Shown: positions 1 to 64,000 of the stretch, in pieces | Position numbering within the stretch: position 1 is the stretch's first letter | Layout: every line of letters starts with the position of its first letter | Source of the DNA: an uncultured virus (IMG/VR IMGVR_UViG_3300024270_002537) | Lineage: Duplodnaviria > Heunggongvirae > Uroviricota > Caudoviricetes | IMG/VR virus record: IMGVR_UViG_3300024270_002537 | Reading direction: 5' to 3' (one strand) | DNA: 64,000 nucleotides | The notes under the pieces: generated by a model | Told to the model about the DNA's origin: nothing | The model's database searches: none | The model's input: the letters and a program-made list of their open reading frames with translations, nothing else | Made by a program: the position numbers and the translations under genes

Positions 1-497
1 TTGTCGTTGGTACTGATCATGGAGCGGCGGATGGACTTTAGTTTCGGGCTGGCATCGTCTGCAAACTCATCCTCAGCCAGGATGCAACGGTTGATTTCGT
101 TGGCCAAAAAAGTCAGGGGTTCCAACTGCTCAAAATATTCATCCAGACTATCCGCAGGGGTATCCTCCCTGTCTTTGCGACTGTAGGTTTTGATACGGTT
201 TACATTGTCCAAAAGCTTGGCGATTTTTAACAGCTCCACGCTGGATAAGGTGCTGCCGATATCCAGGGTTTTCACGGTAAAGCCGATGTCCTTATTGCCG
301 CCGAAGGAGGTGCTGCCCAGTTTAAGAAGGCGGGACAGAGCATCTCTGGTTTCAGCCTGGGCTGCACGGATTTCTTCTAAATCGGTAGAAGGAACCAGTT
401 CGCCGCAGACCTTTTTGCCCGGTTCCGAATCGGCAAATTCCGTAAGGCTTTGGATGATTTTATTATATTCTAATGTGTTTAATACTTTTTCGTTCAT
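1..497 (-). CDS. mutS2: endonuclease MutS2, N-terminal part (runs off window)
   Basis: Translated by hand from ATG at 497: MNEKVLNTLEYNKIIQSLTEFADSEPGK...EINRCILAEDEFADDASPKLKSIRRSM, a typical MutS2 N-terminus. Not in the ORF track because there is no stop in the window. Confidence 0.9.
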   Translation of the reverse strand, partial: MNEKVLNTLEYNKIIQSLTEFADSEPGKKVCGELVPSTDLEEIRAAQAETRDALSRLLKLGSTSFGGNKDIGFTVKTLDIGSTLSSVELLKIAKLLDNVNRIKTYSRKDREDTPADSLDEYFEQLEPLTFLANEINRCILAEDEFADDASPKLKSIRRSMISTND

Positions 498-691
498 AAT
501 ACTCCCTATACACTTTTTAGGCAGAAAAAGTGCTTAAAATAAAAGTCTAAAATTATACAGATTAAGTATATCACAGATTGTTTGTCAAGGGTAGGGGGAA
601 TTTGCGTTGAAAACAGTGCTTTGGTTGACTTCAAAACCATTATAAATTATAATTCAATATGGATATATATACACATTATAGGGGACAAAAG

Positions 692-2008
692 ATGCAGGAT
701 TTTGAAGAAAATAACAAAAGTGACTTTGTCATAGAGAAAATTAAGGAAAGACCGGTCAATAAAAAGAAGCTGTTGCGCAGAACGTTGATTACAGCATCCA
801 TGGCAGTAATGTTTGGTTTAATCGCCTGCTTTACCTTCCTGATACTGGAGCCGGTAATCAGTAACTGGTTGTATCCCGAGGAGGATCCGCCCAAGGTAGG
901 GTATTTCCCGGAAGATGAGGAGGAAATGGTACCGGGAGAGATGCTTGTGGATAAAGAAGAGGAGAATCTCTCAACCACGGCTTTGGATCGAAAGAAGCGT
1001 CAGGAAATACTGGCGGCCATGGATTATTATCAGTGGGACGTGGAGGATTATGCAAAGATGTACTCCGTATTGGGAGAATTTGCCAAGGATTTGCAGGAGT
1101 ATATGGTAACAGTCATGGCCAGAGAGGATGAAAATGACTGGCTGAGTGATGTCAATAGTAAGAAAACCCAAAGCTCTGGTGTGGTCATAGGCAATAACGG
1201 AAAAGAGATACTGATACTTACCAGTTACAGCAACATCAAAAATGCGGATGCCCTGTCAGTAACCTTTTTCGACGGATATAAGCAGAATGCGAAAATCCTG
1301 CAGAAACACAGTGCGTCGGATATTGCGATTTTGGCAGTTTCCATTAGTGCTATGGGCGAGAGGATAGAGAAGGTAAGAATTGCTCCTCTGGGTTCGTCGA
1401 ATGTTGAGGATTACATAACAACACCCATAATTGCGCTGGGAAAAACCATGGACGATAGTGATTTGATTCAGTACGGAACGATTATTTCCCACAATAAGGA
1501 AGCCAGTCTGGTGGATGCAAGTTTTGAATTACTGCTAACGGATATCGTGGGAACCAGCGGCGGAACCGGCTTTTTATTCAACCTAAAGGGGCAGATTGTG
1601 GGAATGATTCCCGGGAAAAAGCCTTTCACAGATGTCCGAAATATGGTAATGGCTTATGAAATAGGTGATTTGAAGAGGATTATTTCCAAGCTGTCAAATG
1701 GCTATGAGATTCCTTATGCAGGTATCATCGGCACCATGGTTACCGAGGAGGTTCATCAGGAAGCCAAGGTACCGAAAGGCATTTACGTAAAGAATGTATC
1801 CATGAACTCCCCGGCTATGAGAGCAGGGATTCAGTCGGGAGATGTGATAGTGGCCATCAACCAGAAGGAGATTACCCAATTTAAGGATTACCTGAATACC
1901 ATTGCTGAGCTGGGTAGCGGTACTACCATAAATCTTACCATCAAACGACTTTCCGTGAATACTTATAAAGAGATTACCATAAATATTACACTGGAAAAGG
2001 CAGAATAA
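692..2008 (+). CDS. membrane-anchored HtrA/trypsin-like protein with C-terminal PDZ domain
   Basis: N-terminal TM helix, SSGVVIG...DIAILAV trypsin-like motifs, PDZ (SPAMRAGIQSGDVIVAIN). ATG 692 follows GGGGA. Catalytic motifs look degenerate. Confidence 0.8.
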   Translation: MQDFEENNKSDFVIEKIKERPVNKKKLLRRTLITASMAVMFGLIACFTFLILEPVISNWLYPEEDPPKVGYFPEDEEEMVPGEMLVDKEEENLSTTALDRKKRQEILAAMDYYQWDVEDYAKMYSVLGEFAKDLQEYMVTVMAREDENDWLSDVNSKKTQSSGVVIGNNGKEILILTSYSNIKNADALSVTFFDGYKQNAKILQKHSASDIAILAVSISAMGERIEKVRIAPLGSSNVEDYITTPIIALGKTMDDSDLIQYGTIISHNKEASLVDASFELLLTDIVGTSGGTGFLFNLKGQIVGMIPGKKPFTDVRNMVMAYEIGDLKRIISKLSNGYEIPYAGIIGTMVTEEVHQEAKVPKGIYVKNVSMNSPAMRAGIQSGDVIVAINQKEITQFKDYLNTIAELGSGTTINLTIKRLSVNTYKEITINITLEKAE

Positions 2009-2029
2009 GAATAGAAACGGAGAAAGAAC

Positions 2030-2977
2030 ATGAAGTTTATCAAGGACTATAGAGAAGGGGACAGAATATCGGATATTTACCTTTGCAAGCACAAGCAGGC
2101 AGCGGTGACCAAGAACGGTAAGCCCTATGAAAATGTGATACTGCAGGATAAAACCGGCACCATTGATGCGAAGGTGTGGGAGCCCAACAGTATGGGCATC
2201 GAGGACTATGATGCCAAGGATTATATTGAGGTGTTTGGCGAGGTAAACAGTTTTCAGGGTGCCTTGCAGGTGAATGTAAAGAGAATTCGTGTTTGCAGAG
2301 AGGGCGAGTACAATCCGGCAGACTATCTGCCCGTTAGTTCCAAGGATATCACGGAAATGTACAGGGAGCTGACAGGAATTATCAGTACCATTAAGAATAC
2401 ATATTTAAAGCAGCTTTTGGAAGCCTTTTTTGTAAAGGATGAGGACTTCAAAAAGCGTTTCTGCAATTCTTCCGCAGCCAAAAGCGTACATCATGGCTTT
2501 GTGGGCGGACTTTTGGAGCATACCTTAAGCGTCACCAAGCTTTGTGATTATTATTGTACGGCGTATCCCATACTAAAGAGGGATTTGCTTTTGACAGCAG
2601 CTATGTGCCACGATATCGGTAAGGTGAAGGAACTTTCCCCCTTCCCGGAGAATGATTATACGGACGAAGGGCAATTCCTGGGACATATCGTCATGGGTAC
2701 CCAGATGGTAGGGGAAAAGGCAGCCGGCATAGAGGGCTTCCCGAAAGGGCTCTTAAGTCAGGTACAGCATTGTATTCTGGCCCACCACGGCAAATATGAG
2801 TTCGGCTCACCCAAGATTCCTGCCATCATCGAGGCAGTGGCCTTAAACTATGCAGACGATACGGATGCCAAGCTGGAAACCTTCAAGGAAATCCTGGAAA
2901 ATGCCGGCGACAACAATGATTGGTTGGGCTACAACCGCTTATTTGAAAGCAACCTGAAGAAGAGTCGGGTGGAGTGA
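2030..2977 (+). CDS. yhaM: 3'-5' exoribonuclease YhaM family (OB fold + HD domain)
   Basis: LQDKTGTIDAKVW OB fold, AAKSVHHGFVGGLLEHT, CHDIGK, ILAHHG. Confidence 0.9.
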   Translation: MKFIKDYREGDRISDIYLCKHKQAAVTKNGKPYENVILQDKTGTIDAKVWEPNSMGIEDYDAKDYIEVFGEVNSFQGALQVNVKRIRVCREGEYNPADYLPVSSKDITEMYRELTGIISTIKNTYLKQLLEAFFVKDEDFKKRFCNSSAAKSVHHGFVGGLLEHTLSVTKLCDYYCTAYPILKRDLLLTAAMCHDIGKVKELSPFPENDYTDEGQFLGHIVMGTQMVGEKAAGIEGFPKGLLSQVQHCILAHHGKYEFGSPKIPAIIEAVALNYADDTDAKLETFKEILENAGDNNDWLGYNRLFESNLKKSRVE

Positions 2978-2999
2978 TTCTAGTTGCAAGGGAGAGATC

Positions 3000-4580
3000 A
3001 TGGATTATAAAAAAAATGATATAGCGATTGTAACCATAGAAGATATCGGAAGTGATGGTGAGGGCATCGGTAAGGTGGACGGCTTCCCCCTTTTTGTGAA
3101 GGATGCTGTCATCGGCGATACTGTGGAAGCCAAGATTATGAAGGCTAAGAAAAATTATGCTTATGCAAGATTAGAGAAGGTGATTACGCCTTCTCCTTTT
3201 CGCGTGGAGCCCAAATGTGCTTACCACAGACAATGCGGCGGCTGCCAGGTACAGGCACTTTCCTACGAAAAGCAGCTGGAGTTTAAGGCCAAGAAGGTGC
3301 GCAATCACCTGCTGCGTATCGGCGGCTTTGAGCAGGAACTTTTGGATACTGTGATGGAGCCCATCGTAGGCATGGAGGAGCCTTATCACTATCGTAATAA
3401 GGCCCAGTACCCCGTAGGCACGGACAAAAACGGAGAGATTATCACCGGCTTTTATGCAGGCAGAACCCATAGCATTATTGCCAATACGGAGTGTTATCTG
3501 GGAGTGCCCGGTAATAAAGAGATTTTGGAATATATTTTAGACTATATGAAGCAGAACAGGGTGACTGCTTATAACGAGGAGACCGGAGAGGGCTGTGTGC
3601 GCCATGTGCTTATACGTACCGGCTTTACCAGCGGAGAAATCATGGTTTGTCTGGTTATCAACGGCAGGGATAAAAAGCGCTGCAAGGCCGGAGAATACCT
3701 GCCTGCTCAGGAGAAACTGCTGGAGAGCTTGACAAAGATATCCGGTATGACCGGTATCTCCGTCAGCATCAATACAGAAAAAACCAATGTCATCATGGGC
3801 CGCGAAGTGCATACAATCTGGGGAGAGGATACCATTTCCGACGTCATCCACGTGCGTGACATGAAAAAGGAAGGTTATCCACAGACCGGGCAGCAGCTGA
3901 CCTTTAAGATTTCACCCCTGTCCTTTTACCAGGTGAACCCTGTACAGACTGAGAAGCTGTACAGCCTGGCACTGGAATATGCAGGACTTACCGGTCAGGA
4001 AACGGTGTGGGATTTGTACTGCGGTATCGGTACCATCTCCCTGTTTTTGGCCGGCAGTGCCAAGAAGGTCTGTGGCGTGGAAATCGTACCACAGGCCATA
4101 GAGGATGCCAGGGAAAATGCCAAGCGAAACCATATAACCAATGCAGAATTCTTCGTAGGAAAGGCAGAGGAGATACTTCCGGAATTTTATGAAAAGATGA
4201 GTGGTGAAGCACAGGCTGGCGGTGTGGCGGCAGAGCCGGGCAAGGAAGGCCAGGCACCGGACATGCTTCATCCCGATGTCATCGTGGTGGACCCGCCCCG
4301 CAAGGGCTGCGACGAAGCCTGCCTGGATACCATGCTGAAGATGCACCCTGAGCGAATTGTTTATGTCAGCTGCGATAGTGCTACAATGGCCAGGGATGTG
4401 AAGATATTGTGCGAAGGCGGATATGAGCTGAAGAAAGTGAGGCCTGTGGACCAGTTCGGGCACACGGTGCATGTTGAGACGGTGTGTCTCTTGAGCAACC
4501 GAAAATCCAAGCCCGATTCTTACGTAGACTTAAGCATCAATATGGAAGATTACCATAGAATTAAGAACGAAGAGAAATAA
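3000..4580 (+). CDS. rlmD: 23S rRNA (uracil-1939-C5)-methyltransferase RlmD/RumA, with C-terminal tail supplied by the prophage
   Basis: TRAM domain, CxxxxxCGGC, SFYQVN, DLYCGIG, VDPPRKG, YVSC, DQFGHTVHVETV. Sequence after 4477 is element-derived. Confidence 0.95.
   Translation: MDYKKNDIAIVTIEDIGSDGEGIGKVDGFPLFVKDAVIGDTVEAKIMKAKKNYAYARLEKVITPSPFRVEPKCAYHRQCGGCQVQALSYEKQLEFKAKKVRNHLLRIGGFEQELLDTVMEPIVGMEEPYHYRNKAQYPVGTDKNGEIITGFYAGRTHSIIANTECYLGVPGNKEILEYILDYMKQNRVTAYNEETGEGCVRHVLIRTGFTSGEIMVCLVINGRDKKRCKAGEYLPAQEKLLESLTKISGMTGISVSINTEKTNVIMGREVHTIWGEDTISDVIHVRDMKKEGYPQTGQQLTFKISPLSFYQVNPVQTEKLYSLALEYAGLTGQETVWDLYCGIGTISLFLAGSAKKVCGVEIVPQAIEDARENAKRNHITNAEFFVGKAEEILPEFYEKMSGEAQAGGVAAEPGKEGQAPDMLHPDVIVVDPPRKGCDEACLDTMLKMHPERIVYVSCDSATMARDVKILCEGGYELKKVRPVDQFGHTVHVETVCLLSNRKSKPDSYVDLSINMEDYHRIKNEEK
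4458..4509 (+). other. attL, crossover dinucleotide GA at 4476-4477
   Basis: CATGTT-GA-GACGGTGTGTCTC-TTGAGCAACCGAAAATCCA. The right arm is the 18/19 inverted complement of 62804-62822, with 13-nt spacers on both sides. Confidence 0.9.
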
Positions 4581-4603
4581 AACATAATAAACCGAACTTA
4601 CAG

Positions 4604-4644
4604 AAGAACTGTTAACACGATGAAGTGTTGGCAGTTCTTTTTTT
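4604..4644 (+). terminator. intrinsic terminator after rlmD (element-encoded)
   Basis: AAGAACTGTTAACAC-gatgaa-GTGTTGGCAGTTCTT followed by a T run. Confidence 0.8.
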
Positions 4645-4759
4645 CGTGTAAGGGAGGTGGTGCCGTTGGGCTGAAAACATAAATTCTCGGATGGTTCTGC
4701 ATCCGATACAAGGTCTGAAACTCTAATCTAAAATAAGGCAAATCTAAGGAGGCAATATT

Positions 4760-5023
4760 ATGGCATTTAAGAAATTTAGAAAAATGAAGGTATATAACGT
4801 GAGTGGCTACAACTATAAAGATACACCGACCATCATCTTAAAAGGAGACTGGCTGAAACAGACAGGGTTCGATATTGGTAGTTTGATTCAGGTGGAATGC
4901 GAGGATGGCAAGTTAATCATCACTCCGAGAGAACCGGAAATGGTGGAATATAATGCTCCATGTGGTCAGTGCATGATGGTGGCAGAAGATTGTAAATGTT
5001 ATGGCAAGAAAGGGAGAAAGTAA
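4760..5023 (+). CDS. SymE-family (AbrB-like) toxin/regulator
   Basis: PTIILKGDWLKQTGFDIGSLIQVECEDGKLIIT, RBS AAGGAGG. Confidence 0.75.
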   Translation: MAFKKFRKMKVYNVSGYNYKDTPTIILKGDWLKQTGFDIGSLIQVECEDGKLIITPREPEMVEYNAPCGQCMMVAEDCKCYGKKGRK

Positions 5024-5025
5024 TT

Positions 5026-5808
5026 ATGGCAAAGATTATCGTATTGGGTGCCATGAAGGGTGGAGTCGGCAAGTCCGTCTCCACTTACAATCTGGCATAT
5101 TCATTGAACAAATTAGGGAAGAATGTTTTGGTAGTGGATTTTGATAGTTCGGCAAATATCACCAGATGCGTGGTAGAGGATATAAAAACTGTTGAAATCA
5201 GTATTGGTGATTTGATGATGAATCAGATGGACGAAGAGGAACAGCCCAATCTGGCTGAGTACATTATTAACAGAAATGGAGTTGACTTTATACCATCATC
5301 AAAAGTGCTGTCTGCTGTAGACGCGAAGCTGAGATTGGAAATGGGAGCCGAGAAGATTCTGGCGTGTATTCTGGAACCGTTCAGAGAAGAATACGACTAC
5401 ATTCTAATTGATACGTGTCCATCATTGAATACTTTGACAATCAATGCCCTTTCCGCTGCAGATGAAGTCATTATAGCGGCAAATCCACAGTTCTGGGCAA
5501 TGGTAGGATTGGAAGACTTCCTTCTGACCGTTAAAAAGATTAAGAACCGTGTCAATTCCAAATTGGAGGTGTCTGGGATTTTGCTGACCATGTGTGAAGA
5601 GAGAACCAACCTTTGCAAAGTTATCACTGAAGAAGTGGCAGAGACATTCAATGGAAAGCTCCGTATCTTTGACAGTAAGATTCCGAGTACAGTAAAAGTT
5701 GGAGAATCCGTTTATTATGGAGAACCATTATTAGAGTATGCACCGAGAACAAAGGCTTGCAGAATGTATCAGAATTTAGCAAAGGAGTTGATTGCAGATG
5801 AAGGCTAA
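5026..5808 (+). CDS. parA: ParA/Soj family ATPase
   Basis: Deviant Walker A KGGVGKS, VVDFD, YDYILIDTCP. Confidence 0.92.
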   Translation: MAKIIVLGAMKGGVGKSVSTYNLAYSLNKLGKNVLVVDFDSSANITRCVVEDIKTVEISIGDLMMNQMDEEEQPNLAEYIINRNGVDFIPSSKVLSAVDAKLRLEMGAEKILACILEPFREEYDYILIDTCPSLNTLTINALSAADEVIIAANPQFWAMVGLEDFLLTVKKIKNRVNSKLEVSGILLTMCEERTNLCKVITEEVAETFNGKLRIFDSKIPSTVKVGESVYYGEPLLEYAPRTKACRMYQNLAKELIADEG

Positions 5809-6763
5809 TGCACCAAAAAGAAAAGTGTTTCAAGACGCAGTGGATTTAATCAGTCCGGAAGCAGTAAATGTTGTAGACAATGAGCAGGCAATGATTTCCG
5901 TGGAGAAGATTGCACCATTCCATAATCATCCATTCCGTCTGTATGAGGGGAAACGCCTTGATGATATGGTGGAGAGTGTCAGAGAGCATGGGATTCTTAT
6001 TCCGGTTATTGTACAGAAAATTGCAGACGGATATGAAATGCTTTCCGGCCACAATAGATGGAATGCGGCTAAGATTGCGGGCATTAAAGAAATTCCGGCA
6101 ATCGTCAAAGAGAATCTGACTGAGAGAGAAGCATATGTGTATGTGATAGAGACCAATATGATACAGAGGTCTTTTGATGACCTCTTACCATCGGAGAAGG
6201 CAGCAGTATTGGCAGAACGATATGAGAAAGTTATGTGTCAGGGCAGAAGAAATGACATTCTGGAAGAGATTGCAATGTTGAATGGAATGGACGTACCGGA
6301 AACTTGTGGACATGATGTCCACAAGTCAAAGAGCAGAGATGCAATCGGAGAAGATTATGGAATGACCGGACGCAATATTGCAAGGTATATGAGATTGAAC
6401 CAGACCACAGATCAGATTAAGGAAATGGTGGATGATGGGGCAATGGCAATGGTGGCAGCAGTGGAATTGTCTTATCTTTCAGAAGAGGAACAGGGACAGG
6501 TGTGTAAGGTTCTGGATGAGCTTGGCGGAAAAATAAACAATGCTCAGGCAGTGGAACTACATAAAGAAGCCGGTTTTCTTACCGCGGATAAAGTGAAGGA
6601 TATTCTGGTGGGAGATGTGAAAGAAAAGCCGGTATCGGATGCAAAGATGTTTGCTCAGATAAAGAAGAAATACTTTAAGGGTAAGTCCACGGATGAAATC
6701 ATGGGAGTTTTGGAACAGGCATTGACCATATGGTTTGCCAGAGAGGGGGAAGTGAATGTTTGA
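5798..6763 (+). CDS. parB: ParB/Spo0J family partition protein
   Basis: GILIPVIV...YEMLSGHNRW...ETNMIQR, overlaps parA. Confidence 0.9.
   Translation: MKANAPKRKVFQDAVDLISPEAVNVVDNEQAMISVEKIAPFHNHPFRLYEGKRLDDMVESVREHGILIPVIVQKIADGYEMLSGHNRWNAAKIAGIKEIPAIVKENLTEREAYVYVIETNMIQRSFDDLLPSEKAAVLAERYEKVMCQGRRNDILEEIAMLNGMDVPETCGHDVHKSKSRDAIGEDYGMTGRNIARYMRLNQTTDQIKEMVDDGAMAMVAAVELSYLSEEEQGQVCKVLDELGGKINNAQAVELHKEAGFLTADKVKDILVGDVKEKPVSDAKMFAQIKKKYFKGKSTDEIMGVLEQALTIWFAREGEVNV
6302..6326. repeat. perfect 12-bp-arm palindrome inside parB (candidate parS)
   Basis: ACTTGTGGACAT-G-ATGTCCACAAGT. Confidence 0.6.
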
Positions 6764-7028
6764 TACAAAAGATATGGATGCTATTTCTCAGGAATATTTC
6801 AATATAATTTGTACCAGTGAATATGATGTGACAGTGCAGTCTAAGAATACAGGGCATTTCTGGTACTTGCATAACGTTACACAGCCAAATACAAATGCGT
6901 GTGTGATCTTTCATAAGCATAAATGTTCACATCCGTATCATCTGCATGGTAGGGCAAATACATTGAGACAGGCAATACATAATATCAAAAGGCATGATAC
7001 TTGGCAGATGAAAGGAAGAAAATATTGA
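6756..7028 (+). CDS. hypothetical protein (His-rich, 90 aa)
   Basis: ORF overlapping the parB stop, RBS GAGGGGG. Confidence 0.7.
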   Translation: MFDTKDMDAISQEYFNIICTSEYDVTVQSKNTGHFWYLHNVTQPNTNACVIFHKHKCSHPYHLHGRANTLRQAIHNIKRHDTWQMKGRKY

Positions 7029-7029
7029 T

Positions 7030-7072
7030 AAATAGGTCGATAGGTCACAAAAAATGGCTTATCGGCCTATTT
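7030..7072. terminator. probable bidirectional terminator between convergent operons
   Basis: AAATAGGTCGATAGGTCA-loop-TGGCTTATCGGCCTATTT. Confidence 0.65.
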
Positions 7073-7076
7073 CTTT

Positions 7077-7289
7077 CTATTTGCTAATGTCTTCATAAGG
7101 CTCCACGTACTGTTCCTGAATGTGTTTGTAAAGGCAGTTATCAGATTCTACATAGATGTCATAACAAACGTCCTCACTGTATTGGAAAGTCCCGTATGCA
7201 TCAATGATAGCGATTTTCCCAATTTTGACTTTGCCGTTTATTAAAAATTGAACTGGGTCTTCGTATTTGAATTTTGGCTTTCCTATCAT
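7077..7289 (-). CDS. hypothetical small beta-rich (SH3/KOW-like) protein
   Basis: 70-aa ORF, last gene of the minus-strand operon. Confidence 0.65.
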   Translation of the reverse strand: MIGKPKFKYEDPVQFLINGKVKIGKIAIIDAYGTFQYSEDVCYDIYVESDNCLYKHIQEQYVEPYEDISK

Positions 7290-7292
7290 ATT

Positions 7293-8186
7293 TTACTGAT
7301 TCTCCTGTTGGGTTTTAAATAATTCCATTTGGCCATCGATATCATTATCAGAAGCAGCTTCAGGAGATTCCGGTTCTTCTTTGGGAAGCTGTTTCTTTTT
7401 AACGGAGTATAATTTCTCCTGACGCAATGGATTGTGACATTTTTTGTTGTAAACAAGCAGAATGGCTTCTGCATAACCTAAAGAACCGGCACGGCGATCT
7501 TTGGCAGTACGACTGATTTCTTTAACTGACACTTTGCTCAGGCGGTCTTTAAAAGTATCGTCCCGGAGTTCGTCATTAAACACATTTATGAGGCGGGATA
7601 CACCATTTAGCATATTTGCACTGAAAGACATAGGTGTGCCTTCCCATGTGCCGATGATCAGACGAAGGGTACGGTCAAGGACATGATAGCCCAATCTGTC
7701 ATGTATGCTTTCCAGTGTTGCAACAGCACATATTCCACCAGGCTGTCCGCTAGATGTAATCTGTAGGTCATATGATTCAACAAGTGCTTGTATCATTAAA
7801 TGCTTGTCACTTCCGGCTTCAATATTTGCCATGAATATTTCATATGGCAGCAGTGGTTTTGTGTATTTCATCTGGTTAGCGAAAATATCGGCTTCATGTG
7901 CATATTCCAAATCATCATAGACCATACACCATACAGGTGTGTCACGGGAACCGGAGACAAGTGCTATGATTTCGATAGTGTGCTGTCCATTAAAGACATA
8001 ATTCAGTCCATCACGTTTACTCACTTTCACTGGATTTATCTGGTATAAATCAAAATGAGCAGCGGCCTTCTGGACGTGCTTGATGGATAAGTTTCTTTGA
8101 TAATCTTGATTGGAAACAAGATTTTTTATTGGTATCTGTTCAAAATGTACGTTAGGTACAAAGGCTTGTAAATCAGTCATTTCCAT
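7293..8186 (-). CDS. ParB/Srx-like protein (DUF6551-like)
   Basis: DYQRNLS...INPVKVSKRDG..YVFNGQHT motif. Confidence 0.7.
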   Translation of the reverse strand: MEMTDLQAFVPNVHFEQIPIKNLVSNQDYQRNLSIKHVQKAAAHFDLYQINPVKVSKRDGLNYVFNGQHTIEIIALVSGSRDTPVWCMVYDDLEYAHEADIFANQMKYTKPLLPYEIFMANIEAGSDKHLMIQALVESYDLQITSSGQPGGICAVATLESIHDRLGYHVLDRTLRLIIGTWEGTPMSFSANMLNGVSRLINVFNDELRDDTFKDRLSKVSVKEISRTAKDRRAGSLGYAEAILLVYNKKCHNPLRQEKLYSVKKKQLPKEEPESPEAASDNDIDGQMELFKTQQENQ

Positions 8187-9132
8187 GTTCCTCCATTGTT
8201 TTTTCTATATTGTAGATTGCGCTTTTTAGCTCAAATAGCTGACTACGAAGTTTATATTTGGCACCTTCCGATATCATGTTAAACGGTGCAGTTGTGCAAG
8301 TCCTGTGAATGGAACTTACCCATGAGGGAATGGTCAATGTCAGACTGGAGATTTCGGCATCCGGATCATATTTGGGAATTTGTTTGATTTCAGGTTCAAT
8401 GCTTTTGACCACAGGACGTGGATATAAGCGTTTCATATTCAGGGCGTTTTCGATATCAGATAACTGAATACGGAAAGTTCCTTTATCAGCGAAGCAGATT
8501 TTTATTTTCTCCAGATCAGATTCTGACATGGCGGCCAGTGCAGATACAGCATTATGGGAAACACGAATACGGTCTGATAGAATGATTTTTGCTATTTCTG
8601 GTGCTTTCGCCATTATTTTTTCGATGTCTTCAGCAAAGATGCCATATTTGTATATGGTGCTGTGGCCGATATTCAATTCGGCACTTAACAAGGTGCTTGT
8701 GTAACTTCGGCTCCCATCATAATGCTCAATAGTGGGTCTTTTTTGGGAGGGTGGGGTAGACTGATTCTGTGTAGGGTATAAGGTAGCAAATACAATTTTC
8801 TGCGCCTGATATAGCTTACCAATAAAGTATTTTTGATATCCTTCTGATAAATTAGGACGTTTTAGTTCACGTCTGCATATCCACGAAATGGCTTCCTCTT
8901 CGATTCTGAAATTGATGGATTTGGTTCTGCAGCGGATACCCAACTCTTTGCAAATATCATATCGTTTATAACCATCCAAAATCATGTGTTTCCATGCCAT
9001 AATTGGTTCGCGACAACCGTTGCGTAATATATCAGTCTTTAACGCTTGATATTCAGGATCGGATACTGGGGGTTTCAGACGTCGGTATCTATCCTTACAG
9101 ACTAAATTTTGAAAATGCGGATTTCTGCTCAT
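8173..9132 (-). CDS. ParB-N-terminal-like protein with putative HTH
   Basis: EYQALKTDILRNGCREPI...ILDGYKRYDIC, LSAELNIGHSTIYKY. Confidence 0.7.
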   Translation of the reverse strand: MSRNPHFQNLVCKDRYRRLKPPVSDPEYQALKTDILRNGCREPIMAWKHMILDGYKRYDICKELGIRCRTKSINFRIEEEAISWICRRELKRPNLSEGYQKYFIGKLYQAQKIVFATLYPTQNQSTPPSQKRPTIEHYDGSRSYTSTLLSAELNIGHSTIYKYGIFAEDIEKIMAKAPEIAKIILSDRIRVSHNAVSALAAMSESDLEKIKICFADKGTFRIQLSDIENALNMKRLYPRPVVKSIEPEIKQIPKYDPDAEISSLTLTIPSWVSSIHRTCTTAPFNMISEGAKYKLRSQLFELKSAIYNIEKTMEEHGND

Positions 9133-9590
9133 AATACATTTGCTCCTTCTGTGTTTCCTATGCATGTGGCTTCTTTTAAGTCAAAAAATGCCAGACGTTC
9201 TTTTGAATAGATCTTTCCTGTTATGCGGTAGGCCTGCGTGCAATCCAGATGAACGAATGTATCACAAAAGGTTGTCAGCAGATATTTACTGTACAGCTCG
9301 CAACACTGTCTTTCGGCAATGAGTTTCCATTTTATTTTGTGTGCCTGACGGTCTCTGGAGTTGCTACAACGTATGGCAATGGTTTGGTTGTGTGGATTTA
9401 CCAAAAGTTGTACATAATCTGGGTTTCCTAATAAATGAAGCGTCTGTTTATGGATGCGTATTCTGTTTTTTCGCATGTCAAATACAACCACAGGTAACTG
9501 ACATGACTCTGTGGTTTTAATATCCGGATTTATCTGATGGAGATTGTCCGGCGGAGTTTCCTTCAACGGTGGCAAGGTTGAGTTGTTCAT
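9129..9590 (-). CDS. hypothetical protein, paralog of the recombinase C-terminal domain
   Basis: DYVQLLVNPHNQTIAIR...AYRITG. Confidence 0.7.
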   Translation of the reverse strand: MNNSTLPPLKETPPDNLHQINPDIKTTESCQLPVVVFDMRKNRIRIHKQTLHLLGNPDYVQLLVNPHNQTIAIRCSNSRDRQAHKIKWKLIAERQCCELYSKYLLTTFCDTFVHLDCTQAYRITGKIYSKERLAFFDLKEATCIGNTEGANVL

Positions 9591-10245
9591 AGGTAGTCTC
9601 CTTTCTCTCTGGCTCAATGGTTTCATTTGATTTACGGGTCGGTTTTAATTCTTCTTGCAGACCAAATACTGCGTAATCATCGAAAAAGTTAATTTGCATA
9701 GCTTTCTTGTGTTCACTGACCGGTAAACCAAACTGAGTTTGCCATGATTCTGGGAAAAGAGGTTTTCTGGAAGCCTTGACTTTGCCATCTTCTTTTATAG
9801 TTCGTTCATAGATTTCTGGGCTGTTCAAGTCGAAAATAAACAATAATTCATCGCCTGAACGTACCAGTTTTCCGAGAAGTTTATAGCGGTAATTTGGGTT
9901 CCAGTCCATGAGTGAAATAACCTTTGCAAAGAACATTCTGCAGGTGATCTGTTTGGGACTTCTTTTTTTGGTGCCGGAACACCAACGGAAAGAATCTTTT
10001 TCGTCTTCACTACATGGGCGTACAGCAAGTTTTTTATCTTCCGGATTTACCAGAATCTGCACATAGTCATATTCTGGTAGTTTCTTTATGCAGGCTGTAT
10101 TAACGCCTACTTTGTAATTGTTAAATGTAATTGACGGTTCATATATGTGGGCAAAGAACTCTCCGCGTACTACCTGATAGCCGTCAAAGTTAAAATCATC
10201 TACTTCAAGTATTTCCATTTCATTCATCAGAGTTTGATCGTTCAT
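9517..10245 (-). CDS. recombinase-associated hypothetical protein, paralog of the recombinase C-terminal domain
   Basis: FNFDGYQVVRGEFF...DYVQILVNPEDKKLAVRP...WNPNYRYKLLG, RBS AGGAGG. Confidence 0.8.
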   Translation of the reverse strand: MNDQTLMNEMEILEVDDFNFDGYQVVRGEFFAHIYEPSITFNNYKVGVNTACIKKLPEYDYVQILVNPEDKKLAVRPCSEDEKDSFRWCSGTKKRSPKQITCRMFFAKVISLMDWNPNYRYKLLGKLVRSGDELLFIFDLNSPEIYERTIKEDGKVKASRKPLFPESWQTQFGLPVSEHKKAMQINFFDDYAVFGLQEELKPTRKSNETIEPERKETTYEQLNLATVEGNSAGQSPSDKSGY

Positions 10246-12115
10246 CACTGACCTCCTGTTTCATATCATCAATAATTGTTTCTATATGACGCTCAATATC
10301 CGCTTTGCTGGTTACCTGAAGAGGTGGTTCGGGGTGGTAGGCAGTTCCTTCTGCCCGGATGTTCCAACCATCCTCATCAGTCTGCGCGGCAAGCTCGGCG
10401 GCTTGAGCCTGACTATAATAGTTATTGCCAAATGTATGTGACCATGACATAGGGTAAGCAAGGATATTTTTCTGGGTGCCGAGGGGCTTTACGTTTTCTT
10501 CAAAAATAGGAGAGCCGTTTTCATCTTCATCAGTTTGAAGAAGTTTGTTGGGAATCAGAACCTCAGTATCCTGCAAATTGAAGAAGAGCAGTGAATCATC
10601 TCCAAACTGCTTTTTAACACCGATAATCCTGTATTTTCGTTCCGTATTCCAACCAAACAGCTCATATAGGTTTGGAAGAAAAGCAGCTCCTGAAATCTGT
10701 TTAGATAATATTTTCCCCTCAGATTGTCTGCTCCATTGCACTGCATTTTTATCTTGCTTACTTGCGGGTCGGACCACAAGTTGGTCCTTGCCAGGATGTA
10801 CGAAAAGTTCTATGTATTGGGTGTCGAATTTTTTAACGCACTCTGTAGAAAACTTTATTGTAGTGGAAGAAAAGGTAATGCATATCTTATTTCCGGTATC
10901 AAAAAACTGAGCTCTTGCAACTTCATATCCTCTTAGGTCAAAATCGCCTCGGTTGACTTTGAGGGGTTGTCCGGGTAATTCAATGACAGGATCATAAATA
11001 CTTTCTGAGGCAAGCCGGTAATCGTTTGCTTTGAATCCAGACCATCTGGGGTTGATGGAAACAAAGCCACGGAGAAGCCCATCCGGAATTACTTTGAGTT
11101 CCGGCAGAATCCCTTTATTTCCATATTTGGCATTGCTTATCAGGCGTTGAACAGCAATGAAGTCATCACGCGAGATAATAGGCTCATGATGATTTTTCTG
11201 TCGATATTGGTTTCTGTCCTGTCGGTTCTTTTTCGACTTATGGTCCAGATAACTGGGTGTCCACGTCTTACGGGCAAGGACATCACCGCAATGGCGCTCA
11301 TTTTGGAGAATCTGCATGATAGAGCCAGGGGACCAGATAGTATTGTCTTTCTTAGTACGTCTGCCCAAATCAGTGAGTGTATTTGCAATTTCTTGACAAG
11401 TGTAACCATACAGGTACATAAAGAAAATAAGGCGGACTGTCTTGGCCTCATCTTCATTGATGACCAGATTTCCGTCTTCGTCATGGTCATAGCCGAGTAA
11501 TGGTGGGGTCAGGAAAATGCCCCTTCGGAATCTCATTTCGATAGAGGCGTTCATGATTTCACTCTTATTATGACTTTCTTCCTGTGCCAGTGTGGAAATG
11601 AATGATAAGCTCATTTCACTATTGGCATTTAGGGTATATATATTTTCTGTTTCAAAAAATACACCAATAGGTGGATTTAGTGCAGCCAGTTTTCGGACAT
11701 ATCCGATACAGTCCAGAACATTTCTTGCAAATCTTGAAACACTTTTAGTAACAATTAAATCTATCTTGCCAGCGTGGCAGTCTTCAATCATCCGTATAAA
11801 GGAATCTCTGTGTTGTAAGGAAGTACCGGAGATACCTTCATCGGCGTAAATTTCAATCAGTTTCCATCCGGGATGCCGGCTTACTACATCTTGATAGTGA
11901 TTTTTTTGCAATTCATATGAAGAGGTCTGGCGTGGATCGTCTGTGGAAACCCTGGCATAAACGGCAACTCTTTTTTCACGGCTATCCTCGTAGAAGTTTG
12001 TTTGAGGAAGTGCCGGAATAATATCTAATTCATCAGAATCTATGCCTTTGTAGCGTTGTCTTATCTTTTCCTTTTGGGAGGCGGCGTTGCCTATGCGTTC
12101 TTCTTTCTCTTTCAT
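10220..12115 (-). CDS. large serine recombinase with atypical C-terminal domain
   Basis: VAVYARVST, YADEGISGT, KSVSRFARN, recombinase domain (LLGYD...HEPIISRDDF). No zinc-ribbon CxxC. Confidence 0.92.
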   Translation of the reverse strand: MKEKEERIGNAASQKEKIRQRYKGIDSDELDIIPALPQTNFYEDSREKRVAVYARVSTDDPRQTSSYELQKNHYQDVVSRHPGWKLIEIYADEGISGTSLQHRDSFIRMIEDCHAGKIDLIVTKSVSRFARNVLDCIGYVRKLAALNPPIGVFFETENIYTLNANSEMSLSFISTLAQEESHNKSEIMNASIEMRFRRGIFLTPPLLGYDHDEDGNLVINEDEAKTVRLIFFMYLYGYTCQEIANTLTDLGRRTKKDNTIWSPGSIMQILQNERHCGDVLARKTWTPSYLDHKSKKNRQDRNQYRQKNHHEPIISRDDFIAVQRLISNAKYGNKGILPELKVIPDGLLRGFVSINPRWSGFKANDYRLASESIYDPVIELPGQPLKVNRGDFDLRGYEVARAQFFDTGNKICITFSSTTIKFSTECVKKFDTQYIELFVHPGKDQLVVRPASKQDKNAVQWSRQSEGKILSKQISGAAFLPNLYELFGWNTERKYRIIGVKKQFGDDSLLFFNLQDTEVLIPNKLLQTDEDENGSPIFEENVKPLGTQKNILAYPMSWSHTFGNNYYSQAQAAELAAQTDEDGWNIRAEGTAYHPEPPLQVTSKADIERHIETIIDDMKQEVSDERSNSDE

Positions 12116-12174
12116 CGTGAGACCATCCTTTGCCGATTATTACATACCTATTATATTTTTCTGGGCATAAAAAG

Positions 12175-12213
12175 AAATCGACCAGAGGTTAAGTATTAAC
12201 CTGTAGTCGATTT
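12175..12213. repeat. imperfect palindrome upstream of the recombinase operon (operator, recombination site or terminator)
   Basis: AAATCGACCAGAGGTTAA-GTA-TTAACCTGTAGTCGATTT. Confidence 0.55.
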
Positions 12214-12240
12214 TCAAGATAACTTTTTATTCAATTTTGA

Positions 12241-12588
12241 TTATTGGTTTGAATTGCGAAGTGCTACTTTCAGTTCTTTTATCATTTTTAGGATAGCTTT
12301 CTTTTCAGAAATTGTGCAGTCACTTAAAAGAGAAACTATCTCATTTGTTTCTAATTTATTGACGGATGGAACATCAGAACGCAACAACCAGTCTGCTGAA
12401 ACTTGCAAAGCTTCGGTTAAGCGCATGAATACATCAATGCTCATGTTTGCTTTTCCATTTTCAATTTGACTAACATATGTTGGATGGAGTTGTGCTTTCT
12501 CAGCCAGACCTACTTGACTTAGTTTCAAATTGAGTCTGGCTTCTCGAACACGAGCCCCCATCTCTTTCAATTTGATCTCCATTGGCAC
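12241..12588 (-). CDS. XRE-family HTH regulator
   Basis: LSQVGLAEKAQLHPTYVSQIENGK. Confidence 0.9.
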   Translation of the reverse strand: MPMEIKLKEMGARVREARLNLKLSQVGLAEKAQLHPTYVSQIENGKANMSIDVFMRLTEALQVSADWLLRSDVPSVNKLETNEIVSLLSDCTISEKKAILKMIKELKVALRNSNQ

Positions 12589-12598
12589 ACTCGTTTCT

Positions 12599-12710
12599 TA
12601 GTCGATAGACTATCTTTTTGTTTATTGTATCCGCAATAGTCTAAGAATAGAATAGACTGCTGACTAATACTTAGACTATAGACTAAGATATACCTGAAAA
12701 ATTTTTCAGG
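12599..12710. promoter_or_regulatory. divergent promoter/operator region
   Basis: Repeated TAGTC/GACTA half-sites (TAGTC-GATA-GACTA at 12599-12612 and others) and a perfect palindrome CCTGAAAAATTTTTCAGG at 12693-12710 overlapping the RBS. Confidence 0.6.
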
Positions 12711-12720
12711 AGGTGGCTTT

Positions 12721-13089
12721 ATGTCAGTAAATTTTAAACTAATCGGAAGAAGAATCAGGGAGGTGAGAACAGAACTTGGAATTTCTCAAGCTGATCTGGC
12801 GGAGCGTAGTAAAACATCTGCCCAGTATTTGAGCCAGATTGAGAACGGGAAAAAGCAAGCCAGTCTGCAAGTATTAGTGTCTGTGGCAGAGGTATTAGAA
12901 GTTTCGCTTAATGAGCTTCTTATGGGAAATCAGGTAAACAATCCGGTGGAGTATCAAAGAGATGTTGTACGGCTTTTGGCTGATTGTTCATCATATGAGA
13001 AGAGGGTACTTTTTGAAATGCTTTTGAATATGAAGGCGGTACTTAGAGAAAATAAGGGGCTGTTAGAAAAAGACTTAGAAAAATATTGA
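12721..13089 (+). CDS. XRE-family HTH regulator
   Basis: ISQADLAERSKTSAQYLSQIENGK, RBS AGGAGG. Confidence 0.9.
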   Translation: MSVNFKLIGRRIREVRTELGISQADLAERSKTSAQYLSQIENGKKQASLQVLVSVAEVLEVSLNELLMGNQVNNPVEYQRDVVRLLADCSSYEKRVLFEMLLNMKAVLRENKGLLEKDLEKY

Positions 13090-13140
13090 TTATTGGAGAA
13101 CACATTTTTTACAAATGTTCGCGCGCAAGAATAAAAACAC

Positions 13141-13169
13141 TTGAAAATATTCGCCTCAGCGAATATAAT
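13141..13169 (+). promoter_or_regulatory. sigma-A promoter with operator palindrome in the spacer
   Basis: TTGAAA-N17-TATAAT, with ATATTCGC-CTCA-GCGAATAT at 13147-13166. Confidence 0.75.
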
Positions 13170-13206
13170 AAAATAGGTACTGTATGTTGAAATGGAGGTT
13201 GTGTAC

Positions 13207-13392
13207 ATGAATTTTTTAACAACAGCAGAACAGGCTAAATTATGGAATATTTCTCAACGCAGAGTTGCTATTTACTGTAAAGAGGGACGTGTTGAGGGTG
13301 CAATTTTGAAGGGCAGTATGTGGTTGATTCCAGAGGGGGCTAAAAAGCCGGAAGACCCAAGAAGAGTCCGTAAAACGGGACAGACAGAATAG
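13207..13392 (+). CDS. small excisionase/MerR-like HTH DNA-binding protein
   Basis: FLTTAEQAKLWNISQRRVAIYCKEGRVEGAILKGSMWLIP. Confidence 0.85.
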   Translation: MNFLTTAEQAKLWNISQRRVAIYCKEGRVEGAILKGSMWLIPEGAKKPEDPRRVRKTGQTE

Positions 13393-13425
13393 TATATTAG
13401 ACTTAAAAATCGAGAGGTGTTAGGT

Positions 13426-15945
13426 ATGTTAAAAGATAATACTTTGACTTACATAAGTTTGTTTAGCTGTGCAGGGGTCGGATGTTTCGGTTTTAAGAAA
13501 GCCGGTTTTGAATGCATTGCAACGAATGAACTTATTGAAAGACGTTTGAATGTTCAAAAGTTCAATAATAAATGTAGATTTGATTCAGGGTATATATGTG
13601 ATGATATTACTACAGATGAAACAAAGAAAAAAATATTTGACGAAATAAAACGATGGGAAAAATTGGGCAACGATAGGGTTGATGTACTGATTGCAACGCC
13701 TCCATGTCAAGGAATGTCTGTAGCAAACCATAAAAAAGCAGAAGATGAGATTGTACGTAATAGCTTAGTTGTTGAGTCAATTAAAATTGTGCAGTCAATT
13801 AAGCCGAGATTCTTTATTTTTGAAAATGTACCGGCGTTTATGAAGACTGGTTGTACAGCACCTGATGGAGCTGTTAAAGCCATTGGCGATGTTATCGTGG
13901 AAGAATTAAGTGGCGAATATACCATTACAAGCAGAGTATTAAATTTTAAAAATTATGGTTCAAATTCTTCTCGTACCAGAACCGTTGTGATTGGTGTTTG
14001 TAAAGAGTTGTCAGAGTATATTGCTCCTATTGAACTGTATCCACAGTATAGAGAGGAAAAAATTCTTAGAGAAGTGATTGGCGATATGAAGTCCTTAGAA
14101 TGGGGAGAAATTGCAAGCGATGACTTTTATCATGCATTTCGTACCTATCCTGAGGAAATGCGTGCATGGATTCATGATCTAAAGGAAGGGCAAGGCGCAT
14201 TTGAAAATGCTGATCCACTAAAGAGACCGCATAAGATTGTAGATGGTAAAATTGTGCCTAATCAGCAGAAGAATGGAGACAAATATACTCGTCAATATTG
14301 GGATAAAGTAGGTCCTTGCATTCATACAAGAAATGACCAGTTAGCGAGTCAAAATACGGTCCATCCATGTGATGACAGAGTATTTAGCATTAGGGAATTG
14401 ATGAAAATAATGACAATTCCGGATGAGTTCAAGTGGGTGGCTTATTCGCTGGATGAGTTAAACGGGCTGAATGATAAAGAAAAACATTCAGTTCTAAAAA
14501 AAGAAGAAATCAAGATTCGTCAGAGTATAGGAGAAGCGGTTCCTACGGCCATATTCTTTAGCATTGCAAGGAATATAGTAGATTTTATGCAGCAGAAGCA
14601 TCTTCCTACAGCAATGATAGCTCAGGTTATAAAAAATAATCAATTAGATTGCCCTGAAAATCTGATCAATTTTTTGCGGGAAAATCCAATGAACTTAGGT
14701 ATTTCTTCATTGGCAAGAATTGCTGAATTGACGAATACGCAGAGAGAAAATAATTCTGCATATTATACAAATAAATATATTGTCAATGAAATAGCTAATG
14801 ATTTGCCGGAATATGATAAAGAAGATGTATATATTTTGGAGCCATCTGTTGGAGTGGGTAATTTTTTGCCAATAGTTTTTAAGAAATATGAAGCAATAAA
14901 AAGATTGCACATAGACGTGGTTGATATTGACGATAAAAATTTGGAACTTCTAAAAATATTGGTTGCAAAGATGGGTGTTCCGAGTAATGTTGAGTTGCGC
15001 TATATATGCGATGATTTTTTGCTACATGAATTTAAGCAGACATATGATCTGGTAATTGGTAATCCGCCATTTACTAAGATGAAAGCAGGGGAGGCTAGTA
15101 AATACCTTGCGAATAACTTAAATAAGGAAACGACAAATACATTTGAGTTTTTTCTGGAAAAAGCTATAAATATCGGAGAGTTTGTTGCTATGATTACACC
15201 GAAAGCGTTGCTTAACACGCCAGAGTTTTCAGTTACCAGAAATTGGTTACAAGATATGAATATATCATGTATTCAGGATTTTGGTGAAAAAGGGTTTAAA
15301 GGTGTTTTGGTTGAAACTATCTGTATTTTTATAAATAAAAATAAGAAGCCGGGAAAAACACTTATAAAATCTGCGACATTACAATTACAAATGTTACAAG
15401 AGCAAAAATACGTCACAGATAGTCAGTTTCCGTATTGGTTGATTTATCGCAATGAATTTTTTGATCGAGTATCTGCGAAAATGGATTTTGATAAGTTTAC
15501 GGTTTTTAGAGATAGGCAGATAACAAACAGTAATACTATTTCCGAAAAGAAAGCTGATTCAGTTAGAGTAATAAAGTCGAGAAATATAAGTGATAATGGA
15601 CGTGAAATAATCGATATTCCGGGATATGATGCTTATATAATGAGAGACACTGCAAAAAAATTGAGTGCATTTAAGTTTCTGGGAGATCAAAGAGTATACT
15701 TGACTCCTAATATGACATATAAGCCGCGAGTAATGAAAAATGGAGAAAACGTATTGGTTAATGGTTCTGTTGCGATTCTTATACCAAAAACTGATATTGA
15801 ATTGACGCAGGAGCAGATGGAATATTTTTCAACGGAAGAATATAGAACTTTTTATCAGATTGCAAGAAATTACCAAACCAGATCCTTAAATGTTGACGCC
15901 ACAAGTGTATTCTTTTACGGTGTTCTGAAGGAGGAGAGATCATGA
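13426..15945 (+). CDS. bifunctional fused DNA methyltransferase (C5-cytosine + N6-adenine), M.HpyAV-like architecture
   Basis: N-half FSCAGVG, PPCQG, ENV, QSIGEAVP. C-half LEPSVGVGNF, GNPPF. Confidence 0.88.
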   Translation: MLKDNTLTYISLFSCAGVGCFGFKKAGFECIATNELIERRLNVQKFNNKCRFDSGYICDDITTDETKKKIFDEIKRWEKLGNDRVDVLIATPPCQGMSVANHKKAEDEIVRNSLVVESIKIVQSIKPRFFIFENVPAFMKTGCTAPDGAVKAIGDVIVEELSGEYTITSRVLNFKNYGSNSSRTRTVVIGVCKELSEYIAPIELYPQYREEKILREVIGDMKSLEWGEIASDDFYHAFRTYPEEMRAWIHDLKEGQGAFENADPLKRPHKIVDGKIVPNQQKNGDKYTRQYWDKVGPCIHTRNDQLASQNTVHPCDDRVFSIRELMKIMTIPDEFKWVAYSLDELNGLNDKEKHSVLKKEEIKIRQSIGEAVPTAIFFSIARNIVDFMQQKHLPTAMIAQVIKNNQLDCPENLINFLRENPMNLGISSLARIAELTNTQRENNSAYYTNKYIVNEIANDLPEYDKEDVYILEPSVGVGNFLPIVFKKYEAIKRLHIDVVDIDDKNLELLKILVAKMGVPSNVELRYICDDFLLHEFKQTYDLVIGNPPFTKMKAGEASKYLANNLNKETTNTFEFFLEKAINIGEFVAMITPKALLNTPEFSVTRNWLQDMNISCIQDFGEKGFKGVLVETICIFINKNKKPGKTLIKSATLQLQMLQEQKYVTDSQFPYWLIYRNEFFDRVSAKMDFDKFTVFRDRQITNSNTISEKKADSVRVIKSRNISDNGREIIDIPGYDAYIMRDTAKKLSAFKFLGDQRVYLTPNMTYKPRVMKNGENVLVNGSVAILIPKTDIELTQEQMEYFSTEEYRTFYQIARNYQTRSLNVDATSVFFYGVLKEERS

Positions 15946-17162
15946 ATGAGGCGCAGATACAAAAATTTTTAGATGAACATAATTATGATGTTAGGATAAC
16001 ACACAATGGGCGTTGGATTGATCAAAAGTGTACTATGGATGTTGTTTGTCTGGTTGCAGATTGTATAATAGAGTTTGTGAACAGTCGTCCTGAGAAAACA
16101 TTCACTGTTAATGATATATGGTACAATGAGTATACGGTGGAAAACGTTCAACAGATATTTAGCAAGCCAAACCCGAGTGAAAAAGCATCAAATGAATACG
16201 ATAAGTATTTTGGACAGCCAATTAAGCTACTTGATGCGGCAGGTGTAATACACGGAGAAAAGCAAGGAAGCCGTTATGTTTACGAGATCGTTAATTATGA
16301 TATTCTTGAATATATAAGTTTTAGAGAGAGAAACAGCTATACATTTCTTTGTCTATATATAGAAAAAGTTTTGCGCGACAGCGGTATTTACAGACTGTTT
16401 GAATATTTTTTTAGGTTGCAAGATAAGAACTCTTTTAAAGATTTAAAAGATGGATATACGGAATTTACAATCAAGAATACACCAATTAACGGAGCAACAG
16501 AATGTGGCCGTATCTTTACAAAAGTATTAAATCCGTTAGCATGTAAGTATCGCAAATGCGGAACGGAAAGAGGCCATCTATCCAAAGATGTTATCACGCA
16601 GGATATGATTTTGTATAACCAGAGAAACTGGAGAGATATTTTATCTGAGAAACCGAAAGATATGACACGAGTGGAGTACGAAGTCACATTGCCTAAACCA
16701 GATGAAGACTATATGACAGCGTACCGTATCAATCGAGCTAAACGAAATCTACGTAGATTTAATGATTTGTATAGAAACGGAAGAACCGAGGTGTATGATG
16801 AGCGACATATTGCGGATTGGGCGACACAGATGCATCATATTTTTCCTGCGAGTGATTACCCAACAATTGCAGACTATTTGGAAAATTTAATTGCGTTGAC
16901 TCCGACACAGCATTTTACATATGCTCATCCGAATAACAATACACAATATATTGACAGAATGTATCAGTATATGTGCCTGATATCGAAAACAGGTACAATA
17001 AGAGAAAATTTAAAGAATAAGAATAATGTACCGGTGATATATGACTTTTATCTTTTCCAAACAGTTCTTAGTACAGGGTTGGAAACGGAAGAGTTTTATA
17101 AAGTTAAAGATATGGATTTTGAGCAGATTCTTAATTTGATCGAAGTACATTATGAGGGTTAA
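15942..17162 (+). CDS. HNH-type restriction endonuclease (HpyAV/Hin4II-like)
   Basis: NYDVR..NGRWIDQKCT N-terminus, QMHHIFP...ENLIALTPTQHF..AHP. Translationally coupled to the MTase (ATGA). Confidence 0.75.
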   Translation: MNEAQIQKFLDEHNYDVRITHNGRWIDQKCTMDVVCLVADCIIEFVNSRPEKTFTVNDIWYNEYTVENVQQIFSKPNPSEKASNEYDKYFGQPIKLLDAAGVIHGEKQGSRYVYEIVNYDILEYISFRERNSYTFLCLYIEKVLRDSGIYRLFEYFFRLQDKNSFKDLKDGYTEFTIKNTPINGATECGRIFTKVLNPLACKYRKCGTERGHLSKDVITQDMILYNQRNWRDILSEKPKDMTRVEYEVTLPKPDEDYMTAYRINRAKRNLRRFNDLYRNGRTEVYDERHIADWATQMHHIFPASDYPTIADYLENLIALTPTQHFTYAHPNNNTQYIDRMYQYMCLISKTGTIRENLKNKNNVPVIYDFYLFQTVLSTGLETEEFYKVKDMDFEQILNLIEVHYEG

Positions 17163-17165
17163 ACT

Positions 17166-17792
17166 ATGAGAGGTTATGTTTACGGAAGAAATGGACAAGT
17201 TGTATTTTCATCGTCCGAAGAATTTTATTATACATTAGGTTTTTTGGCGGATTCAAGAAGAGCAGCTATTTATTGGGAACATAATGAGGATCAAGGAGCG
17301 TGGGGAAGTGAGGGACGAATTCACTGCTTGATTTCAGAAGAATTATTTCCAGCATTTTTTAAGTTTACGGCTGGAAGGGGGTCTGGTGTCTATGCAAGAA
17401 TCAACTGTAATGATTATGTAGGCTGTCTGGTTGAGGATCATAAATTCAAAACAAGAGGCGTAAGACAGAATGTTGAAGAGATAATGTCAACAGTACCGGA
17501 TCAATATAGAGACATTTTCTTAAAAGGTTATGGCGGAAAGATTGATGAGCGTTTATTAAAAAAAGCAACAATTAGTGCATCACCAGCTAAAAAGAGTGGC
17601 ATAAATCTTACCGGAAATAATGTAACAAAAAAGATTGTTGCCAAAGTAGGAGAAAAAGTGCAGCATAAAAAGTTCGGAGTAGGCGTTGTTAAAAAAATAT
17701 CTGGAACCAACATGACTGTTACATTTGGAAAAGAGGATAAATTCTTCCAGTATCCAGGGGCTTTTGAACAAGGTTTTTTGACTAAATTATAA
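17166..17792 (+). CDS. hypothetical protein with C-terminal Tudor/SH3-like domain
   Basis: KVGEKVQHKKFGVGVV resembles the UvrD/PcrA C-terminal Tudor motif. Confidence 0.7.
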   Translation: MRGYVYGRNGQVVFSSSEEFYYTLGFLADSRRAAIYWEHNEDQGAWGSEGRIHCLISEELFPAFFKFTAGRGSGVYARINCNDYVGCLVEDHKFKTRGVRQNVEEIMSTVPDQYRDIFLKGYGGKIDERLLKKATISASPAKKSGINLTGNNVTKKIVAKVGEKVQHKKFGVGVVKKISGTNMTVTFGKEDKFFQYPGAFEQGFLTKL

Positions 17793-17806
17793 ATGGAGGA
17801 GTTGTC

Positions 17807-19051
17807 ATGAAAGAAGCTGACTGGAGAGAGAAAATACAACAATTTCTAAATGCGCATAACTACGATTTGAGGAAAAAGCGAGTAAATAAGCGATGGATGG
17901 ATCAGAAATGCGCATTTGATGTTGTAAGTTTTCTGGCTGAATGTATTCTTGAATATACACAGGAAGATAATGACAAAGCTTTTAAGCGAACTGACATATG
18001 GCACAGCCCATTTGCTATAAATGGCGTAAAGTATGATTTTAAGAAGACCGATGCCGAAACTATGACAGAAAATGAGTATGATAAGTTTTTTGGTAATAGT
18101 ATAGGGATGCTTCATTATGCGGGAATCTTAAAAGGTCGGAAAGCAAAAAAAGGGCAAGGGAAACCATATATCTATCATGTCAGTAATAGGGACCTTTTAG
18201 AATTTATATCAGTTCGACCTAAAAATGCACTGATCTTTCTTCAGATGTATATAAAAAAAGTATTGATTGATAGCGATATCTATACGCCATTTGAAGAGTT
18301 TTTCCAGAGGCAGGATTATGAATCGTTAGCTGCCTGTAGAACATGTTTTAAGGCATTTCTTCAGAAACACACTGGAATACGGAGACCAACTGAACCAAAC
18401 AAAATATTTATCAAGGTAATTAACCCATTGGCTAATGCCGAAAATAAGAAAGGTTATGTAGGAAAGACTGTTTCTGTAGGGCCGATAACATTGGCAGATT
18501 TAGGTTATCAAAGAGACAATTGGTATGATGAATATTTGAAAAAACCTAAAAATGTGTCAAGAAGAGAGCATAGGGAGAATTTGCCAGATAGTGGTTTAAG
18601 CATAGAACTAGAACACAGATCAACAAGAGGCAAGAATAAAGTAAGAAATTATAATAGGGATTACAATAATGCTCATTCCGAGTTGAATGATGAATTTTAT
18701 ACTGACGGTAGTGTAGAAATACATCATATATTTCCGAAACATGATCCGGATTATCAGGTTTTAGTAGACAAATACGAGAATTTAATAGCATTAACGATAT
18801 CACAACATAGAGATCATGCTCATCCAAATGCCCGAATGCGTGAAATTGTGAAAGAATACCAGAGAGCATGTATTTTACAAAAGATTGAGACCGTAAAAGA
18901 AGATGAAGAAACAAATGGAGGTGCCTTATATAATTTTGAATCTCTGGTACAGGTGTTGTCGATCGGATTTGATTCAGGTGAATTTATGGAAGTTGCTGAT
19001 GGAGATTATGATGCACTAAAATCTTTAGTAGAGGATTATTATAATAAATAG
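17807..19051 (+). CDS. second HNH-type restriction endonuclease paralog
   Basis: NYDLRK..RWMDQKC, NEYDKFFG, EIHHIFP...ENLIALTISQHRDHAHP, collinear with 15942-17162. Confidence 0.72.
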   Translation: MKEADWREKIQQFLNAHNYDLRKKRVNKRWMDQKCAFDVVSFLAECILEYTQEDNDKAFKRTDIWHSPFAINGVKYDFKKTDAETMTENEYDKFFGNSIGMLHYAGILKGRKAKKGQGKPYIYHVSNRDLLEFISVRPKNALIFLQMYIKKVLIDSDIYTPFEEFFQRQDYESLAACRTCFKAFLQKHTGIRRPTEPNKIFIKVINPLANAENKKGYVGKTVSVGPITLADLGYQRDNWYDEYLKKPKNVSRREHRENLPDSGLSIELEHRSTRGKNKVRNYNRDYNNAHSELNDEFYTDGSVEIHHIFPKHDPDYQVLVDKYENLIALTISQHRDHAHPNARMREIVKEYQRACILQKIETVKEDEETNGGALYNFESLVQVLSIGFDSGEFMEVADGDYDALKSLVEDYYNK

Positions 19052-19058
19052 TCCATAA

Positions 19059-20042
19059 GTGGGGGTGGAAGCGGTGCCGGTAATTGTACAACCGAATCCA
19101 GAAGACAGGAAGAGAGACTTATTAGAAAAACAAAAACGGATAAGAGACCGTAGAAAGCGATTAGAAGAGCAGAAACAGAAAAGGGCTGGAGTGCAAAAGA
19201 AGAGTGTAAGGCAAGGAAGTAAAGAGACGCTTCCGGGAATTGCGGTGAATACTATGCTCAGAAATGCAGTGATGGTACCTTCAAAAGTACGATACACATT
19301 TTCTGCTGCGGAAATTGAAAAGTTTTATTTTCATAATAAAAGCTTTCAAGCGGTAATGAATACTGGGGATTATTTCTACTATGATAATCATTTGGTGCTA
19401 ATGACTAAAGATGCCTTTTCTATGAAAAATGGTAGATTAGTACTAAATAAGGAATTGCCCGATTTTGAAAAAAAGTATTGTGTACAATGTAAAGAAGAGC
19501 GAATTTCTCATGTGGCGAATAGTCAAGCTCGTTTAGAAGATGGGCAGGTTGCCAATATCCCCTTAAAGGCTTACATTGTTGCTACAAAATTTATCCACGC
19601 AACTGAACACACCACAATTACAGGTAAAATCAAATCAGAGTTTACGGATTTTTTAATGTTATTTCAGGGAACTGGATATGGAGGTGATCCACCATTTGAC
19701 ACATTTGGTGGAACTTTATCGATGTATATGGAACTGGAAAATATAACAAATGAATATATGTGTGAATTAACCGAGATTTCCACCAGGACGATACAGCGGT
19801 ATAGAAATAATCAAGGTGATCCAGAATTGCCATATGTGGTTGCAATATGTATAGCATTAAAATTATTACCATCATTGAGTATAAGGATGGTGGAATTGGC
19901 GGGTTATACATTCCGCGGCACTAAAAGAGATGTAGCCTATTTATTTTTGTTAAACACAGAATACAAAAATGGCGATGTTGCAAGGTGTAATAATATTCTT
20001 ACAAAACTTGATCTAAAACCACTTACGAAAAAATGTAGTTAG
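19059..20042 (+). CDS. XRE-HTH protein homologous to the C-terminal half of the downstream ImmA-HTH protein
   Basis: TFGGTL...EISTRTIQRYRN...VVAICIALKL. Start uncertain. Confidence 0.7.
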   Translation: MGVEAVPVIVQPNPEDRKRDLLEKQKRIRDRRKRLEEQKQKRAGVQKKSVRQGSKETLPGIAVNTMLRNAVMVPSKVRYTFSAAEIEKFYFHNKSFQAVMNTGDYFYYDNHLVLMTKDAFSMKNGRLVLNKELPDFEKKYCVQCKEERISHVANSQARLEDGQVANIPLKAYIVATKFIHATEHTTITGKIKSEFTDFLMLFQGTGYGGDPPFDTFGGTLSMYMELENITNEYMCELTEISTRTIQRYRNNQGDPELPYVVAICIALKLLPSLSIRMVELAGYTFRGTKRDVAYLFLLNTEYKNGDVARCNNILTKLDLKPLTKKCS

Positions 20043-20052
20043 GAGGCAGCCT

Positions 20053-21954
20053 ATGGCGAAAGACCGTTCATTTACAAATTATGTGGCAGACAGATTTTAC
20101 AATGAACTGTTTGATGCCATAAAAAATTTTATTAGGAATGATCCGGGGAAACTGGACTTATATCTTTATAAAGTGAAGAATATGAGTCACGCATGGTTAA
20201 ATGATATTTATGTCCGTGCGGTTTCAGTGAATGATTGCCCGGAGATGAGAATTACATTTACAGTGATTGTGGAAGCCGATATGGGTGCAAGAGAATCCGA
20301 TTATCACTATGATGAAACGGAAGAATGCGGACAGTGGTTTTCAGTTGAATGTAGCGGAGATTTGGCATGTGACTTAAACGATTTTGCAGTACATAGTGTA
20401 GATGTATATAATGGAAAGAAGTTTCAGCCGGTACCCTTGTCTGATGCGTTGGTGCCATATATTTCTGCGGAAGAATATGAAGAGGTTGCACTGGATTTTT
20501 TAAGACGGAACTATCCGGAGGCTTTGCAGAAACCAATGGCAATAGAGCCTGATGTTCTTGCAAAGAAAATGGGCTTAGACATCATGGTGCATCAAATCAC
20601 AGATGATTTTTCCGTGTTTGGCGAAATTTTCTTTTGTGATTCTGAAACAAAATTATATGATGCTGCTACGGGAGAGTACATTGATACTCACATAAATGGA
20701 AAAACAATCGTGGTAGATCCGCAAGCATATTTTTTGCGAAATCTCGGCTCTGTCAACAATACAATCATACATGAATGTGTACATTGGGACAAACATAGAA
20801 AGGCATTTGAATTGGAGCGCCTTTTTAACAAAAGCGCAACACAGATAAAGTGCCAGGTTGTTGGTGGCGTAAAGGACAGTGGAAACATGGGTGCAACAGA
20901 CTGGATGGAGAGACATGCTAATGCACTGGCTCCACGAATCCAGATGCCGTTACCTACGTTTAAAATGAAAGCGCATGAATATATAAGAGAATGCCAGAAG
21001 GAATCTGGAAGCTTCAATATTGTAGATGTTATGGAGTGGGTCATTGATTCTTTGGCTACATTCTTCTGCGTGTCACGTTGTGCAGCAAAGATAAGAATGG
21101 TGGATGCCGGATACGAAGAAGCGATAGGTGTCTTTACGTATGTGGATGATCATTATGTGAGACCGCATTGTTTTAAGAAAGGTGCTATCGGGAGAAATCA
21201 GACATTCTCTATCAGTCTTCAGGATGCTTTAGTAGAAAGTGCATTTTCTCCAAAGCTCAAAGAAAAACTGCAAAGTGGTAATTATTTGTATGTTGATTCG
21301 CATTTTTGCTTCAACAGTTCTAAGTATATTACAGAGGATGAAGAGGGAAAAATCTGCCTTACAGATTATGCACGCCACCATATGGATGAATGCTGTCTGG
21401 TGTTTGACCTGAAAGTTAAGGCAATAAACAAGTATGGTGAACAGTTTTTTACGGAATGTGTGTTGTATCGAGATGCGGCATCCGGTGTCGTTTTCATAGC
21501 AAATTATTCCGATAATAACAGCGACCATCAGAAGCAGATTGATACCATCAAACAGTATAATCAGGATTTATTAGCTGTGATTAGAACCTTGCCACAATCA
21601 TTTTCAGGGGCATTGGACGCATTGATTAAGTGGTCCGAAATGACAGAAGAAGAGTTGGCATGGGAATCCGGTCTTAGCGAAAAAACTATCCAACGTTTAA
21701 GAAATCAAGAGCCGGATAGTGTCACGATTGAAACAGTGGTTCAGTTATGTATTGGAATGCAGTTACCGCCACAGTTGAGTAGCATATTGATGAGATGTTC
21801 GGGAAATAATTTTATGATGACGGAACAGCATATCATGTATCAATTTCTGTTGGGCTCATGTTATACATCCACTTTGGATGAGTGTAATGAGATGTTGGAA
21901 TCACAGAATCTGAAGCCTTTGGGTAGAAAAAACAGAAGTTCTGCAAATATTTAA
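20053..21954 (+). CDS. ImmA/IrrE-family metallopeptidase with C-terminal XRE HTH (probable repressor/antirepressor)
   Basis: NTIIHECVH (HExxH), WMERHANALAPRIQMP, LSEKTIQRLRN. Confidence 0.85.
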   Translation: MAKDRSFTNYVADRFYNELFDAIKNFIRNDPGKLDLYLYKVKNMSHAWLNDIYVRAVSVNDCPEMRITFTVIVEADMGARESDYHYDETEECGQWFSVECSGDLACDLNDFAVHSVDVYNGKKFQPVPLSDALVPYISAEEYEEVALDFLRRNYPEALQKPMAIEPDVLAKKMGLDIMVHQITDDFSVFGEIFFCDSETKLYDAATGEYIDTHINGKTIVVDPQAYFLRNLGSVNNTIIHECVHWDKHRKAFELERLFNKSATQIKCQVVGGVKDSGNMGATDWMERHANALAPRIQMPLPTFKMKAHEYIRECQKESGSFNIVDVMEWVIDSLATFFCVSRCAAKIRMVDAGYEEAIGVFTYVDDHYVRPHCFKKGAIGRNQTFSISLQDALVESAFSPKLKEKLQSGNYLYVDSHFCFNSSKYITEDEEGKICLTDYARHHMDECCLVFDLKVKAINKYGEQFFTECVLYRDAASGVVFIANYSDNNSDHQKQIDTIKQYNQDLLAVIRTLPQSFSGALDALIKWSEMTEEELAWESGLSEKTIQRLRNQEPDSVTIETVVQLCIGMQLPPQLSSILMRCSGNNFMMTEQHIMYQFLLGSCYTSTLDECNEMLESQNLKPLGRKNRSSANI

Positions 21955-21972
21955 AAATTTTTTTGGCTCTTT

Positions 21973-21989
21973 CGGACATCCCATGTCCG
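21973..21989. promoter_or_regulatory. palindromic operator candidate
   Basis: CGGACAT-CCC-ATGTCCG, with a related GACAT-CCG-GTGTC at 22085-22097. Confidence 0.5.
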
Positions 21990-22157
21990 GTAGAAACGTT
22001 CATATTTTGAAGAAATCCTTTGATAAGTGGTTTAAAACGACCATTTATCAGAGGATTTTTTCGTGTTTTAGGGCAAAATCTGGCGACATCCGGTGTCCTG
22101 TTCTAATTTTTGTATTCAGATTAGAATGGGGCATAACAGAAATTCGTCAGGTTCTAA

Positions 22158-22187
22158 TTGACAACAGAACATATGTTCTGATATAAT
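22158..22187 (+). promoter_or_regulatory. consensus sigma-A promoter with LexA (SOS) box
   Basis: TTGACA-N18-TATAAT enclosing CAGAACATATGTTCTG (Firmicutes GAAC-N4-GTTC). Confidence 0.88.
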
Positions 22188-22296
22188 GACTGCATCGCTA
22201 CTTAGGAAAAATGTTAAACAGCAACAGTAATAATCAGTGTATGGTCAGTTTGACTTTCCCTTTGACTGGCCTCTTAAGTATAGGAGGCGAAGGACG

Positions 22297-22536
22297 ATGC
22301 AAGAAAGATTAGAGGTTGGCTCACACGTATTTATTATTGAAAGCAATCGAACCATCACAGAGATGGTGGTAGCAGCAAGGCGAGGAGATTTTTATACGTT
22401 ACGATTCATGAATGGCGGTGCTATCCAACTAAGGAGAAGTCGGATATTTCTTACAAGAGATGAGGCAGAAGAGAAGATTCCGGCATCCGTTGAGACAAAG
22501 CGCAGATATCGCTCTCCATATGATTACGGTATGTGA
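22297..22536 (+). CDS. hypothetical SOS-inducible small protein
   Basis: ATG after TAGGAGG, first gene after the LexA-box promoter. Confidence 0.75.
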   Translation: MQERLEVGSHVFIIESNRTITEMVVAARRGDFYTLRFMNGGAIQLRRSRIFLTRDEAEEKIPASVETKRRYRSPYDYGM

Positions 22537-22551
22537 TTGGAGGGTAGAAGC

Positions 22552-22719
22552 ATGAAGGAAGAAGTACACATTGCTTGTCCATGTTGCAAGAATAAGAGAT
22601 TGTTTGACGCAGATCCGGATACGGAGGGCATCATCAAAATAAAATGTCCCATCTGTAGAGGTGTAATAGCGGTCAGCTTTCATAAGAAGAAAATTCGTAC
22701 TGAGCGAATCGGTGCATGA
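22552..22719 (+). CDS. zinc-ribbon protein resembling Mu Com
   Basis: IACPCCKNKRLFDAD...IKIKCPICR. Confidence 0.65.
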   Translation: MKEEVHIACPCCKNKRLFDADPDTEGIIKIKCPICRGVIAVSFHKKKIRTERIGA

Positions 22720-22734
22720 GCAATCATAGCAACC

Positions 22735-22790
22735 AAGGCCTGACGAAGTATAGGTGCTAAAGAGCATCTGTATTTTGTCAGGCCTTTTTC
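22735..22790 (+). terminator. long hairpin terminator/attenuator
   Basis: AAGGCCTGACGAAGTATAGGTGCT-aaag-AGCATCTGTATTTTGTCAGGCCTT followed by a T run. Confidence 0.7.
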
Positions 22791-22965
22791 TGTTGTCTGG
22801 TTTACAAAACGAAGCGGGATTTTCTTTTTAGAAATAGAGAAGTAAATAACAGATGGGTATTGAATCGGACGATACAGATATTTGTATTTTCCGGTTGAGC
22901 ATCCATCCGATGTTCAAAAGTTCACGTGAACGAAACTAAAAAATTCATATCGGCCACATGATGCG

Positions 22966-23132
22966 CAGTGAGGCAGGATACGACATATCGCATTTTCGAC
23001 AGTTGCAATAAAAGCAACAGCAAAGTGCGGATGTAAGTACCCCTTGTTTAACTGTGCATTTTTTATGGGGGTACTTCGGTCAAAGGTTTCGGACAAGTCC
23101 TGTCTTCACTGTCTCTCGGCCAGAAAGAGAGG
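22966..23132 (+). ncRNA. putative structured 5' leader RNA of the phage sigma factor
   Basis: Closing stem 22966-22978/23098-23111, inner hairpins, and an RBS-occluding TCTCTC/GAGAGG pairing. Confidence 0.4.
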
Positions 23133-23138
23133 CAAACA

Positions 23139-23696
23139 ATGAAAATCAGAAAGACAAGACAGGACAGAAGAGAAACTTACAGATATGAGGCATATCTGGA
23201 AAATGACAACGGCGAATACACCAAAGAGTGCATTGAACTGAAACCGGGAACGGATGGTGTGACAGAGGCGTGGATTAAAACACTGCATTCTTTGGATGAC
23301 CATGAGGTGTATCTGAATTGTAAAAATGGACATCCACCACTTACAGATGCAGAAAAAGCAGCTAAAAGAAAGTGGGAACAGGAGCATGATGGGGAGACCT
23401 ACGGTGTGGGTTGGAATCTTTCCCTGGACTATATGGTTACGGATGATGAAGGCGGTACGGATAAGAGTTCTGTATTAAAAGGTGCCTGTTACATGATGGA
23501 TGAAGACATTCCGGCAGATGTCCAGCATCTCCGTGACCTTGTGGATACCATGACGGAGAAACAGCAGTTGGTGTACAAGCTGCATGTTCTGGAAGGCTAT
23601 TCCTTTACGGAAATTGCAAAGCTGATGGGGACAAGTATTCCAAATGTGAAGAAGCATTATGATAAGGCGATTTTGTTCATCAAAAATAATTTCTAA
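23139..23696 (+). CDS. phage sigma-70 region-4 (ECF-like) factor
   Basis: MTEKQQLVYKLHVLEGYSFTEIAKLMGTSIPNVKKH. Confidence 0.85.
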   Translation: MKIRKTRQDRRETYRYEAYLENDNGEYTKECIELKPGTDGVTEAWIKTLHSLDDHEVYLNCKNGHPPLTDAEKAAKRKWEQEHDGETYGVGWNLSLDYMVTDDEGGTDKSSVLKGACYMMDEDIPADVQHLRDLVDTMTEKQQLVYKLHVLEGYSFTEIAKLMGTSIPNVKKHYDKAILFIKNNF

Positions 23697-23710
23697 AAAA
23701 TTTTTCCATG

Positions 23711-23745
23711 AGGTTAAAAAGAGGGGTGTTTCCTTTGCCTGTGAC
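23711..23745 (+). promoter_or_regulatory. bipartite phage promoter motif, copy 1
   Basis: AGGTTAAAA-N14-TTTGCCTGTGAC upstream of the replication operon. Confidence 0.7.
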
Positions 23746-23785
23746 ATGTAAGGAATAAGGACTTACAGAAAGCGAGGTAGTCAAA

Positions 23786-23989
23786 ATGGCATTAAAGCAC
23801 AAGATTACGATTAACGTCACAGATGCCAAAGGCAGACACACGACTGTTCTTCGCGGCGCCAAAAGAAGCATACCGGAAAGATTGGTAAGATTCCTGTTCG
23901 GGGATTTTACACAGGTTTATCTTCTGGCACCGGGGCAGACAGTTGAATCCGTGGATGTCCGAGAAGTCAAAGAAGGAGGAAGCGCCTAA
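23786..23989 (+). CDS. hypothetical phage protein
   Basis: RBS GAGGT, coupled to the next gene. Confidence 0.75.
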   Translation: MALKHKITINVTDAKGRHTTVLRGAKRSIPERLVRFLFGDFTQVYLLAPGQTVESVDVREVKEGGSA

Positions 23990-24297
23990 TGGGAAAAATG
24001 AGTGAACTGGAAATGATGGTCAAAGAACTGCGTGGGTGCGGAGAAAAACTGATTCGCATGGCAGAGGAAATGACAGAGATGTTCTCAGCATCCGTGCAGA
24101 GTGAACCAGAAGAAGCACCGAAAAAGCAGTTGTCGCTTACAGAAGTAAGGGCAGTTCTGGCAGAAAAATCCCGTGCCGGTTTTACAAAAGAAGTGAAAGA
24201 GCTTCTTGTCAAACACGGTGCAGATAAGCTGTCAGAAATCAATCCGACTGAGTATGAAGCACTGCTTGCAGAAGTGGAGGTGTTGGGAAATGGCTAA
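23989..24297 (+). CDS. conserved phage replication-module protein
   Basis: LTEVRAVLAEKSRAGFTKEVKELLVKHGADKLSEI. Confidence 0.8.
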   Translation: MGKMSELEMMVKELRGCGEKLIRMAEEMTEMFSASVQSEPEEAPKKQLSLTEVRAVLAEKSRAGFTKEVKELLVKHGADKLSEINPTEYEALLAEVEVLGNG

Positions 24298-25411
24298 ACA
24301 TGCATTGTTATCAGCATCTTCAGCACACCGATGGCTGAATTGTCCACCATCCGCAAAACTCAGTGCCACATATCAGGATACATCCAGTGAATTTGCCAGA
24401 CAGGGAACTGATGCACACAGCCTGTGTGAATATCATCTACGAAGGGCATTAGGGATGCCGGCAGAGAATCCTACGGAGAACCTGACTTTTTATGATCAGG
24501 AGATGGAAGAGTGTGCGCAAGGGTACGCCACTTATGTGATGGAACAGGTGGAAAAAGCAAAACAGACCTGTTCAGATCCGGTGGTGTTGATTGAGCAGAG
24601 ACTGGATTTCTCCAGATTTGTGGAAGAGGGATTTGGTACAGGAGACTGTGTAATCATCTCCGATGGCACATTATCCGTGATTGATTACAAACATGGTGTC
24701 GGTGTTCTGGTCAGCGCAGAAGAAAATCCGCAGATGATGTGTTATGCGCTGGGAGCATTAGAACTGTTCGATGGAATTTATGACATTGATACGGTATCCA
24801 TGACAATCTATCAGCCACGAAGGGAAAACGTCAGTACCTGTGTCATGAAAAAAGAACAGCTTTTGGAATGGGCGGAGACGGTGTTGGTACCGACTGCAAA
24901 GCTGGCTTATGCAGGGGAAGGCGAATATAAAGCCGGAGATCACTGTCAGTTCTGCAAGGCGAAGGCAGTCTGTAGGAAACGTGCCGAATACAATCTGGAA
25001 CTTGCCAGATATGATTTTGAAATGCCGGCCACTTTGGATACAGATGAGATTGCGTACATCCTGACAAAAGCGGATGAGCTGGCAAACTGGGTAAGTGATG
25101 TAAAAGAGTATGCATTGCAACAGGCACTCAGCGGTACGGATTACAACGGATTTAAGGTTGTGGAAGGCAGAAGCAACCGAAAGTATGTGAATGAAGAGGC
25201 AGTTGCCCGGGCAGCAGTTGATGCCGGATTCGATCCATACGAAAAGAAAGTGCTTGGCATTACTGCCATGACAGCCCTGATGGGCAAGAAGAAATTTGAA
25301 GAAGTGCTTGGCGGGTTTATCCATAAACCTTCAGGCAAACCGGTATTGGTTCCATTGTCGGATAAGCGTCCGGCTATGAATACAGCACAAGATGATTTTA
25401 AGGAAAATTAG
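24290..25411 (+). CDS. DUF2800 family PD-(D/E)XK (Cas4-like) exonuclease
   Basis: HALLSASSAHRWLNCPPS, GFGTGDCVII, VIDYKHG, HCQFCKAKAVC. Confidence 0.88.
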   Translation: MAKHALLSASSAHRWLNCPPSAKLSATYQDTSSEFARQGTDAHSLCEYHLRRALGMPAENPTENLTFYDQEMEECAQGYATYVMEQVEKAKQTCSDPVVLIEQRLDFSRFVEEGFGTGDCVIISDGTLSVIDYKHGVGVLVSAEENPQMMCYALGALELFDGIYDIDTVSMTIYQPRRENVSTCVMKKEQLLEWAETVLVPTAKLAYAGEGEYKAGDHCQFCKAKAVCRKRAEYNLELARYDFEMPATLDTDEIAYILTKADELANWVSDVKEYALQQALSGTDYNGFKVVEGRSNRKYVNEEAVARAAVDAGFDPYEKKVLGITAMTALMGKKKFEEVLGGFIHKPSGKPVLVPLSDKRPAMNTAQDDFKEN

Positions 25412-25424
25412 GAGGAAAAAGATT

Positions 25425-25988
25425 ATGTCAAAATTCAACAATCCAACAAAAGTTATTACAGGACCTGAAACAAGATGGAGTTATGCAAATGTATGGGATG
25501 CGAAGTCAATAAACGGTGGTGCGCCGAAGTTTTCTGTATCCCTGATTATTCCAAAGTCTGATACAAAGACAGTGGAAAAGATTAAGGCTGCGATTCAGGC
25601 GGCTTATGAAGAGGGACAGAGTAAGTTAAAGGGTAATGGTAAGAGTGTACCGGCGCTTTCTGTTATCAAAACACCTCTTCGTGATGGTGATACTGAAAGA
25701 CCGGACGATCCGGCTTATGCAGGATGTTACTTTATCAATGCCAACAGTTCTGCTGCTCCCGGTATCGTGGATGCAGACCGTCAGCCGATTCTTGACCGTT
25801 CCGAAGTTTACAGTGGTGTATATGGCAGAGCTTCTATCAGCTTATATGCATTTAACAGTAACGGAAACCGTGGTATCGCCTGTGGTCTCAACAATCTCCA
25901 GAAAATTAAGGACGGAGAACCTTTAGGTGGTAAGTCTCGTGCGGAAGATGACTTCGCAACAGAGGAAGATGACGATTTCTTAAACTAA
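25425..25988 (+). CDS. DUF2815 family ssDNA-binding protein
   Basis: TRWSYANVW, PLRDGD, GIACGLNNLQK, acidic tail. Confidence 0.88.
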   Translation: MSKFNNPTKVITGPETRWSYANVWDAKSINGGAPKFSVSLIIPKSDTKTVEKIKAAIQAAYEEGQSKLKGNGKSVPALSVIKTPLRDGDTERPDDPAYAGCYFINANSSAAPGIVDADRQPILDRSEVYSGVYGRASISLYAFNSNGNRGIACGLNNLQKIKDGEPLGGKSRAEDDFATEEDDDFLN

Positions 25989-26053
25989 GTGACAAATAAG
26001 CGGGCGGCGATTATCTGCCGCCTGCAACAATCAAAGAAAAGAGGTATATGGTT

Positions 26054-26200
26054 ATGACAAATATTATTGTAACAGTTCTTGCAGTTATCTGGTTCGTGAT
26101 TATGATTGGCTGGTGGGGATTTATGATATACAGGGATATTCGCGATGATATCAGAAGTGAGAGAGAACGAAAGGCAAAACTTGAAAAGAATAAGGAATAA
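26054..26200 (+). CDS. small single-pass membrane protein (48 aa)
   Basis: Translated by hand: MTNIIVTVLAVIWFVIMIGWWGFMIYRDIRDD..., RBS GAGGT. Confidence 0.55.
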   Translation: MTNIIVTVLAVIWFVIMIGWWGFMIYRDIRDDIRSERERKAKLEKNKE

Positions 26201-26250
26201 TGATTGCGGAGGCGGTGGCGATATGCCGCCGCTTCTTTGCCATGGAGGAA

Positions 26251-28215
26251 ATGATGATGATAAAAGAAATGTCGATTGACCTTGAAACCTACAGTGATGT
26301 GGATATTAAAAAGAGTGGTGCATACCGATATGTGGAATCACCGGCATTTGAAATACTGCTGTTTGCTGTGTCCAAAAATGGCAGTCCGGTTACGGTGTAT
26401 GATATGGCATCTGGGGATGCGTTGCCGGAGAATATCTTACAGGCACTGGTGGATGATTCCGTGATAAAGTGGGCATTTAACGCTGCATTTGAAAGAATCT
26501 GTCTGTCAGAATATTTAAGGCGTGAGTTCCCGAAACTGATGAAGAGCAAATATCTGTGTCCGGACAGTTGGAAATGCAGCATGATTTGGTCTGCCTATAT
26601 GGGATTGCCATTATCGTTGGAGGGAGCCGGAAGCGTGCTCGGATTGGAAGAACAGAAACTGAAAGAAGGCAAAGACCTGATTCGTTATTTCTGCGTTCCA
26701 TGCAAGCCGACAAAGATCAATGGCGGACGTACCAGAAATCTTCCAGTTCATAGTCCGGAAAAGTGGGAACTGTTCAAGGCTTATAATAAACGAGATGTGG
26801 AAGTGGAAATGTCCATTCAGCAGAAATTGTATAAATTTCCGGTTCCTGATTTTGTATGGGAAGAGTACCACATGGACCAGTATATCAATGACAGGGGGAT
26901 TGCTCTGGACTGGCAAGTGGTGGAGAATGCGATTCAGATTGATGCTATATCAAAAGAAGAGTTGCTGTCTGCCATGAAAGAGATCACAAAACTGGAGAAC
27001 CCCAATAGTGTGCTTCAGATGAGAGAGTGGCTGTTGGAACGTGGTGTGGAAACAGGTTCTCTGGATAAAAAAGCTGTGGCCACAATGATGAAAGATGCGG
27101 ATGCAGAACTGTATGAGGTGCTGTCATTGCGACAGCAGATTGCAAAATCTTCTGTGAAGAAATATCAGGCTATGGAAAATGTGGTTTGTGATGATGGAAG
27201 GGTGCATGGAATGTTTCAGTTCTATGGTGCCAACCGTTCCGGAAGATGGGCGGGGAGACTGATTCAGTTGCAGAATCTTCCACAGAACCATATGCCGGAT
27301 TTGGAAGAGGCAAGAGCACTTGTGAGATGTGGGGACTATGAAGCCCTGTCCATGCTCTATGATTCTGTTCCCAATGTACTGTCAGAGCTCATAAGAACAG
27401 CATTTATTCCAAAAGAGAATTGCAAGTTTGTGGTAGCAGACTTTTCAGCGGTGGAAGCAAGGGTGCTTTCCTGGCTGTCTGGGGAAGAGTGGAGAACTGA
27501 AGTATTCCGTAATAACGGGGATATTTATTGTGCGTCTGCTTCTGCCATGTTCGGAGTTCCCGTGGAAAAGCATGGTGTAAACAGCCATTTGCGACAGAAG
27601 GGTAAGATTGCAGAACTGGCATTAGGATATGGTGGTTCTGTAGGTGCACTGAAATCAATGGGAGCATTGGATATGGGATTAAAGGAAGAAGAACTGCAGC
27701 CACTTGTGGATATGTGGAGACGGTCCAATCCAAACATTGTACAATTCTGGTGGGATGTGGACAGGGCTGTGAAATTTGCTGTAAAAGGTCGAACTTTGTC
27801 GGAAACTCATGGGATTCAGTTCTGTTACCAGAGTGGAATGCTGTTTATCAAGTTGCCTTCCGGAAGAAGACTCTGCTATGTAAAGCCAAAGATGGGAGAG
27901 AACCAGTTTGGTGGCGAGGCTGTGACCTATGAAGGTGTCGGTGCCACAAAGAAATGGGAGCGTATTGAAAGTTATGGTCCGAAGTTTGTGGAGAATATCG
28001 TTCAGGCAATCAGTAGGGATTTACTCTGTTATTCCATGAGAAAGCTGAAAGATTATGAGATTTGTGCGCATGTACATGATGAAGTAATCGTGGAATGCGG
28101 GATGGATGAGTCTATGGAGACTGTCTGTAAACTGATGGGAGAAGTGCCACCGTGGGCTAAAGGTTTGGAACTTAGGGCGGATGGATATGAGACCATGTTT
28201 TACAAAAAGGATTGA
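26251..28215 (+). CDS. phage DNA polymerase, family A
   Basis: SIDLETYS exonuclease, AFNAAFER, VADFSAVEARV, KIAELALGYG, HVHDE. Confidence 0.93.
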   Translation: MMMIKEMSIDLETYSDVDIKKSGAYRYVESPAFEILLFAVSKNGSPVTVYDMASGDALPENILQALVDDSVIKWAFNAAFERICLSEYLRREFPKLMKSKYLCPDSWKCSMIWSAYMGLPLSLEGAGSVLGLEEQKLKEGKDLIRYFCVPCKPTKINGGRTRNLPVHSPEKWELFKAYNKRDVEVEMSIQQKLYKFPVPDFVWEEYHMDQYINDRGIALDWQVVENAIQIDAISKEELLSAMKEITKLENPNSVLQMREWLLERGVETGSLDKKAVATMMKDADAELYEVLSLRQQIAKSSVKKYQAMENVVCDDGRVHGMFQFYGANRSGRWAGRLIQLQNLPQNHMPDLEEARALVRCGDYEALSMLYDSVPNVLSELIRTAFIPKENCKFVVADFSAVEARVLSWLSGEEWRTEVFRNNGDIYCASASAMFGVPVEKHGVNSHLRQKGKIAELALGYGGSVGALKSMGALDMGLKEEELQPLVDMWRRSNPNIVQFWWDVDRAVKFAVKGRTLSETHGIQFCYQSGMLFIKLPSGRRLCYVKPKMGENQFGGEAVTYEGVGATKKWERIESYGPKFVENIVQAISRDLLCYSMRKLKDYEICAHVHDEVIVECGMDESMETVCKLMGEVPPWAKGLELRADGYETMFYKKD

Positions 28216-28222
28216 TAAGGAA

Positions 28223-28263
28223 GGTCGTTGCATTGTAGGAAAACTATGCAGCGACCATTTTTT
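28223..28263 (+). terminator. intrinsic terminator
   Basis: GGTCGTTGCAT...ATGCAGCGACC followed by a T run. Confidence 0.7.
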
Positions 28264-28384
28264 CTGTTATAATGATAATTGCTTATGAAATGATAAACAA
28301 CACCAGAGAGTATACGTTGGAATATATTTCGCGAAATAAACAAGGCTTGTTATGATGTACGATAATCCGACGGAGGGGTAAGAT

Positions 28385-29542
28385 ATGAACGAATTAGAGT
28401 TAGCAAGAAAAAATGAAATATTAAAGGCAATGACAGCGACAGAATTGGCACCGTTAGCTGTTAATAATGAAATCAATGTGCAGACATATAGTAAAATGCC
28501 TCTTTCAAGAATAACAGCATTGGGTACAGGGCTTGAACCTATTGTTGCGGCAGTACAGCAAGTAACAAGTAATGGGCAAGCAGTAAGTGGTTATTACAAA
28601 GTTACAATTCCAAAAGGAACACAGTTAGCTCAATTTAAGGATGGAACAGGTTTTCTCGGAACTGCTCTTGGAGAACAGGGAATAGCAGGGCAAGCAAGAC
28701 TGAATCCTTTGGTGTGTGATCCGACTATGCTTTTGGTAGCAGCAACACTTGCGAACATAGATAAGAAATTGGATGCTATTCAGGAAACACAGCAGGAGAT
28801 GTTGGACTTTATTGCCCAGAAAGAAAAGTCTGCGCTTAAAGCCGATTTGGATTTTTTGATGGACATTTACAACAATTACAAATATAACTGGAATAGTGAT
28901 AAATATAAAACAGCTAATCATAATAAAGCACTGGATATTCGTCAAAGTGCCGGACGCCAGATAGACTTTTATAGAGAACAAATTAAGAAGAGACTTAGCA
29001 AGAAGGCCTTTCTACATAGTGACCAGGATGTGAAAAAGCAGCTTTCTCGTGTTCAGGAAGAATTTAAGGAATATCAGTTGGCTTTGTATTTGTACGGGTT
29101 TGCTTATTTTCTGGAGGTCATGTTACAGGAAAATTTTGCAGCAGATTATTTAGCAGCTATTTCAAAAAAGATAGACATGTTAGCATTACAGTATCGTGAA
29201 CTTTATACTTTGGCATATACCCAGATTGAGGATCTTTCTAAATCTTCCTTGCAATCGAAACTATTCACTGGTTTGTCAGCTGTAAATAAAGTGGCAGGTG
29301 AAACCATTGCGAAAATTCCGGTTATTAGTAAATCTCAGATAGATGAAGCGTTGATTGAGACTGGACAGAAAATCGGTACATATGAAGCAAAAAGAATACA
29401 GGGTACTATGAAACAACTTGTAGATAGACAGAGTAGTTGTGTTCGTCCATTCATTGATAACATAGAAAAGATAAATCAGCTTTATAATGAGCAAATGACA
29501 CTGATTTTCAATGATGAAACTCTGTATATCGGGGCTGAATAA
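28385..29542 (+). CDS. hypothetical moron protein (helical, AT-rich)
   Basis: 385-aa ORF, RBS GGAGGG, upstream TGTTATAAT. Confidence 0.8.
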   Translation: MNELELARKNEILKAMTATELAPLAVNNEINVQTYSKMPLSRITALGTGLEPIVAAVQQVTSNGQAVSGYYKVTIPKGTQLAQFKDGTGFLGTALGEQGIAGQARLNPLVCDPTMLLVAATLANIDKKLDAIQETQQEMLDFIAQKEKSALKADLDFLMDIYNNYKYNWNSDKYKTANHNKALDIRQSAGRQIDFYREQIKKRLSKKAFLHSDQDVKKQLSRVQEEFKEYQLALYLYGFAYFLEVMLQENFAADYLAAISKKIDMLALQYRELYTLAYTQIEDLSKSSLQSKLFTGLSAVNKVAGETIAKIPVISKSQIDEALIETGQKIGTYEAKRIQGTMKQLVDRQSSCVRPFIDNIEKINQLYNEQMTLIFNDETLYIGAE

Positions 29543-29556
29543 GAGTAGGTAAGGCT

Positions 29557-29715
29557 ATGGAACCAAAATTGTATGAGACCATAAAATTAAAAGACGGGAG
29601 AGAAGCTACTATTGTAGAAATTCTAGGCTCTGATTATATCGTAGATGTGGGTAGTTCACCAGAGGATTGGGATACAATATTAGTAAAATCAGACGAAGTC
29701 GATGCAAGTAAATAA
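29557..29715 (+). CDS. small acidic hypothetical protein (52 aa)
   Basis: Translated by hand: MEPKLYETIKLKDGREATIVEILGSDYIVDVGSSPEDWDTILVKSDEVDASK. Confidence 0.55.
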   Translation: MEPKLYETIKLKDGREATIVEILGSDYIVDVGSSPEDWDTILVKSDEVDASK

Positions 29716-29733
29716 TAAAATAATTTTTCTGCC

Positions 29734-29768
29734 AGGTTAAAATCTGGCAGTATTTTTTTGCCTGTGAC
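29734..29768 (+). promoter_or_regulatory. bipartite phage promoter motif, copy 2
   Basis: AGGTTAAAA-N14-TTTGCCTGTGAC upstream of the primase. Confidence 0.7.
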
Positions 29769-29825
29769 TCAGAGGGGGAATTGTACCCTTCTGAGTTTTT
29801 TTCATTTTTACAGGAGGAAAGTCGA

Positions 29826-32090
29826 ATGGAATTATTGATTTTTACAGCAAATCAGACAGGAAACAAAAAGAACTGCTATTACCCGAACAGAGTAGTAGCG
29901 AAGAATGCCGCAGAGTTGCAGAAGGCTGTGAGGATGGACCATGTATGTGCAGAGTACCGCAATGATTACAGAAGCAATGCCAACTTCATGCAGTCTGTGG
30001 TGGTAGTGATGGACTGTGACAATGATCATTCCGAACTTCCGGGGGACTGGATGACTCCTGACAAACTGAAAGCCTTATTGCCGACGGTCGCATTTGCGAT
30101 TGCTCCGAGCCGCAACAACATGAAAGAGAAAGACGGGAAACCGGCAAGACCGAGATTTCATGTGTATTTCTTCATTCATGCCATTACTGATTCATCAAAA
30201 TATGCCGCCTTAAAGCGTGCTATCTGGAAACGCTTTCCGTTCTTTGACGGGAATGCTTTGGATGCAGGACGCTTCATTTATGGTGCGGATGCCGGAGAAT
30301 GTATCTGGCATGATGGCGGCACATTGATTGATGACATTGTGACGGTGGAAGAGAGTGAACACGGTTCCTATGACAGCGGTGTAATTCCAGCGGGAATGCG
30401 TAACAGCACACTTTCCAGATTTGCTGGAAGGGTTGTGGTCCGTTATGGGGCAACCGACAAGGCTTATCAGATTTTCAGGGAAGAAGCTATGAAATGTGAT
30501 CCACCACTGGATGAAGAGGAATTGGGTGTTATTTGGAACAGTGCCACAAAGTTTGCAAAGAAGGTACAGGAACAGGAAGATTATGTTTCGCCGGAAGAGT
30601 ATGAGGATGATTTTGCACCGGATTCCCTGAAACCATCGGATTATTCCGATATCGGTCAGGCGAAGGTGCTTACCCGTGAGTATGGGAATGAACTGCGTTT
30701 CTCCACAGCTACAGATTATCTTCGTTTCAATGGTGAATACTGGGTGGAATCCAAACAACAGGCAGTGGGAGCAATGGAAGAGTTCTTAGACTTACAGCTT
30801 CAGGACGCATTGGACGCAGAGGAATATGCCATGAAGGTCATGGTGTCTCTGGGATTTGAAGAAGATGCAGTAAGAAAAGGTGGCAAGAAATTTGAAGAAC
30901 TTCTTTCCACGGATGAGGAAAGAGCCGCATTTGCAGTTTATCAGGCAGCAGTCGCTTATGTGAAGTTTGTGATGAAACGCCGTGATATGAAATATGTGGT
31001 GTCTGCATTACAGGCTGCAAAGCCGATGTTGGAAGTTCAGCCATCGGATTTGGACAGAAACGAATTTCTTCTGAATACACCAAATGCAACCTATTATCTG
31101 CCGGACGGTCTTAGTGGAATGAAAGCACATGACGCTACTGACCTCATCACAAAGCATACCTTAGTGTCTCCGGGGGATGAAGGCAGACAGCTTTGGGAAG
31201 AAGCATTGGATTTATTTTTCTGTGGAGACAAGGAATTGATTGAGTATGTACAGAAGATTGTGGGATTATCTGCAATCGGAAAAGTGTATGTGGAATCCAT
31301 GATTATTGCATACGGAGATGGCCGCAATGGTAAGTCAACCTTCTGGAACTCTATCTCCAGAGTGTTAGGAACATACAGTGGTTCCATGTCTGCGGATGCC
31401 CTGACTGTGGGGTGTAAGAGAAATGTGAAACCGGAAATGGCGGAGCTTAAGGGCAAGCGTCTCATCATTGCTGCAGAGTTGGAAGAGGGAATGCGTCTGA
31501 ACACATCCGTCATCAAACAACTCTGTTCTACGGATGAGATCAGTGCGGAGAAGAAGTACAAAGACCCGTTCCGTTTTATTCCATCACACACATTGGTACT
31601 TTATACCAATCATCTTCCGAGAGTCGGTGCCAATGATGACGGTACCTGGCGAAGACTTGTGGTCATTCCGTTCAATGCCAGAATCGAGGGTAAGAGTGAC
31701 GTGAAGAACTACACGGATTATCTGGTAAAGAATGCTGGTCCGGCTATCATGGCATGGATTATTGAAGGAGCCCAGAAAGCGATTCAGCAGAAATACAAAT
31801 TTGATGTACCGGCCTGTGTGAATGCGGCTATCAAGGCATACCGCGAGAACAATGACTGGCTTGGCGCATTTTTGGATGAATGCTGTGAATTGGACAGTTC
31901 CTATACCCAGAAGTCCGGGGACTTCTATTCTGCATATCGTGCCTATTGCACAAGATGCGGAGAGTATGCAAGAAGTACCACAGATTTTTATTCTGCCATT
32001 GATTCTATCGGACTTACCAGAAAGAAGACGAAAAAAGGCGTGTTCATTAAGGGCGTAAGACTGAAAGAGGAAGAGGATTTTCTGGACTAA
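29826..32090 (+). CDS. P4-family phage primase/helicase (PriCT-1 + D5-like SF3 helicase)
   Basis: MDCDNDH, RPRFHVYF, GMRNSTL, GDGRNGKST, YTNHLP. Confidence 0.92.
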   Translation: MELLIFTANQTGNKKNCYYPNRVVAKNAAELQKAVRMDHVCAEYRNDYRSNANFMQSVVVVMDCDNDHSELPGDWMTPDKLKALLPTVAFAIAPSRNNMKEKDGKPARPRFHVYFFIHAITDSSKYAALKRAIWKRFPFFDGNALDAGRFIYGADAGECIWHDGGTLIDDIVTVEESEHGSYDSGVIPAGMRNSTLSRFAGRVVVRYGATDKAYQIFREEAMKCDPPLDEEELGVIWNSATKFAKKVQEQEDYVSPEEYEDDFAPDSLKPSDYSDIGQAKVLTREYGNELRFSTATDYLRFNGEYWVESKQQAVGAMEEFLDLQLQDALDAEEYAMKVMVSLGFEEDAVRKGGKKFEELLSTDEERAAFAVYQAAVAYVKFVMKRRDMKYVVSALQAAKPMLEVQPSDLDRNEFLLNTPNATYYLPDGLSGMKAHDATDLITKHTLVSPGDEGRQLWEEALDLFFCGDKELIEYVQKIVGLSAIGKVYVESMIIAYGDGRNGKSTFWNSISRVLGTYSGSMSADALTVGCKRNVKPEMAELKGKRLIIAAELEEGMRLNTSVIKQLCSTDEISAEKKYKDPFRFIPSHTLVLYTNHLPRVGANDDGTWRRLVVIPFNARIEGKSDVKNYTDYLVKNAGPAIMAWIIEGAQKAIQQKYKFDVPACVNAAIKAYRENNDWLGAFLDECCELDSSYTQKSGDFYSAYRAYCTRCGEYARSTTDFYSAIDSIGLTRKKTKKGVFIKGVRLKEEEDFLD

Positions 32091-32099
32091 ATCCTAAAA

Positions 32100-32205
32100 G
32101 GGTGGTGGTCAGTTAAGGTCTTAGTAAGAAGTTTCTTATAGAGAGTTTTTTAGTAAAAAATGCTATAAGAGGGTTTTAAGAAATGACTGTCCCAGACCAC
32201 CACCC
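32100..32205. other. candidate replication origin
   Basis: GGGTGGTGGTC ... GACCACCACCC inverted repeat around an AT-rich core with an inner CTTATAG/CTATAAG repeat. Confidence 0.45.
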
Positions 32206-32230
32206 CTAATAAATTTGATGGAGGAATGGC

Positions 32231-32512
32231 ATGAGAGAACGTGAGATTGAAAGAAAATTAGTATCGGCTGTGAAAAGCCGTGGTGGAATATGTCCGAAGT
32301 TTGTTTCTCCCGGATTTGATGGAATGCCAGACCGGGTGGTGCTGCTTCCACATGGGAAGTTTGGATTCGTGGAAGTGAAAAGACCGGGAGAACAGCCAAG
32401 GCCATTACAGACAGCAAGGCACAGACTTTTGAGAAAACTTGGATTTTTGGTGTTTGTATTGGATGGAGAGGAACAGATTGGAGGGATGATTGATGAGATA
32501 CAGTCCGCATGA
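32231..32512 (+). CDS. VRR-NUC domain nuclease
   Basis: GMPDRVVL...FVEVKRPG..PRPLQ. Confidence 0.92.
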   Translation: MREREIERKLVSAVKSRGGICPKFVSPGFDGMPDRVVLLPHGKFGFVEVKRPGEQPRPLQTARHRLLRKLGFLVFVLDGEEQIGGMIDEIQSA

Positions 32513-33866
32513 GTATCAGCGATACGTGATTGATTACATCAAGAAGAATCCCGTGGCAGCAGTCTTCCTTGATATGGGACTTGGCAAGACGAGCATCACA
32601 CTGACTGCCCTGAATGATTTACTGTTTGATAGTTTTGATGTCCACAGGATTTTGGTGGTGGCACCATTAAGGGTTGCAAGAAATACCTGGTCATCGGAAA
32701 TAAAGAAATGGGAACATCTACAGGACTTGCAGTATTCCATAGTGGTTGGTACTGAAAAAGAGAGAATGTCCGCACTGGAGAAAAGGGCAGATATTTATAT
32801 CATCAACCGTGAGAATGTACAGTGGCTGGTGGAAAAGAGTGGAAAGAAATTTGATTATGACATGGTAGTTGTGGATGAGCTGTCATCTTTTAAGAACCAT
32901 GAGGCAAAAAGGTTCCGCGCATTCATGAAGGTCAGACCAAAAGTAAAAAGAATCGTTGGTCTTACCGGTACACCATCCAGTAATGGGTTGATGGATTTGT
33001 TTGCAGAGTTCAAGCTGCTTGATATGGGAGAGAGACTTGGAAGATTCATTGGAGCTTACAGGGCAAATTTCTTCAGGCCAGATAAAATGAATGGTCCAAT
33101 CGTGTACAGCTATAAACCGATTCCCGGAGCAGAGAGCATGATTTATAACCGTATTTCTGACATCACCATTTCCATGAAGGCAACGGATTATTTAAAAATG
33201 CCGGAGTTGGTATCATCCAGATATGAGGTGCAGATGGATGATAAGGAAAAACAGAAATATGAGGAATTTAAGAAAGATTTGGTTCTGGAGATTGAGGACG
33301 GGGAGATTACAGCGGCTAATGCGGCTTCCCTTTCCGGTAAGTTATCCCAGATGGCAAATGGTGCGGTGTATTCTGATGATCTGACTGTTATGCAGATTCA
33401 TGACAGGAAACTGGATGCACTGGAAGACATCATAGAAGCGGCTAATGGGAAACCGGTTCTGGTGGCATATTGGTTCAAGCATGATTTGACCAGAATCACG
33501 GAAAGGCTTAGGAAGCTAAAGGTCATCTACCAGAAACTGGATTCTGATGAAAGTATCCGTAAATGGAATGAGAAAGAGTTACAGGTAGGTCTTATCCATC
33601 CGGCTTCTGCAGGTCATGGACTAAATCTCCAGAGTGGCGGTTCAACAATGGTCTGGTTCGGACTTACATGGAGTCTGGAACTGTATCAGCAGACAGTGGC
33701 CAGACTTTGGAGACAGGGACAGACGGAGAACACAGTTGTCATTCAGCATATTGTGACAGCGGATACCATTGATGAAAGAATCCTGAAAGCACTGGAGCAG
33801 AAAGACAATACCCAGTCAGCCTTGATAGATGCAGTGAAAGCAGAGGTGAGTGGATATGGCATCTAA
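32493..33866 (+). CDS. SNF2-related DEAD/H helicase
   Basis: LDMGLGKT, VVDELS, LTGTP, GHGLNLQ, ARLWRQGQ. Confidence 0.93.
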   Translation: MRYSPHEYQRYVIDYIKKNPVAAVFLDMGLGKTSITLTALNDLLFDSFDVHRILVVAPLRVARNTWSSEIKKWEHLQDLQYSIVVGTEKERMSALEKRADIYIINRENVQWLVEKSGKKFDYDMVVVDELSSFKNHEAKRFRAFMKVRPKVKRIVGLTGTPSSNGLMDLFAEFKLLDMGERLGRFIGAYRANFFRPDKMNGPIVYSYKPIPGAESMIYNRISDITISMKATDYLKMPELVSSRYEVQMDDKEKQKYEEFKKDLVLEIEDGEITAANAASLSGKLSQMANGAVYSDDLTVMQIHDRKLDALEDIIEAANGKPVLVAYWFKHDLTRITERLRKLKVIYQKLDSDESIRKWNEKELQVGLIHPASAGHGLNLQSGGSTMVWFGLTWSLELYQQTVARLWRQGQTENTVVIQHIVTADTIDERILKALEQKDNTQSALIDAVKAEVSGYGI

Positions 33867-34089
33867 GAATTTAGCAGAAAATCCATATGAAAGACTTGCC
33901 AATGCAATCATCATACAGGCATCCAAAGATTATATGACAAGCCTTAGAAAAAAGAAGCGAAATCCGGGAAGTGCATCAGCAGACCATGATATCGGAGAAT
34001 GTGAACGATTTTTCCGTTCCGGTTGGTATCAGGTCCTGACTTCCGTGGATGGAGAGTATTTAATAGCCAAACTGAGAAAAGCAATATGA
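33856..34089 (+). CDS. conserved hypothetical phage protein
   Basis: YERLANAIIIQASKDY...ERFFRSGWY. Confidence 0.8.
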   Translation: MASKNLAENPYERLANAIIIQASKDYMTSLRKKKRNPGSASADHDIGECERFFRSGWYQVLTSVDGEYLIAKLRKAI

Positions 34090-34134
34090 CAATCAGAGTC
34101 AATCCGAGGGAAATAAATTTTCAATCGGAGGTAC

Positions 34135-34557
34135 GTGATGACGGTAAAAGAATATTTGAGTCAGGCATTAAATATTGACAGGAGTATCAACAGTAAATTG
34201 GAACAGGTTGCTTCACTGCATGAGCTGGCAACGAAAGCAACAACCCTGATGTCCGATATGCCGGGAAGTCCAAACAGGAACATTCACAAGATGGAAGATG
34301 CCATTGTGAAGATGGTGGAACTGGAAGATGAAATTTATTCCGACATTCACAGACTAGTGGAGATTAAGACTGACATTACCAGACTGATTAAACGTCTGAG
34401 CAACAGGGACCAACAGCTTATATTGGAGCAGAGATATTTGTGTTTCCGTCCGTGGGAGCAGATTGCAGTAGATTTGGATTACAGTATCCAACACACATTC
34501 CGCATCCATGATATAGCAGTAAAAGAAATTGCAAAATTTCTGGAAGATGAGAGTTAA
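34135..34557 (+). CDS. DUF1492/ArpU-like late transcriptional activator
   Basis: TVKEYLSQA...LEQRYL...WEQIAVDLDYS, located just before the packaging genes. Confidence 0.8.
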   Translation: MMTVKEYLSQALNIDRSINSKLEQVASLHELATKATTLMSDMPGSPNRNIHKMEDAIVKMVELEDEIYSDIHRLVEIKTDITRLIKRLSNRDQQLILEQRYLCFRPWEQIAVDLDYSIQHTFRIHDIAVKEIAKFLEDES

Positions 34558-34678
34558 TGTGATAGAATGAGAGTTCTTATTTATGATATTGTTATACTGA
34601 CGAAAGAAACAAAATGACAGAGAGCCATTGCAGAGAAATTTGCAGTGGCTTTTTTCGTGGGGAGAATGAGGTGATAGG

Positions 34679-35053
34679 ATGCCGAGAAAACCAAAGCGTC
34701 CCTGTTCCCATCCCGGTTGTCCGAATCTGACTGATGGCAGGTTCTGTGAGGAACATACCAGACAGCATAATCAGGACTATGAGAAGTATGAACGAAACAA
34801 GTCCAATAAGAGAAGATATGGCAGAGCATGGAAAAGGATTCGTGATAAATATGTATCACAGCATCCGTTTTGTGAGGTCTGTTATGAAAGAGGAATCTTA
34901 GTGGAGACTGAGGAAGTTCATCATAAGAAACCGTTGAGTGAAGGTGGTACACATGAAAGAGATAATCTGATTGCATTGTGCAAGTCGTGTCACTCAAGGA
35001 TTCATGCAGAGCGTGGAGACCGTTTTGGTTCCAACCGTGAATACACCTACTGA
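34679..35053 (+). CDS. HNH endonuclease (terminase-associated)
   Basis: PFCEVC, EVHHKKP, NLIALCKSCHSRIH. Confidence 0.92.
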   Translation: MPRKPKRPCSHPGCPNLTDGRFCEEHTRQHNQDYEKYERNKSNKRRYGRAWKRIRDKYVSQHPFCEVCYERGILVETEEVHHKKPLSEGGTHERDNLIALCKSCHSRIHAERGDRFGSNREYTY

Positions 35054-35215
35054 TGTGTAAGAAGTTGCACAGGGGTAGGGGCATCGAAATCTCTACAGGT
35101 TGCCCTATAGGGGAACGAGGCGGGGGTATCACGCACAAAAATGGGATTTCAAACAGGGTATATCAAACGATTTCAAAGGAAATCAAAGAAATCAAACGGA
35201 AAGCAGGTGAGGGAC

Positions 35216-35755
35216 ATGGCCAAAGACGGTACGCGAAGAGGCGGTGCCAGAGCTGGTGCGGGCAGAAAGCCCAAAGCACTGACAGACAAAATCAATGAGG
35301 GCATCAGTGCCACAATCATTGAACTGCCGGAGACTCCAACAATGGAAGGTGTCGATGTGCCTCCGGTAAAAGATTATCTGAAAACAAAACAGAAAAGTGG
35401 AAAAGACCTGTGTGCAGCAGAAGTGTTTGAAGAAACATGGAAATGGCTGAAAGCAAGGGGATGTGACAGACTGGTCAGCACGCAGTTAGTGGAACAGTAT
35501 GCCATGTCGGTATCCCGTTGGATTCAGTGTGAGGAATGTATTTCGGAATATGGATTTCTTGCAAAGCATCCGACAACCGGAAATGCCATTGCATCTCCGT
35601 ATGTTGCCATGTCACAGCAGTACATGAAACAGGTCAATCAGGTCTGGTATCAGATTTACCAGATTGTAAAAGAAAACTGTTCCGTGGAATGGCAAGGGGC
35701 AACACCACAGGATGATGTGATGGAAAGATTGCTCAGGACACGGAACGGATCATAG
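35216..35755 (+). CDS. terS: terminase small subunit (P27 family)
   Basis: RGGARAGAGRKPK, HPTTGNAIASPYV. Confidence 0.88.
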   Translation: MAKDGTRRGGARAGAGRKPKALTDKINEGISATIIELPETPTMEGVDVPPVKDYLKTKQKSGKDLCAAEVFEETWKWLKARGCDRLVSTQLVEQYAMSVSRWIQCEECISEYGFLAKHPTTGNAIASPYVAMSQQYMKQVNQVWYQIYQIVKENCSVEWQGATPQDDVMERLLRTRNGS

Positions 35756-35768
35756 GAGGAGGGAAAAA

Positions 35769-36290
35769 ATGGAAGGAACAAAATATTTTCTGATGGAAGT
35801 CGATAAGCTGATTCCTTATGCAAGAAATGCCAGAACGCATTCCGAAGTACAGATTGCCCAGATTGCGGCAAGCATTAAGGAGTTCGGTTTTTTATCGCCG
35901 GTCATCATTTCAAAGGATAACACCATCCTGTGTGGACATGGAAGATATTATGCTGCTCAGAAACTGGGGCTTGAAAAGATTCCATGCATTCAGGAAGAAT
36001 ATCTGACTGAAGCACAGAAGCGTGCGTATATCCTGGCAGATAACAAAATCAGCCAGAATGCCGGATGGGATGAAGACCTGTTAAAGATTGAGATTGCAGA
36101 TTTACAGGGAGAGGATTTTGATGTATCCCTGACCGGTTTTGAGGATTATGAAATCACGGATTTATTTGCAGTCCATGAGGAACATCCACAGGTCGAGAAA
36201 CAGGTGGAAAATAAAGAATACGATGAAGAGGAGTTTGGGGATGAAGAATTTGAACACGAATGTCCGAGATGCGGATTCAAATACAACTAA
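35769..36290 (+). CDS. ParB-N-terminal domain protein with C-terminal CxxC
   Basis: LIPYARNARTH, ILCGHGR, YILADNK, HECPRCG. Confidence 0.85.
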   Translation: MEGTKYFLMEVDKLIPYARNARTHSEVQIAQIAASIKEFGFLSPVIISKDNTILCGHGRYYAAQKLGLEKIPCIQEEYLTEAQKRAYILADNKISQNAGWDEDLLKIEIADLQGEDFDVSLTGFEDYEITDLFAVHEEHPQVEKQVENKEYDEEEFGDEEFEHECPRCGFKYN

Positions 36291-37314
36291 ACACCGCTTT
36301 CCGTGGAAATGGAGACTGTCTGACCTAAAAGATGTGGAGAAGAATGGCAAAAAGGTATTTAGCTGCTTCTCCTGTGGCGGTGGTTCCACGATGGGATATA
36401 AACTTGCCGGTTACACGGTGGTTGGAAACTGTGAGATTGATGAGGATATGGAAGCAATTTATAAGCAGAACCATCATCCGAAGCACACTTATCTCATGGA
36501 TATCCGTGATTTCAACCGTTTGGGAACTTATCCGGATGAATTAAAGAATCTGGATATTCTGGATGGTTCGCCTCCATGCAGTGTGTTCTCTGATGCGGGA
36601 GCAAGGGAGAAAGGCTGGGGTACGGAAAAGACATTCCGTGAAGGTCAGAAGAAACAGCGACTGGATGATCTGTTTTTGCATTTCATCCGTACAGCAGAAA
36701 TATTGAAACCGAAGATTATCATTGCAGAGAATGTAAAAGGTCTGGTGGCCGGTAACGCAAAAGGATATGTCAATGAAATCATCAAAGCATTTAAGTCTGC
36801 CGGATATTCCGTGCAGATTTTTCTTTTGGATGCCCAGACAATGGGCGTGCCACAGAGAAGAAAAAGGGTGTTCTTCATTGCGAAGAGAAATGACCTGAAT
36901 CTTCCAAAGCTGGTACTGGATTTCAGGGAGGAGCCAATTCATTTCGGAGAGGTCAGAAGTGCTCATGGGATTCCGCTGAAGGAGTGCATGATGGCGAGCC
37001 TGATTAAGAAGAGAAAGCCGGGAGATAAATGCTTTTCCGATATTTCCGAACGTGTACGTGGAAAAAGGTCTATGTTCAATGACAGGATTGTGGAAGACCA
37101 CGTGATTGCACCGACCAATACATCCGGTGGGATGAGTGTGAGATTCGTGGATGGGGAGAAATATTCCGATGCAGATTACATTGCGACACAGACATTCCCA
37201 CAGGATTATGATTTCGGAAAAGAATCTGTCCAGTATGTGTGCGGGATGAGTGTTCCGCCGGTTATGATGGCACAGATTGCATCCGCTGTGTATGAGCAGT
37301 GGTTAAGGGACTAA
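36241..37314 (+). CDS. orphan DNA (cytosine-5)-methyltransferase
   Basis: FSCGGG, GSPPCS, AENV, QRRKRVF, GMSVPP. Confidence 0.9.
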   Translation: MKNLNTNVRDADSNTTKHRFPWKWRLSDLKDVEKNGKKVFSCFSCGGGSTMGYKLAGYTVVGNCEIDEDMEAIYKQNHHPKHTYLMDIRDFNRLGTYPDELKNLDILDGSPPCSVFSDAGAREKGWGTEKTFREGQKKQRLDDLFLHFIRTAEILKPKIIIAENVKGLVAGNAKGYVNEIIKAFKSAGYSVQIFLLDAQTMGVPQRRKRVFFIAKRNDLNLPKLVLDFREEPIHFGEVRSAHGIPLKECMMASLIKKRKPGDKCFSDISERVRGKRSMFNDRIVEDHVIAPTNTSGGMSVRFVDGEKYSDADYIATQTFPQDYDFGKESVQYVCGMSVPPVMMAQIASAVYEQWLRD

Positions 37315-37326
37315 GGGGTGGTGTAG

Positions 37327-37662
37327 ATGTCATGGAATATTGATGAGAATTACAAAATCGAAATGACCAAAGGCGATACACCAACTTTTGCATTCGAGAT
37401 TTTTCTGCCGGACGGTTCTGTTTATGAAATAGAAAAAGGCGACAGGGTTGTATTTGCAGCAAAAGCAAACAAGTATGATTCTGAGCCGGCATTTACCATA
37501 GAGGCAGACATGGAATCACAGACCATTGCTTTTAAGGAAGAGCATACAAAGGCACTGGAGATTGGAAAATACATTTGGGAATTATCCCTGAATAAAGAAA
37601 ATGGATATCGCTGTACCTTTATTGCAAACAAGAAATTGAATCTGACAGTGGAGGTGGCGTAG
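37327..37662 (+). CDS. hypothetical Ig-like/BppU-N-terminal-like protein
   Basis: IEMTKGDT...GDRVVFAAK...GKYIWEL. Confidence 0.6.
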   Translation: MSWNIDENYKIEMTKGDTPTFAFEIFLPDGSVYEIEKGDRVVFAAKANKYDSEPAFTIEADMESQTIAFKEEHTKALEIGKYIWELSLNKENGYRCTFIANKKLNLTVEVA

Positions 37663-37664
37663 AG

Positions 37665-37865
37665 ATGGAAAAAGTGAGTGGAACATTAAGCAACGTTCCG
37701 GGAATTGCAAATTATGAGAGCTTGAATGACAAGCCACAGATAAATGGTATGGTACTATCAGGGAATAAAACAGCAAAGGAACTGGGCCTTGCACCAGCAA
37801 GTCAGGTGGAGCAGTTGCAAAAGACGATAGATGGTCTTGTGGATGGAAATGAGGTGGCATACTGA
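37665..37865 (+). CDS. small tail-fibre-repeat-like protein
   Basis: NYESLNDKPQINGMVLSGNKTAKELGL. Confidence 0.6.
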   Translation: MEKVSGTLSNVPGIANYESLNDKPQINGMVLSGNKTAKELGLAPASQVEQLQKTIDGLVDGNEVAY

Positions 37866-39373
37866 TGGGAAATGTATTAGTGAAAGAAGAAACTCTGACA
37901 CTGATTGCAGATGCCATTCGTGAGAAAAGTGGTAGTAGTGATTCTTACAGACCAGGGGAAATGCCGGAGGCTATTCTGGACATTTCCACATACAGTGGGG
38001 AGGGTGCAGATCCGAATAAGCCGATTCGATTTTATGGACCATATGGAGATTTGATATACAGTTATACTTTTGCTGAGATTTCAGAATTGACAGAGTTGCC
38101 GCCATTACCGGAGTATAAAGGTCTGGTAGGACAAGAGTGGAACTGGTCATTGGAGAATATCCTTGCAGAAGGAAGTGAATTAGAAATTGCTTCTATGTAC
38201 ATCACAGATGATGGAGCCACAAGAATATATGTTACTTTGGACGAGGAAACCGTATCTCCTAAAATCGGTTTTATACAAGAAAATGCAAATTCAGTAAGGA
38301 TTGATTGGGGAGATGGTAGTCCTATGGAGTCTTCGGATGTCTATGGCACTTCAAATTTGGTTAGTGTCGAACATAGTTATGAGAAACCAGGGAATTATGT
38401 GATTCGCCTTGTCCCTGATGAGGGAGCAAAGTTTTGGCTTGAAGGAAGTACAAACGGAACCTGTATACTTCATAAGATTGCCAGAGGATCACTGGAAAAT
38501 ATGATTTTTTCAAATTGCATCTACAAAGTGGAGCTTGGGAGAGGCATAACTTCGTTAAGGGAAGGTACCTTTTGTAGTTACACTATAAAAACAGTGACGA
38601 TACCGAAAGAAATATCTGATTTTGGGAGAGGATTTCAAAAATGTTATGCTTTAGAATACTTGCCGTTTCCGAAAGGTGTGGATGATTTAACAAGTTCTGC
38701 TTTTGAAGGAAGTTGTTCATTGAAAAGGGTTATCTTTTCCGACACACACCTTTTCATGGAACAATATGCGTTTCATAATTGTACACAGTTAGAACACGTT
38801 GTTTTATCTTCAAAAGTAAAAGTGCATGGGTCATATGTCTTGGCCGGAAATAAGAAAATTGAAAAATTAGATTTATCAAAACAGAGTACAGAAATAAGTG
38901 AAAGTTCATTTTACGATTGCTCTAACTTAAAAGAAGTGATAATGCAAAAAACATTATGGAAAATTGGACAGAGTGCTTTCCGTTCATGTGATATGTTACA
39001 GGAAATAGAAGTGCCAGACACAGTGAATCAAATAGGTTCATACGCATTTGGTGATTGTCCTTCGCTTAGAAAAATAAATATACCTGAAGGGATAACGACA
39101 CTTCCGAGTAGCCTATTTTATGGATGCTATTCATTACAGGAAATCATAATACCTTCTACGGTTACTGAGATAGGGGCATATGCATTTAATAAATGCTATG
39201 GACTTCAAAGATATTATTTGTATCCAACAATTCCACCAACGCTTAGCAGAAGTTTGGACCTTGCGGCAACGGAAGGGATTGTGATTTATGTTCCGAAAGG
39301 ATGTCTGGAAGCATATCAAACGGCGGAGTATTGGAAAACTTATGCAGATTGCATGGTAGAAATGGAGGAATAA
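37865..39373 (+). CDS. BspA-type leucine-rich-repeat protein with PKD-like segment
   Basis: IDWGDGS, repeated IGxxAFxxCxxLxxIxIP. Confidence 0.85.
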   Translation: MGNVLVKEETLTLIADAIREKSGSSDSYRPGEMPEAILDISTYSGEGADPNKPIRFYGPYGDLIYSYTFAEISELTELPPLPEYKGLVGQEWNWSLENILAEGSELEIASMYITDDGATRIYVTLDEETVSPKIGFIQENANSVRIDWGDGSPMESSDVYGTSNLVSVEHSYEKPGNYVIRLVPDEGAKFWLEGSTNGTCILHKIARGSLENMIFSNCIYKVELGRGITSLREGTFCSYTIKTVTIPKEISDFGRGFQKCYALEYLPFPKGVDDLTSSAFEGSCSLKRVIFSDTHLFMEQYAFHNCTQLEHVVLSSKVKVHGSYVLAGNKKIEKLDLSKQSTEISESSFYDCSNLKEVIMQKTLWKIGQSAFRSCDMLQEIEVPDTVNQIGSYAFGDCPSLRKINIPEGITTLPSSLFYGCYSLQEIIIPSTVTEIGAYAFNKCYGLQRYYLYPTIPPTLSRSLDLAATEGIVIYVPKGCLEAYQTAEYWKTYADCMVEMEE

Positions 39374-39374
39374 C

Positions 39375-40976
39375 GTGAGGAAACTGAAAAAATATAAGCC
39401 AACAAAGTTCATGGCTGAGGATTCTGTGTACAGTCAGGAACTGGCGGATTATGCAGTTTCCTTTATTGAATGCCTGTGTCATACGAAAGGGACATGGGCG
39501 GGAAAGCCCTTTGAACTGATTGACTGGCAGGAACAGATTATTAGGGATGTGTTTGGAACTATCAAACCAAATGGTTATAGGCAATTCAACACAGCTTATA
39601 TTGAGATTCCTAAGAAAATGGGTAAATCAGAGTTGGCAGCAGCAGTCGCACTTTTGCTTACCTGTGGAGATGGAGAAGAGAGAGCAGAGGTTTATGGATG
39701 TGCCGCTGACAGGCAGCAGGCATCCATTGTATTTGAAGTTGCAGCGGATATGGTTAGGATGTGTCCGGCACTGAATAAGAGAGTAAAGATACTGGCATCT
39801 CAGAAGAGGATTATTTATCAGCCGACAAACAGCTTTTATCAGGTGTTGTCGGCTGAAGCCTATTCTAAGCATGGTTTTAATATCCATGGGGTTGTGTTTG
39901 ATGAGCTTCATACACAGCCGAACAGAAAACTGTTTGATGTTATGACCAAAGGTTCTGGAGATGCCAGAACACAGCCATTGTATTTTTTGATCACAACAGC
40001 GGGTACAGATACAAACAGTATCTGCTATGAAACACACCAGAAAGCAAAGGATATTATTGAGGGGCGAAAGATAGACCCGACATTTTATCCTGTTATTTAT
40101 GGTGCAGATGAGAATGATGACTGGACAGACCCGGAAGTGTGGAAGAAAGCAAATCCCTCACTGGGAATTACGGTTAGTATGGATAAGGTTCAGGCTGCTT
40201 GTGATTCTGCAAAACAGAATCCGGGAGAGGAAAATGCTTTCAGGCAGTTACGATTGAACCAATGGGTAAAACAGGCAGTCCGATGGATGCCAATGGAAAA
40301 ATGGGATGCTTGTGCGTTCCGTGTAAATGAAGACGATTTAGAAGGCCGTGTATGTTACGGTGGTCTGGACTTATCCTCCACCACTGACATCACGGCTTTT
40401 GTATTGGTGTTTCCACCGAGGGATGAGGATGATAAGTTTGCTATCTTGCCTTATTTCTGGATTCCGGAAGATACGTTGGAATTGCGAGTCAGACGCGACC
40501 ATGTTCCATATGATGTCTGGGAGAAACAAGGATACCTAATGACCACAGAGGGAAATGTTGTTCATTATGGATTTATTGAAAAATTCATAGAGAGACTGGG
40601 AGAGCGTTTCAATATCCGTGAAATTGCCTTTGACCGTTGGGGTGCTGTACAGATGGTGCAAAACCTTGAAGGGATGGGATTTACAGTTGTTCCATTTGGT
40701 CAGGGATTCAAAGACATGAGTCCTCCGACCAAAGAACTTATGAAGTTGACATTGGAACAGAAACTTGCCCACGGCGGGCATCCGGTTCTTCGGTGGATGA
40801 TGGACAACATTTATATCCGTAATGATCCGGCGGGAAACATCAAAGCAGACAAAGAGAAATCCACGGAGAAGATTGACGGTGCCATTGCGACCATTATGGG
40901 GTTGGACAGGGCAATCCGTTGTGGAAATGATGTCACAGCATCAGTTTATGATGAGCGTGGCATTTTATTTATCTGA
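39375..40976 (+). CDS. terL: terminase large subunit
   Basis: IPKKMGKSE, VFDELH, ITTAG, GGLDLS, KIDGAIA. Confidence 0.95.
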   Translation: MRKLKKYKPTKFMAEDSVYSQELADYAVSFIECLCHTKGTWAGKPFELIDWQEQIIRDVFGTIKPNGYRQFNTAYIEIPKKMGKSELAAAVALLLTCGDGEERAEVYGCAADRQQASIVFEVAADMVRMCPALNKRVKILASQKRIIYQPTNSFYQVLSAEAYSKHGFNIHGVVFDELHTQPNRKLFDVMTKGSGDARTQPLYFLITTAGTDTNSICYETHQKAKDIIEGRKIDPTFYPVIYGADENDDWTDPEVWKKANPSLGITVSMDKVQAACDSAKQNPGEENAFRQLRLNQWVKQAVRWMPMEKWDACAFRVNEDDLEGRVCYGGLDLSSTTDITAFVLVFPPRDEDDKFAILPYFWIPEDTLELRVRRDHVPYDVWEKQGYLMTTEGNVVHYGFIEKFIERLGERFNIREIAFDRWGAVQMVQNLEGMGFTVVPFGQGFKDMSPPTKELMKLTLEQKLAHGGHPVLRWMMDNIYIRNDPAGNIKADKEKSTEKIDGAIATIMGLDRAIRCGNDVTASVYDERGILFI

Positions 40977-41116
40977 TTGCAGCTGTACTTGACGATGCGT
41001 GGTCAAACATAATCATTGACTGTGTATTGTATGCAGCTTTCGGCAATTTTTCACTGCTAAATACATCCACGTATTTATGTGATATACTGATCTCATCTTA
41101 AAAACGGAGGTCAGTT

Positions 41117-41383
41117 ATGGAACAAAAATTTTATGATTATTTAGTAAGTCGAGGATTTAAGGAATACGCACCGTGCGGAAGAAAAAGTACAGTTTACAGC
41201 TATTGTAATCGTATTAACCTTGTATGCGACTTGGAGAAAATGACATGGGAAGAACTGGGAAATAACATTTTGCAGATTATTCCTAAATATGATGAGGGTG
41301 GAATACATGAAGATATTGGAAAGAAATCAAACAGAACATGTATAAATGCCCTGAAAGCATATGCAGATTTTGTGGGAAAGTAG
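41117..41383 (+). CDS. hypothetical moron protein
   Basis: Own extended -10-like signal (TGTGATATACT), RBS GGAGG and downstream terminator. Confidence 0.75.
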   Translation: MEQKFYDYLVSRGFKEYAPCGRKSTVYSYCNRINLVCDLEKMTWEELGNNILQIIPKYDEGGIHEDIGKKSNRTCINALKAYADFVGK

Positions 41384-41454
41384 TATAGAGAGCATCTATC
41401 AGAAAAATGGTAGGTGCTTTTTTCATGCAGTTTTTTAGAAGGAGAGTGAGGAAC

Positions 41455-42804
41455 ATGGGAATTTTATCAGGAATTTTTAAGTCAAGAGATAAGCCACAGA
41501 ATGCAACATCCGGTAGTGCATACCGATTCTTTATCGGTGGTAGTTCCAGTGGGAAGAATGTCAATGAGCGTTCTGCCATGCAGATGACAGCGGTGTATTC
41601 CTGTGTGCGTATTTTATCAGAGGCGGTGGCAAGTCTTCCGCTTCATGTTTACAAATACAACGGAGATGGTGGAAAGGAGAAAGCGGTAAAACATCCGCTT
41701 TATTTTTTGCTCCATGATGAACCGAATCCGGAAATGACTTCCTTTGTATTCAGGGAGACATTGATGACGCATTTGCTCCTCTGGGGCAATGCATACGCCC
41801 AGATAATCCGCAATGGCAAGGGAGAAATCATTGCATTGTATCCGTTGATGCCGAACCGAATGACGGTGGACAGGGATGATAAGGGACAGCTTTATTATCA
41901 GTACAACACCAGTAAGGATGATGCACCGACCATGAAGGGGAGCATGGTCAATCTGAAACCTTCGGATGTGCTTCACATTCCCGGTCTTGGATTTGACGGA
42001 TTGGTTGGATATTCTCCGATTGCAATGGCAAAGAATGCGATTGGTATGGCGATTGCCTGTGAAGAGTATGGTGCAAAGTTCTTTGCAAATGGTGCCACAC
42101 CGGGCGGTATTCTGGAGCATCCGGGAACCGTAAAGGACCCACAAAGGGTAAGGGAGAGTTGGACATCTGCCTTTGGTGGAAGTTCCAATGCCAATAAGGT
42201 TGCAGTTCTGGAAGAGGGAATGAAGTACACACCGATTTCTATTTCACCGGAACAGGCACAGTTTTTAGAAACAAGAAAATTTCAGATAAATGAAATAGCT
42301 CGTATTTTCCGAGTTCCACCACACATGGTTGGGGATTTGGAGAAGTCGAGCTTTTCTAATATAGAGCAACAGTCTTTGGAGTTCGTGAAGTACACCTTAG
42401 ACCCTTGGGTGGCTAGGTGGGAACAGGCCATTGTCCGTTCTTTATTTTCTGCGGATGAAAAAACACAATACTTTGTCAAGTTCAATGTGGATGGGTTGCT
42501 CCGTGGCGATTATCAGAGCCGTATGAATGGTTATGCCATTGGCAGACAGAACGGTTGGATGAGTGCCAATGATATCAGGGAACTTGAAAATCTTGACCGT
42601 ATTCCGGAAGAGGAAGGTGGCAATCTGTACCTTATCAACGGGAATATGACCAAATTAAAAGACGCAGGGATATTTGCGGGAAAGGAGAACGAACCGAATG
42701 AAGAAGTTTTGGAAGTGGAAGAACCAAAAGGTTCTGAATCAGGAGACACAGATGGAAACGGTGGAGAGAACACTGTTCCTAAACGGCACCATCGCAGAGG
42801 ATAG
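41455..42804 (+). CDS. HK97-family portal protein
   Basis: AVYSCVRIL, LLLWGNAY, EIARIFRVPPHMVG. Confidence 0.95.
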   Translation: MGILSGIFKSRDKPQNATSGSAYRFFIGGSSSGKNVNERSAMQMTAVYSCVRILSEAVASLPLHVYKYNGDGGKEKAVKHPLYFLLHDEPNPEMTSFVFRETLMTHLLLWGNAYAQIIRNGKGEIIALYPLMPNRMTVDRDDKGQLYYQYNTSKDDAPTMKGSMVNLKPSDVLHIPGLGFDGLVGYSPIAMAKNAIGMAIACEEYGAKFFANGATPGGILEHPGTVKDPQRVRESWTSAFGGSSNANKVAVLEEGMKYTPISISPEQAQFLETRKFQINEIARIFRVPPHMVGDLEKSSFSNIEQQSLEFVKYTLDPWVARWEQAIVRSLFSADEKTQYFVKFNVDGLLRGDYQSRMNGYAIGRQNGWMSANDIRELENLDRIPEEEGGNLYLINGNMTKLKDAGIFAGKENEPNEEVLEVEEPKGSESGDTDGNGGENTVPKRHHRRG

Positions 42805-43453
42805 CTGGTTTGATGATGACGTCACACCGCAAATGTTCAAGGAAGAATTGATGGACGGAAATGGAAACATTACGGTCTGGATCAATTCGCCCGGTGGAGA
42901 TTGCGTGGCGGCTGCCCAGATTTACAACATGCTCCGTGAGTATGATGGCAGGGTCACAGTCAAGATTGACGGGATTGCAGCGTCAGCAGCTTCGGTCATT
43001 GCCATGGCCGGTGATACGGTGCTGATGTCTCCGGTATCCATGATGATGATTCACAATCCGATGACCATTGCTTTTGGCGATTCCGGCGAGATGCAGAGAG
43101 CCATTGACATGCTGAAAAGCGTAAAGGATTCCATCATCAATGCTTATGAGTTGAAAACCGGAATGTCCAGAACAAAACTGGCACATCTCATGGATGCAGA
43201 AACATGGATGGATGCGAATAAGGCGATTGAGCTTGGATTTGCAGATGAAGTCATCCAGAGAAATGGTGCTGTGGATGAGATGGAAGTTCCACAGGTATCC
43301 ATGCTGTATTCAAAAACAGCGGTGGTCAATTCCTTAATGGATAAGATTGCTGAAAAATGTCGAATCCAGCAGAAAAAAGAAACTGAAAACAGTAACAAAG
43401 TCAAAGCCGATTCGCTGATGAGTCGGCTTAATTTAATGAAAAATTGGAGGTAA
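42698..43453 (+). CDS. ClpP-like head maturation protease
   Basis: INSPGGD, AASAASVIAMAG, MMIHNP, ETWM. Confidence 0.93.
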   Translation: MKKFWKWKNQKVLNQETQMETVERTLFLNGTIAEDSWFDDDVTPQMFKEELMDGNGNITVWINSPGGDCVAAAQIYNMLREYDGRVTVKIDGIAASAASVIAMAGDTVLMSPVSMMMIHNPMTIAFGDSGEMQRAIDMLKSVKDSIINAYELKTGMSRTKLAHLMDAETWMDANKAIELGFADEVIQRNGAVDEMEVPQVSMLYSKTAVVNSLMDKIAEKCRIQQKKETENSNKVKADSLMSRLNLMKNWR

Positions 43454-43459
43454 TCTACT

Positions 43460-44653
43460 ATGACTATTTTAGAACTGAGAGAAAAGAGAAACAAAGCGTG
43501 GGAAGCTGCTAAGGCTTTCGTGGAAACAAAACGTGATAAGGATGGTCTGTTATCCGCTGAGGATGCAGCGACTTATGCAGAGATGGAACAGAAGGTGCAG
43601 AATTATTCTGCTGAGATTGCACGTATGGAAGAGATGGAGGCTATGGAAGCAGAGCTTAACAAGCCTGTGAATACTCCGATTACAGGTAAGCCTATGAATG
43701 GTGCGGTTGGTCAGGAGAAAAAGACTGGTCGTGCTTCCAACGAATATAAGGAAGCAATGCTCCATGCAATCCGTAACAATTTCCGTAATATCAGAAACGT
43801 GCTTTCTGAGGGTATTGATACCGACGGTGGTTATCTCGTACCGGAAGAGTACGATTCCAGATTGATCGAAGGTCTGGAAGAGGAAAATATCTTCCGTAGA
43901 CTTGGTACAACCATTACAACCAGTGGAGAACGCAAGATTAACATTGCGGGTTCTAAACCGGCTGCGGCATGGATTGACGAAGGGGAGGCATTAACCTTTG
44001 GTGATGCGAAGTTCGACCAGATCAATCTCGATGCCCATAAACTCCATGTAGCTGTAAAGGTTACAGAAGAGTTGCTTTATGACAATGCATTTGGCTTAGA
44101 GAATTACTTAATCCGTCAGTTCTCCAGAGCATTGGCAAATGCAGAAGAGGATGCATTCCTCAATGGAGATGGCACCGGCAAGCCTCTTGGTATTTTTGCA
44201 GAAGAAGGTGGCGGAGAGATTGGTGTGACTGCTGCAAGTGCAACAGAGATTACAGCAGATGAAATCATCAATCTTGTGTACGCATTAAAGCGCCCTTACC
44301 GTAAGAAAGCGAAGTTCATTATGAACGATGCGACGATTGCGGCACTTCGTAAGCTAAAAGATGAAAACGGTCAGTATTTATGGCAGCCTTCTTTACAGGC
44401 TGGAGAACCGGACAGACTCTTTGGCTATGAAGTGATGACTTCTGCATATGTTCCTACCATTGCTGCAGGTAAGCCGGTTATCGCCTTTGGTGATTTCAGC
44501 TACTACAACATTGGAGACCGTGGAGTTCGTTCTTTCGCAGAGCTTAAGGAACTCTTTGCCGGAAATGGTATGGTCGGCTTTGTTGCAAAGGAACGTGTGG
44601 ATGGTAAGTTAGTGCTTGCCGAAGCAGTTCAGGTGCTTAAGATGGGTGCCTAA
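43460..44653 (+). CDS. HK97-family major capsid protein
   Basis: GGYLVPEE, AFLNGDG..KPLGI, YLWQP, FGDFS. Confidence 0.95.
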   Translation: MTILELREKRNKAWEAAKAFVETKRDKDGLLSAEDAATYAEMEQKVQNYSAEIARMEEMEAMEAELNKPVNTPITGKPMNGAVGQEKKTGRASNEYKEAMLHAIRNNFRNIRNVLSEGIDTDGGYLVPEEYDSRLIEGLEEENIFRRLGTTITTSGERKINIAGSKPAAAWIDEGEALTFGDAKFDQINLDAHKLHVAVKVTEELLYDNAFGLENYLIRQFSRALANAEEDAFLNGDGTGKPLGIFAEEGGGEIGVTAASATEITADEIINLVYALKRPYRKKAKFIMNDATIAALRKLKDENGQYLWQPSLQAGEPDRLFGYEVMTSAYVPTIAAGKPVIAFGDFSYYNIGDRGVRSFAELKELFAGNGMVGFVAKERVDGKLVLAEAVQVLKMGA

Positions 44654-44765
44654 TCCTGATGACAGGGTGGTGTCGGCTTAGTCCGGCACCATCTTAATAT
44701 GTTCTAAAACGGAACATAAAAGTCGAAATGTGTCGAAAAGTGACACAAGATGCGGAGGTGGAAAC

Positions 44766-45041
44766 GTGGTAGTTACGTTGGATGAAATGAAAAAATATCT
44801 TCGTGTGGACTTTGAGGATGATGATGTTCTGCTCCGTAATATCATGGAATCCGCCCAGACGTTATGCATGGATGTGGCCAGAATAACGGATGAGGATGCT
44901 TTTGAGGAAGAGCCTTGTGCCAGAATTGCAGTCATGTATGCGGTTGCGTACCTGTATGAACACAGGGAAGAAGCAGACCATCATGCATTAACATTATCAC
45001 TCCGTTCTTTACTTTTTGGGTGCAGACAGGAGGAATTCTGA
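44766..45041 (+). CDS. head-tail connector (gp6-like)
   Basis: TLDEMKKYLRVD...YLYEHRE. Confidence 0.88.
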   Translation: MVVTLDEMKKYLRVDFEDDDVLLRNIMESAQTLCMDVARITDEDAFEEEPCARIAVMYAVAYLYEHREEADHHALTLSLRSLLFGCRQEEF

Positions 45042-45373
45042 TGAAGGTATCTTTGTTGAATGAGAAAATCCTGTTCCAGAAGAGCGCTGTGATGTCGGAT
45101 GCCATTGGCAACCGTAAAAATGCCTGGGAAGATTATTATTCCTGTTTTGCCACCATTGGTGGGGAAGGGGGGAATGAGAAATCAGAAGCCGGTCAGACAG
45201 TGGATGGTGCAAGTATTACATTTACAGTCAGGTATTGCAATCAACTTGTGGACATCGTGTCCACAGGTTTCCGTATCCTGTTTCGCGGGGAGATTTACAA
45301 CATTCTTTCCGTAGACCACATGAATTATAAAAAGAAATCTTTGAAATTCCGATGTGAGAAAGCGAGGCGGTAA
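45041..45373 (+). CDS. head closure / head-tail adaptor
   Basis: ITFTVRY...RILFRGEIYNILSVD, gene order. Confidence 0.85.
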   Translation: MKVSLLNEKILFQKSAVMSDAIGNRKNAWEDYYSCFATIGGEGGNEKSEAGQTVDGASITFTVRYCNQLVDIVSTGFRILFRGEIYNILSVDHMNYKKKSLKFRCEKARR

Positions 45374-45375
45374 AA

Positions 45376-45756
45376 GTGGCGTCCACAGTAAATATCAATG
45401 ACATGGCAGATGTGATCATGCAAGGGCTGACAGAATTTGCAGAACTTGCCACGGATGACATGAAAGAAGCTGTGAAACATGCAAGTACCACAGTCCGTAA
45501 GGAGATAAAGGCAAATGCTCCGGAGGATACCGGAAAGTATGCAAAGAGCTGGACAGCAAAGAAGGTCAGGGAAACATCCCAGACTCTGACAATGGTGGTT
45601 CATTCTAAGAACCGGTATCAGCTTGCACATCTTCTGGAATATGGTCATGCCAAAAGAAATGGCGGCAGGGTGGAAGGGAAAGCCCACATCGCACCGGCGG
45701 AACAGCATGGAATCAGACAGTTACAGGAAGAGATAGAAAGAGCACTGAGAGGTTAG
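45376..45756 (+). CDS. HK97 gp10-like neck protein
   Basis: APEDTGKYAKSW, AHLLEYGH. Confidence 0.85.
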   Translation: MASTVNINDMADVIMQGLTEFAELATDDMKEAVKHASTTVRKEIKANAPEDTGKYAKSWTAKKVRETSQTLTMVVHSKNRYQLAHLLEYGHAKRNGGRVEGKAHIAPAEQHGIRQLQEEIERALRG

Positions 45757-45759
45757 AAG

Positions 45760-46077
45760 ATGGAAGAATTATTGCAGATTTTAAGTGAAACTCAGATTCC
45801 CTTTGCATACCATCACTTTGCAGAGGGGGAATCACCAGAGCCGCCATTTATCTGCTATCTGCTTCCGGGAAGCAATAACTTCTCAGCGGATGGCAAGGTC
45901 TATTACAAGATAAATGAGGTTCATATAGAACTGTACACCGATTTGAAAGATTTGGCGGTGGAACAGCAGTTAGAGGATGTGTTGGATGAACACGGAATCT
46001 TTTACAACAAATCTGAAACTTGGATAGAGAGCGAAAAGCTCTATGAAGTCCTTTACACATTTGAGATGGAGGTATAG
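45760..46077 (+). CDS. tail terminator/completion protein
   Basis: Gene order, PPFICY...IELYT. Confidence 0.7.
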   Translation: MEELLQILSETQIPFAYHHFAEGESPEPPFICYLLPGSNNFSADGKVYYKINEVHIELYTDLKDLAVEQQLEDVLDEHGIFYNKSETWIESEKLYEVLYTFEMEV

Positions 46078-46079
46078 AG

Positions 46080-46673
46080 ATGTCAGAGAAAAATAACAAA
46101 GTAAAATATAATCTGAAAAATGCACATTACGCATTACTCACCATTGCAGAAGATGGCACGTTTTCCTATGGAGATCCGAAATCTATTCCGGGTTCGGTGT
46201 CTATTTCACTGGATGCGAACGGAGAACCGGAAAACTTCTATGCAGATGGTATCGCCTACTATGTTATTAACAATAACATGGGCTATGAGGGAGATTTGGA
46301 ACTTGCACTTATTCCGGAAGATTTCCGTACAGAAATCCTGAAGGAAGAGTTAGATGATAACGGTGTTCTGATTGAGAATGCACAGGTGGAATTGGAGTCC
46401 TTTGCACTCTTGTTTGAATTTGATGGCGACCAAAGACATATTCGCCATGTGCTTTATAATTGTGCCGCATCCAGACCGGGTATCGAGGGCAAGACTAATG
46501 AGGATACCAGAGAGGTACAGACAGAAACATTGACCATTAAAGCAACACCGCTTTCCAGTGGTCTTGTGAAGGCGAAAACAGGAAATACCACAGACACAAC
46601 CGTTTACAATGACTGGTACAAATCTGTGTATATGCCTGTTACGACAGAAGAGGATGACGGAGGTGTGGCATAA
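46080..46673 (+). CDS. major tail protein (phi13 family)
   Basis: VKYNLKNAHYA, FYADG, HVLYNC. Confidence 0.9.
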   Translation: MSEKNNKVKYNLKNAHYALLTIAEDGTFSYGDPKSIPGSVSISLDANGEPENFYADGIAYYVINNNMGYEGDLELALIPEDFRTEILKEELDDNGVLIENAQVELESFALLFEFDGDQRHIRHVLYNCAASRPGIEGKTNEDTREVQTETLTIKATPLSSGLVKAKTGNTTDTTVYNDWYKSVYMPVTTEEDDGGVA

Positions 46674-47050
46674 TGAGCATGATTAAGCAGATTGAGATTG
46701 ACGGTAAGCAGGTGTCCTTTAAGGCATCTGCTGCCATTCCGAGAATTTACCGCATGAAGTTCCAGAGGGATATTTATAAGGACCTGAAAGCATTGGAAAA
46801 ATCCATTGGTGACAACAGTGAGGAAAGCTCCAATCTGGACATGTTTTCTTTGGAGATGTTTGAGAATATCGCATTTGTCATGGCAAAACATGCAGATGCA
46901 AGCATTCCGAACACACCGGAAGAGTGGTTGGATGGATTCAACACCTTTTCCATTTATCAGGTGCTTCCACAGCTCATTGAACTCTGGGGATTGAATGTGC
47001 AGACCGATGTGGAAGCTAAAAAAAACTTCGTCCGACAGACCGTGAAATGA
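46673..47050 (+). CDS. tail assembly chaperone (gpG-like)
   Basis: Position after the major tail gene, slippery AAAAAAAAC at 47018-47026. Confidence 0.8.
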   Translation: MSMIKQIEIDGKQVSFKASAAIPRIYRMKFQRDIYKDLKALEKSIGDNSEESSNLDMFSLEMFENIAFVMAKHADASIPNTPEEWLDGFNTFSIYQVLPQLIELWGLNVQTDVEAKKNFVRQTVK

Positions 47051-47211
47051 CAACACCATTGTTCCTTCTCCGATGCGTACAATTAGGCTTGTCGATGGCA
47101 GATTTGGAGCTACTGTCGATAGGCCTTATCAATGATATGTATGCGGAAAGCAGAAATGATGATTGCAAATACGCACAGCTTGCAACACAGGAAGATTTCG
47201 ATAGATTTTGA
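47047..47211 (+). CDS. tail assembly chaperone extension (gpT-like, -1 frame)
   Basis: Translated by hand: MTTPLFLLRCVQLGLSMADL...ATQEDFDRF. The frame is open back to the slippery site. Confidence 0.75.
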   Translation: MTTPLFLLRCVQLGLSMADLELLSIGLINDMYAESRNDDCKYAQLATQEDFDRF

Positions 47212-47282
47212 TAAATTTGCCCATAAGTATAGTTTCTGTTATACTGATATGGGGTCTTATGTAAGTGGGAGAGGAGAAGATT

Positions 47283-47981
47283 ATGGAAATGTATGAGAAT
47301 GAGGAAGGGAAAAGGTATTACAAAATACCAAAGAATGGATTTTGGATAGGACTATGCATGATGCTGGCTGTTATAGCCGGATTAGGCACATTGCTTATCC
47401 TAAAAGCCGAAATAAAAGCTAAAACTTACAGAACAGAGCATGAAACGCTTGTTTCAACATTAGAGAATGTTGATGCGTGTTATCTTTGTGGATTGAATGA
47501 AAGAAGTTTAATGGGCTATTATCGAAAATTTGATACTCTGGGTGTCATTGGATTGAATGAGTGGTATGTTATTGACCTTCGATTAAAAGAATATGATTCC
47601 AAAGGGAATGAAATAACGGAGGGCTTATCATATAACAGTAGCACATTTGGTAATTCACAAGGTGTGACATATCATGTAGACGGGAATCCAGCAAGAGGAA
47701 TGAGCAGAGCGTCATTTTCTTCTGATACAGGTTTTGATTCCACGATTATTAAGGAACATCTGTGTCAGACATGCTTGGATAAAGTGACAGAGACTTTGGT
47801 AACGTATCAGAGAAAAGGAAAAAATGATTATGTTCCATTTGTAGTGGTGGATTTTGAAACGCTCGAATTATATGCAATGCAGAAGGAAAATATAGGTTTT
47901 ATGGTCAGGGATTATTGGGTCTCACTTGATCATGATGATGAAGAAATAAAAGTGGAGGCATATTATTTGCCGGAAAGATAA
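47283..47981 (+). CDS. membrane-anchored hypothetical moron protein with two CxxC motifs
   Basis: N-terminal TM helix, CYLC and CQTC, upstream TGTTATACT and downstream terminator. Confidence 0.75.
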   Translation: MEMYENEEGKRYYKIPKNGFWIGLCMMLAVIAGLGTLLILKAEIKAKTYRTEHETLVSTLENVDACYLCGLNERSLMGYYRKFDTLGVIGLNEWYVIDLRLKEYDSKGNEITEGLSYNSSTFGNSQGVTYHVDGNPARGMSRASFSSDTGFDSTIIKEHLCQTCLDKVTETLVTYQRKGKNDYVPFVVVDFETLELYAMQKENIGFMVRDYWVSLDHDDEEIKVEAYYLPER

Positions 47982-48047
47982 ATACAATGTGGCATCTGTC
48001 AGAAATGATGGGTGCCTTTTTTGTGCTCAAAAATAGGAAGGGATGAG

Positions 48048-48821
48048 ATGTTTAAGTTTAATATTAGGAAGATTTCAAAAGAAGATGCCCTGAAGATGAT
48101 TCAGAAATATCATTATTCCAATACTCTTCCGAAGATAAATAAATATTTTCTGGGATTCTTTCTGGATAAGGAGTTGGTCGGTGTGGTTACACTTGGATGG
48201 GGCACAAGACCACGACACACCATACAGAGAATTTTTCCGAGTCTGGATACAAAAGATTATCTGGAGATTGGACGAATGTGTATGACGGAAGAGATGCCAC
48301 GAAACAGTGAATCACAGATGTTATCACAACTTGTGAAATGGATTCACAGGAATCTTCCAGAATTGAAGATATTATTTACCTGGGCAGATGGAATGGTTGG
48401 CAAGGTTGGATATGTGTATCAGGCATCTAATTTTATTTATGCCGGATATTCTGATGGGGAAATGTACATGAAAGACGGTGTGAAGATACATGTCCGTCAG
48501 ATGAAATCTATTCTGGTGCCGAGTGGACAGAAGGATAGCCGGATTACGGTAAGACCGACAACGGAACAGATGAAGAAATATGGCATTCTTCATTTTAAAG
48601 GGAAACAGTATAGATACCTGTTGTTTCTGTGCGACAGGAAAGAAAAACAGAAATTGATGGATGAATGTCTGATTGATTTAGAACTTCCCAGACCAAAGGA
48701 TAATGATTTGTCTTGGAGGATTAAAGATGCGGAAACAGGGAAGTGGGTGGATTGTGACAAACCACCATATGTAACAGATGTAGATCAGAAGACAAAAGGT
48801 CTTGTGAATCTTAGAGAATAG
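48048..48821 (+). CDS. Mom-family (GNAT-fold) DNA adenine modification protein
   Basis: IQKYHYS, LEIGRM....PRNSES, TWADG..GKVGYVYQASNFIY. Confidence 0.75.
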   Translation: MFKFNIRKISKEDALKMIQKYHYSNTLPKINKYFLGFFLDKELVGVVTLGWGTRPRHTIQRIFPSLDTKDYLEIGRMCMTEEMPRNSESQMLSQLVKWIHRNLPELKILFTWADGMVGKVGYVYQASNFIYAGYSDGEMYMKDGVKIHVRQMKSILVPSGQKDSRITVRPTTEQMKKYGILHFKGKQYRYLLFLCDRKEKQKLMDECLIDLELPRPKDNDLSWRIKDAETGKWVDCDKPPYVTDVDQKTKGLVNLRE

Positions 48822-48884
48822 ATAGATTTGACGGAGCAGAAATGCTTCTTTTTTTGTGCTTGAAAATGGGAGGTGAGAGGATAA

Positions 48885-51554
48885 ATGGCAAGCAGAATAC
48901 AGGGTATTACCGTGGAAATCGGTGGCGATACCACGAAACTTACAACAGCATTAAAGGGTGTAAACAGTGAAATCCGTAATACCCAGTCACAGCTTCGTGA
49001 TGTGGAGAAGTTGCTGAAATTAGATCCGGGCAATACGGAACTCTTATCCCAGAAGCAGAGATTACTGAATGAAGAGGTTCAGGCGACAAAGGAAAAACTG
49101 GAAGCCTTAAAGACTGCCAGTGAACAGGCCAATGCCGCATTAGAACAGGGAACAATAAGCAAAGACCAGTACGATGCACTCCAGAGGGAAATCATTGCCA
49201 CAGAGCAAGCACTGGAAGATTTGGAAGAACAGGCAGAGCAGTCAGCGGTGGCATTACAGAAGATTGCCAATGCCGGAGAGTCTTTGAAGTCTGCCGGGGA
49301 TAAGGTCACGGATGTGGGTAAGAAGATGTCCGTTGTATCCGCCGGTATTGTGGCAGCGGGTACAGCCAGTACAAAGGCGGCACTGGATTTTGAGGATGCA
49401 ATGGCAAAGGTATCTACCATTGCGGATGCTACGGAAGTTCCGATTGATGAACTGGAAAAGGCTATCTTGGATTTGTCCAACCAGACCGGTATCAGTTCCA
49501 CGGAGATTGCGGATAACGTGTACAATGCCATTTCCGCAGGACAGTCCACAGGGGATGCGGTCAATTTTGTTTCCAATTCTACCAAACTTGCGAAAGCCGG
49601 TTTTGCAGAAGCGGGAGATGCGCTGGATATTCTGACCACCATTTTGAATGCCTATGGCATGGAGGCAAGTGAGGTAACCAATGTGTCTGATATGCTTATC
49701 CAGACACAGAACTTAGGTAAGACTACGGTTGCGGAATTATCTGCTGCAATGGGTAAGGTCATTCCGACTGCCAATGCCTATGGGGTACAGTTAGACCAGC
49801 TTTGTGCCGGTTATGCCATTATGACTGCAAACGGTGTTGCCACGGCAGAATCCACAACCTATATGAACTCCATGCTGAATGAACTTGGGAAGTCTGGTAC
49901 AAAAGTATCGGATATTCTGAAAGAGAAGACAGGAAGTTCTTTTGCAGAATTGATGAACAGCGGTTACAGCTTATCAGACTGCTTGGCAATCATTGGGGAT
50001 GCGGCTACGGAACAGGGGCTTGCCTTTGGTGATATGTGGTCAAGTTCCGAGGCGGCAAAAGCAGGTCTTATCTTACTGGGAGACAGTGCAGAAACCTTTA
50101 ATGGAACTTTGGCTGAAATGCAGAACAGTACCGGTGCAACGGATACCGCATTTGAGAAATTAAAGACCAATTCCTATACCATTCAGGTGGCAATCAATCA
50201 GCTTAAGAATACGGCGATTGAGTTGGGGAATGCGATTATGTCGGTGCTGGCACCGCTTCTGATGTCTCTGGCAGAAACGATTTCCAAACTGACCGCATGG
50301 TTTTCCGGACTGAGTGATGGAACAAAGCGGTTCATTGTCATCATAGGAATGATGGTTGCGGCGGTTGGTCCCGTACTGATTATTGTGGGCAAGATTATGA
50401 GTGCAGTTGGTACGATCATGACGGTGGTACCGAAACTTGCCGGAGTGATCAATACAGTAAAGACAGCTTTTGCAGCACTCAACACAACCATGCTTGCCAA
50501 TCCGATATTCCTGATTATTGCATCCATTACCGCACTGGTAGCGGCTTTTATTTATCTGTGGAATACCAATGAGGATTTCAGGCAGTTTTGGATTGATTTG
50601 TGGGAGAACATCAAAGAGGTTGCCATTGCGGTGTGGACTGCGATTAAAGAGTTTTTTGTCTCTGCATGGGAAGCAATCAGCAATGCCGCCCAGACCATTT
50701 GGAACGGAATCAAGAATTTCTTCTCTGCAATCTGGGAGGGCATCAAAACCATATTTACCACAGTGCTGAATGTGATCAGTACGATAGTGACCACTTATTT
50801 CAATATCTATAAAACGATTGTGACAACCGTGTTCAATGCCATCAAAACCGTAATTACTACGGTTCTGAATGCAATAAAGACGGTCATCACAACGGTATGG
50901 AATACGATTAAGAATGTGTTTACTACGGTATTGAACACCATCAAGTCAGTGGTTTCCGGTGCATTCAATTCTATGTGGAATGGAATTAAAAATACAGTGT
51001 CGAAGATTGTCGAAAGCATCAAGACAGGATTTAACAATGCTGTCAGCTTCATCAAGAATCTGGCATCTTCCGCATTCCAGTGGGGAGCAGATATTATTCA
51101 GGGTATTGTGAATGGTATTAAGAGTTGCATTGGAAAGGTAAAAGATGCGGTAACGAATGTGGCGGAAACAATCCGTTCTTTCTTGCATTTCTCTGTTCCG
51201 GATAAAGGACCACTTACAGATTATGAAAGTTGGATGCCTGACTTTATGAGTGGTCTGGCAAAGGGAATTGAACAGAGTAAAAATATGGTAGCAAAAGCTG
51301 TGGAGGGTGTTGCATCAGACATGGTTATCAGCCCACAGATGGCGGTAGCCGGATATGGCGCAGATATGAACATGAAAGCGACATCAGCAACAGAAAGCAT
51401 TAGTGGAATCACATCTGCCATTACTGAGGCACTTAGCCAGATGAATGGACAGAATGGAGACATTGTAATTCCAATCTATCTGGGCGGAACCATGCTTGAT
51501 GAAGTAATTGTGGATGCCCAGCAGAGAATGAATTTAAGAAGTGGAGGAAGATAA
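48885..51554 (+). CDS. tail tape measure protein (TP901-like)
   Basis: IQGITVEIGGDT, 11-residue W/F repeats (VITTVLNAIKT), LHFSVPDKGPL. Confidence 0.93.
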   Translation: MASRIQGITVEIGGDTTKLTTALKGVNSEIRNTQSQLRDVEKLLKLDPGNTELLSQKQRLLNEEVQATKEKLEALKTASEQANAALEQGTISKDQYDALQREIIATEQALEDLEEQAEQSAVALQKIANAGESLKSAGDKVTDVGKKMSVVSAGIVAAGTASTKAALDFEDAMAKVSTIADATEVPIDELEKAILDLSNQTGISSTEIADNVYNAISAGQSTGDAVNFVSNSTKLAKAGFAEAGDALDILTTILNAYGMEASEVTNVSDMLIQTQNLGKTTVAELSAAMGKVIPTANAYGVQLDQLCAGYAIMTANGVATAESTTYMNSMLNELGKSGTKVSDILKEKTGSSFAELMNSGYSLSDCLAIIGDAATEQGLAFGDMWSSSEAAKAGLILLGDSAETFNGTLAEMQNSTGATDTAFEKLKTNSYTIQVAINQLKNTAIELGNAIMSVLAPLLMSLAETISKLTAWFSGLSDGTKRFIVIIGMMVAAVGPVLIIVGKIMSAVGTIMTVVPKLAGVINTVKTAFAALNTTMLANPIFLIIASITALVAAFIYLWNTNEDFRQFWIDLWENIKEVAIAVWTAIKEFFVSAWEAISNAAQTIWNGIKNFFSAIWEGIKTIFTTVLNVISTIVTTYFNIYKTIVTTVFNAIKTVITTVLNAIKTVITTVWNTIKNVFTTVLNTIKSVVSGAFNSMWNGIKNTVSKIVESIKTGFNNAVSFIKNLASSAFQWGADIIQGIVNGIKSCIGKVKDAVTNVAETIRSFLHFSVPDKGPLTDYESWMPDFMSGLAKGIEQSKNMVAKAVEGVASDMVISPQMAVAGYGADMNMKATSATESISGITSAITEALSQMNGQNGDIVIPIYLGGTMLDEVIVDAQQRMNLRSGGR

Positions 51555-51555
51555 G

Positions 51556-51918
51556 ATGGCATTTTTTGAATACTTGAAATTTGACGGAACTGTCCTTCCT
51601 CTGCCGGATTCTTATGATGTGTCTTTGTCGGCGGTGGAAGCAGACAGCAGTGGGGAGACAGAAGCGGGAACCACACAGAGGGATGTTGTCCGTCAGGGTG
51701 TGGTGAACATTTCTGTCTCTTTTTCTGTGACAGCCAAATGGCTGAAAGCACTGACTGCCTATTCCAAACAGGATAAGTTGTCGGTGGACTATTTTGATAC
51801 AGAGACAGCAGACATGAAGAATACAGAGATGTATGTTGAGGGATTTAAGGCAAAATTGGAAAAGGATACATCCTACAGGGGATTGTGGACGGTATCCTTT
51901 ACCTTGAAAGAATTATAG
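51556..51918 (+). CDS. distal-tail-like protein
   Basis: Position after the tape measure gene, ETEAGTTQRDVVR. Confidence 0.65.
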   Translation: MAFFEYLKFDGTVLPLPDSYDVSLSAVEADSSGETEAGTTQRDVVRQGVVNISVSFSVTAKWLKALTAYSKQDKLSVDYFDTETADMKNTEMYVEGFKAKLEKDTSYRGLWTVSFTLKEL

Positions 51919-51933
51919 GAAGGCGGTGTTTGA

Positions 51934-53832
51934 ATGTACCCAGTAAGTGAAGCGTTCCTGTCAGCGGTACAGGAGAACACAAGGAGATATTACTGGACGG
52001 GAAAGATTACCACGAAAGCTGGCGTGGTACATGAGTTTTCCGAAAAAGAGATTGTAAAAGGAAGCGGATATATTTCTGCTCAGTGCTGTGGCAGTACGGA
52101 AATGGAACTTGGTACGGTGTATGCATCGGAAATGGGGATTACCTTATTTTTGGATGTGGACAGGTACACATTGGAAGATGCATTGGTGGAATTGTTCTAT
52201 CATTTGGAATTGAATGATGGCACATGGGAAGAAGTACCGATGGGGATTTTTGAAATCAGTGAAGCAAACCGGAAAATCAAGTGTCTGGAGATAAAGGCGT
52301 ATGATTACATGCTCCGATTTGATGAGACATTCAATGGTTTTGAGACGGTTGGCAACGCTTATGATTTTATGGAACTTTGCAGTAAAGCGTGTCATGTGGA
52401 ACTTGCCCAGACAAGGGAAGAAATAGAAGCAATGCCGAATGGAGCAGAGGTGCTTTCTGTTTATACGGAAAACGACATTGAAACTTACCGTGACATGCTC
52501 TATTACATTGGACAGGTGCTTGGTGGATTTTTCTGTATCAACAGATTTGGGAAACTGGAACTACGAAAGTACGGTGCGGAGCCGGTCATGGAGATTGGCA
52601 GCAGACACAGATTCACTTCCAGTTTTTCTGATTTCATTACCAGATATACAGCGGTAAGTTCCACGAATTTAAAAACGGAGATGGCAGAGTATTATGCACT
52701 GGAGCCGGATGATGGTCTTACCATGAATCTGGGGACAAATCCTCTGTTACAGTTTGGTGTGGATGAGACCAGAAAGGAACTTTGCACCAATATCCTGAAT
52801 GACCTTGCAGTTATCAATTATGTGCCATTTGATTCAGAAACCATTGGCAATCCGGCATTAGACCTTGGGGATGTACTGAAATTTTCAGGAGGTCATGCAG
52901 ACGGGGCAGAGTTATCTGCGGTGATGTCCATGCAGATAAAGATTGGTGGGAAACAGACACTAAAAGGTGTCGGCAAAAATCCGAGACTGGCAAGGGCAAA
53001 GAGTAAGAATGACAAGAATATTTCCGGACTTCTGAATCAGATTGAAGAAAACAAGACAGCGGGGAAGATTGGCATCCATACTTTTACCAATGCCAGTGCT
53101 TTTTCCATTTTGGATACAGATACAAAGATTATTTCCATTGAATTTGCCACCAGTGAGGAAGTCATGGCACAGTTCTTTGGGTCGGTAATTGTGGATGTGA
53201 AAGCAGATCCTGTGGAAAAAAGCGTGACAGCAAAGACCAGTCTGGTGATACCGGCTGTGGATGTAACAGCAGTTGTTACACAGACCGAGGGCGAAGAAAC
53301 AGAAGAGGGTACAACGGAAGAAGGTACAGAGCCAGATGTGATTGGAAACACGAAAGAGCAGACAATAGAATTGGAAGTGCCTGTGGCATGGAATGAGGAT
53401 GGTATGGCAGTTGCCCATTTTATATTTGAGTTCAATGATGTGGTTATTGACATCCATCAGCCGAAAGAAACCTGGCATTCCGGCAGACACACCATCATGT
53501 TATATTATCCCATTGACCATGTGATTGCCAATTACAGGAATATTTTTAATGTTTACATGAGGATGGAAGGCGGCACCGGGAACGTGGAGACAGGAAATTG
53601 TCTGGCAGCCATTACCGGACAGTCTATGGGAGCCGGAGAAGCATGGGATGGAGAAATCAGGATTGAAGAAAAGATTACTGCATTTTCTGTGGGAACGGTT
53701 ACAAAGGCAGTTGGTCTTAGCGATAGTGTCAGCTTCAAGATTGATGAAACTATGAGAAGGGCATACGCAGATGTGCTTACGGAAAGAATTAAAATCGGTG
53801 CTTTTGCAATGCCGATAGAAACGGAGGGCTAA
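51934..53832 (+). CDS. tail tip / baseplate hub protein
   Basis: MYPVSEAF, IKAYDYM, GNPALDLGD. Confidence 0.75.
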   Translation: MYPVSEAFLSAVQENTRRYYWTGKITTKAGVVHEFSEKEIVKGSGYISAQCCGSTEMELGTVYASEMGITLFLDVDRYTLEDALVELFYHLELNDGTWEEVPMGIFEISEANRKIKCLEIKAYDYMLRFDETFNGFETVGNAYDFMELCSKACHVELAQTREEIEAMPNGAEVLSVYTENDIETYRDMLYYIGQVLGGFFCINRFGKLELRKYGAEPVMEIGSRHRFTSSFSDFITRYTAVSSTNLKTEMAEYYALEPDDGLTMNLGTNPLLQFGVDETRKELCTNILNDLAVINYVPFDSETIGNPALDLGDVLKFSGGHADGAELSAVMSMQIKIGGKQTLKGVGKNPRLARAKSKNDKNISGLLNQIEENKTAGKIGIHTFTNASAFSILDTDTKIISIEFATSEEVMAQFFGSVIVDVKADPVEKSVTAKTSLVIPAVDVTAVVTQTEGEETEEGTTEEGTEPDVIGNTKEQTIELEVPVAWNEDGMAVAHFIFEFNDVVIDIHQPKETWHSGRHTIMLYYPIDHVIANYRNIFNVYMRMEGGTGNVETGNCLAAITGQSMGAGEAWDGEIRIEEKITAFSVGTVTKAVGLSDSVSFKIDETMRRAYADVLTERIKIGAFAMPIETEG

Positions 53833-55230
53833 ATGAAGTTAAAAGGAACTATGGTATTGGAACTGACCGATACGAATACAGGAGAAGTGGAGCGTGTGGA
53901 AGAAACCAACATGCTTACCAATGCGGTAAACCATATTTTGGGGTTAAACCCGATGGGGATTTTTTATGCCGCCAGTGGTGAATATGATGAACATGTGCTG
54001 TGGAATGATGTACTTCTGCCGATCTGTCCGAACATGATCGGCGGCATTCTTCTTTATTCCGAAAGACTGGAGGAAGATGTGGAAAATATTTATCCGTCCA
54101 CAGCAAAGCTGCCGGTGGCATATGCCAGTAATGATGTCAATGCGACTGCCAGTGTGGCAAGGGGCAGCATGAACCTGACGGAGAGTAAGGTGCTGGATAA
54201 CGGGTATCGTTTTGTCTGGGAGTTTACACCGAGTCAGGGAAATGGAACGATTGTAGCGGTGGCACTGACTTCTGCCCTGGGTGGAAAGAATGTCTATGGA
54301 GATCTGGAAGGCTCGGCAGATGCATTTCTTGTGCTTAAGAGGGTAACACTGGATGCTATGGAAAAAGAAGAAATGGCAAGTATCTACAGTGCCGTGGAGG
54401 TGGATTTTGAAAATAATGTAATGTACAGTATCCGTTTTCAGGATGCATCCGTCATTGTCCGTAAGAAAAAACTTCCGGTGTTTACGTTGGGCATCAATGA
54501 CAGGCTGAATGACATGACCTGTACGCTGATTGAAGAAAAGGTTATTACTTGTAAGACCTTTGCTTTTCTTGGAACTTATACTCCATACGGAAATTTCTTT
54601 GATGGTCATGACGGATACTGGTATGGATTTGCCAATCAGGGTAATTCTTCCGGTGATGCTACCATGTACTGGATTAAGATTAAAAAAGATGATTATTCCA
54701 TTACGGAAAGTGTATGGACATTATCCAATGCACACTTACAGGCTGTGGGAAGTTTTAAGGTGGATACTTATGTGGAAAGGACAAACAGGGGTGTCATCCG
54801 AAATGGTTATCTGTATGTTCCGGCTTATGAACTTACCGGAATTTATAAGATCAATCTGAATAATTCAGCGGATGTGACTTTTATTGATTTTGGTTTTACA
54901 TCAGCCGGGACAGCGTTGTCCGGTTCCAGTACCGCTGCAACATATATTGTATTGGTAAATGACCTGATTATCGGTTGGGATTATCAGATTAAGCCGGATG
55001 ATACAGTGATACAGACAGCCGGAAGTAAGAGATTTCTTTATGCTGGAACGCCGTTGTTCCAGTATAAGGAATTTGTGACTACATGGGGCGGAAACTATGG
55101 TTCAGACTACCACAGTACATTTCTGGTGACTCCATATCTGGCAAGTATCAATAATCTGGATTCGGCGGTCATCAAAAATACGGATAAGACAATGAAGATT
55201 ACCTATGAATTGACAGAGGTAACAGAATAA
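53833..55230 (+). CDS. putative tail fibre/receptor-binding structural protein
   Basis: FVWEFTPSQGNGTI, KNTDKTMKITYEL, last tail gene. Confidence 0.65.
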   Translation: MKLKGTMVLELTDTNTGEVERVEETNMLTNAVNHILGLNPMGIFYAASGEYDEHVLWNDVLLPICPNMIGGILLYSERLEEDVENIYPSTAKLPVAYASNDVNATASVARGSMNLTESKVLDNGYRFVWEFTPSQGNGTIVAVALTSALGGKNVYGDLEGSADAFLVLKRVTLDAMEKEEMASIYSAVEVDFENNVMYSIRFQDASVIVRKKKLPVFTLGINDRLNDMTCTLIEEKVITCKTFAFLGTYTPYGNFFDGHDGYWYGFANQGNSSGDATMYWIKIKKDDYSITESVWTLSNAHLQAVGSFKVDTYVERTNRGVIRNGYLYVPAYELTGIYKINLNNSADVTFIDFGFTSAGTALSGSSTAATYIVLVNDLIIGWDYQIKPDDTVIQTAGSKRFLYAGTPLFQYKEFVTTWGGNYGSDYHSTFLVTPYLASINNLDSAVIKNTDKTMKITYELTEVTE

Positions 55231-55307
55231 TTTAATCACAGGGAGCTTTGGTAATGGTGCTAAAGCTCCTTTTCATATGCACAAAAAAGAAAGCGAGGTA
55301 AAAGGAT

Positions 55308-55736
55308 ATGAAAGAATTTTGGAATGTGATTCAGATGGTGTTCACTGCGGTGGGCGGATGGCTCGGCTATTTTCTGGGCGGTTATGATGGTCTGTTGTAT
55401 GCACTGGTTGTGTTTATGGTGGCGGACTATATCACAGGTGTCATGTGTGCAGTTTCCGATAAGAAGCTGTCCAGTGCTGTGGGATTCAAGGGTATCTGCA
55501 GGAAGGTACTGATTTTGATGTTAGTAGGCATTGCAAATCTTCTGGATGTGGAGGTCATTGGAACAGGTGCAGTATTAAGGACTGCGGTTATTTTCTTCTA
55601 TCTGTCCAATGAAGGTGTGTCCTTACTGGAAAATGCGGCACATCTTGGCTTGCCGATTCCGGAGAAGTTAAAGGCAATCCTGGCACAGCTCCATGACAGA
55701 GCAGAAGGGGATGGTGATGATAATGAAATTGGTTAA
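55308..55736 (+). CDS. phage holin (toxin-secretion/phage-lysis family)
   Basis: DYITG...LSSAVGFKGI..K, NEGVSLLENA. Confidence 0.92.
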   Translation: MKEFWNVIQMVFTAVGGWLGYFLGGYDGLLYALVVFMVADYITGVMCAVSDKKLSSAVGFKGICRKVLILMLVGIANLLDVEVIGTGAVLRTAVIFFYLSNEGVSLLENAAHLGLPIPEKLKAILAQLHDRAEGDGDDNEIG

Positions 55737-57225
55737 GAGTTTGCTGACAAGTAATCCGTGCTATAAAGCCGGAAAGAAGATTACAGTAAAGGGGCTTATG
55801 CTCCACAGCGTAGGGTGTCCTCAGCCGAGGGCATCCGTTTTTATTAACAGTTGGAATAGGGCAGATTATGACAATGCTTGTGTTCATGCATTCATTGATG
55901 GCAATGATGGAATTGTGTATCAGACCCTACCGTGGAATCACAGGGGTTGGCATGGTGGTGGTGCGTGCAACAATACCCATATCGGCGTGGAAATGTGCGA
56001 ACCGGCTTGTATCAAATATACCAACGGTTCAACATTTACCTGTTCCGACAAGGAGACTGCAAGGGCGGTTGCAAAGAGGACTTATGAAGCGGCTGTGGAA
56101 CTGTTTGCCATGCTTTGTAAGGAGTATGACCTCAATCCTCTGGCAGATGGTGTTATCATCAGCCATGCAGAAGGCCATAAACGTGGGATTGCAAGTAATC
56201 ATGGAGACCCAGAACATCTGTGGAGACAGCTTGGTATGGGATATACTATGGATGGATTCCGTAAGGATGTAAAAACTACCATGAAAGAAAAAGTGTTAGG
56301 AACACAGGCAACAGTATTTGCAAATCTTTCTGAAAAAGAAGTGATTGCAAAGGTAGGGGCACTGTTTACCGCTGATCAGAAGAAAAGCGGTATTTTGGCA
56401 TCTGTTTCTCTTGCTCAGTTCATCTTGGAAAGCGGATACGGCAAAAGTGAACTTGCCCAGAGTGCCAATAACTGTTTTGGCATGAAAAAATCTTTGTCCG
56501 GCAATACATGGAGTGGTTCAGTGTGGGATGGAAAGTCTGTGTACACAAAGCAGACGAAAGAGCAGAATCCGGATGGTTCTTATGAAACTATCACAGCAGA
56601 TTTCCGTAAATATGCATGCGTGGAGGATTCCATTGCAGACCACAGTGCTTATTTGCTTGGTGCCATGAATGGCAGTAAAAAGAGGTATGAGGGCATTGCC
56701 GGAATGACGGATTATAAGAAGGTTGTGCAGCTTATCAAGGATGGAGGGTATGCAACAAGCCTTACTTATGTGGAGAAACTGTGTTCCATTATCGAGAAGT
56801 GGAATCTGACACAGTATGATGTGAAAGAGACTGCTGCAGAACCGGAAAAGTGGTACAGAGTCCGTAAAACATGGGCAGATGCAAAGAGCCAGAAGGGTGC
56901 CTATAAAGTGCTGAAGAATGCGAAAGCATGTGCAGATAAGAATGATGGATATTCTGTTTATGACTGGAATGGCAATGTGGTGTATGCACCATCAAAAACA
57001 TCCGAGCCGGAGCAGAAAAAGGTTTCTTACCGTGTGCGTGTCAGCATCAAGAATCTGAATATCAGAAAAGGTCCTGGTACTCATTTTGCAAAGACGGGAG
57101 CATATACTGGAGTGGGTGTGTTTACTATTGTTGCAGAGAGTGTAGGGCTTGGTTCTGAAAAAGGATGGGGCAAGCTGAAAAGTGGTGCTGGATGGATTAG
57201 TTTGGACTATGCGAAGAGAATTTAA
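55723..57225 (+). CDS. endolysin (amidase-2 + glucosaminidase + cell-wall-binding/SH3)
   Basis: LMLHSVG, HAFID, SNHGDP; AQFILESGYG, NCFGMK, GYATS; LNIRKGPG, GAGWISL. Confidence 0.92.
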   Translation: MKLVKSLLTSNPCYKAGKKITVKGLMLHSVGCPQPRASVFINSWNRADYDNACVHAFIDGNDGIVYQTLPWNHRGWHGGGACNNTHIGVEMCEPACIKYTNGSTFTCSDKETARAVAKRTYEAAVELFAMLCKEYDLNPLADGVIISHAEGHKRGIASNHGDPEHLWRQLGMGYTMDGFRKDVKTTMKEKVLGTQATVFANLSEKEVIAKVGALFTADQKKSGILASVSLAQFILESGYGKSELAQSANNCFGMKKSLSGNTWSGSVWDGKSVYTKQTKEQNPDGSYETITADFRKYACVEDSIADHSAYLLGAMNGSKKRYEGIAGMTDYKKVVQLIKDGGYATSLTYVEKLCSIIEKWNLTQYDVKETAAEPEKWYRVRKTWADAKSQKGAYKVLKNAKACADKNDGYSVYDWNGNVVYAPSKTSEPEQKKVSYRVRVSIKNLNIRKGPGTHFAKTGAYTGVGVFTIVAESVGLGSEKGWGKLKSGAGWISLDYAKRI

Positions 57226-57238
57226 GATGTTGTGGATT

Positions 57239-57278
57239 GACCTGTGGGTGCTGTTATGGTGCTCATAGGTCTTTTTTT
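57239..57278 (+). terminator. terminator after lysis genes
   Basis: GACCTGTGGG...CTCATAGGTC followed by T7. Confidence 0.75.
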
Positions 57279-57408
57279 ATTTCCAAAGGGCAAAATTTGC
57301 CCATTGGATTGCCCTTTGAAATTCCAGAGGGTTAATTTGATACTTTGAAAAAATGTGGAAGAGTATTATAATAAAGAAGAATACTATATGGAAGAATGTG
57401 AGATAGAT

Positions 57409-58365
57409 ATGAAAGTTGATATTTTAGACATACATAAGGCGTGTTTGGATTTGTTGTTGGAATGCCAGTTAAAAGATGATAATTTCTATTTTGTGCCTCG
57501 CAAGATCAATAATAAGAATAGGTTAGAACAAGGAATGTACTTCCGGGGAAATGAGAATTATTTAGTTCTTTCATTTTGGGATAGTGCGGACACAAAGGAA
57601 TTTATCTATAACATTAACTGGAGTTGTGATACTGATGGAGTATCTTCTATTGAATTGTCTTGCAGAGATAATGATGACGCACTTCCATATGTGATTGCAA
57701 TAAAGGAGTTAATAGAATTATCTGGGAAAAAATTCAAGGAAACAAAGAAAAATAGATGGAGATATTTTTACCCAGAAAAAGAACATTACCTTGATACTCT
57801 TCAAGATTTTATTGCTCATGAGAAAGCTATAATTGATGACTATTTGAAAAAGCACCCAGAAAGTGGTATTCCTCTTGCAAGTAGTGATACTAATGATAAA
57901 TATGTAAAAACGCTTCCGTGTTATACGCAGTACATGGATAGTGTCAAAAAAGCTAAGAAGACAGGCAGTGTTAAAGTTAAAGCATCGGAGTATATAATGT
58001 CATTGCAGCACAACGAACTGTCAAATGCAATGGTAGAATATCTTCAAAAGAATGGATATAAGAATGTCAAGGCTGAAGAAAATTTTGTTGATATCAAGTG
58101 TATCGATCCTGCAGGAAAAATGATATTTTTTGAGTTGAAGACTGCCCAGACAGTAAAGTCTGCCATCAGAGAAGCCCTTGGTCAGTTGTTGGAATATAAT
58201 CATTACCCTAATACAAAGAAAGCAGATAAACTGATAATAGTAACAAAGCATGAACCGGAGAAATCTGATGTTCAGTATTTGCTGGGACTTAGGATGGTGT
58301 ACAATATTCCTGTCTATTATCAGTATTTTGACATGGGTAAAAAAGAATTATCGAAAGAGTATTAG
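57409..58365 (+). CDS. hypothetical protein with C-terminal PD-(D/E)XK nuclease-like domain
   Basis: HNEL...VDIKC...FFELKT...IREALGQLLEY. Confidence 0.7.
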   Translation: MKVDILDIHKACLDLLLECQLKDDNFYFVPRKINNKNRLEQGMYFRGNENYLVLSFWDSADTKEFIYNINWSCDTDGVSSIELSCRDNDDALPYVIAIKELIELSGKKFKETKKNRWRYFYPEKEHYLDTLQDFIAHEKAIIDDYLKKHPESGIPLASSDTNDKYVKTLPCYTQYMDSVKKAKKTGSVKVKASEYIMSLQHNELSNAMVEYLQKNGYKNVKAEENFVDIKCIDPAGKMIFFELKTAQTVKSAIREALGQLLEYNHYPNTKKADKLIIVTKHEPEKSDVQYLLGLRMVYNIPVYYQYFDMGKKELSKEY

Positions 58366-58390
58366 TAAATAATGAAAAGGTGGAAAACTT

Positions 58391-58849
58391 ATGAACGAAT
58401 TTCATAAATCATCATCTCATATACAGATTCAGGCCGAAGAATTGATATTTGGAGAGGTTGAAAAGCTTCTTGATATAAAACTGGATAAGAACCCAAAAAT
58501 CTATTTGGCGGATAATGCATTTACTTATATTCAACCAGATTTTTATTCCGAAAAGGAAAATGTTATAGGAGAAATCTTCGCACATATAGGAAAGCCTAAA
58601 AAAGCTCAAGATAACAAGATTGCTAATGATGTTCTAAAAATGCTCTTGTTAGAAAAAATAACAGGAAAGAACTTTAGGAAAATCATTGCAGTATGTGATG
58701 TTTCCGAAAAGAAAAAGCTACAAGGTCAATCTGTTCTGGCCGAAAGCATTCGTCGGTTTGATATTGAAATCATACACATTGAGATTGACGACGACCTGAG
58801 AAAACAAATTGTAGAAGCCCAAGAACTACAAAAAATGATAAATGCATAA
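58391..58849 (+). CDS. hypothetical protein, PD-(D/E)XK-like fold
   Basis: IQPDFY....IGEIFAH...KIANDVLKM. Confidence 0.6.
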   Translation: MNEFHKSSSHIQIQAEELIFGEVEKLLDIKLDKNPKIYLADNAFTYIQPDFYSEKENVIGEIFAHIGKPKKAQDNKIANDVLKMLLLEKITGKNFRKIIAVCDVSEKKKLQGQSVLAESIRRFDIEIIHIEIDDDLRKQIVEAQELQKMINA

Positions 58850-58877
58850 TTCAGAATATAATGAAGAATATTAGCGT

Positions 58878-58915
58878 GAACCGATTGGTGTAATAGCCAG
58901 TCGGTTTATTTTTTT
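58878..58915 (+). terminator. intrinsic terminator
   Basis: GAACCGATTGG...CCAGTCGGTTT followed by a T run. Confidence 0.7.
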
Positions 58916-58920
58916 ATATG

Positions 58921-58955
58921 AGGTTAAAATCCACATCATTTTCTTTGCCTGTGAC
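58921..58955 (+). promoter_or_regulatory. bipartite phage promoter motif, copy 3
   Basis: AGGTTAAAA-N14-TTTGCCTGTGAC upstream of the 56-aa ORF and recombinases. Confidence 0.7.
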
Positions 58956-58994
58956 ATAGGAGGGAATCCCTCACTATGTTTTGGGAGGTGCGGT

Positions 58995-59165
58995 ATGAGC
59001 AACCATGATAATGCAAGTATCAGTCAGGAAGAAATTGATAGAACAGCACGTATCAATATGGAAGTGTGCGCTACTTTTGTGGCAAGGATGATTCAAAAAT
59101 ATGGGCATGAAGTGTTGGCGGAGATCGAGGAAATGAAGTCAAAAGAGAATACGAATGAGCAGTGA
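58995..59165 (+). CDS. 56-aa hypothetical protein (candidate excision/directionality factor)
   Basis: Translated by hand: MSNHDNASISQEEIDRTARINMEVCATFVARMIQKYGHEVLAEIEEMKSKENTNEQ, RBS GGGAGGT. Confidence 0.7.
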   Translation: MSNHDNASISQEEIDRTARINMEVCATFVARMIQKYGHEVLAEIEEMKSKENTNEQ

Positions 59166-59289
59166 GATGAGCCGGTTGCATTTTTTTGTAATCGGCTCAT
59201 TTTACCCGCTGACGCAATCGAAAAAGTGCGTTATATTTTAGATCCAAACATGAAAGACGAACAATCATTGAGCAACCGAAAAGGGGGAT

Positions 59290-61173
59290 ATGATGAGAAA
59301 GAAAAAATGTTATATATACACCAGAGTATCCACGATGGCTCAGACAGAGGGTTACAGTTTGGAAGCACAAGTCGAAAGGCTCCGTGAATACGCTGAATAT
59401 AGAAATTTGCAGATTGTTGGTGAATACTGTGACGCGGGTAAATCCGGAAAAAGCATAAAAGGAAGACCGGCTTTTCAGGAGATGATGGATGACATTGTAA
59501 ATGGGAAAGATGATGTTTCCTATGTGTTGGTATTCAAGTTATCCAGATTCGGAAGAAACGCTGCAGACGTTCTTAAATCCATGCAGTTACTGAATGATTA
59601 TGATGTGGATTTGGTATGTGTGGATGATGCGATAGATAGTTCCACACAGGGCGGAAGACTCACTCTGGCGATTCTCTCAGCCGTAGCCGAAATTGAGAGA
59701 GAAAACATAACCGTTCAGTTCAATGCCGGTAGGATGCAGAAAGTTTTGGAAGGTGGATGGCCTGGTGGACCAGTTCCGTATGGGTATAGAAACATCAAAA
59801 AACAGATGCAGATTGAACCCACGGAAGCGGAGTTGGTTAAGAAAATGTTTGAAGCATTTCTTATAGATGGAATGACAACCACATCCGTAGCGGCTTATAT
59901 GAATGAACAAGGATACCGCAGAGTGATTAAAGGCGAAGAAAGACCATTTACCTATGACTTTGTTGCAAATGCGTTGGAGAATCCGTTTTATTGTGGAAAG
60001 ATTCTGTACGGGAAACGAAGTAAGAAAAAAGATGTCATGGTCATACAGGGGATTCATGAACCGATTGTAGATGAAGATTTATGGAAACAAGTGCAAGCGA
60101 AAAGAAAAGAATTATCTGTGAAATGGCAAAAGGTAGATGATCCTGAGCGAATCAGCATACTATCCGGTTTGGTTAAATGCCCGCTGTGTGGCAAAGGCAT
60201 GATTGCAACAAAGAATAAGCATGTGAATAAGAACAGAGGTGGTCATTATAAAACCATTCATTATTATTCATGTAGGAATCATCGTAAATCCAGTGGTCGT
60301 GAATGTTCTTTTACTCGCCAACTTAATCAGTCAAAGATTGATTCCAGTGTGTTTGAAATCTTTTCTGGGATTACAGCGTTGCCGGAATACCATGAGATGA
60401 TTGCGAATGTGCTAGGGAATCAGCCTTCTGTGGAACTATTGGAAAACGAATTGAAAGCCCTGAGGAAACAGCTTAGAAGTTATGAAACCCAGAAACGAAA
60501 ACTGGGAGAGGAGTTGGATGGGCTTGATATTCTGGATGATGATTATGATGAAAACTACGATAGGATACAGTCTGAGATGGATGAAATCTATGACAGAATG
60601 GATGATGCAGAATCTGCTATATCGAAGATAAAAAAGAAACTGTCTGCGACTAAGAATGGAATCCGTTCTATTGAAAAGGTCAAGGAGTTGGTGGAACATA
60701 TGCAGTTGCTCTTTCCTAAAATGACCTGTGACGAGCAAAAGGAGATGTACCGATTGTTCATTGAACGAATAGACATTTATCCGGAAGAACAAGATAATGG
60801 GAAGCTGATAAAAAGTATCACCTTTAAGTTTCCTGTTTATTATGAAGATTATGAGACAGTACCTACTAAAACACCGGATGATCAGATTGGATTTGTATTA
60901 GATTGCAGTACATTAGGTCTGACGGTGGCAGAGGCAAAAGCAACATATGCAGAGATTAAAGCATATGTGAAAGAAAAGTATGGTGCTCCTGTTCATTCGT
61001 TATATATTGCTCAGATTAAAAAGAAATATGGTTTGGACATGGGGGTAAATTACAACCTATCCAAAAAGGAAAATGCAAGAGTTCCGACCTGTCCTAAAGA
61101 GAAAGAGGCGTACATTGTGGATGCATTGAAACATTTTAGGATGTTGGACATGTCGGTGGAAATGGAGGCGTAG
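59290..61173 (+). CDS. large serine recombinase 1 with extra C-terminal HTH-like domain
   Basis: YTRVST, DAGKSG, KLSRFGRN, LSGLVKCPLCG zinc ribbon, coiled coil, then KATYAEIKAYV...DALKHF. Confidence 0.93.
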   Translation: MMRKKKCYIYTRVSTMAQTEGYSLEAQVERLREYAEYRNLQIVGEYCDAGKSGKSIKGRPAFQEMMDDIVNGKDDVSYVLVFKLSRFGRNAADVLKSMQLLNDYDVDLVCVDDAIDSSTQGGRLTLAILSAVAEIERENITVQFNAGRMQKVLEGGWPGGPVPYGYRNIKKQMQIEPTEAELVKKMFEAFLIDGMTTTSVAAYMNEQGYRRVIKGEERPFTYDFVANALENPFYCGKILYGKRSKKKDVMVIQGIHEPIVDEDLWKQVQAKRKELSVKWQKVDDPERISILSGLVKCPLCGKGMIATKNKHVNKNRGGHYKTIHYYSCRNHRKSSGRECSFTRQLNQSKIDSSVFEIFSGITALPEYHEMIANVLGNQPSVELLENELKALRKQLRSYETQKRKLGEELDGLDILDDDYDENYDRIQSEMDEIYDRMDDAESAISKIKKKLSATKNGIRSIEKVKELVEHMQLLFPKMTCDEQKEMYRLFIERIDIYPEEQDNGKLIKSITFKFPVYYEDYETVPTKTPDDQIGFVLDCSTLGLTVAEAKATYAEIKAYVKEKYGAPVHSLYIAQIKKKYGLDMGVNYNLSKKENARVPTCPKEKEAYIVDALKHFRMLDMSVEMEA

Positions 61174-61176
61174 GAA

Positions 61177-63249
61177 GTGAAAAGTAAAAGATTAAAATGT
61201 TATATATACATCAGAGTATCAACCGCAATGCAGGTAGATGGATACAGTTTGGAAGCCCAGAATGATAGACTTACAAAATATGCAGAATTTCAGGGGATGG
61301 AAGTTGTTAAGGTTTATTGCGATGCTGGTAAATCCGGAAAGAACATTACAGGCAGACCGGAGTTCACACAGATGCTTCAGGATGTGGCGGATGGAAAAGA
61401 TGGTGTTGATTACATTCTGGTATTCAAGTTATCGCGTTTTGGAAGAAATGCTGCTGATGTATTAAATTCATTGCAATACATACAAGATTTTGGTGTAAAC
61501 CTTATCTGTGTGGAAGATGGAATTGATTCATCAAAGGACTCTGGAAAACTTACCATCACGGTATTATCTGCTGTTGCAGAAATTGAGCGTGAGAACATTC
61601 TGGTTCAGACAATGGAAGGAAGAAAGCAGAAAGCCAGAGAGGGAAAATGGAATGGTGGTCAGGCACCATTTGGGTACACACTGGATTCTAAGAACAGCAC
61701 TCTGATTGTGAACCCGGAAGAAGCTGAATTGGTAAAACTCATTTATGAGAAATATGTATATGAAGACATGGGATTGGATACAATAGCAAACTTCCTGAAT
61801 GACCGTGGTTATAAAAAGAAGAAGACCAGAAGACGTGAATTGGATTATTTTACAAGGGGAACAGTAAAGAACATTCTGGACAATCCGGTATATGCGGGTA
61901 AAATCGCATACGGGAAAAATGTTACCGAAAAGGTCAAGGGTACCAGAGACCAGTTCCGAAGAGTTAAGAGCGACGAATATCTTTTGGTAGATGGTCTCCA
62001 TGATGCCATCATTGATGAAGAATTGTGGATGCAGACCAAAGCCAAAAGAAAAATAACCGGGGTAAAATGGAACAAGACACATAGTCTGGAGCATGAACAC
62101 ATTTTATCTGGCATTATAAAATGTCCGATATGTGGACATGGTCTGAGTGGTACGGTAAGACGTCGCAAGAATAAGAAAACCGGAGACTATGTGGATGATT
62201 TCTATTATCGCTGTCAACACAGACACAAGATTGATGACGAGCATTTTTGTAATTTTCAACCGTCTCTTAATCAGAATGATTTTAACCGTGAAGTGGAGCA
62301 AGTGATTCTGGATATGGTAAACCATGAGAGCTTCCGTCAATTTGTTATGGAGAAGGTTAATACAAAAGTTGATGTAAGTGCTCTGGAAGAAGAACGTGAG
62401 AGAATCAGAAAGTTGCTCAGACAGGTAATGGGGGCGAAAACAAAGCTCACAGACATGCTTGATAAACTGGATGTAATGGATAAGCATTATGACCGAAAGT
62501 ATCAGGACATGCATGACAGACTGGATAATCTGTATGATAAGATTTCCGAATATGAAGACAGCATTGCAGATATCACAGCGAGAATTGAAGCTGTATATGG
62601 AAATCAGATTACCGGAAAGCAGATATATGACATTCTGGTACATTTTGAAATGATGTATTATAAAATGACGGACCTTGAAAAGAAAGAGTTTATGAAAGAC
62701 TTCATAAACAGTATAGAACTTTATCCAGAAAAGATGTATAATGGAAGCATCGTGAAACAGATAAATTTTAAGTTCGGTGTTTATTATGAAGGGCAAGAAA
62801 CTATGGATATTCGGTTGCTCAACGAAAAAACAGTCGAGACAGTAGCATTATTAAGTCGGCAAATCAACGTGCATAAAATGAAGTTAAATTCTACACCTTT
62901 TGAAATGATAAAGAGCGGAGAAAAAACGATTGAACTCCGCTTGTTTGATGAAAAACGTCAACAAGTAAAAGTGGGTGACAAGGTTATTTTTACAAATACT
63001 ACTACCGGTGAAATGCTCAACAGAACCGTTGTAAAATTGCACCGTTTTGATAGCTTTGAAGAATTGTACAAGTCTTTGCCGCTTTTACAATGTGGATATA
63101 CAGTAAGTGATGTTGACAGTGCAAAGCCATCTGATATGGAACAGTATTATTCAATTGAAGAACAGAATCAATATGGTGTTGTTGGAATCGAACTTTGTCG
63201 ACATAAAGAAATTACAGACGAGAGTGTTTGTCTGTTGTCAAGAAAATAG
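61177..63249 (+). CDS. large serine integrase 2, reading through attR into an ASCH domain
   Basis: YIRVST, LSGIIKCPICG, coiled coil. After TVETVALLS: HKMKL...MIKSGEKTIELRLFDEKRQQVKVGD (ASCH/PUA-like). Confidence 0.92.
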   Translation: MKSKRLKCYIYIRVSTAMQVDGYSLEAQNDRLTKYAEFQGMEVVKVYCDAGKSGKNITGRPEFTQMLQDVADGKDGVDYILVFKLSRFGRNAADVLNSLQYIQDFGVNLICVEDGIDSSKDSGKLTITVLSAVAEIERENILVQTMEGRKQKAREGKWNGGQAPFGYTLDSKNSTLIVNPEEAELVKLIYEKYVYEDMGLDTIANFLNDRGYKKKKTRRRELDYFTRGTVKNILDNPVYAGKIAYGKNVTEKVKGTRDQFRRVKSDEYLLVDGLHDAIIDEELWMQTKAKRKITGVKWNKTHSLEHEHILSGIIKCPICGHGLSGTVRRRKNKKTGDYVDDFYYRCQHRHKIDDEHFCNFQPSLNQNDFNREVEQVILDMVNHESFRQFVMEKVNTKVDVSALEEERERIRKLLRQVMGAKTKLTDMLDKLDVMDKHYDRKYQDMHDRLDNLYDKISEYEDSIADITARIEAVYGNQITGKQIYDILVHFEMMYYKMTDLEKKEFMKDFINSIELYPEKMYNGSIVKQINFKFGVYYEGQETMDIRLLNEKTVETVALLSRQINVHKMKLNSTPFEMIKSGEKTIELRLFDEKRQQVKVGDKVIFTNTTTGEMLNRTVVKLHRFDSFEELYKSLPLLQCGYTVSDVDSAKPSDMEQYYSIEEQNQYGVVGIELCRHKEITDESVCLLSRK
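62804..62863 (+). other. attR of the prophage (GA at 62836-62837), doubling as the left junction of the ASCH cassette
   Basis: TGGATATTCGGTTGCTCAA-CGAAAAAACAGTC-GA-GACAGTAGCATTA-TTAAGTCGGCAAA. Confidence 0.9.
62838..63221 (+). mobile_element. putative 384-bp integrase-less in-frame ASCH cassette
   Basis: Bounded by two rlmD-end-like motifs (VETVALLS / DESVCLLSRK) with 11/13 inverted arms at the same 13-nt spacing as the phage attP. Confidence 0.6.
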
Positions 63250-63272
63250 TATGAATTTAGCAAAGGGGAAGT

Positions 63273-63635
63273 ATGATGAAGAGTGAAAAACAAGAAAGAT
63301 ATTTAGACAACCTGTTGCTTAGAGGAATGGTGGATGTTCGTAAATTGGCCGGTGTTGCTAATGCGAAAAAACTTCCTAATGGTGAATTTGGTTTTTGTCT
63401 TATGTGTCTTAATGGCAGTACTTTGAATCTTTATGATACTAATTTCGAACAAGAAGTGGGAGAACTTCTTTATTCTATAGATTTGAAAAAAATAGCAAAT
63501 CTTAAAACAAGTTCATTTATATTAAATAGTTATATCAAATTTACTTATGAAGGATTCAACTACAAGTTAGCAGATTGTGCATATAAAGAACTCTATTCTG
63601 CAATTGAAAAGGAAGTAAAAGATATTTTTAATTAA
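63273..63635 (+). CDS. hypothetical protein (AT-rich)
   Basis: 120-aa ORF with RBS AAGGGG. Confidence 0.7.
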   Translation: MMKSEKQERYLDNLLLRGMVDVRKLAGVANAKKLPNGEFGFCLMCLNGSTLNLYDTNFEQEVGELLYSIDLKKIANLKTSSFILNSYIKFTYEGFNYKLADCAYKELYSAIEKEVKDIFN

Positions 63636-63648
63636 GGAGAACTTGAAA

Positions 63649-63684
63649 TAGGGGATAAATCCAAAAACGTGGATTTATCCCCTA
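63649..63684. terminator. hairpin, probable terminator
   Basis: TAGGGGATAAATCC-aaaaacgt-GGATTTATCCCCTA. Confidence 0.6.
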
Positions 63685-63767
63685 AATTTATCTATGGTGA
63701 AATATGTGTTGACTGTAGGTGTCAAGTGTCGTACAATTTATTTATGCAATGCATAAAGGAGACGATG

Positions 63768-64000
63768 TATGGAAGCAAGAGAGGAATTAAGAAAATTAAG
63801 AGAAAGTACCGGTATGAACCGAAAAGAATTTTGCGAGTATTTTGAAATACCTTATATGACGGTGACAGACTGGGAATTGGGGAATAGAAGGGTTCCACCA
63901 TATCTTTTGCGATTGATGGCATATAAGATTCAGATGGAGAAACTGGCTGATAAGAAAGGTGAGAAATACGATGGAAGAAACTACAGGATTGATGACAGTA
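63768..64000 (+). CDS. XRE-family HTH regulator (runs off window)
   Basis: Translated by hand: MEAREELRKLRESTGMNRKEFCEYFEIPYMTVTDWELGNRRVPPY, RBS AAGGAG. Confidence 0.8.

What the first reader, a model, noticed from the sequence alone, without database searches (positions are those of the whole stretch)
7077..12213. Recombinase operon with a triplicated unknown domain and two ParB-like proteins
Seen: six tightly coupled minus-strand genes. The serine recombinase has no zinc ribbon. Its C-terminus (FDLRGYEVARAQFF...YIELFVHPGKDQLVVRP...WNTERKYRIIG) recurs as the next gene (FNFDGYQVVRGEFF...YVQILVNPEDKKLAVRP...WNPNYRYKLLG) and, more diverged, as the third (YVQLLVNPHNQTIAIR...AYRITG). Two different ParB/Srx-fold genes follow. 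The prophage att sites are already accounted for by the right-end integrases. Inference: an uncharacterised multi-subunit recombination or nucleoprotein machine (dimer resolution/partition of the circle, an invertase, or a nested element).
Basis: partly seen in the sequence, partly recalled or inferred. Interest (0 to 1): 0.72.

Follow-up and report, generated by a model that had tools for sequence, protein, structure and literature searches.

The report
Atypical serine-recombinase cassette at prophage end
A conserved, uncharacterised five-gene cassette (an unusual serine recombinase, two free copies of its own tail domain and two ParB-like proteins) forms the outermost operon of a gut-bacterial prophage and of many related mobile elements, and its job is still open.

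Summary
Six coupled minus-strand genes lie at 7077-12115. g1 is a catalytically intact large serine recombinase with Resolvase and Recombinase domains but no zinc ribbon. Its residues 391-563 recur in g2 (BLASTP E 2e-22) and g3 (profile-profile E 1.2e-11). g5 is DUF6551 (ParB fold), and a model of g4 matches ParB/Noc/KorB structures.

- **Conservation:** g1-g5 keep their order in nearly all 54 related loci. g6 is found in none.
- **Position:** ParA/ParB/orf90 to the left are host genes, so the operon is the first thing inside the prophage. The junction lies at 7025-7077.
- **Relatives:** the cassette is terminal in other elements too, opposite conventional integrases (a zinc-ribbon LSR pair, or three tyrosine recombinases).
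- **A reading I withdrew:** I first read g1 as the integrase of a 19.5-kb relative. A survey of 25 right and 5 left junctions overturned this; those ends look tyrosine-recombinase-like.
- **Subunit contact:** a fold model supports g1-tail/g2 binding (0.64; best control 0.00).

Best guess (0.35): a non-canonical, multi-subunit integration/excision system working beside the conventional integrases. Resolution/stability, defence and inversion remain open.

The parts
12241..12588 (-). XRE-family HTH regulator upstream of g1 on the same strand
   Evidence: PF01381 E 1.5e-14. A co-directional XRE gene lies within 700 bp upstream of g1 in 36 of 50 loci that can be judged; a divergent one lies within 1.7 kb in 12 of 50.
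12175..12213 (-). hairpin followed by a T-run between the XRE gene and g1 (terminator-like); a -10-like TATAAT follows before g1
   Evidence: read directly from the sequence
10220..12115 (-). g1: large serine recombinase, no zinc ribbon, with a novel C-terminal domain (about residues 385-575)
   Evidence: R55, S57, Q63, R128 and R131 are invariant in 15 family members
9517..10248 (-). g2: free-standing copy of the g1 C-terminal domain
9129..9626 (-). g3: shorter, diverged copy of the same domain (core only); its true start is probably downstream of 9626
8173..9165 (-). g4: ParB/Noc/KorB-like protein (N-domain plus helical DNA-binding part)
7293..8186 (-). g5: DUF6551, ParB-fold protein with an NGQHT motif
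7077..7289 (-). g6: 70-aa ORF; not part of the conserved cassette
   Evidence: no tblastn match in 0 of 54 loci; no family hit
7030..7072 (.). 43-bp imperfect palindrome at the host/prophage junction, between convergent orf90 and g6
   Evidence: 18-pair stem; likeness to G358 ends at 7024; shares a motif with the right end
12721..13089 (+). divergent XRE-family regulator
   Evidence: PF01381 E 3.1e-16; 86% identical in L001
59290..63249 (+). two canonical zinc-ribbon large serine recombinases at the far end of the prophage (context, not part of the cassette)
63646..63690 (.). palindrome after orf120 near the probable right prophage end; shares the AAATAGG..GATA motif with 7030-7072
4760..7028 (+). 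host genes flanking the prophage: SymE-like toxin, ParA, ParB, orf90

Best explanation
The cassette is the outermost, att-proximal operon of a roughly 56.6-kb temperate phage and of many other integrative elements of gut Clostridia. It consists of an XRE regulator plus g1-g5.

I think it is most likely a non-canonical, multi-subunit integration/excision (or transposition) system that works beside the element's conventional integrases. The proposed roles are:
- g1 does the serine-recombinase chemistry.
- A beta-rich C-terminal domain of about 180 residues replaces the usual zinc-ribbon/coiled-coil part of g1.
- g2 and g3, free copies of that domain, dock on g1 and supply site reading or direction control.
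- g4 and g5, ParB-fold nucleotide-binding DNA proteins, mark or bridge the sites.

What is shown: the gene content, the homology among the three domain copies, the conserved order, the terminal position, the intact catalytic residues and the ParB folds.

What is only inferred: that g1 acts at a site just beyond g5, that g2/g3 bind it in the cell, and every role given to g4/g5. The DNA unit that g1 moves has not been delimited.
For: Terminal position, reading towards the junction, in several lineages:
- Window: the host-like stretch ends at 7024, and g6 ends at 7077.
- L001: the same host genes (orf90, ParB, ParA, SymE-like) follow within 584 bp of g5, with g1 86% identical.
- L045: host sugar-use genes begin about 110 bp after g5.
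- L035: host-like genes follow g5.
- 19.5-kb element: g5 lies 477 bp from the element's right end.

Likeness between relatives breaks at or just after a palindrome that follows g5. This is seen in L002/L004, L039/L045/L041 and L038/L042. In L002/L004 the break lies within about 5 bp of the centre of a 53-bp palindrome.

g1 keeps its active-site residues: R55, S57, Q63, R128 and R131 are invariant in 15 members. Its catalytic half matches solved LSRs: 3g13 E 7.9e-37, SPbeta integrase E 2.9e-9, TnpX and TP901-1.

All characterised Resolvase+Recombinase proteins that I recall are integrases, excisionases or transposases (recalled, not tested).

Complex prediction for g1 380-575 with g2 12-200:
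- Score 0.64; best of 3 controls 0.00.
- The pass mark was reached by 116 of 157 solved complexes and 2 of 215 mismatched pairs. My own alignments were used, so these counts hold only roughly.
- The runs agree in at least 71% of contacts, and the partner's pLDDT is at least 67.
- The interface joins the g1 N-terminal motif (residues 392-410) to the g2 core (64-88, 101-109).

A second g4-like plus DUF6551 pair rides on a triple-LSR element in L052, which links this protein pair to LSR elements in general.
Against: The 19.5-kb relative is not integrated by g1.
- Its ends are an 11-bp inverted repeat (10 of 11 matching) around a 6-bp spacer.
- 25 right junctions carry 15 different hexamers.
- In five genomes the left hexamer (GTGCCT in three, ATGCCT, GGCTTT) equals the right one in only 1 of 5.
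- G006 shares no dinucleotide in register between its two junctions. That excludes a fixed 2-bp crossover and fits the tyrosine recombinases at the other end.
- The DUF6262 marker of that tyrosine-recombinase arm lies 13-16 kb from g1 in 5 of 5 genomes.

The window has a canonical zinc-ribbon LSR pair at its other end, 38-41% identical to genes annotated 'integrase' or 'site-specific recombinase' in Streptococcus phage records.

In two deposited phage genomes the g5 stop abuts the stop of a convergent LSR annotated 'integrase'.

No att site for g1 was shown. The palindromes after g5 also look like plain terminators.

The g1/g2 contact is a model's confidence only, and the two chains are paralogues.
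Confidence: 0.35

Rival explanations
1. Stability module for the excised or replicating circle. g1 would act as a resolvase-like enzyme that resolves multimers or tandem copies near the joined ends. g2/g3 would be accessory site-binding subunits that impose direction. g4/g5 would be ParB/KorB-like clamps that hold, partition or silence the circle.
For: A serine recombinase with ParB-type proteins is the ingredient list of plasmid stability loci (recalled). The cassette occurs with two unrelated integrase types, so its role may not depend on integration. g4 matches ParB, Noc and KorB structures. DUF6551 fusions were reported to bind CTP or ATP (bioRxiv 10.1101/2025.10.10.680097, passages seen). 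The cassette has its own XRE pair.
Against: There is no ParA in the cassette, and the adjacent ParA/ParB are host genes. No characterised Resolvase+Recombinase protein that I recall is a multimer resolvase. The 19.5-kb element shows no recognisable replication gene. No res-like repeat set was found upstream of the cassette.
Confidence: 0.2
2. Cargo with a defence or competition role. The cassette would be a lysogeny-expressed system that acts on incoming phages or rival mobile elements, for example by binding and recombining their DNA.
For: The cassette sits beside a variable block of restriction-modification and other defence genes in every context examined. These include a fused C5+N6 methylase with two restriction enzymes in the window, MmeI-like or type I RM in the 19.5-kb element, and a D12 methylase, AAA_15 and Shedu in L036. 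It is carried as cargo inside a transposon-like element. g5 weakly resembles DndB-type DGQHR proteins (E 0.0024, below cut-off).
Against: PADLOC gave no hit for any of the six proteins. I recall no defence system built on a serine recombinase. The cassette is always the outermost operon and always reads towards the junction, which ordinary cargo would not be.
Confidence: 0.15
3. DNA invertase or gene-capture platform. g1 would flip or exchange DNA next to the cassette, either as a switch or as an integron-like collector of the neighbouring variable genes.
For: The region upstream of the XRE genes is a mosaic with sharp breakpoints among near-identical elements. The hairpin after g5 is present as its exact reverse complement in L042 compared with L038.
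Against: No shared repeat or attC-like site was found at the breakpoints or in four upstream regions. No pair of inverted sites flanks a segment. No orientation variants turned up in the contigs laid on the window.
Confidence: 0.1

Closest known systems
Canonical large serine integrases (Listeria A118, phiC31, SPbeta SprA)
   Same: N-terminal catalytic domain with the serine nucleophile, followed by the 'Recombinase' domain. The gene lies next to the attachment junction.
   Different: The defining C-terminal part is described as a recombinase domain linked to a zinc ribbon domain with an inserted coiled-coil (PMC3783163, passages seen). g1 has no PF13408, and none of the 120 listed relatives of its tail carries it. 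All PDB sequence matches stop at residue 328. Known directionality factors are not paralogues of the integrase.
TnpX/TndX transposase-type LSRs of Tn4451/Tn5397
   Same: Clostridial LSRs on non-phage elements. TnpV and TnpW homologues occur in cassette-bearing elements. The TnpX catalytic domain matches g1 at E 9.5e-9.
   Different: [quoted passage not shown] This clade often has DUF4368 (bioRxiv 10.1101/2021.11.05.467528, passages seen), which g1 lacks. Here four partner genes are conserved alongside the recombinase.
CcrA/CcrB of staphylococcal SCC elements
   Same: More than one serine recombinase serves one element. NCBIfam's best hits for g1 are the Ccr models (E 3e-29), far below their cut-offs.
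   Different: The Ccr scores (102 bits against a cut-off of 900) rule out membership. Ccr partners are full recombinases, not free tail domains.
ParB / Noc / KorB CTP-dependent DNA clamps
   Same: The g4 model aligns with their N-domain plus DNA-binding part. g5 belongs to a ParB-fold family.
   Different: No ParA partner, no parS site shown, no sequence-level family hit for g4, and nucleotide binding is untested.
Tn554-type tyrosine-recombinase transposons (context of the 19.5-kb relative)
   Same: A set of tyrosine recombinases plus a small DUF6262 protein at one end. There is no target duplication, and a 6-bp junction sequence appears to travel with the element. The likeness to Tn554 is recalled, not tested.
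   Different: This describes the carrier element, not the cassette. Three recombinases rather than two, and an 11-bp terminal inverted repeat.

Membership tests
Large serine recombinase (LSR) | Resolvase-type catalytic domain with the nucleophilic serine and conserved arginines | tested here: met
   PF00239 E 1.5e-25; R55, S57, R128 and R131 invariant in 15 family members
Large serine recombinase (LSR) | 'Recombinase' domain (PF07508) after the catalytic domain | tested here: met
   E 4e-25, residues 221-327
Large serine recombinase (LSR) | Zinc ribbon domain | tested here: not met
   No PF13408 at E<=0.1. 0 of 120 listed relatives carry it. No invariant cysteine lies after residue 276. Both right-end LSRs of the window do have it.
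Large serine recombinase (LSR) | Coiled-coil motif inserted in the zinc ribbon domain | not tested
   No full-length model of g1 was made. The homologous g2 domain is mostly beta strands.
Large serine recombinase (LSR) | Short att sites recombined at a fixed central dinucleotide | tested here: inconclusive
   A seeming GC crossover in three genomes came from a conserved host codon. The wider survey shows a variable 6-bp spacer. No g1 site was identified.
ParB / Noc / KorB (g4) | ParB/Srx-type N-terminal domain followed by a helical DNA-binding domain | tested here: met
   Foldseek 5k5d E 3.8e-5, 7ng0 5.8e-4, 1vz0, 6sdk and 8qa9, all with probability 1.00 over 217-239 columns. The model has mean pLDDT 84. 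TM-scores are low (0.17-0.46) because the domain arrangement differs.
ParB / Noc / KorB (g4) | Match to the sequence family (PF02195) | tested here: not met
   0 of 13 members hit it at E<=0.1. No PDB sequence hit. The nearest named Atlas cluster is ParB_N, score 0.96 with 184 shared features; this is a lead only.
ParB / Noc / KorB (g4, g5) | CTP (or other NTP) binding, and loading at a specific DNA site | not testable with these tools
   Only literature on other DUF6551 fusions is available.
DUF6551 (g5) | Pfam model above its gathering score | tested here: met
   121.7 bits against a cut-off of 26.8
Known anti-phage defence systems (PADLOC 2.0) | Any component model matched | tested here: not met
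   0 hits for all six proteins at E<=0.01
AbrB/MraZ or B3-type DNA-binding barrels (the repeated domain) | Shared fold | tested here: inconclusive
   Best structural match is MraZ 1n0e at Z 4.3 (rmsd 7.4, 101 aligned), then B3 domains at Z 2.9. These are below the tool's noise guide. Foldseek PDB found nothing at E<=0.001. The sequence profile found no PDB hit.

The most novel reading that the evidence does not exclude
A split, multi-subunit serine recombinase. The site-reading and direction-setting part of a large serine integrase would have been replaced by a new domain that also exists as two free subunits. These subunits would chain onto the enzyme by motif-to-core strand docking. Two ParB-type nucleotide-gated clamps would bring or hold the DNA sites together. 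The result would be a programmable recombination machine carried by a very widespread lineage of human-gut phages and transposons.
Probability: 0.15. Interest if true: 0.85.

Novelty: new variant of a known kind. Interest (0 to 1): 0.62.

Why it matters
**How common it is.**
- The g2 family has 1,891 cluster representatives at E<=0.001 in a library clustered at 50% identity.
- The g1 tail has 867 relatives at E<=0.001.
- The cassette sits in phage records labelled Ca. Heliusvirales. One paper's title and abstract describe that lineage as a widespread and ancient intestinal phage lineage (PMC11283538, listing and passages seen).
- In two deposited genomes all five genes are annotated 'hypothetical protein'.

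**Why it could matter.** Large serine integrases are leading genome-engineering tools, and how they choose sites and direction is an active question. A natural clade that drops the zinc-ribbon/coiled-coil part and keeps free copies of the replacement domain would be a new way to build such an enzyme. The link to ParB-fold proteins offers a testable role for that fold outside chromosome segregation.

**If it proves to be something else.** A defence or stability module built on a serine recombinase would also be new.

**What I did not find in print.** My searches found no description of this cassette. That covers only those searches of the held library.

Tried and rejected
**1. g1 as integrase of the 19.5-kb element (withdrawn).**
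- I delimited the element at 19,466 bp. It is 99.87% identical between G002 and G003.
- I found four empty target sites in congeners.
- I read a shared GC at both junctions in three genomes as a serine-type crossover.
- G002 has only two Resolvase-domain hits, one of them g1, and I took that as support.
- The survey of 25 of 31 right junctions and 5 left junctions overturned this. The GC is part of a conserved host codon. The ends are an 11-bp inverted repeat around a variable 6-bp spacer.
- The dyad-symmetry statistics were computed on the wrong register.

**2. Prophage left end at 4580-4760 (wrong).** looked there. The true end is at about 7025-7077.

**3. Exact att sites of the window (not found).**
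- G358 has diverged beyond orf90.
- The family-wide search for an empty site found only matches of about 70% identity.
- The motif AAATAGG-N1-3-GATA occurs three times, only at the two prophage ends, and 0 of 100 shuffles reached three. Whether these are att sites, ParB-type sites or terminators is open.

**4. Public reads.** All 24 runs were contigs. The four runs I laid gave short pieces that break at about 7048 and 7092, with no joint or clear loose end at the junction.

**5. Fold and family of the repeated domain.**
- No hit in Pfam, NCBIfam, PHROGs or PADLOC, or in PDB by sequence profile.
- Foldseek against PDB gave nothing at E<=0.001. The wide structural search peaked at Z 4.3.
- BFVD gave only unnamed phage proteins, best E 6.8e-5.
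- The protein Atlas gave unnamed or 'putative integrase' clusters without a Pfam family.

**6. g4 against g5.** No likeness by BLASTP or by profile comparison.

**7. Other negatives.**
- Megablast of the region against phage records found nothing.
- The element-end motif of the 19.5-kb relative is absent from the window.
- No repeat family marks the cargo breakpoints.
- The earlier-findings index held nothing for this place.

Full report
**1. What is in the window**

The window holds host genes on the left, then a tailed temperate prophage.
- Host genes: an HtrA-like protease, an HD/OB protein and a TRAM/U5 methyltransferase, at 659-4580.
- Prophage genes: polymerase A, D5-like primase, terminase, portal, ClpP-type protease, capsid, tail genes, holin and endolysin.
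- Far right: two canonical large serine recombinases (LSRs) with zinc ribbons, at 59290-63249.

The six genes of the finding are real and tightly packed. They end at an 18-pair hairpin at 7030-7072. An XRE-type regulator (12241-12588) lies upstream on the same strand. A hairpin with a T-run and a -10-like box separate it from g1. A second XRE gene diverges from it.

**2. Checking the observation**

- **g1.** It has the Resolvase and Recombinase domains and no zinc ribbon. All matches to solved structures stop at residue 328.
- **The three copies.** The g1 tail matches g2 at E 2e-22, and g3 at 4e-6. g2 against g3 gives 5e-6. Family profiles of g2 and g3 match at probability 97.4%, E 1.2e-11. 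g3 holds only the core of the domain. It lacks the N-terminal 'F-D-G-Y-x-V-x-R-x-x-F-F' stretch and the C-terminal stretch that g1 and g2 share.
- **Fold of the domain.** It has no family in four libraries. A model of g2 is confident only in its core: pLDDT is about 90 for residues 35-150 and 66 overall. It found no clear known fold. Its only credible look-alikes are unnamed phage proteins.
- **g5.** DUF6551.
- **g4.** No sequence family, but a good model (pLDDT 84) matches ParB, Noc, Spo0J and KorB structures.

**3. Conservation**

g2 has 1,649 relatives at E<=0.001 among 1,779 candidates in one search. A profile search found 1,891 cluster representatives. Fifty-four loci were fetched on g2: 45 from genomes and 9 from viral contigs. 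They keep the order XRE, g1, g2, g3, g4, g5 almost without exception.
- g5 is the best conserved gene, at 62-85% identity.
- g3 and g4 are the least conserved, at 29-64%.
- g6 is never found.
- g1 relatives keep R55, S57, Q63, R128 and R131, so the enzyme is under selection to stay active.

About 30 of the loci are one 19.5-kb element that has spread among Blautia, Dorea, Coprococcus, Anaerostipes and others. The independent sample is therefore about a dozen lineages.

**4. Where the cassette sits**

- **The left flank is host DNA.** I first took ParA/ParB/orf90 (4996-7028) for phage genes. They are not. Genome G358 is 81.6% identical to window 4287-7024 and the likeness stops at 7024. In L001 the same host genes lie next to a cassette whose g1 is 86% identical.
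- **The operon is the first thing in the prophage.** The junction lies at 7025-7077.
- **The circular form.** In free phage genomes (L002, L054 and two deposited 'complete genome' records) the cassette lies directly against a convergent LSR pair and the lysis genes. This is the circular form of the same layout. The window's right end is therefore probably just after orf120, near 63,640-63,770, giving a prophage of about 56.6 kb.
- **Other lineages.** The cassette is again terminal. Host sugar genes start about 110 bp after g5 in L045. The 19.5-kb element ends 477 bp after g5.
- **After g5.** A palindrome usually follows, and relatives often stop being alike at or just after it.

**5. A reading that I had to withdraw**

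For the 19.5-kb element I found empty target sites in four congeners. I read a GC shared by both junctions as a serine-type crossover, which would have made g1 the integrase.

A wider look refuted this.
- The element ends in an 11-bp inverted repeat around 6 variable bases.
- The 25 right junctions recovered (of 31 loci examined; 6 lacked the end, mostly at contig ends) carry 15 different hexamers that follow the host's own codons.
- In five genomes the left hexamer is mostly the same 'travelling' one and equals the right one only once.
- One genome shares no dinucleotide in register between its two junctions.
- This is the pattern of tyrosine recombinases that tolerate unlike overlaps. Three of them, with a DUF6262 protein, sit at the other end, linked to the cassette in 5 of 5 genomes.

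So in that element the cassette is carried, not used, for the insertions we can see.

**6. What it most likely does**

Two facts pull in different directions.

First, position. In every lineage the cassette is the outermost operon and reads towards the junction, across attP from the conventional integrases. That is where integrases sit, and ordinary cargo would not keep such a place.

Second, the elements already have integrases. The tyrosine set is shown at work in one element. The window's LSR pair is 38-41% identical to genes annotated 'integrase' or 'site-specific recombinase' in Streptococcus phage records.

I therefore rank the readings as follows:
- **0.35:** a second, non-canonical integration/excision or transposition system whose DNA unit is not yet delimited.
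- **0.20:** a stability module for the circle (resolution plus ParB-type holding).
- **0.15:** a defence or competition system. The cassette always adjoins a variable block of restriction and other defence genes, but PADLOC gave no hit.
- **0.10:** an invertase or gene-capture platform. No sites were found.

The remainder is unknown.

**7. The subunit idea**

A complex prediction of the g1 tail with g2 passed its controls: 0.64 against 0.00. The pass mark was reached by 116 of 157 solved complexes and 2 of 215 mismatched pairs. Contacts agree in at least 71% across runs, and the partner's pLDDT is at least 67.

The contact puts the N-terminal motif of the g1 tail onto the core sheet of g2. In the g2 monomer model that same motif is poorly placed, with pLDDT under 50 at residues 24-29. 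g3 has a core but no motif.

This suggests, and does not show, a chain of motif-to-core contacts among the three proteins. The two chains are paralogues and my own alignments were used, so the calibration holds only roughly.

**8. Comparison with what is known**

g1 works like an LSR in its catalytic half. It fails one defining feature of the family as described, the zinc ribbon with its coiled-coil (PMC3783163, passages seen). It is best called an atypical member of the LSR superfamily, not a canonical serine integrase.

A large survey of LSRs used the three Pfam domains and noted DUF4368 in one clade (bioRxiv 10.1101/2021.11.05.467528, passages seen). In the passages I saw it does not mention this tail domain.

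g4 and g5 are ParB-fold proteins without ParA, parS or a proven nucleotide. A 2025 preprint reports CTP or ATP binding by phage DUF6551 fusions.

My literature searches found no account of the cassette.

**9. Verdict**

The cassette is a new variant of a known kind: widespread, unannotated, and with an unresolved mechanism that simple experiments can test.

Noticed in passing
window 4760-5023 (+): SymE-like type I toxin gene (PF08845, E 1.3e-14) just upstream of the chromosomal parA. The block SymE-ParA-ParB-orf90 is conserved in G358 and next to the L001 prophage.
   Followed up: partly
window 7030-7072 and 63646-63690: The two probable prophage ends carry similar palindromes. The motif AAATAGG-N1-3-GATA occurs only three times in 64 kb, all at these two places (0 of 100 shuffles reached three). 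They could be att half-sites, ParB-type sites or terminators.
   Followed up: partly
window 13417-19051 (+): An 842-aa fused C5-cytosine plus N6-adenine DNA methylase, followed by two genes that match the PADLOC type II restriction enzyme model (E 3.7e-155 and 1.2e-96), with two unknown ORFs among them.
   Followed up: no
window 48012-48821 and 37865-39373 (+): A Mom-family protein among the tail genes, and a BspA-type leucine-rich-repeat protein beside the terminase.
   Followed up: no
L052:771-8266: A separate element with three tandem zinc-ribbon LSRs, its own g4-like plus DUF6551 pair and a PemK toxin is inserted inside g1, which is cut near residue 91.
   Followed up: partly
L038:7198-7240 and L042:3281-3320: The hairpin after g5 has identical arms, but its 9-nt loop is reverse-complemented between two 96%-identical relatives. 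The sequences differ completely after it.
   Followed up: no
G002:C1 (loci L057 and L018), 19,466-bp element: An integrative element shared at 99.87% identity between two genera, inserted in a CpaF/VirB11-type ATPase gene at the codons for A-L/M-N-T-G-H. It has three tyrosine recombinases, DUF6262, TnpV and TnpW, a swappable restriction-modification block, 11-bp terminal inverted repeats, and a 6-bp junction sequence that seems to travel with it.
   Followed up: yes
L075:4800-4940 and L077:7630-7760 (PV036432, PV036410): In two deposited Ca. Heliusvirales phage genomes the stops of g5 and of a convergent LSR abut, and a palindrome of about 28 bp spans both stop codons. All five cassette genes are annotated 'hypothetical protein'.
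   Followed up: partly
L026, right flank after the element end: The sequence just beyond the element end looks like a sequencing-adapter remnant at a contig end, so this junction should not be trusted.
   Followed up: no
g2 family alignment A1: Four cysteines (C53, C79, C90, C103) and H34 and H180 are invariant in g2. Three of the four cysteines are replaced in the g1 tail. This may be a metal site specific to the free subunit.
   Followed up: no

Follow-up and report, generated by a model that had tools for sequence, protein, structure and literature searches.

This locus raises the question of what lies between the right end of a prophage inserted in rlmD and the stop codon of the reading frame that runs out of it. 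The window, the whole stretch of DNA analysed, comprises 64,000 nt of an uncultured virus of the Caudoviricetes (IMG/VR IMGVR_UViG_3300024270_002537). The reading favoured here, at a probability of about 0.62, is that positions 62836-63219 form a non-autonomous integrative cassette, with one ASCH domain between half-sites of the serine-integrase type, which is moved by a serine recombinase of the rlmD family. The features concerned are the following:

3000..4475, + strand: 5′ part of rlmD, TRAM and uracil-5 methyltransferase (Pfam PF05958, PF01938)
4476..4503, + strand: attL, with the GA core at 4476-77, a 13-nt spacer and the prophage left arm TTGAGCAACCGAA (4491-4503)
59290..61173, + strand: large serine recombinase 1, 627 aa (Pfam Resolvase, Recombinase, Zn_ribbon_recom)
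61177..62835, + strand: large serine recombinase 2 proper (Pfam Resolvase, Recombinase, Zn_ribbon_recom), its ORF running through the cassette to 63249
62810..62837, + strand: prophage right arm and prophage-cassette junction, with TTCGGTTGCTCAA (62810-22), a 13-nt spacer and the GA core at 62836-37
62836-63219, + strand: putative cassette, 384 nt or 128 codons, with a GA dinucleotide at each border
62838..62863, + strand: cassette left arm, with the 13-nt spacer GACAGTAGCATTA and the inverted repeat TTAAGTCGGCAAA (62851-63)
62878..63195, + strand: complete ASCH/PUA-like domain (M..GVVGIEL; Pfam, phmmer, AF2/Foldseek), no Shine-Dalgarno ahead
63194..63221, + strand: cassette right arm, with TTTGTCGACATAA (63194-206), the 13-nt spacer AGAAATTACAGAC and the GA core at 63220-21
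63222..63249, + strand: second RlmD-type tail, (E)SVCLLSRK and stop, from the translation

The 58-kb prophage is an ordinary member of the rlmD-targeting serine-recombinase elements. The rlmD frame continues past the attL core into the element up to 4580, where its translation ends with HTVHVE/TVCLLSNRKSKPDS and a stop (a slash marks a junction throughout). The prophage arms TTGAGCAACCGAA and TTCGGTTGCTCAA pair in inverted orientation at 13/13 positions, both 13 nt from a GA. The last ~90 aa of recombinase 1 are similar to the tail domain appended to RlmD by other rlmD-targeting elements (compared with L089 and similar loci). The recombinases in the window are of the serine type only, and an integron platform, with an IntI tyrosine integrase, attI and Pc, is not present. 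An att-like GAGACAGTA inside integrase 1 (60853) was rejected as a site, as it is without inverted arms (14/40). A shifted zinc-domain motif was likewise discarded as a discriminator of attP-type and attB-type half-sites, the similarities being too weak.

The 690-aa ORF at 61177-63249 crosses both GA 62836-37 and GA 63220-21 uninterrupted and unites the domains of recombinase 2 with ASCH. There is no in-frame stop within the 384 nt, whereas the five other frames have 3-15 each. The left junction is translated as KTVE/TVALLSRQINVHK and the right junction as EITD/ESVCLLSRK, followed by a stop. The cassette arms TTAAGTCGGCAAA and TTTGTCGACATAA are inverted and complementary at 11/13 positions, each 13 nt from its own GA; 11/13 in any symmetric 13-nt window was reached by 4/20000 shuffles. 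A GA, a 13-nt spacer and an inverted arm are the geometry common to the ends of the cassette and of the prophage, and the predicted half-site layout is a GA crossover, a 13-nt spacer and a 13-nt inverted arm. The left arm encodes (E)TVALLSRQ, which substitutes for the C-terminal strand of RlmD. The second tail, of a kind that varies among loci, may be the original terminus of the gene or else the left end of another island, and island-like genes come after it in L040. There is one cassette in the window and one ASCH domain fills it, with no recombinase or transfer gene inside the 384 nt. Hallmarks of a Shine-Dalgarno sequence are absent, as read by eye, from the 25 nt upstream of the ASCH ATG at 62878.

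The ASCH assignment is drawn from both sequence and predicted structure. The Pfam ASCH model (PF04266) scores 31.9 bits for 62878-63249, above the gathering cut-off of 21.2, and 29.0 bits within the 690-aa ORF. In phmmer, residues 4-106 of the query align end-to-end with residues 8-105 of the 109-aa PH0355 (2Z0T; E 1.8e-10). The AF2 model of the domain has a pLDDT of 80, and its best Foldseek match is again 2Z0T (TM 0.80, E 6.7e-9), followed by 1S04, 3IUW, YqfB (9KYH) and ZmASCH. The likeness to YqfB, an ac4C amidohydrolase, and to ZmASCH is one of fold, at 12-16% identity, and by this likeness the domain is predicted to be of the RNA-binding type. A median dN/dS of 0.078 across 10 cassettes shows purifying selection on the encoded domain, as judged from codon substitutions. 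The structural description given in the initial annotation therefore stands: the stop-free 128-codon segment between two GAs agrees with the six-frame stop count, its ASCH/PUA-like product with the Pfam, 2Z0T and Foldseek matches, the RlmD-like ends with the translated junctions, and the phage-like arm geometry with the shuffled controls.

Such segments recur in many gut bacteria. Exactly 384 nt separate the two GAs in 10/37 bacterial loci from species-level Clostridia genomes, in addition to the window. A GA is present at both junctions in 11/11 copies, and the sequence outside each GA, including the tail past the right GA, is unlike in every locus. L002 is an exception, with 15 identical bases after the GA at both junctions, a pattern not expected from a 2-bp crossover. 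The arms, TTTGCCGAC.TAA and TTAAGTCGGCAAA, are conserved, positions 9-17 matching in 8-11 of 11 copies, and those of the 10 other loci are better matched than the 11/13 of the window. The same-codon share is 0.86 in the arms versus 0.74 in the interior (Mann-Whitney p = 0.008). At the level of sequence, these comparisons show a segment that is discrete, recurrent, horizontally distributed and always bounded at two GAs.

The domain also occurs behind a range of partners. Among 241 listed proteins, ASCH lies downstream of RlmD in 97, of which 33 have the xTDE right end and 64 have lost the right end. It lies downstream of serine integrases in P0123, P0129, P0190 and P0208, and of other cassette-like ends (ITDE/SVV) in P0091, P0105, P0072 and P0210. 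In-frame arrays of 2-3 cassettes with similar ends were found as RlmD/GNAT/ASCH (P0164), RlmD/X/ASCH with a further part (P0226) and ASCH/GNAT (L008), the order of neighbours being variable, with GNAT on either side of ASCH. A related recombinase was present within the fetched flanks of 1/37 loci. In G066, ASCH lies in a 756-aa frame through read-through into argJ, without cassette arms, and this case was not counted as a cassette. The right end of the cassette, F/C-P/R-P-K-x-I-T-D-E, aligns with integrase C-termini (FPNEKITVE in P0208, LLNEKTVE in the window). Due to this resemblance of the right arm to integrase 3′ ends, the cassette probably arose by deletion within a larger element and afterwards spread as a unit, and it is read as a cis-mobilizable element reduced to a single domain.

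The domain is patchily distributed among relatives. Divergence of ASCH is uncorrelated with that of RlmD (Spearman -0.005; 94 RlmD-ASCH fusions, 4371 pairs). In 12 pairs, ASCH identity is at least 0.90 but RlmD identity is below 0.50; in 11 pairs, RlmD exceeds 0.80 but ASCH is below 0.70. Hosts with RlmD only 26-50% identical share ASCH that is up to 100% identical. The cassette is present in 3/12 full-length RlmD orthologues around L009 (53-100% identity), the other 9/12 being empty, and empty alleles terminate 6-14 codons past the GA. It occurs in 4/101 genomes of the order of L009 and in 0/56 rlmD tails from the RlmD clade to which the window belongs, the latter from a metagenome scan of 80 loci in which the core was not located in 24/80. 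Nucleotide identity among copies is 0.71-0.96 with a median dS of 1.3, an age at which most copies may now be immobile.

Outside rlmD, the CopA ATPase P0148 is 965 aa in length, while the 119 closest homologues listed measure 828-842 aa, with no ASCH in any of them. Against seven aligned homologues the gap is exactly 128 residues, in frame, at V(E/D)/F..PGNG, consistent with insertion into a presumptive GTN-GA target that leaves a GA at each junction. The PfkB protein P0167 has 137 residues at the place where 12 homologues have 10.

These contexts support the proposal of the initial annotation in part. It had described a discrete integrase-less unit, which agrees with the fixed 384 nt and the conserved GA-centred arms of 10 loci, and had expected the domain to be added to any upstream gene, of which RlmD, integrases and other cassettes are now examples. 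Of what it suggested looking for, alleles with and without the cassette among relatives, RlmD-ASCH fusions and other in-frame cassettes with similar ends were found. None of the three findings that it named as counter-evidence applies outright: close relatives have empty tails, the arms are conserved in the other loci, and the segment, probably derived by deletion, has since spread as a unit. As to its integron-like array at rlmD, in-frame arrays are found elsewhere and the window has a single cassette.

A search was made for the cognate enzyme and for the joined ends. The back-to-back right-arm/left-arm site gave 0 matches in IMG/VR viral contigs. In 401 genomes it gave 29 matches at up to 2 mismatches versus 10 for the control; the inner conserved bases were in none, and these matches were therefore taken as chance. 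The right-arm pattern had 0 matches in IMG/VR, the left-arm pattern matched only two contigs there, both the window's own relatives, and an integrase-bearing parent element with the cassette arms was not found in IMG/VR or the 401 genomes. The cassette arms differ from those of the window's prophage.

The segment could instead belong to a native two-domain RlmD-ASCH enzyme, the prophage merely sitting in its linker and the second tail and inverted arms being coincidental. RlmD-ASCH proteins 560-590 aa in length are common, with a plain RlmD annotation, known ASCH members bind RNA, and the structures of YqfB and ZmASCH are among the fold matches. This explanation is nonetheless extremely improbable and, as far as sequence comparison goes, already contradicted by the lack of co-divergence, the empty alleles of close relatives, the cassettes behind integrases and within CopA and PfkB, the duplicated RlmD tail and the arms conserved in 10 loci. 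A MITE-like transposon, whose inverted repeats would be terminal repeats for a transposase (DDE or other), would account for a small unit with 13-nt inverted repeats near both ends, many copies and no enzyme of its own. It is very unlikely, as the conserved unit runs 13 nt past each repeat to a GA common with the target, target duplication beyond the GA is absent, and the favoured target is a known serine-integrase hotspot with the geometry of the neighbouring prophage's ends. Less easily set aside, although still rather unlikely, is a dead remnant: an internal deletion of a serine-integrase element, leaving a left-end cargo gene and the last integrase codons, unable to move itself and spread only by vertical descent, as part of larger islands or through joint excision with neighbours. 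The alignment of the right end with integrase C-termini, the old divergence, the right end gone from 64/97 RlmD-fused copies, and neither the joined ends of a circle nor a cognate enzyme found in IMG/VR or the 401 genomes, all favour it. The fixed unit shared by hosts of such divergent RlmD, the exact insertion within CopA, the variable neighbour order and arm DNA kept beyond protein constraint speak against it.

It is also possible, if doubtful, that the window is an assembly artefact in which the left and right flanks derive from different hosts of the same phage, so that RlmD-ASCH in this combination would not result from excision. P0122 is an RlmD with cassette and tail identical to those of the window and without the phage, yet the two RlmD sequences are only 60% identical; the left flank may be mis-joined, or the cassette and island may have moved together. 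GC also falls from ~0.45 in the left flank (rlmD) to 0.35 from the cassette onward. In assembled Logan contigs from other runs, used for comparison of the borders, the same integrase diverges from the window at 62840-62845 into plain RlmD tails (ETV/VLLSK or ETVTLLQRVK, each with a stop). One public contig has a different element end (LPKGTTV) joined exactly at 63220 to the same tail. Against the artefact, contigs L040 and L041 of two other metagenomes have the same integrase-cassette-tail junction (100% and 99.7% identity), so the cassette finding is independent of the left flank. The metagenome scan gave no near-identical allele of the window's RlmD (best 71%) and no locus close to the RlmD of P0122 (at most 72%), and neither flank is present in the nearest virus record, G001. 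A single-contig joint from 62847 to 63768 (side 39) was set aside as not interpretable, as were stretches that no contig covered.

For a mobile cassette, the following course is proposed. A large serine recombinase of the rlmD family, provided by a phage or conjugative element resident in the cell, would catalyse recombination between the joined ends (right arm-GA-left arm) and the GA within the final codons of rlmD. The C-terminal residues ETVALLSR of RlmD would be restored by the left arm, and through the open frame the host product would be RlmD-ASCH followed by the displaced old tail. In this window the cassette probably arrived before the phage, since P0122 has RlmD, identical cassette and tail without it. 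The prophage would later have entered the rlmD/cassette junction, leaving ASCH attached to integrase 2. Between cells the cassette most likely travels either as a passenger of adjacent elements that have an integrase (accretion, co-excision) or through capture in trans. The substrates of serine integrases are attP and attB and not the hybrid sites; the building of arrays thus needs a relaxed use of half-sites, which counts against this course.

A wider and more tentative suggestion is that gut Clostridia harbour a set of cassettes, each a single domain with neither start nor stop (ASCH, GNAT, small membrane proteins, unknown folds), that share serine-integrase-type ends. Resident integrases might splice these in frame into the rlmD tail, and occasionally into GA sites of other genes, to give polyproteins and new fusions, an analogue of the integron that would act through translation and not transcription. 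If serine integrases do move the cassette, it would be smaller than any other integrative element of their class, with an attachment site written wholly in coding sequence, both arms included. It would also be a natural case of site-specific, frame-preserving domain insertion, by which new multidomain proteins could arise; we know of no bacterial system described as doing so, and a literature search found no description of such a cassette. Its compact attP-like sites with a folded-domain payload would be of use in integrase engineering. In annotation terms, an ASCH tail gained by horizontal transfer is present in hundreds of proteins labelled RlmD, and integrases of prophages at the rlmD site can bear host-side domains. 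An effect of ASCH on m5U1939 methylation of 23S rRNA, or its action on modified nucleosides, can now be tested.

Several known systems are similar in part. The Rickettsia palindromic elements are short mobile sequences found in frame inside protein-coding genes and translated. They have no folded domain and no known site-specific target, whereas the cassette is a complete ASCH at GA cores. The CIMEs of the ICESt1/ICESt3 family were defined by Guedon et al. 2017 (PMC5704250). They have attL- and attR-type borders, contain no integrase or transfer genes, lie in tandem with a functional element at the 3′ end of a conserved gene and are thought to be deletion products of a larger element. Known CIMEs are kilobases in length, depend on tyrosine integrases and contain ordinary genes; the cassette has 384 nt, serine-integrase-type sites and one start-less, stop-less domain in frame with its neighbours.

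The Ccr enzymes are large serine recombinases. Composite SCC islands, including the integrase-less PsiSCC, occur at rlmH (orfX) of staphylococci (10.1101/336396, PMC13739063). The likeness lies in a large-serine-recombinase system, a target in the terminal codons of an rRNA methyltransferase gene, tandem stacking and the lack of recombinase in some members. SCC elements are multi-gene islands of 3-60 kb with their own promoters and are not known to create protein fusions or domain cassettes, and their target is rlmH rather than rlmD, with another branch of the recombinase family. The ICEs, IMEs and prophages of Firmicutes with serine recombinases targeting rumA/rlmD (vanG elements, PMC4120198; Ambroset 2016, PMC4701971; Coluzzi 2017, PMC5357655) share with the cassette the target gene and the recombinase class proposed for it, but encode their own integrase. 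Integron cassettes (attC x attI, IntI) are also small single-ORF units without expression signals of their own; an imperfect inverted repeat at the site and arrays of variable order behind a fixed platform may be further points in common. The ASCH cassette differs in having no IntI, attI or Pc, in its serine-integrase geometry and in its predicted expression by translational fusion instead of a shared promoter.

Comparison of sequences establishes the ASCH cassette beside the prophage as an in-frame unit bounded by GA, with conserved arms, no integrase and a horizontal distribution. The features concerned are as follows.

3000 to GA 4476-77: rlmD (TRAM and uracil-5 methyltransferase domains), interrupted in its last codons.
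attL GA 4476-77 to 62835: composite element of 58 kb carrying ParA/ParB, a minus-strand serine recombinase, a large DNA methylase and a complete tailed-phage module.
59290-61173 and from 61177: integrases 1 and 2, two tandem large serine recombinases at the right end of the element.
GA 62836-37 to GA 63220-21: the cassette.

The interrupted rlmD frame continues into foreign DNA (..HVE/TVCLLSNRKSKPDS.. in translation, up to a stop). The ends of the element, TTGAGCAACCGAA (4491-4503) and TTCGGTTGCTCAA (62810-22), are 13/13 complementary and each is 13 nt from its own GA, which places the prophage junctions at 4476 and 62836 and bears out the positions assumed in the initial annotation. ParA, ParB, a DUF6551 protein and a third serine recombinase (minus strand, 10220-12115) are encoded just inside attL; this stretch (4996-12115) may be a separate nested or accreted element inside the 58-kb insert. 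An 842-aa fused C5-cytosine and N6-adenine methylase followed by five ORFs (208-633 aa) with no Pfam match (13417-21954, GC 0.35-0.36) has the appearance of restriction or defence cargo of the element. Positions 37865-39373, between the phage methylase and terminase genes, encode a 502-aa BspA-type leucine-rich-repeat protein. The C-terminal ~90 aa of integrase 1 (60850-61173; ..AKATYAEIKAYVKEKYG..LYIAQIKKKYG..CPKEKE..) have no Pfam match and are homologous to a ~100-aa tail appended to RlmD by other rlmD-targeting elements (loci L089, L097, L099, L101, L121 and L140) and to the last segment of the relative P0226. The homology suggests that such integrase genes, once the element is circular, would read across attP into the tail domain, which would be swapped onto RlmD at integration.

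Integrase 2 has no stop at 62836 and its frame extends to 63249 (690 aa). The cassette within this frame is 384 nt or 128 codons long, with 0 in-frame stops against 3-15 stops per frame in the other five. Its arms are placed symmetrically to the GAs and pair at 11/13 positions, a score reached in only 4/20000 shuffles. The initial annotation had described the stop-free codons, the ASCH domain and the paired arms, and this observation was confirmed in every detail. No Shine-Dalgarno-like purine run was seen by eye in the 25 nt upstream of the ASCH ATG (62878). The product is above the Pfam threshold for ASCH and aligns end to end with the complete single-domain archaeal proteins PH0355/2Z0T and PF0455/1S04. 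Its fold in silico is an ASCH/PUA-like barrel (pLDDT 80), with 2Z0T (TM 0.80), 1S04, 3IUW, YqfB and ZmASCH as the best structural matches. The arm-encoded residues (1-10 and 125-137) are disordered in the model and so would behave as linkers.

Relatives in a protein search numbered 1477 in the 75-240 aa size class and 595 above 240 aa; 120 of each class were listed. Among the matches listed, the ASCH domain is found behind an RlmD body in 97/241 proteins, behind serine integrases in at least four (P0123, P0129, P0190, P0208), and also behind other, unrelated sequences. Conservation runs from E-T/S-V-x-L-L-S-R-Q-I-N-V-H-K-M to ..C-R-P-K-x-I-T-D-E, and the sequence after ..ITDE differs each time (SVVCLTRK, NVALLVRQ, TVCLMVKI etc.). 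Within species-representative genomes, 10/37 bacterial loci have exactly 384 nt between two GAs and one has 381 nt. The arms there (CTTTGCCGACCTAAAGAAATTACAGAC followed by GA, and GA followed by RACGGTAGCATTATTAAGTCGGCAAATC) are better than those of the window; a 9-12-nt inverted repeat is retained in 8-11/11 copies, and the host DNA outside each GA is unrelated. The share of identical codons among copies is 0.86 in the arms versus 0.74 in the interior (p = 0.008). Judged by a median dN/dS of 0.078, the ASCH domain is under strong purifying selection. Elsewhere, a divergent ASCH (56% identity) with no cassette arms lies in one frame between a ~215-aa uncharacterised N-terminal part and ArgJ (L150, G066:C3, 2-1420, minus strand), a frame which apparently arose by stop loss.

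Insertion is also seen outside rlmD. The CopA-type ATPase P0148 has 965 aa, and its 119 nearest homologues among the matches listed have 828-842 aa, none with ASCH; alignment with seven of them shows precisely 128 extra residues in P0148. Around the insert, (E)TVALLSRQ..AITD, the host protein reads ..V-(E/D)/F-x-x-PGNG, so that the target was a GTN-GA site; GA is now present at either junction, the outcome expected of conservative exchange at a GA dinucleotide. In the PfkB kinase P0167, 137 residues take the place of the 10 found in 12 homologues, and P0139 has an internal insertion of like kind.

The cassette ASCH is not inherited together with rlmD. Across 94 RlmD-ASCH fusions (4371 pairs), pairwise identity in RlmD is uncorrelated with that in ASCH (Spearman -0.005); the fusions were picked by likeness to the query ASCH, which narrows the ASCH range (mean identity 0.75) and leaves that of RlmD wide (mean 0.43, range 0.26-1.0). 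Discordant pairs include 12 with ASCH >=0.90 and RlmD <0.50, and 11 with RlmD >0.80 and ASCH <0.70. Alleles of rlmD with and without the cassette were both found among 12 full-length orthologues around the bacterial locus L009 (53-100% identical): 3/12 have ASCH, and the most similar (70%) has none. The empty alleles end ..SHIE/NIAVLQK, ..HVE/CIAFLTKDPDQI and ..HVE/TVALLRKMFS, each before a stop; removal of 384 nt from the L009 gene at the GA gives this arrangement. In a sample from the order of L009, 4/101 genomes (the starting genome counted) have an ASCH domain at E <= 1e-20. The window's own RlmD clade has the cassette in 0/56 resolvable tails (43 plain, 12 other element ends, 1 cut), the core not being located in a further 24/80 loci.

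The RlmD-cassette-tail protein P0122 contains no phage, and its cassette and tail are 100% identical to those of the window; the cassette would therefore have preceded the phage, which later entered the rlmD/cassette junction. The RlmD body of P0122 is only 60% identical to that of the window, and GC drops from ~0.45 in the left flank to 0.35 in the right. Both observations are in keeping with either of two readings: the cassette and tail, perhaps with the island, may have moved recently between hosts, or the left flank may have been joined to the right via a shared phage during assembly. This ambiguity is without effect on the cassette itself.

The window contains one cassette only. Several cargo types with a common kind of ends and variable order are evident elsewhere: P0164 has RlmD, GNAT (ESVVCLSREK...KFQPKRNTDE) and ASCH; P0226 has RlmD, an uncharacterised part (…VAFPPKRMTDE), ASCH (…ELFPPKRMTDE) and a further tail domain; the locus L008 has ASCH then GNAT in a single 324-aa frame; and in P0091, P0105, P0072, P0025 and P0210 other genes end in ..ITDE/..ITDG immediately before the ASCH left arm. 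Assembled public-run contigs, all recorded from animal gut or faeces, have the same integrase 3′ end (13 differences/546 nt) and diverge from the window at 62845 (..ETV/VLLSK, stop) or 62840 (..ETVTLLQRVK, stop), both plain RlmD tails with no ASCH. An 81-nt contig of run X8 joins ..LPKGTTV to window 63220-63279 with 0 mismatches. The end ..CTACCTAAAGGGACAACTGTG followed by GA (..SLPKGTTVE) thus precedes the window's tail in X8 and ASCH in L008 (3955-4000); it adds one more member to this family of ends. Contigs L040 and L041, from two further metagenomes, contain the integrase-cassette-tail junction as well (100% and 99.7% identity). Past window 64000, L040 (5438-10260) encodes a 120-aa ORF, HTH, an ORF6N protein (312 aa), a 93-aa ORF and a 903-aa DEAD/ResIII helicase. 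These genes are island-like rather than core, and the ‘host tail’ may therefore belong to an additional stacked element, as its left end.

The enzyme acting on the cassette would be a serine integrase, since the rlmD tail is a known hotspot for serine recombinases (documented for ICEs, IMEs and prophages in PMC4120198, PMC4701971, PMC5357655 and PMC5704250), the sites have the same geometry as those of the adjoining prophage, and the right end resembles integrase C-termini (FPPKxITDE vs ..FPNEKITVE). The latter likeness suggests that the cassette derived by deletion from an integrase-bearing element, as cis-mobilizable elements (CIMEs) are described as doing. Against an element actively mobilised in trans stand the searches for a cognate integrase or parental element (arm patterns, IMG/VR) and for a joined arm site (IMG/VR viral contigs; 401 genomes), neither of which was found, the old divergence (dS 1.3) and the loss of the right end in 64/97 RlmD-fused copies among the matches listed. 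So does an unexplained identity at L002 (3198-3600), where GA is followed by one and the same 15 bases (GAGTGTGGCGTTGTT) at either end of the cassette. L002 also has another relic RlmD end (..RTAHVETVVLLEKR, stop) ~1.7 kb downstream; taken together, the two features point to gene conversion or repeated stacking.

No description of the cassette was found in literature searches on ASCH with rumA, rlmD or serine recombinase, on integrase-less or cis-mobilizable elements with serine recombinase, or on integron-like cassettes at rumA/rlmD. A MITE was ruled out because the unit extends past the repeats with no duplication, and an integron because there is no IntI, attI or Pc. The closest known systems are tandemly accreting CIMEs; PsiSCC elements that lack an integrase, in SCC composite islands at rlmH; rumA-targeting serine-recombinase elements; and integron cassettes. 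What is new is the size, together with a payload of one domain with neither start nor stop and the frame-preserving insertion which yields fusion proteins.
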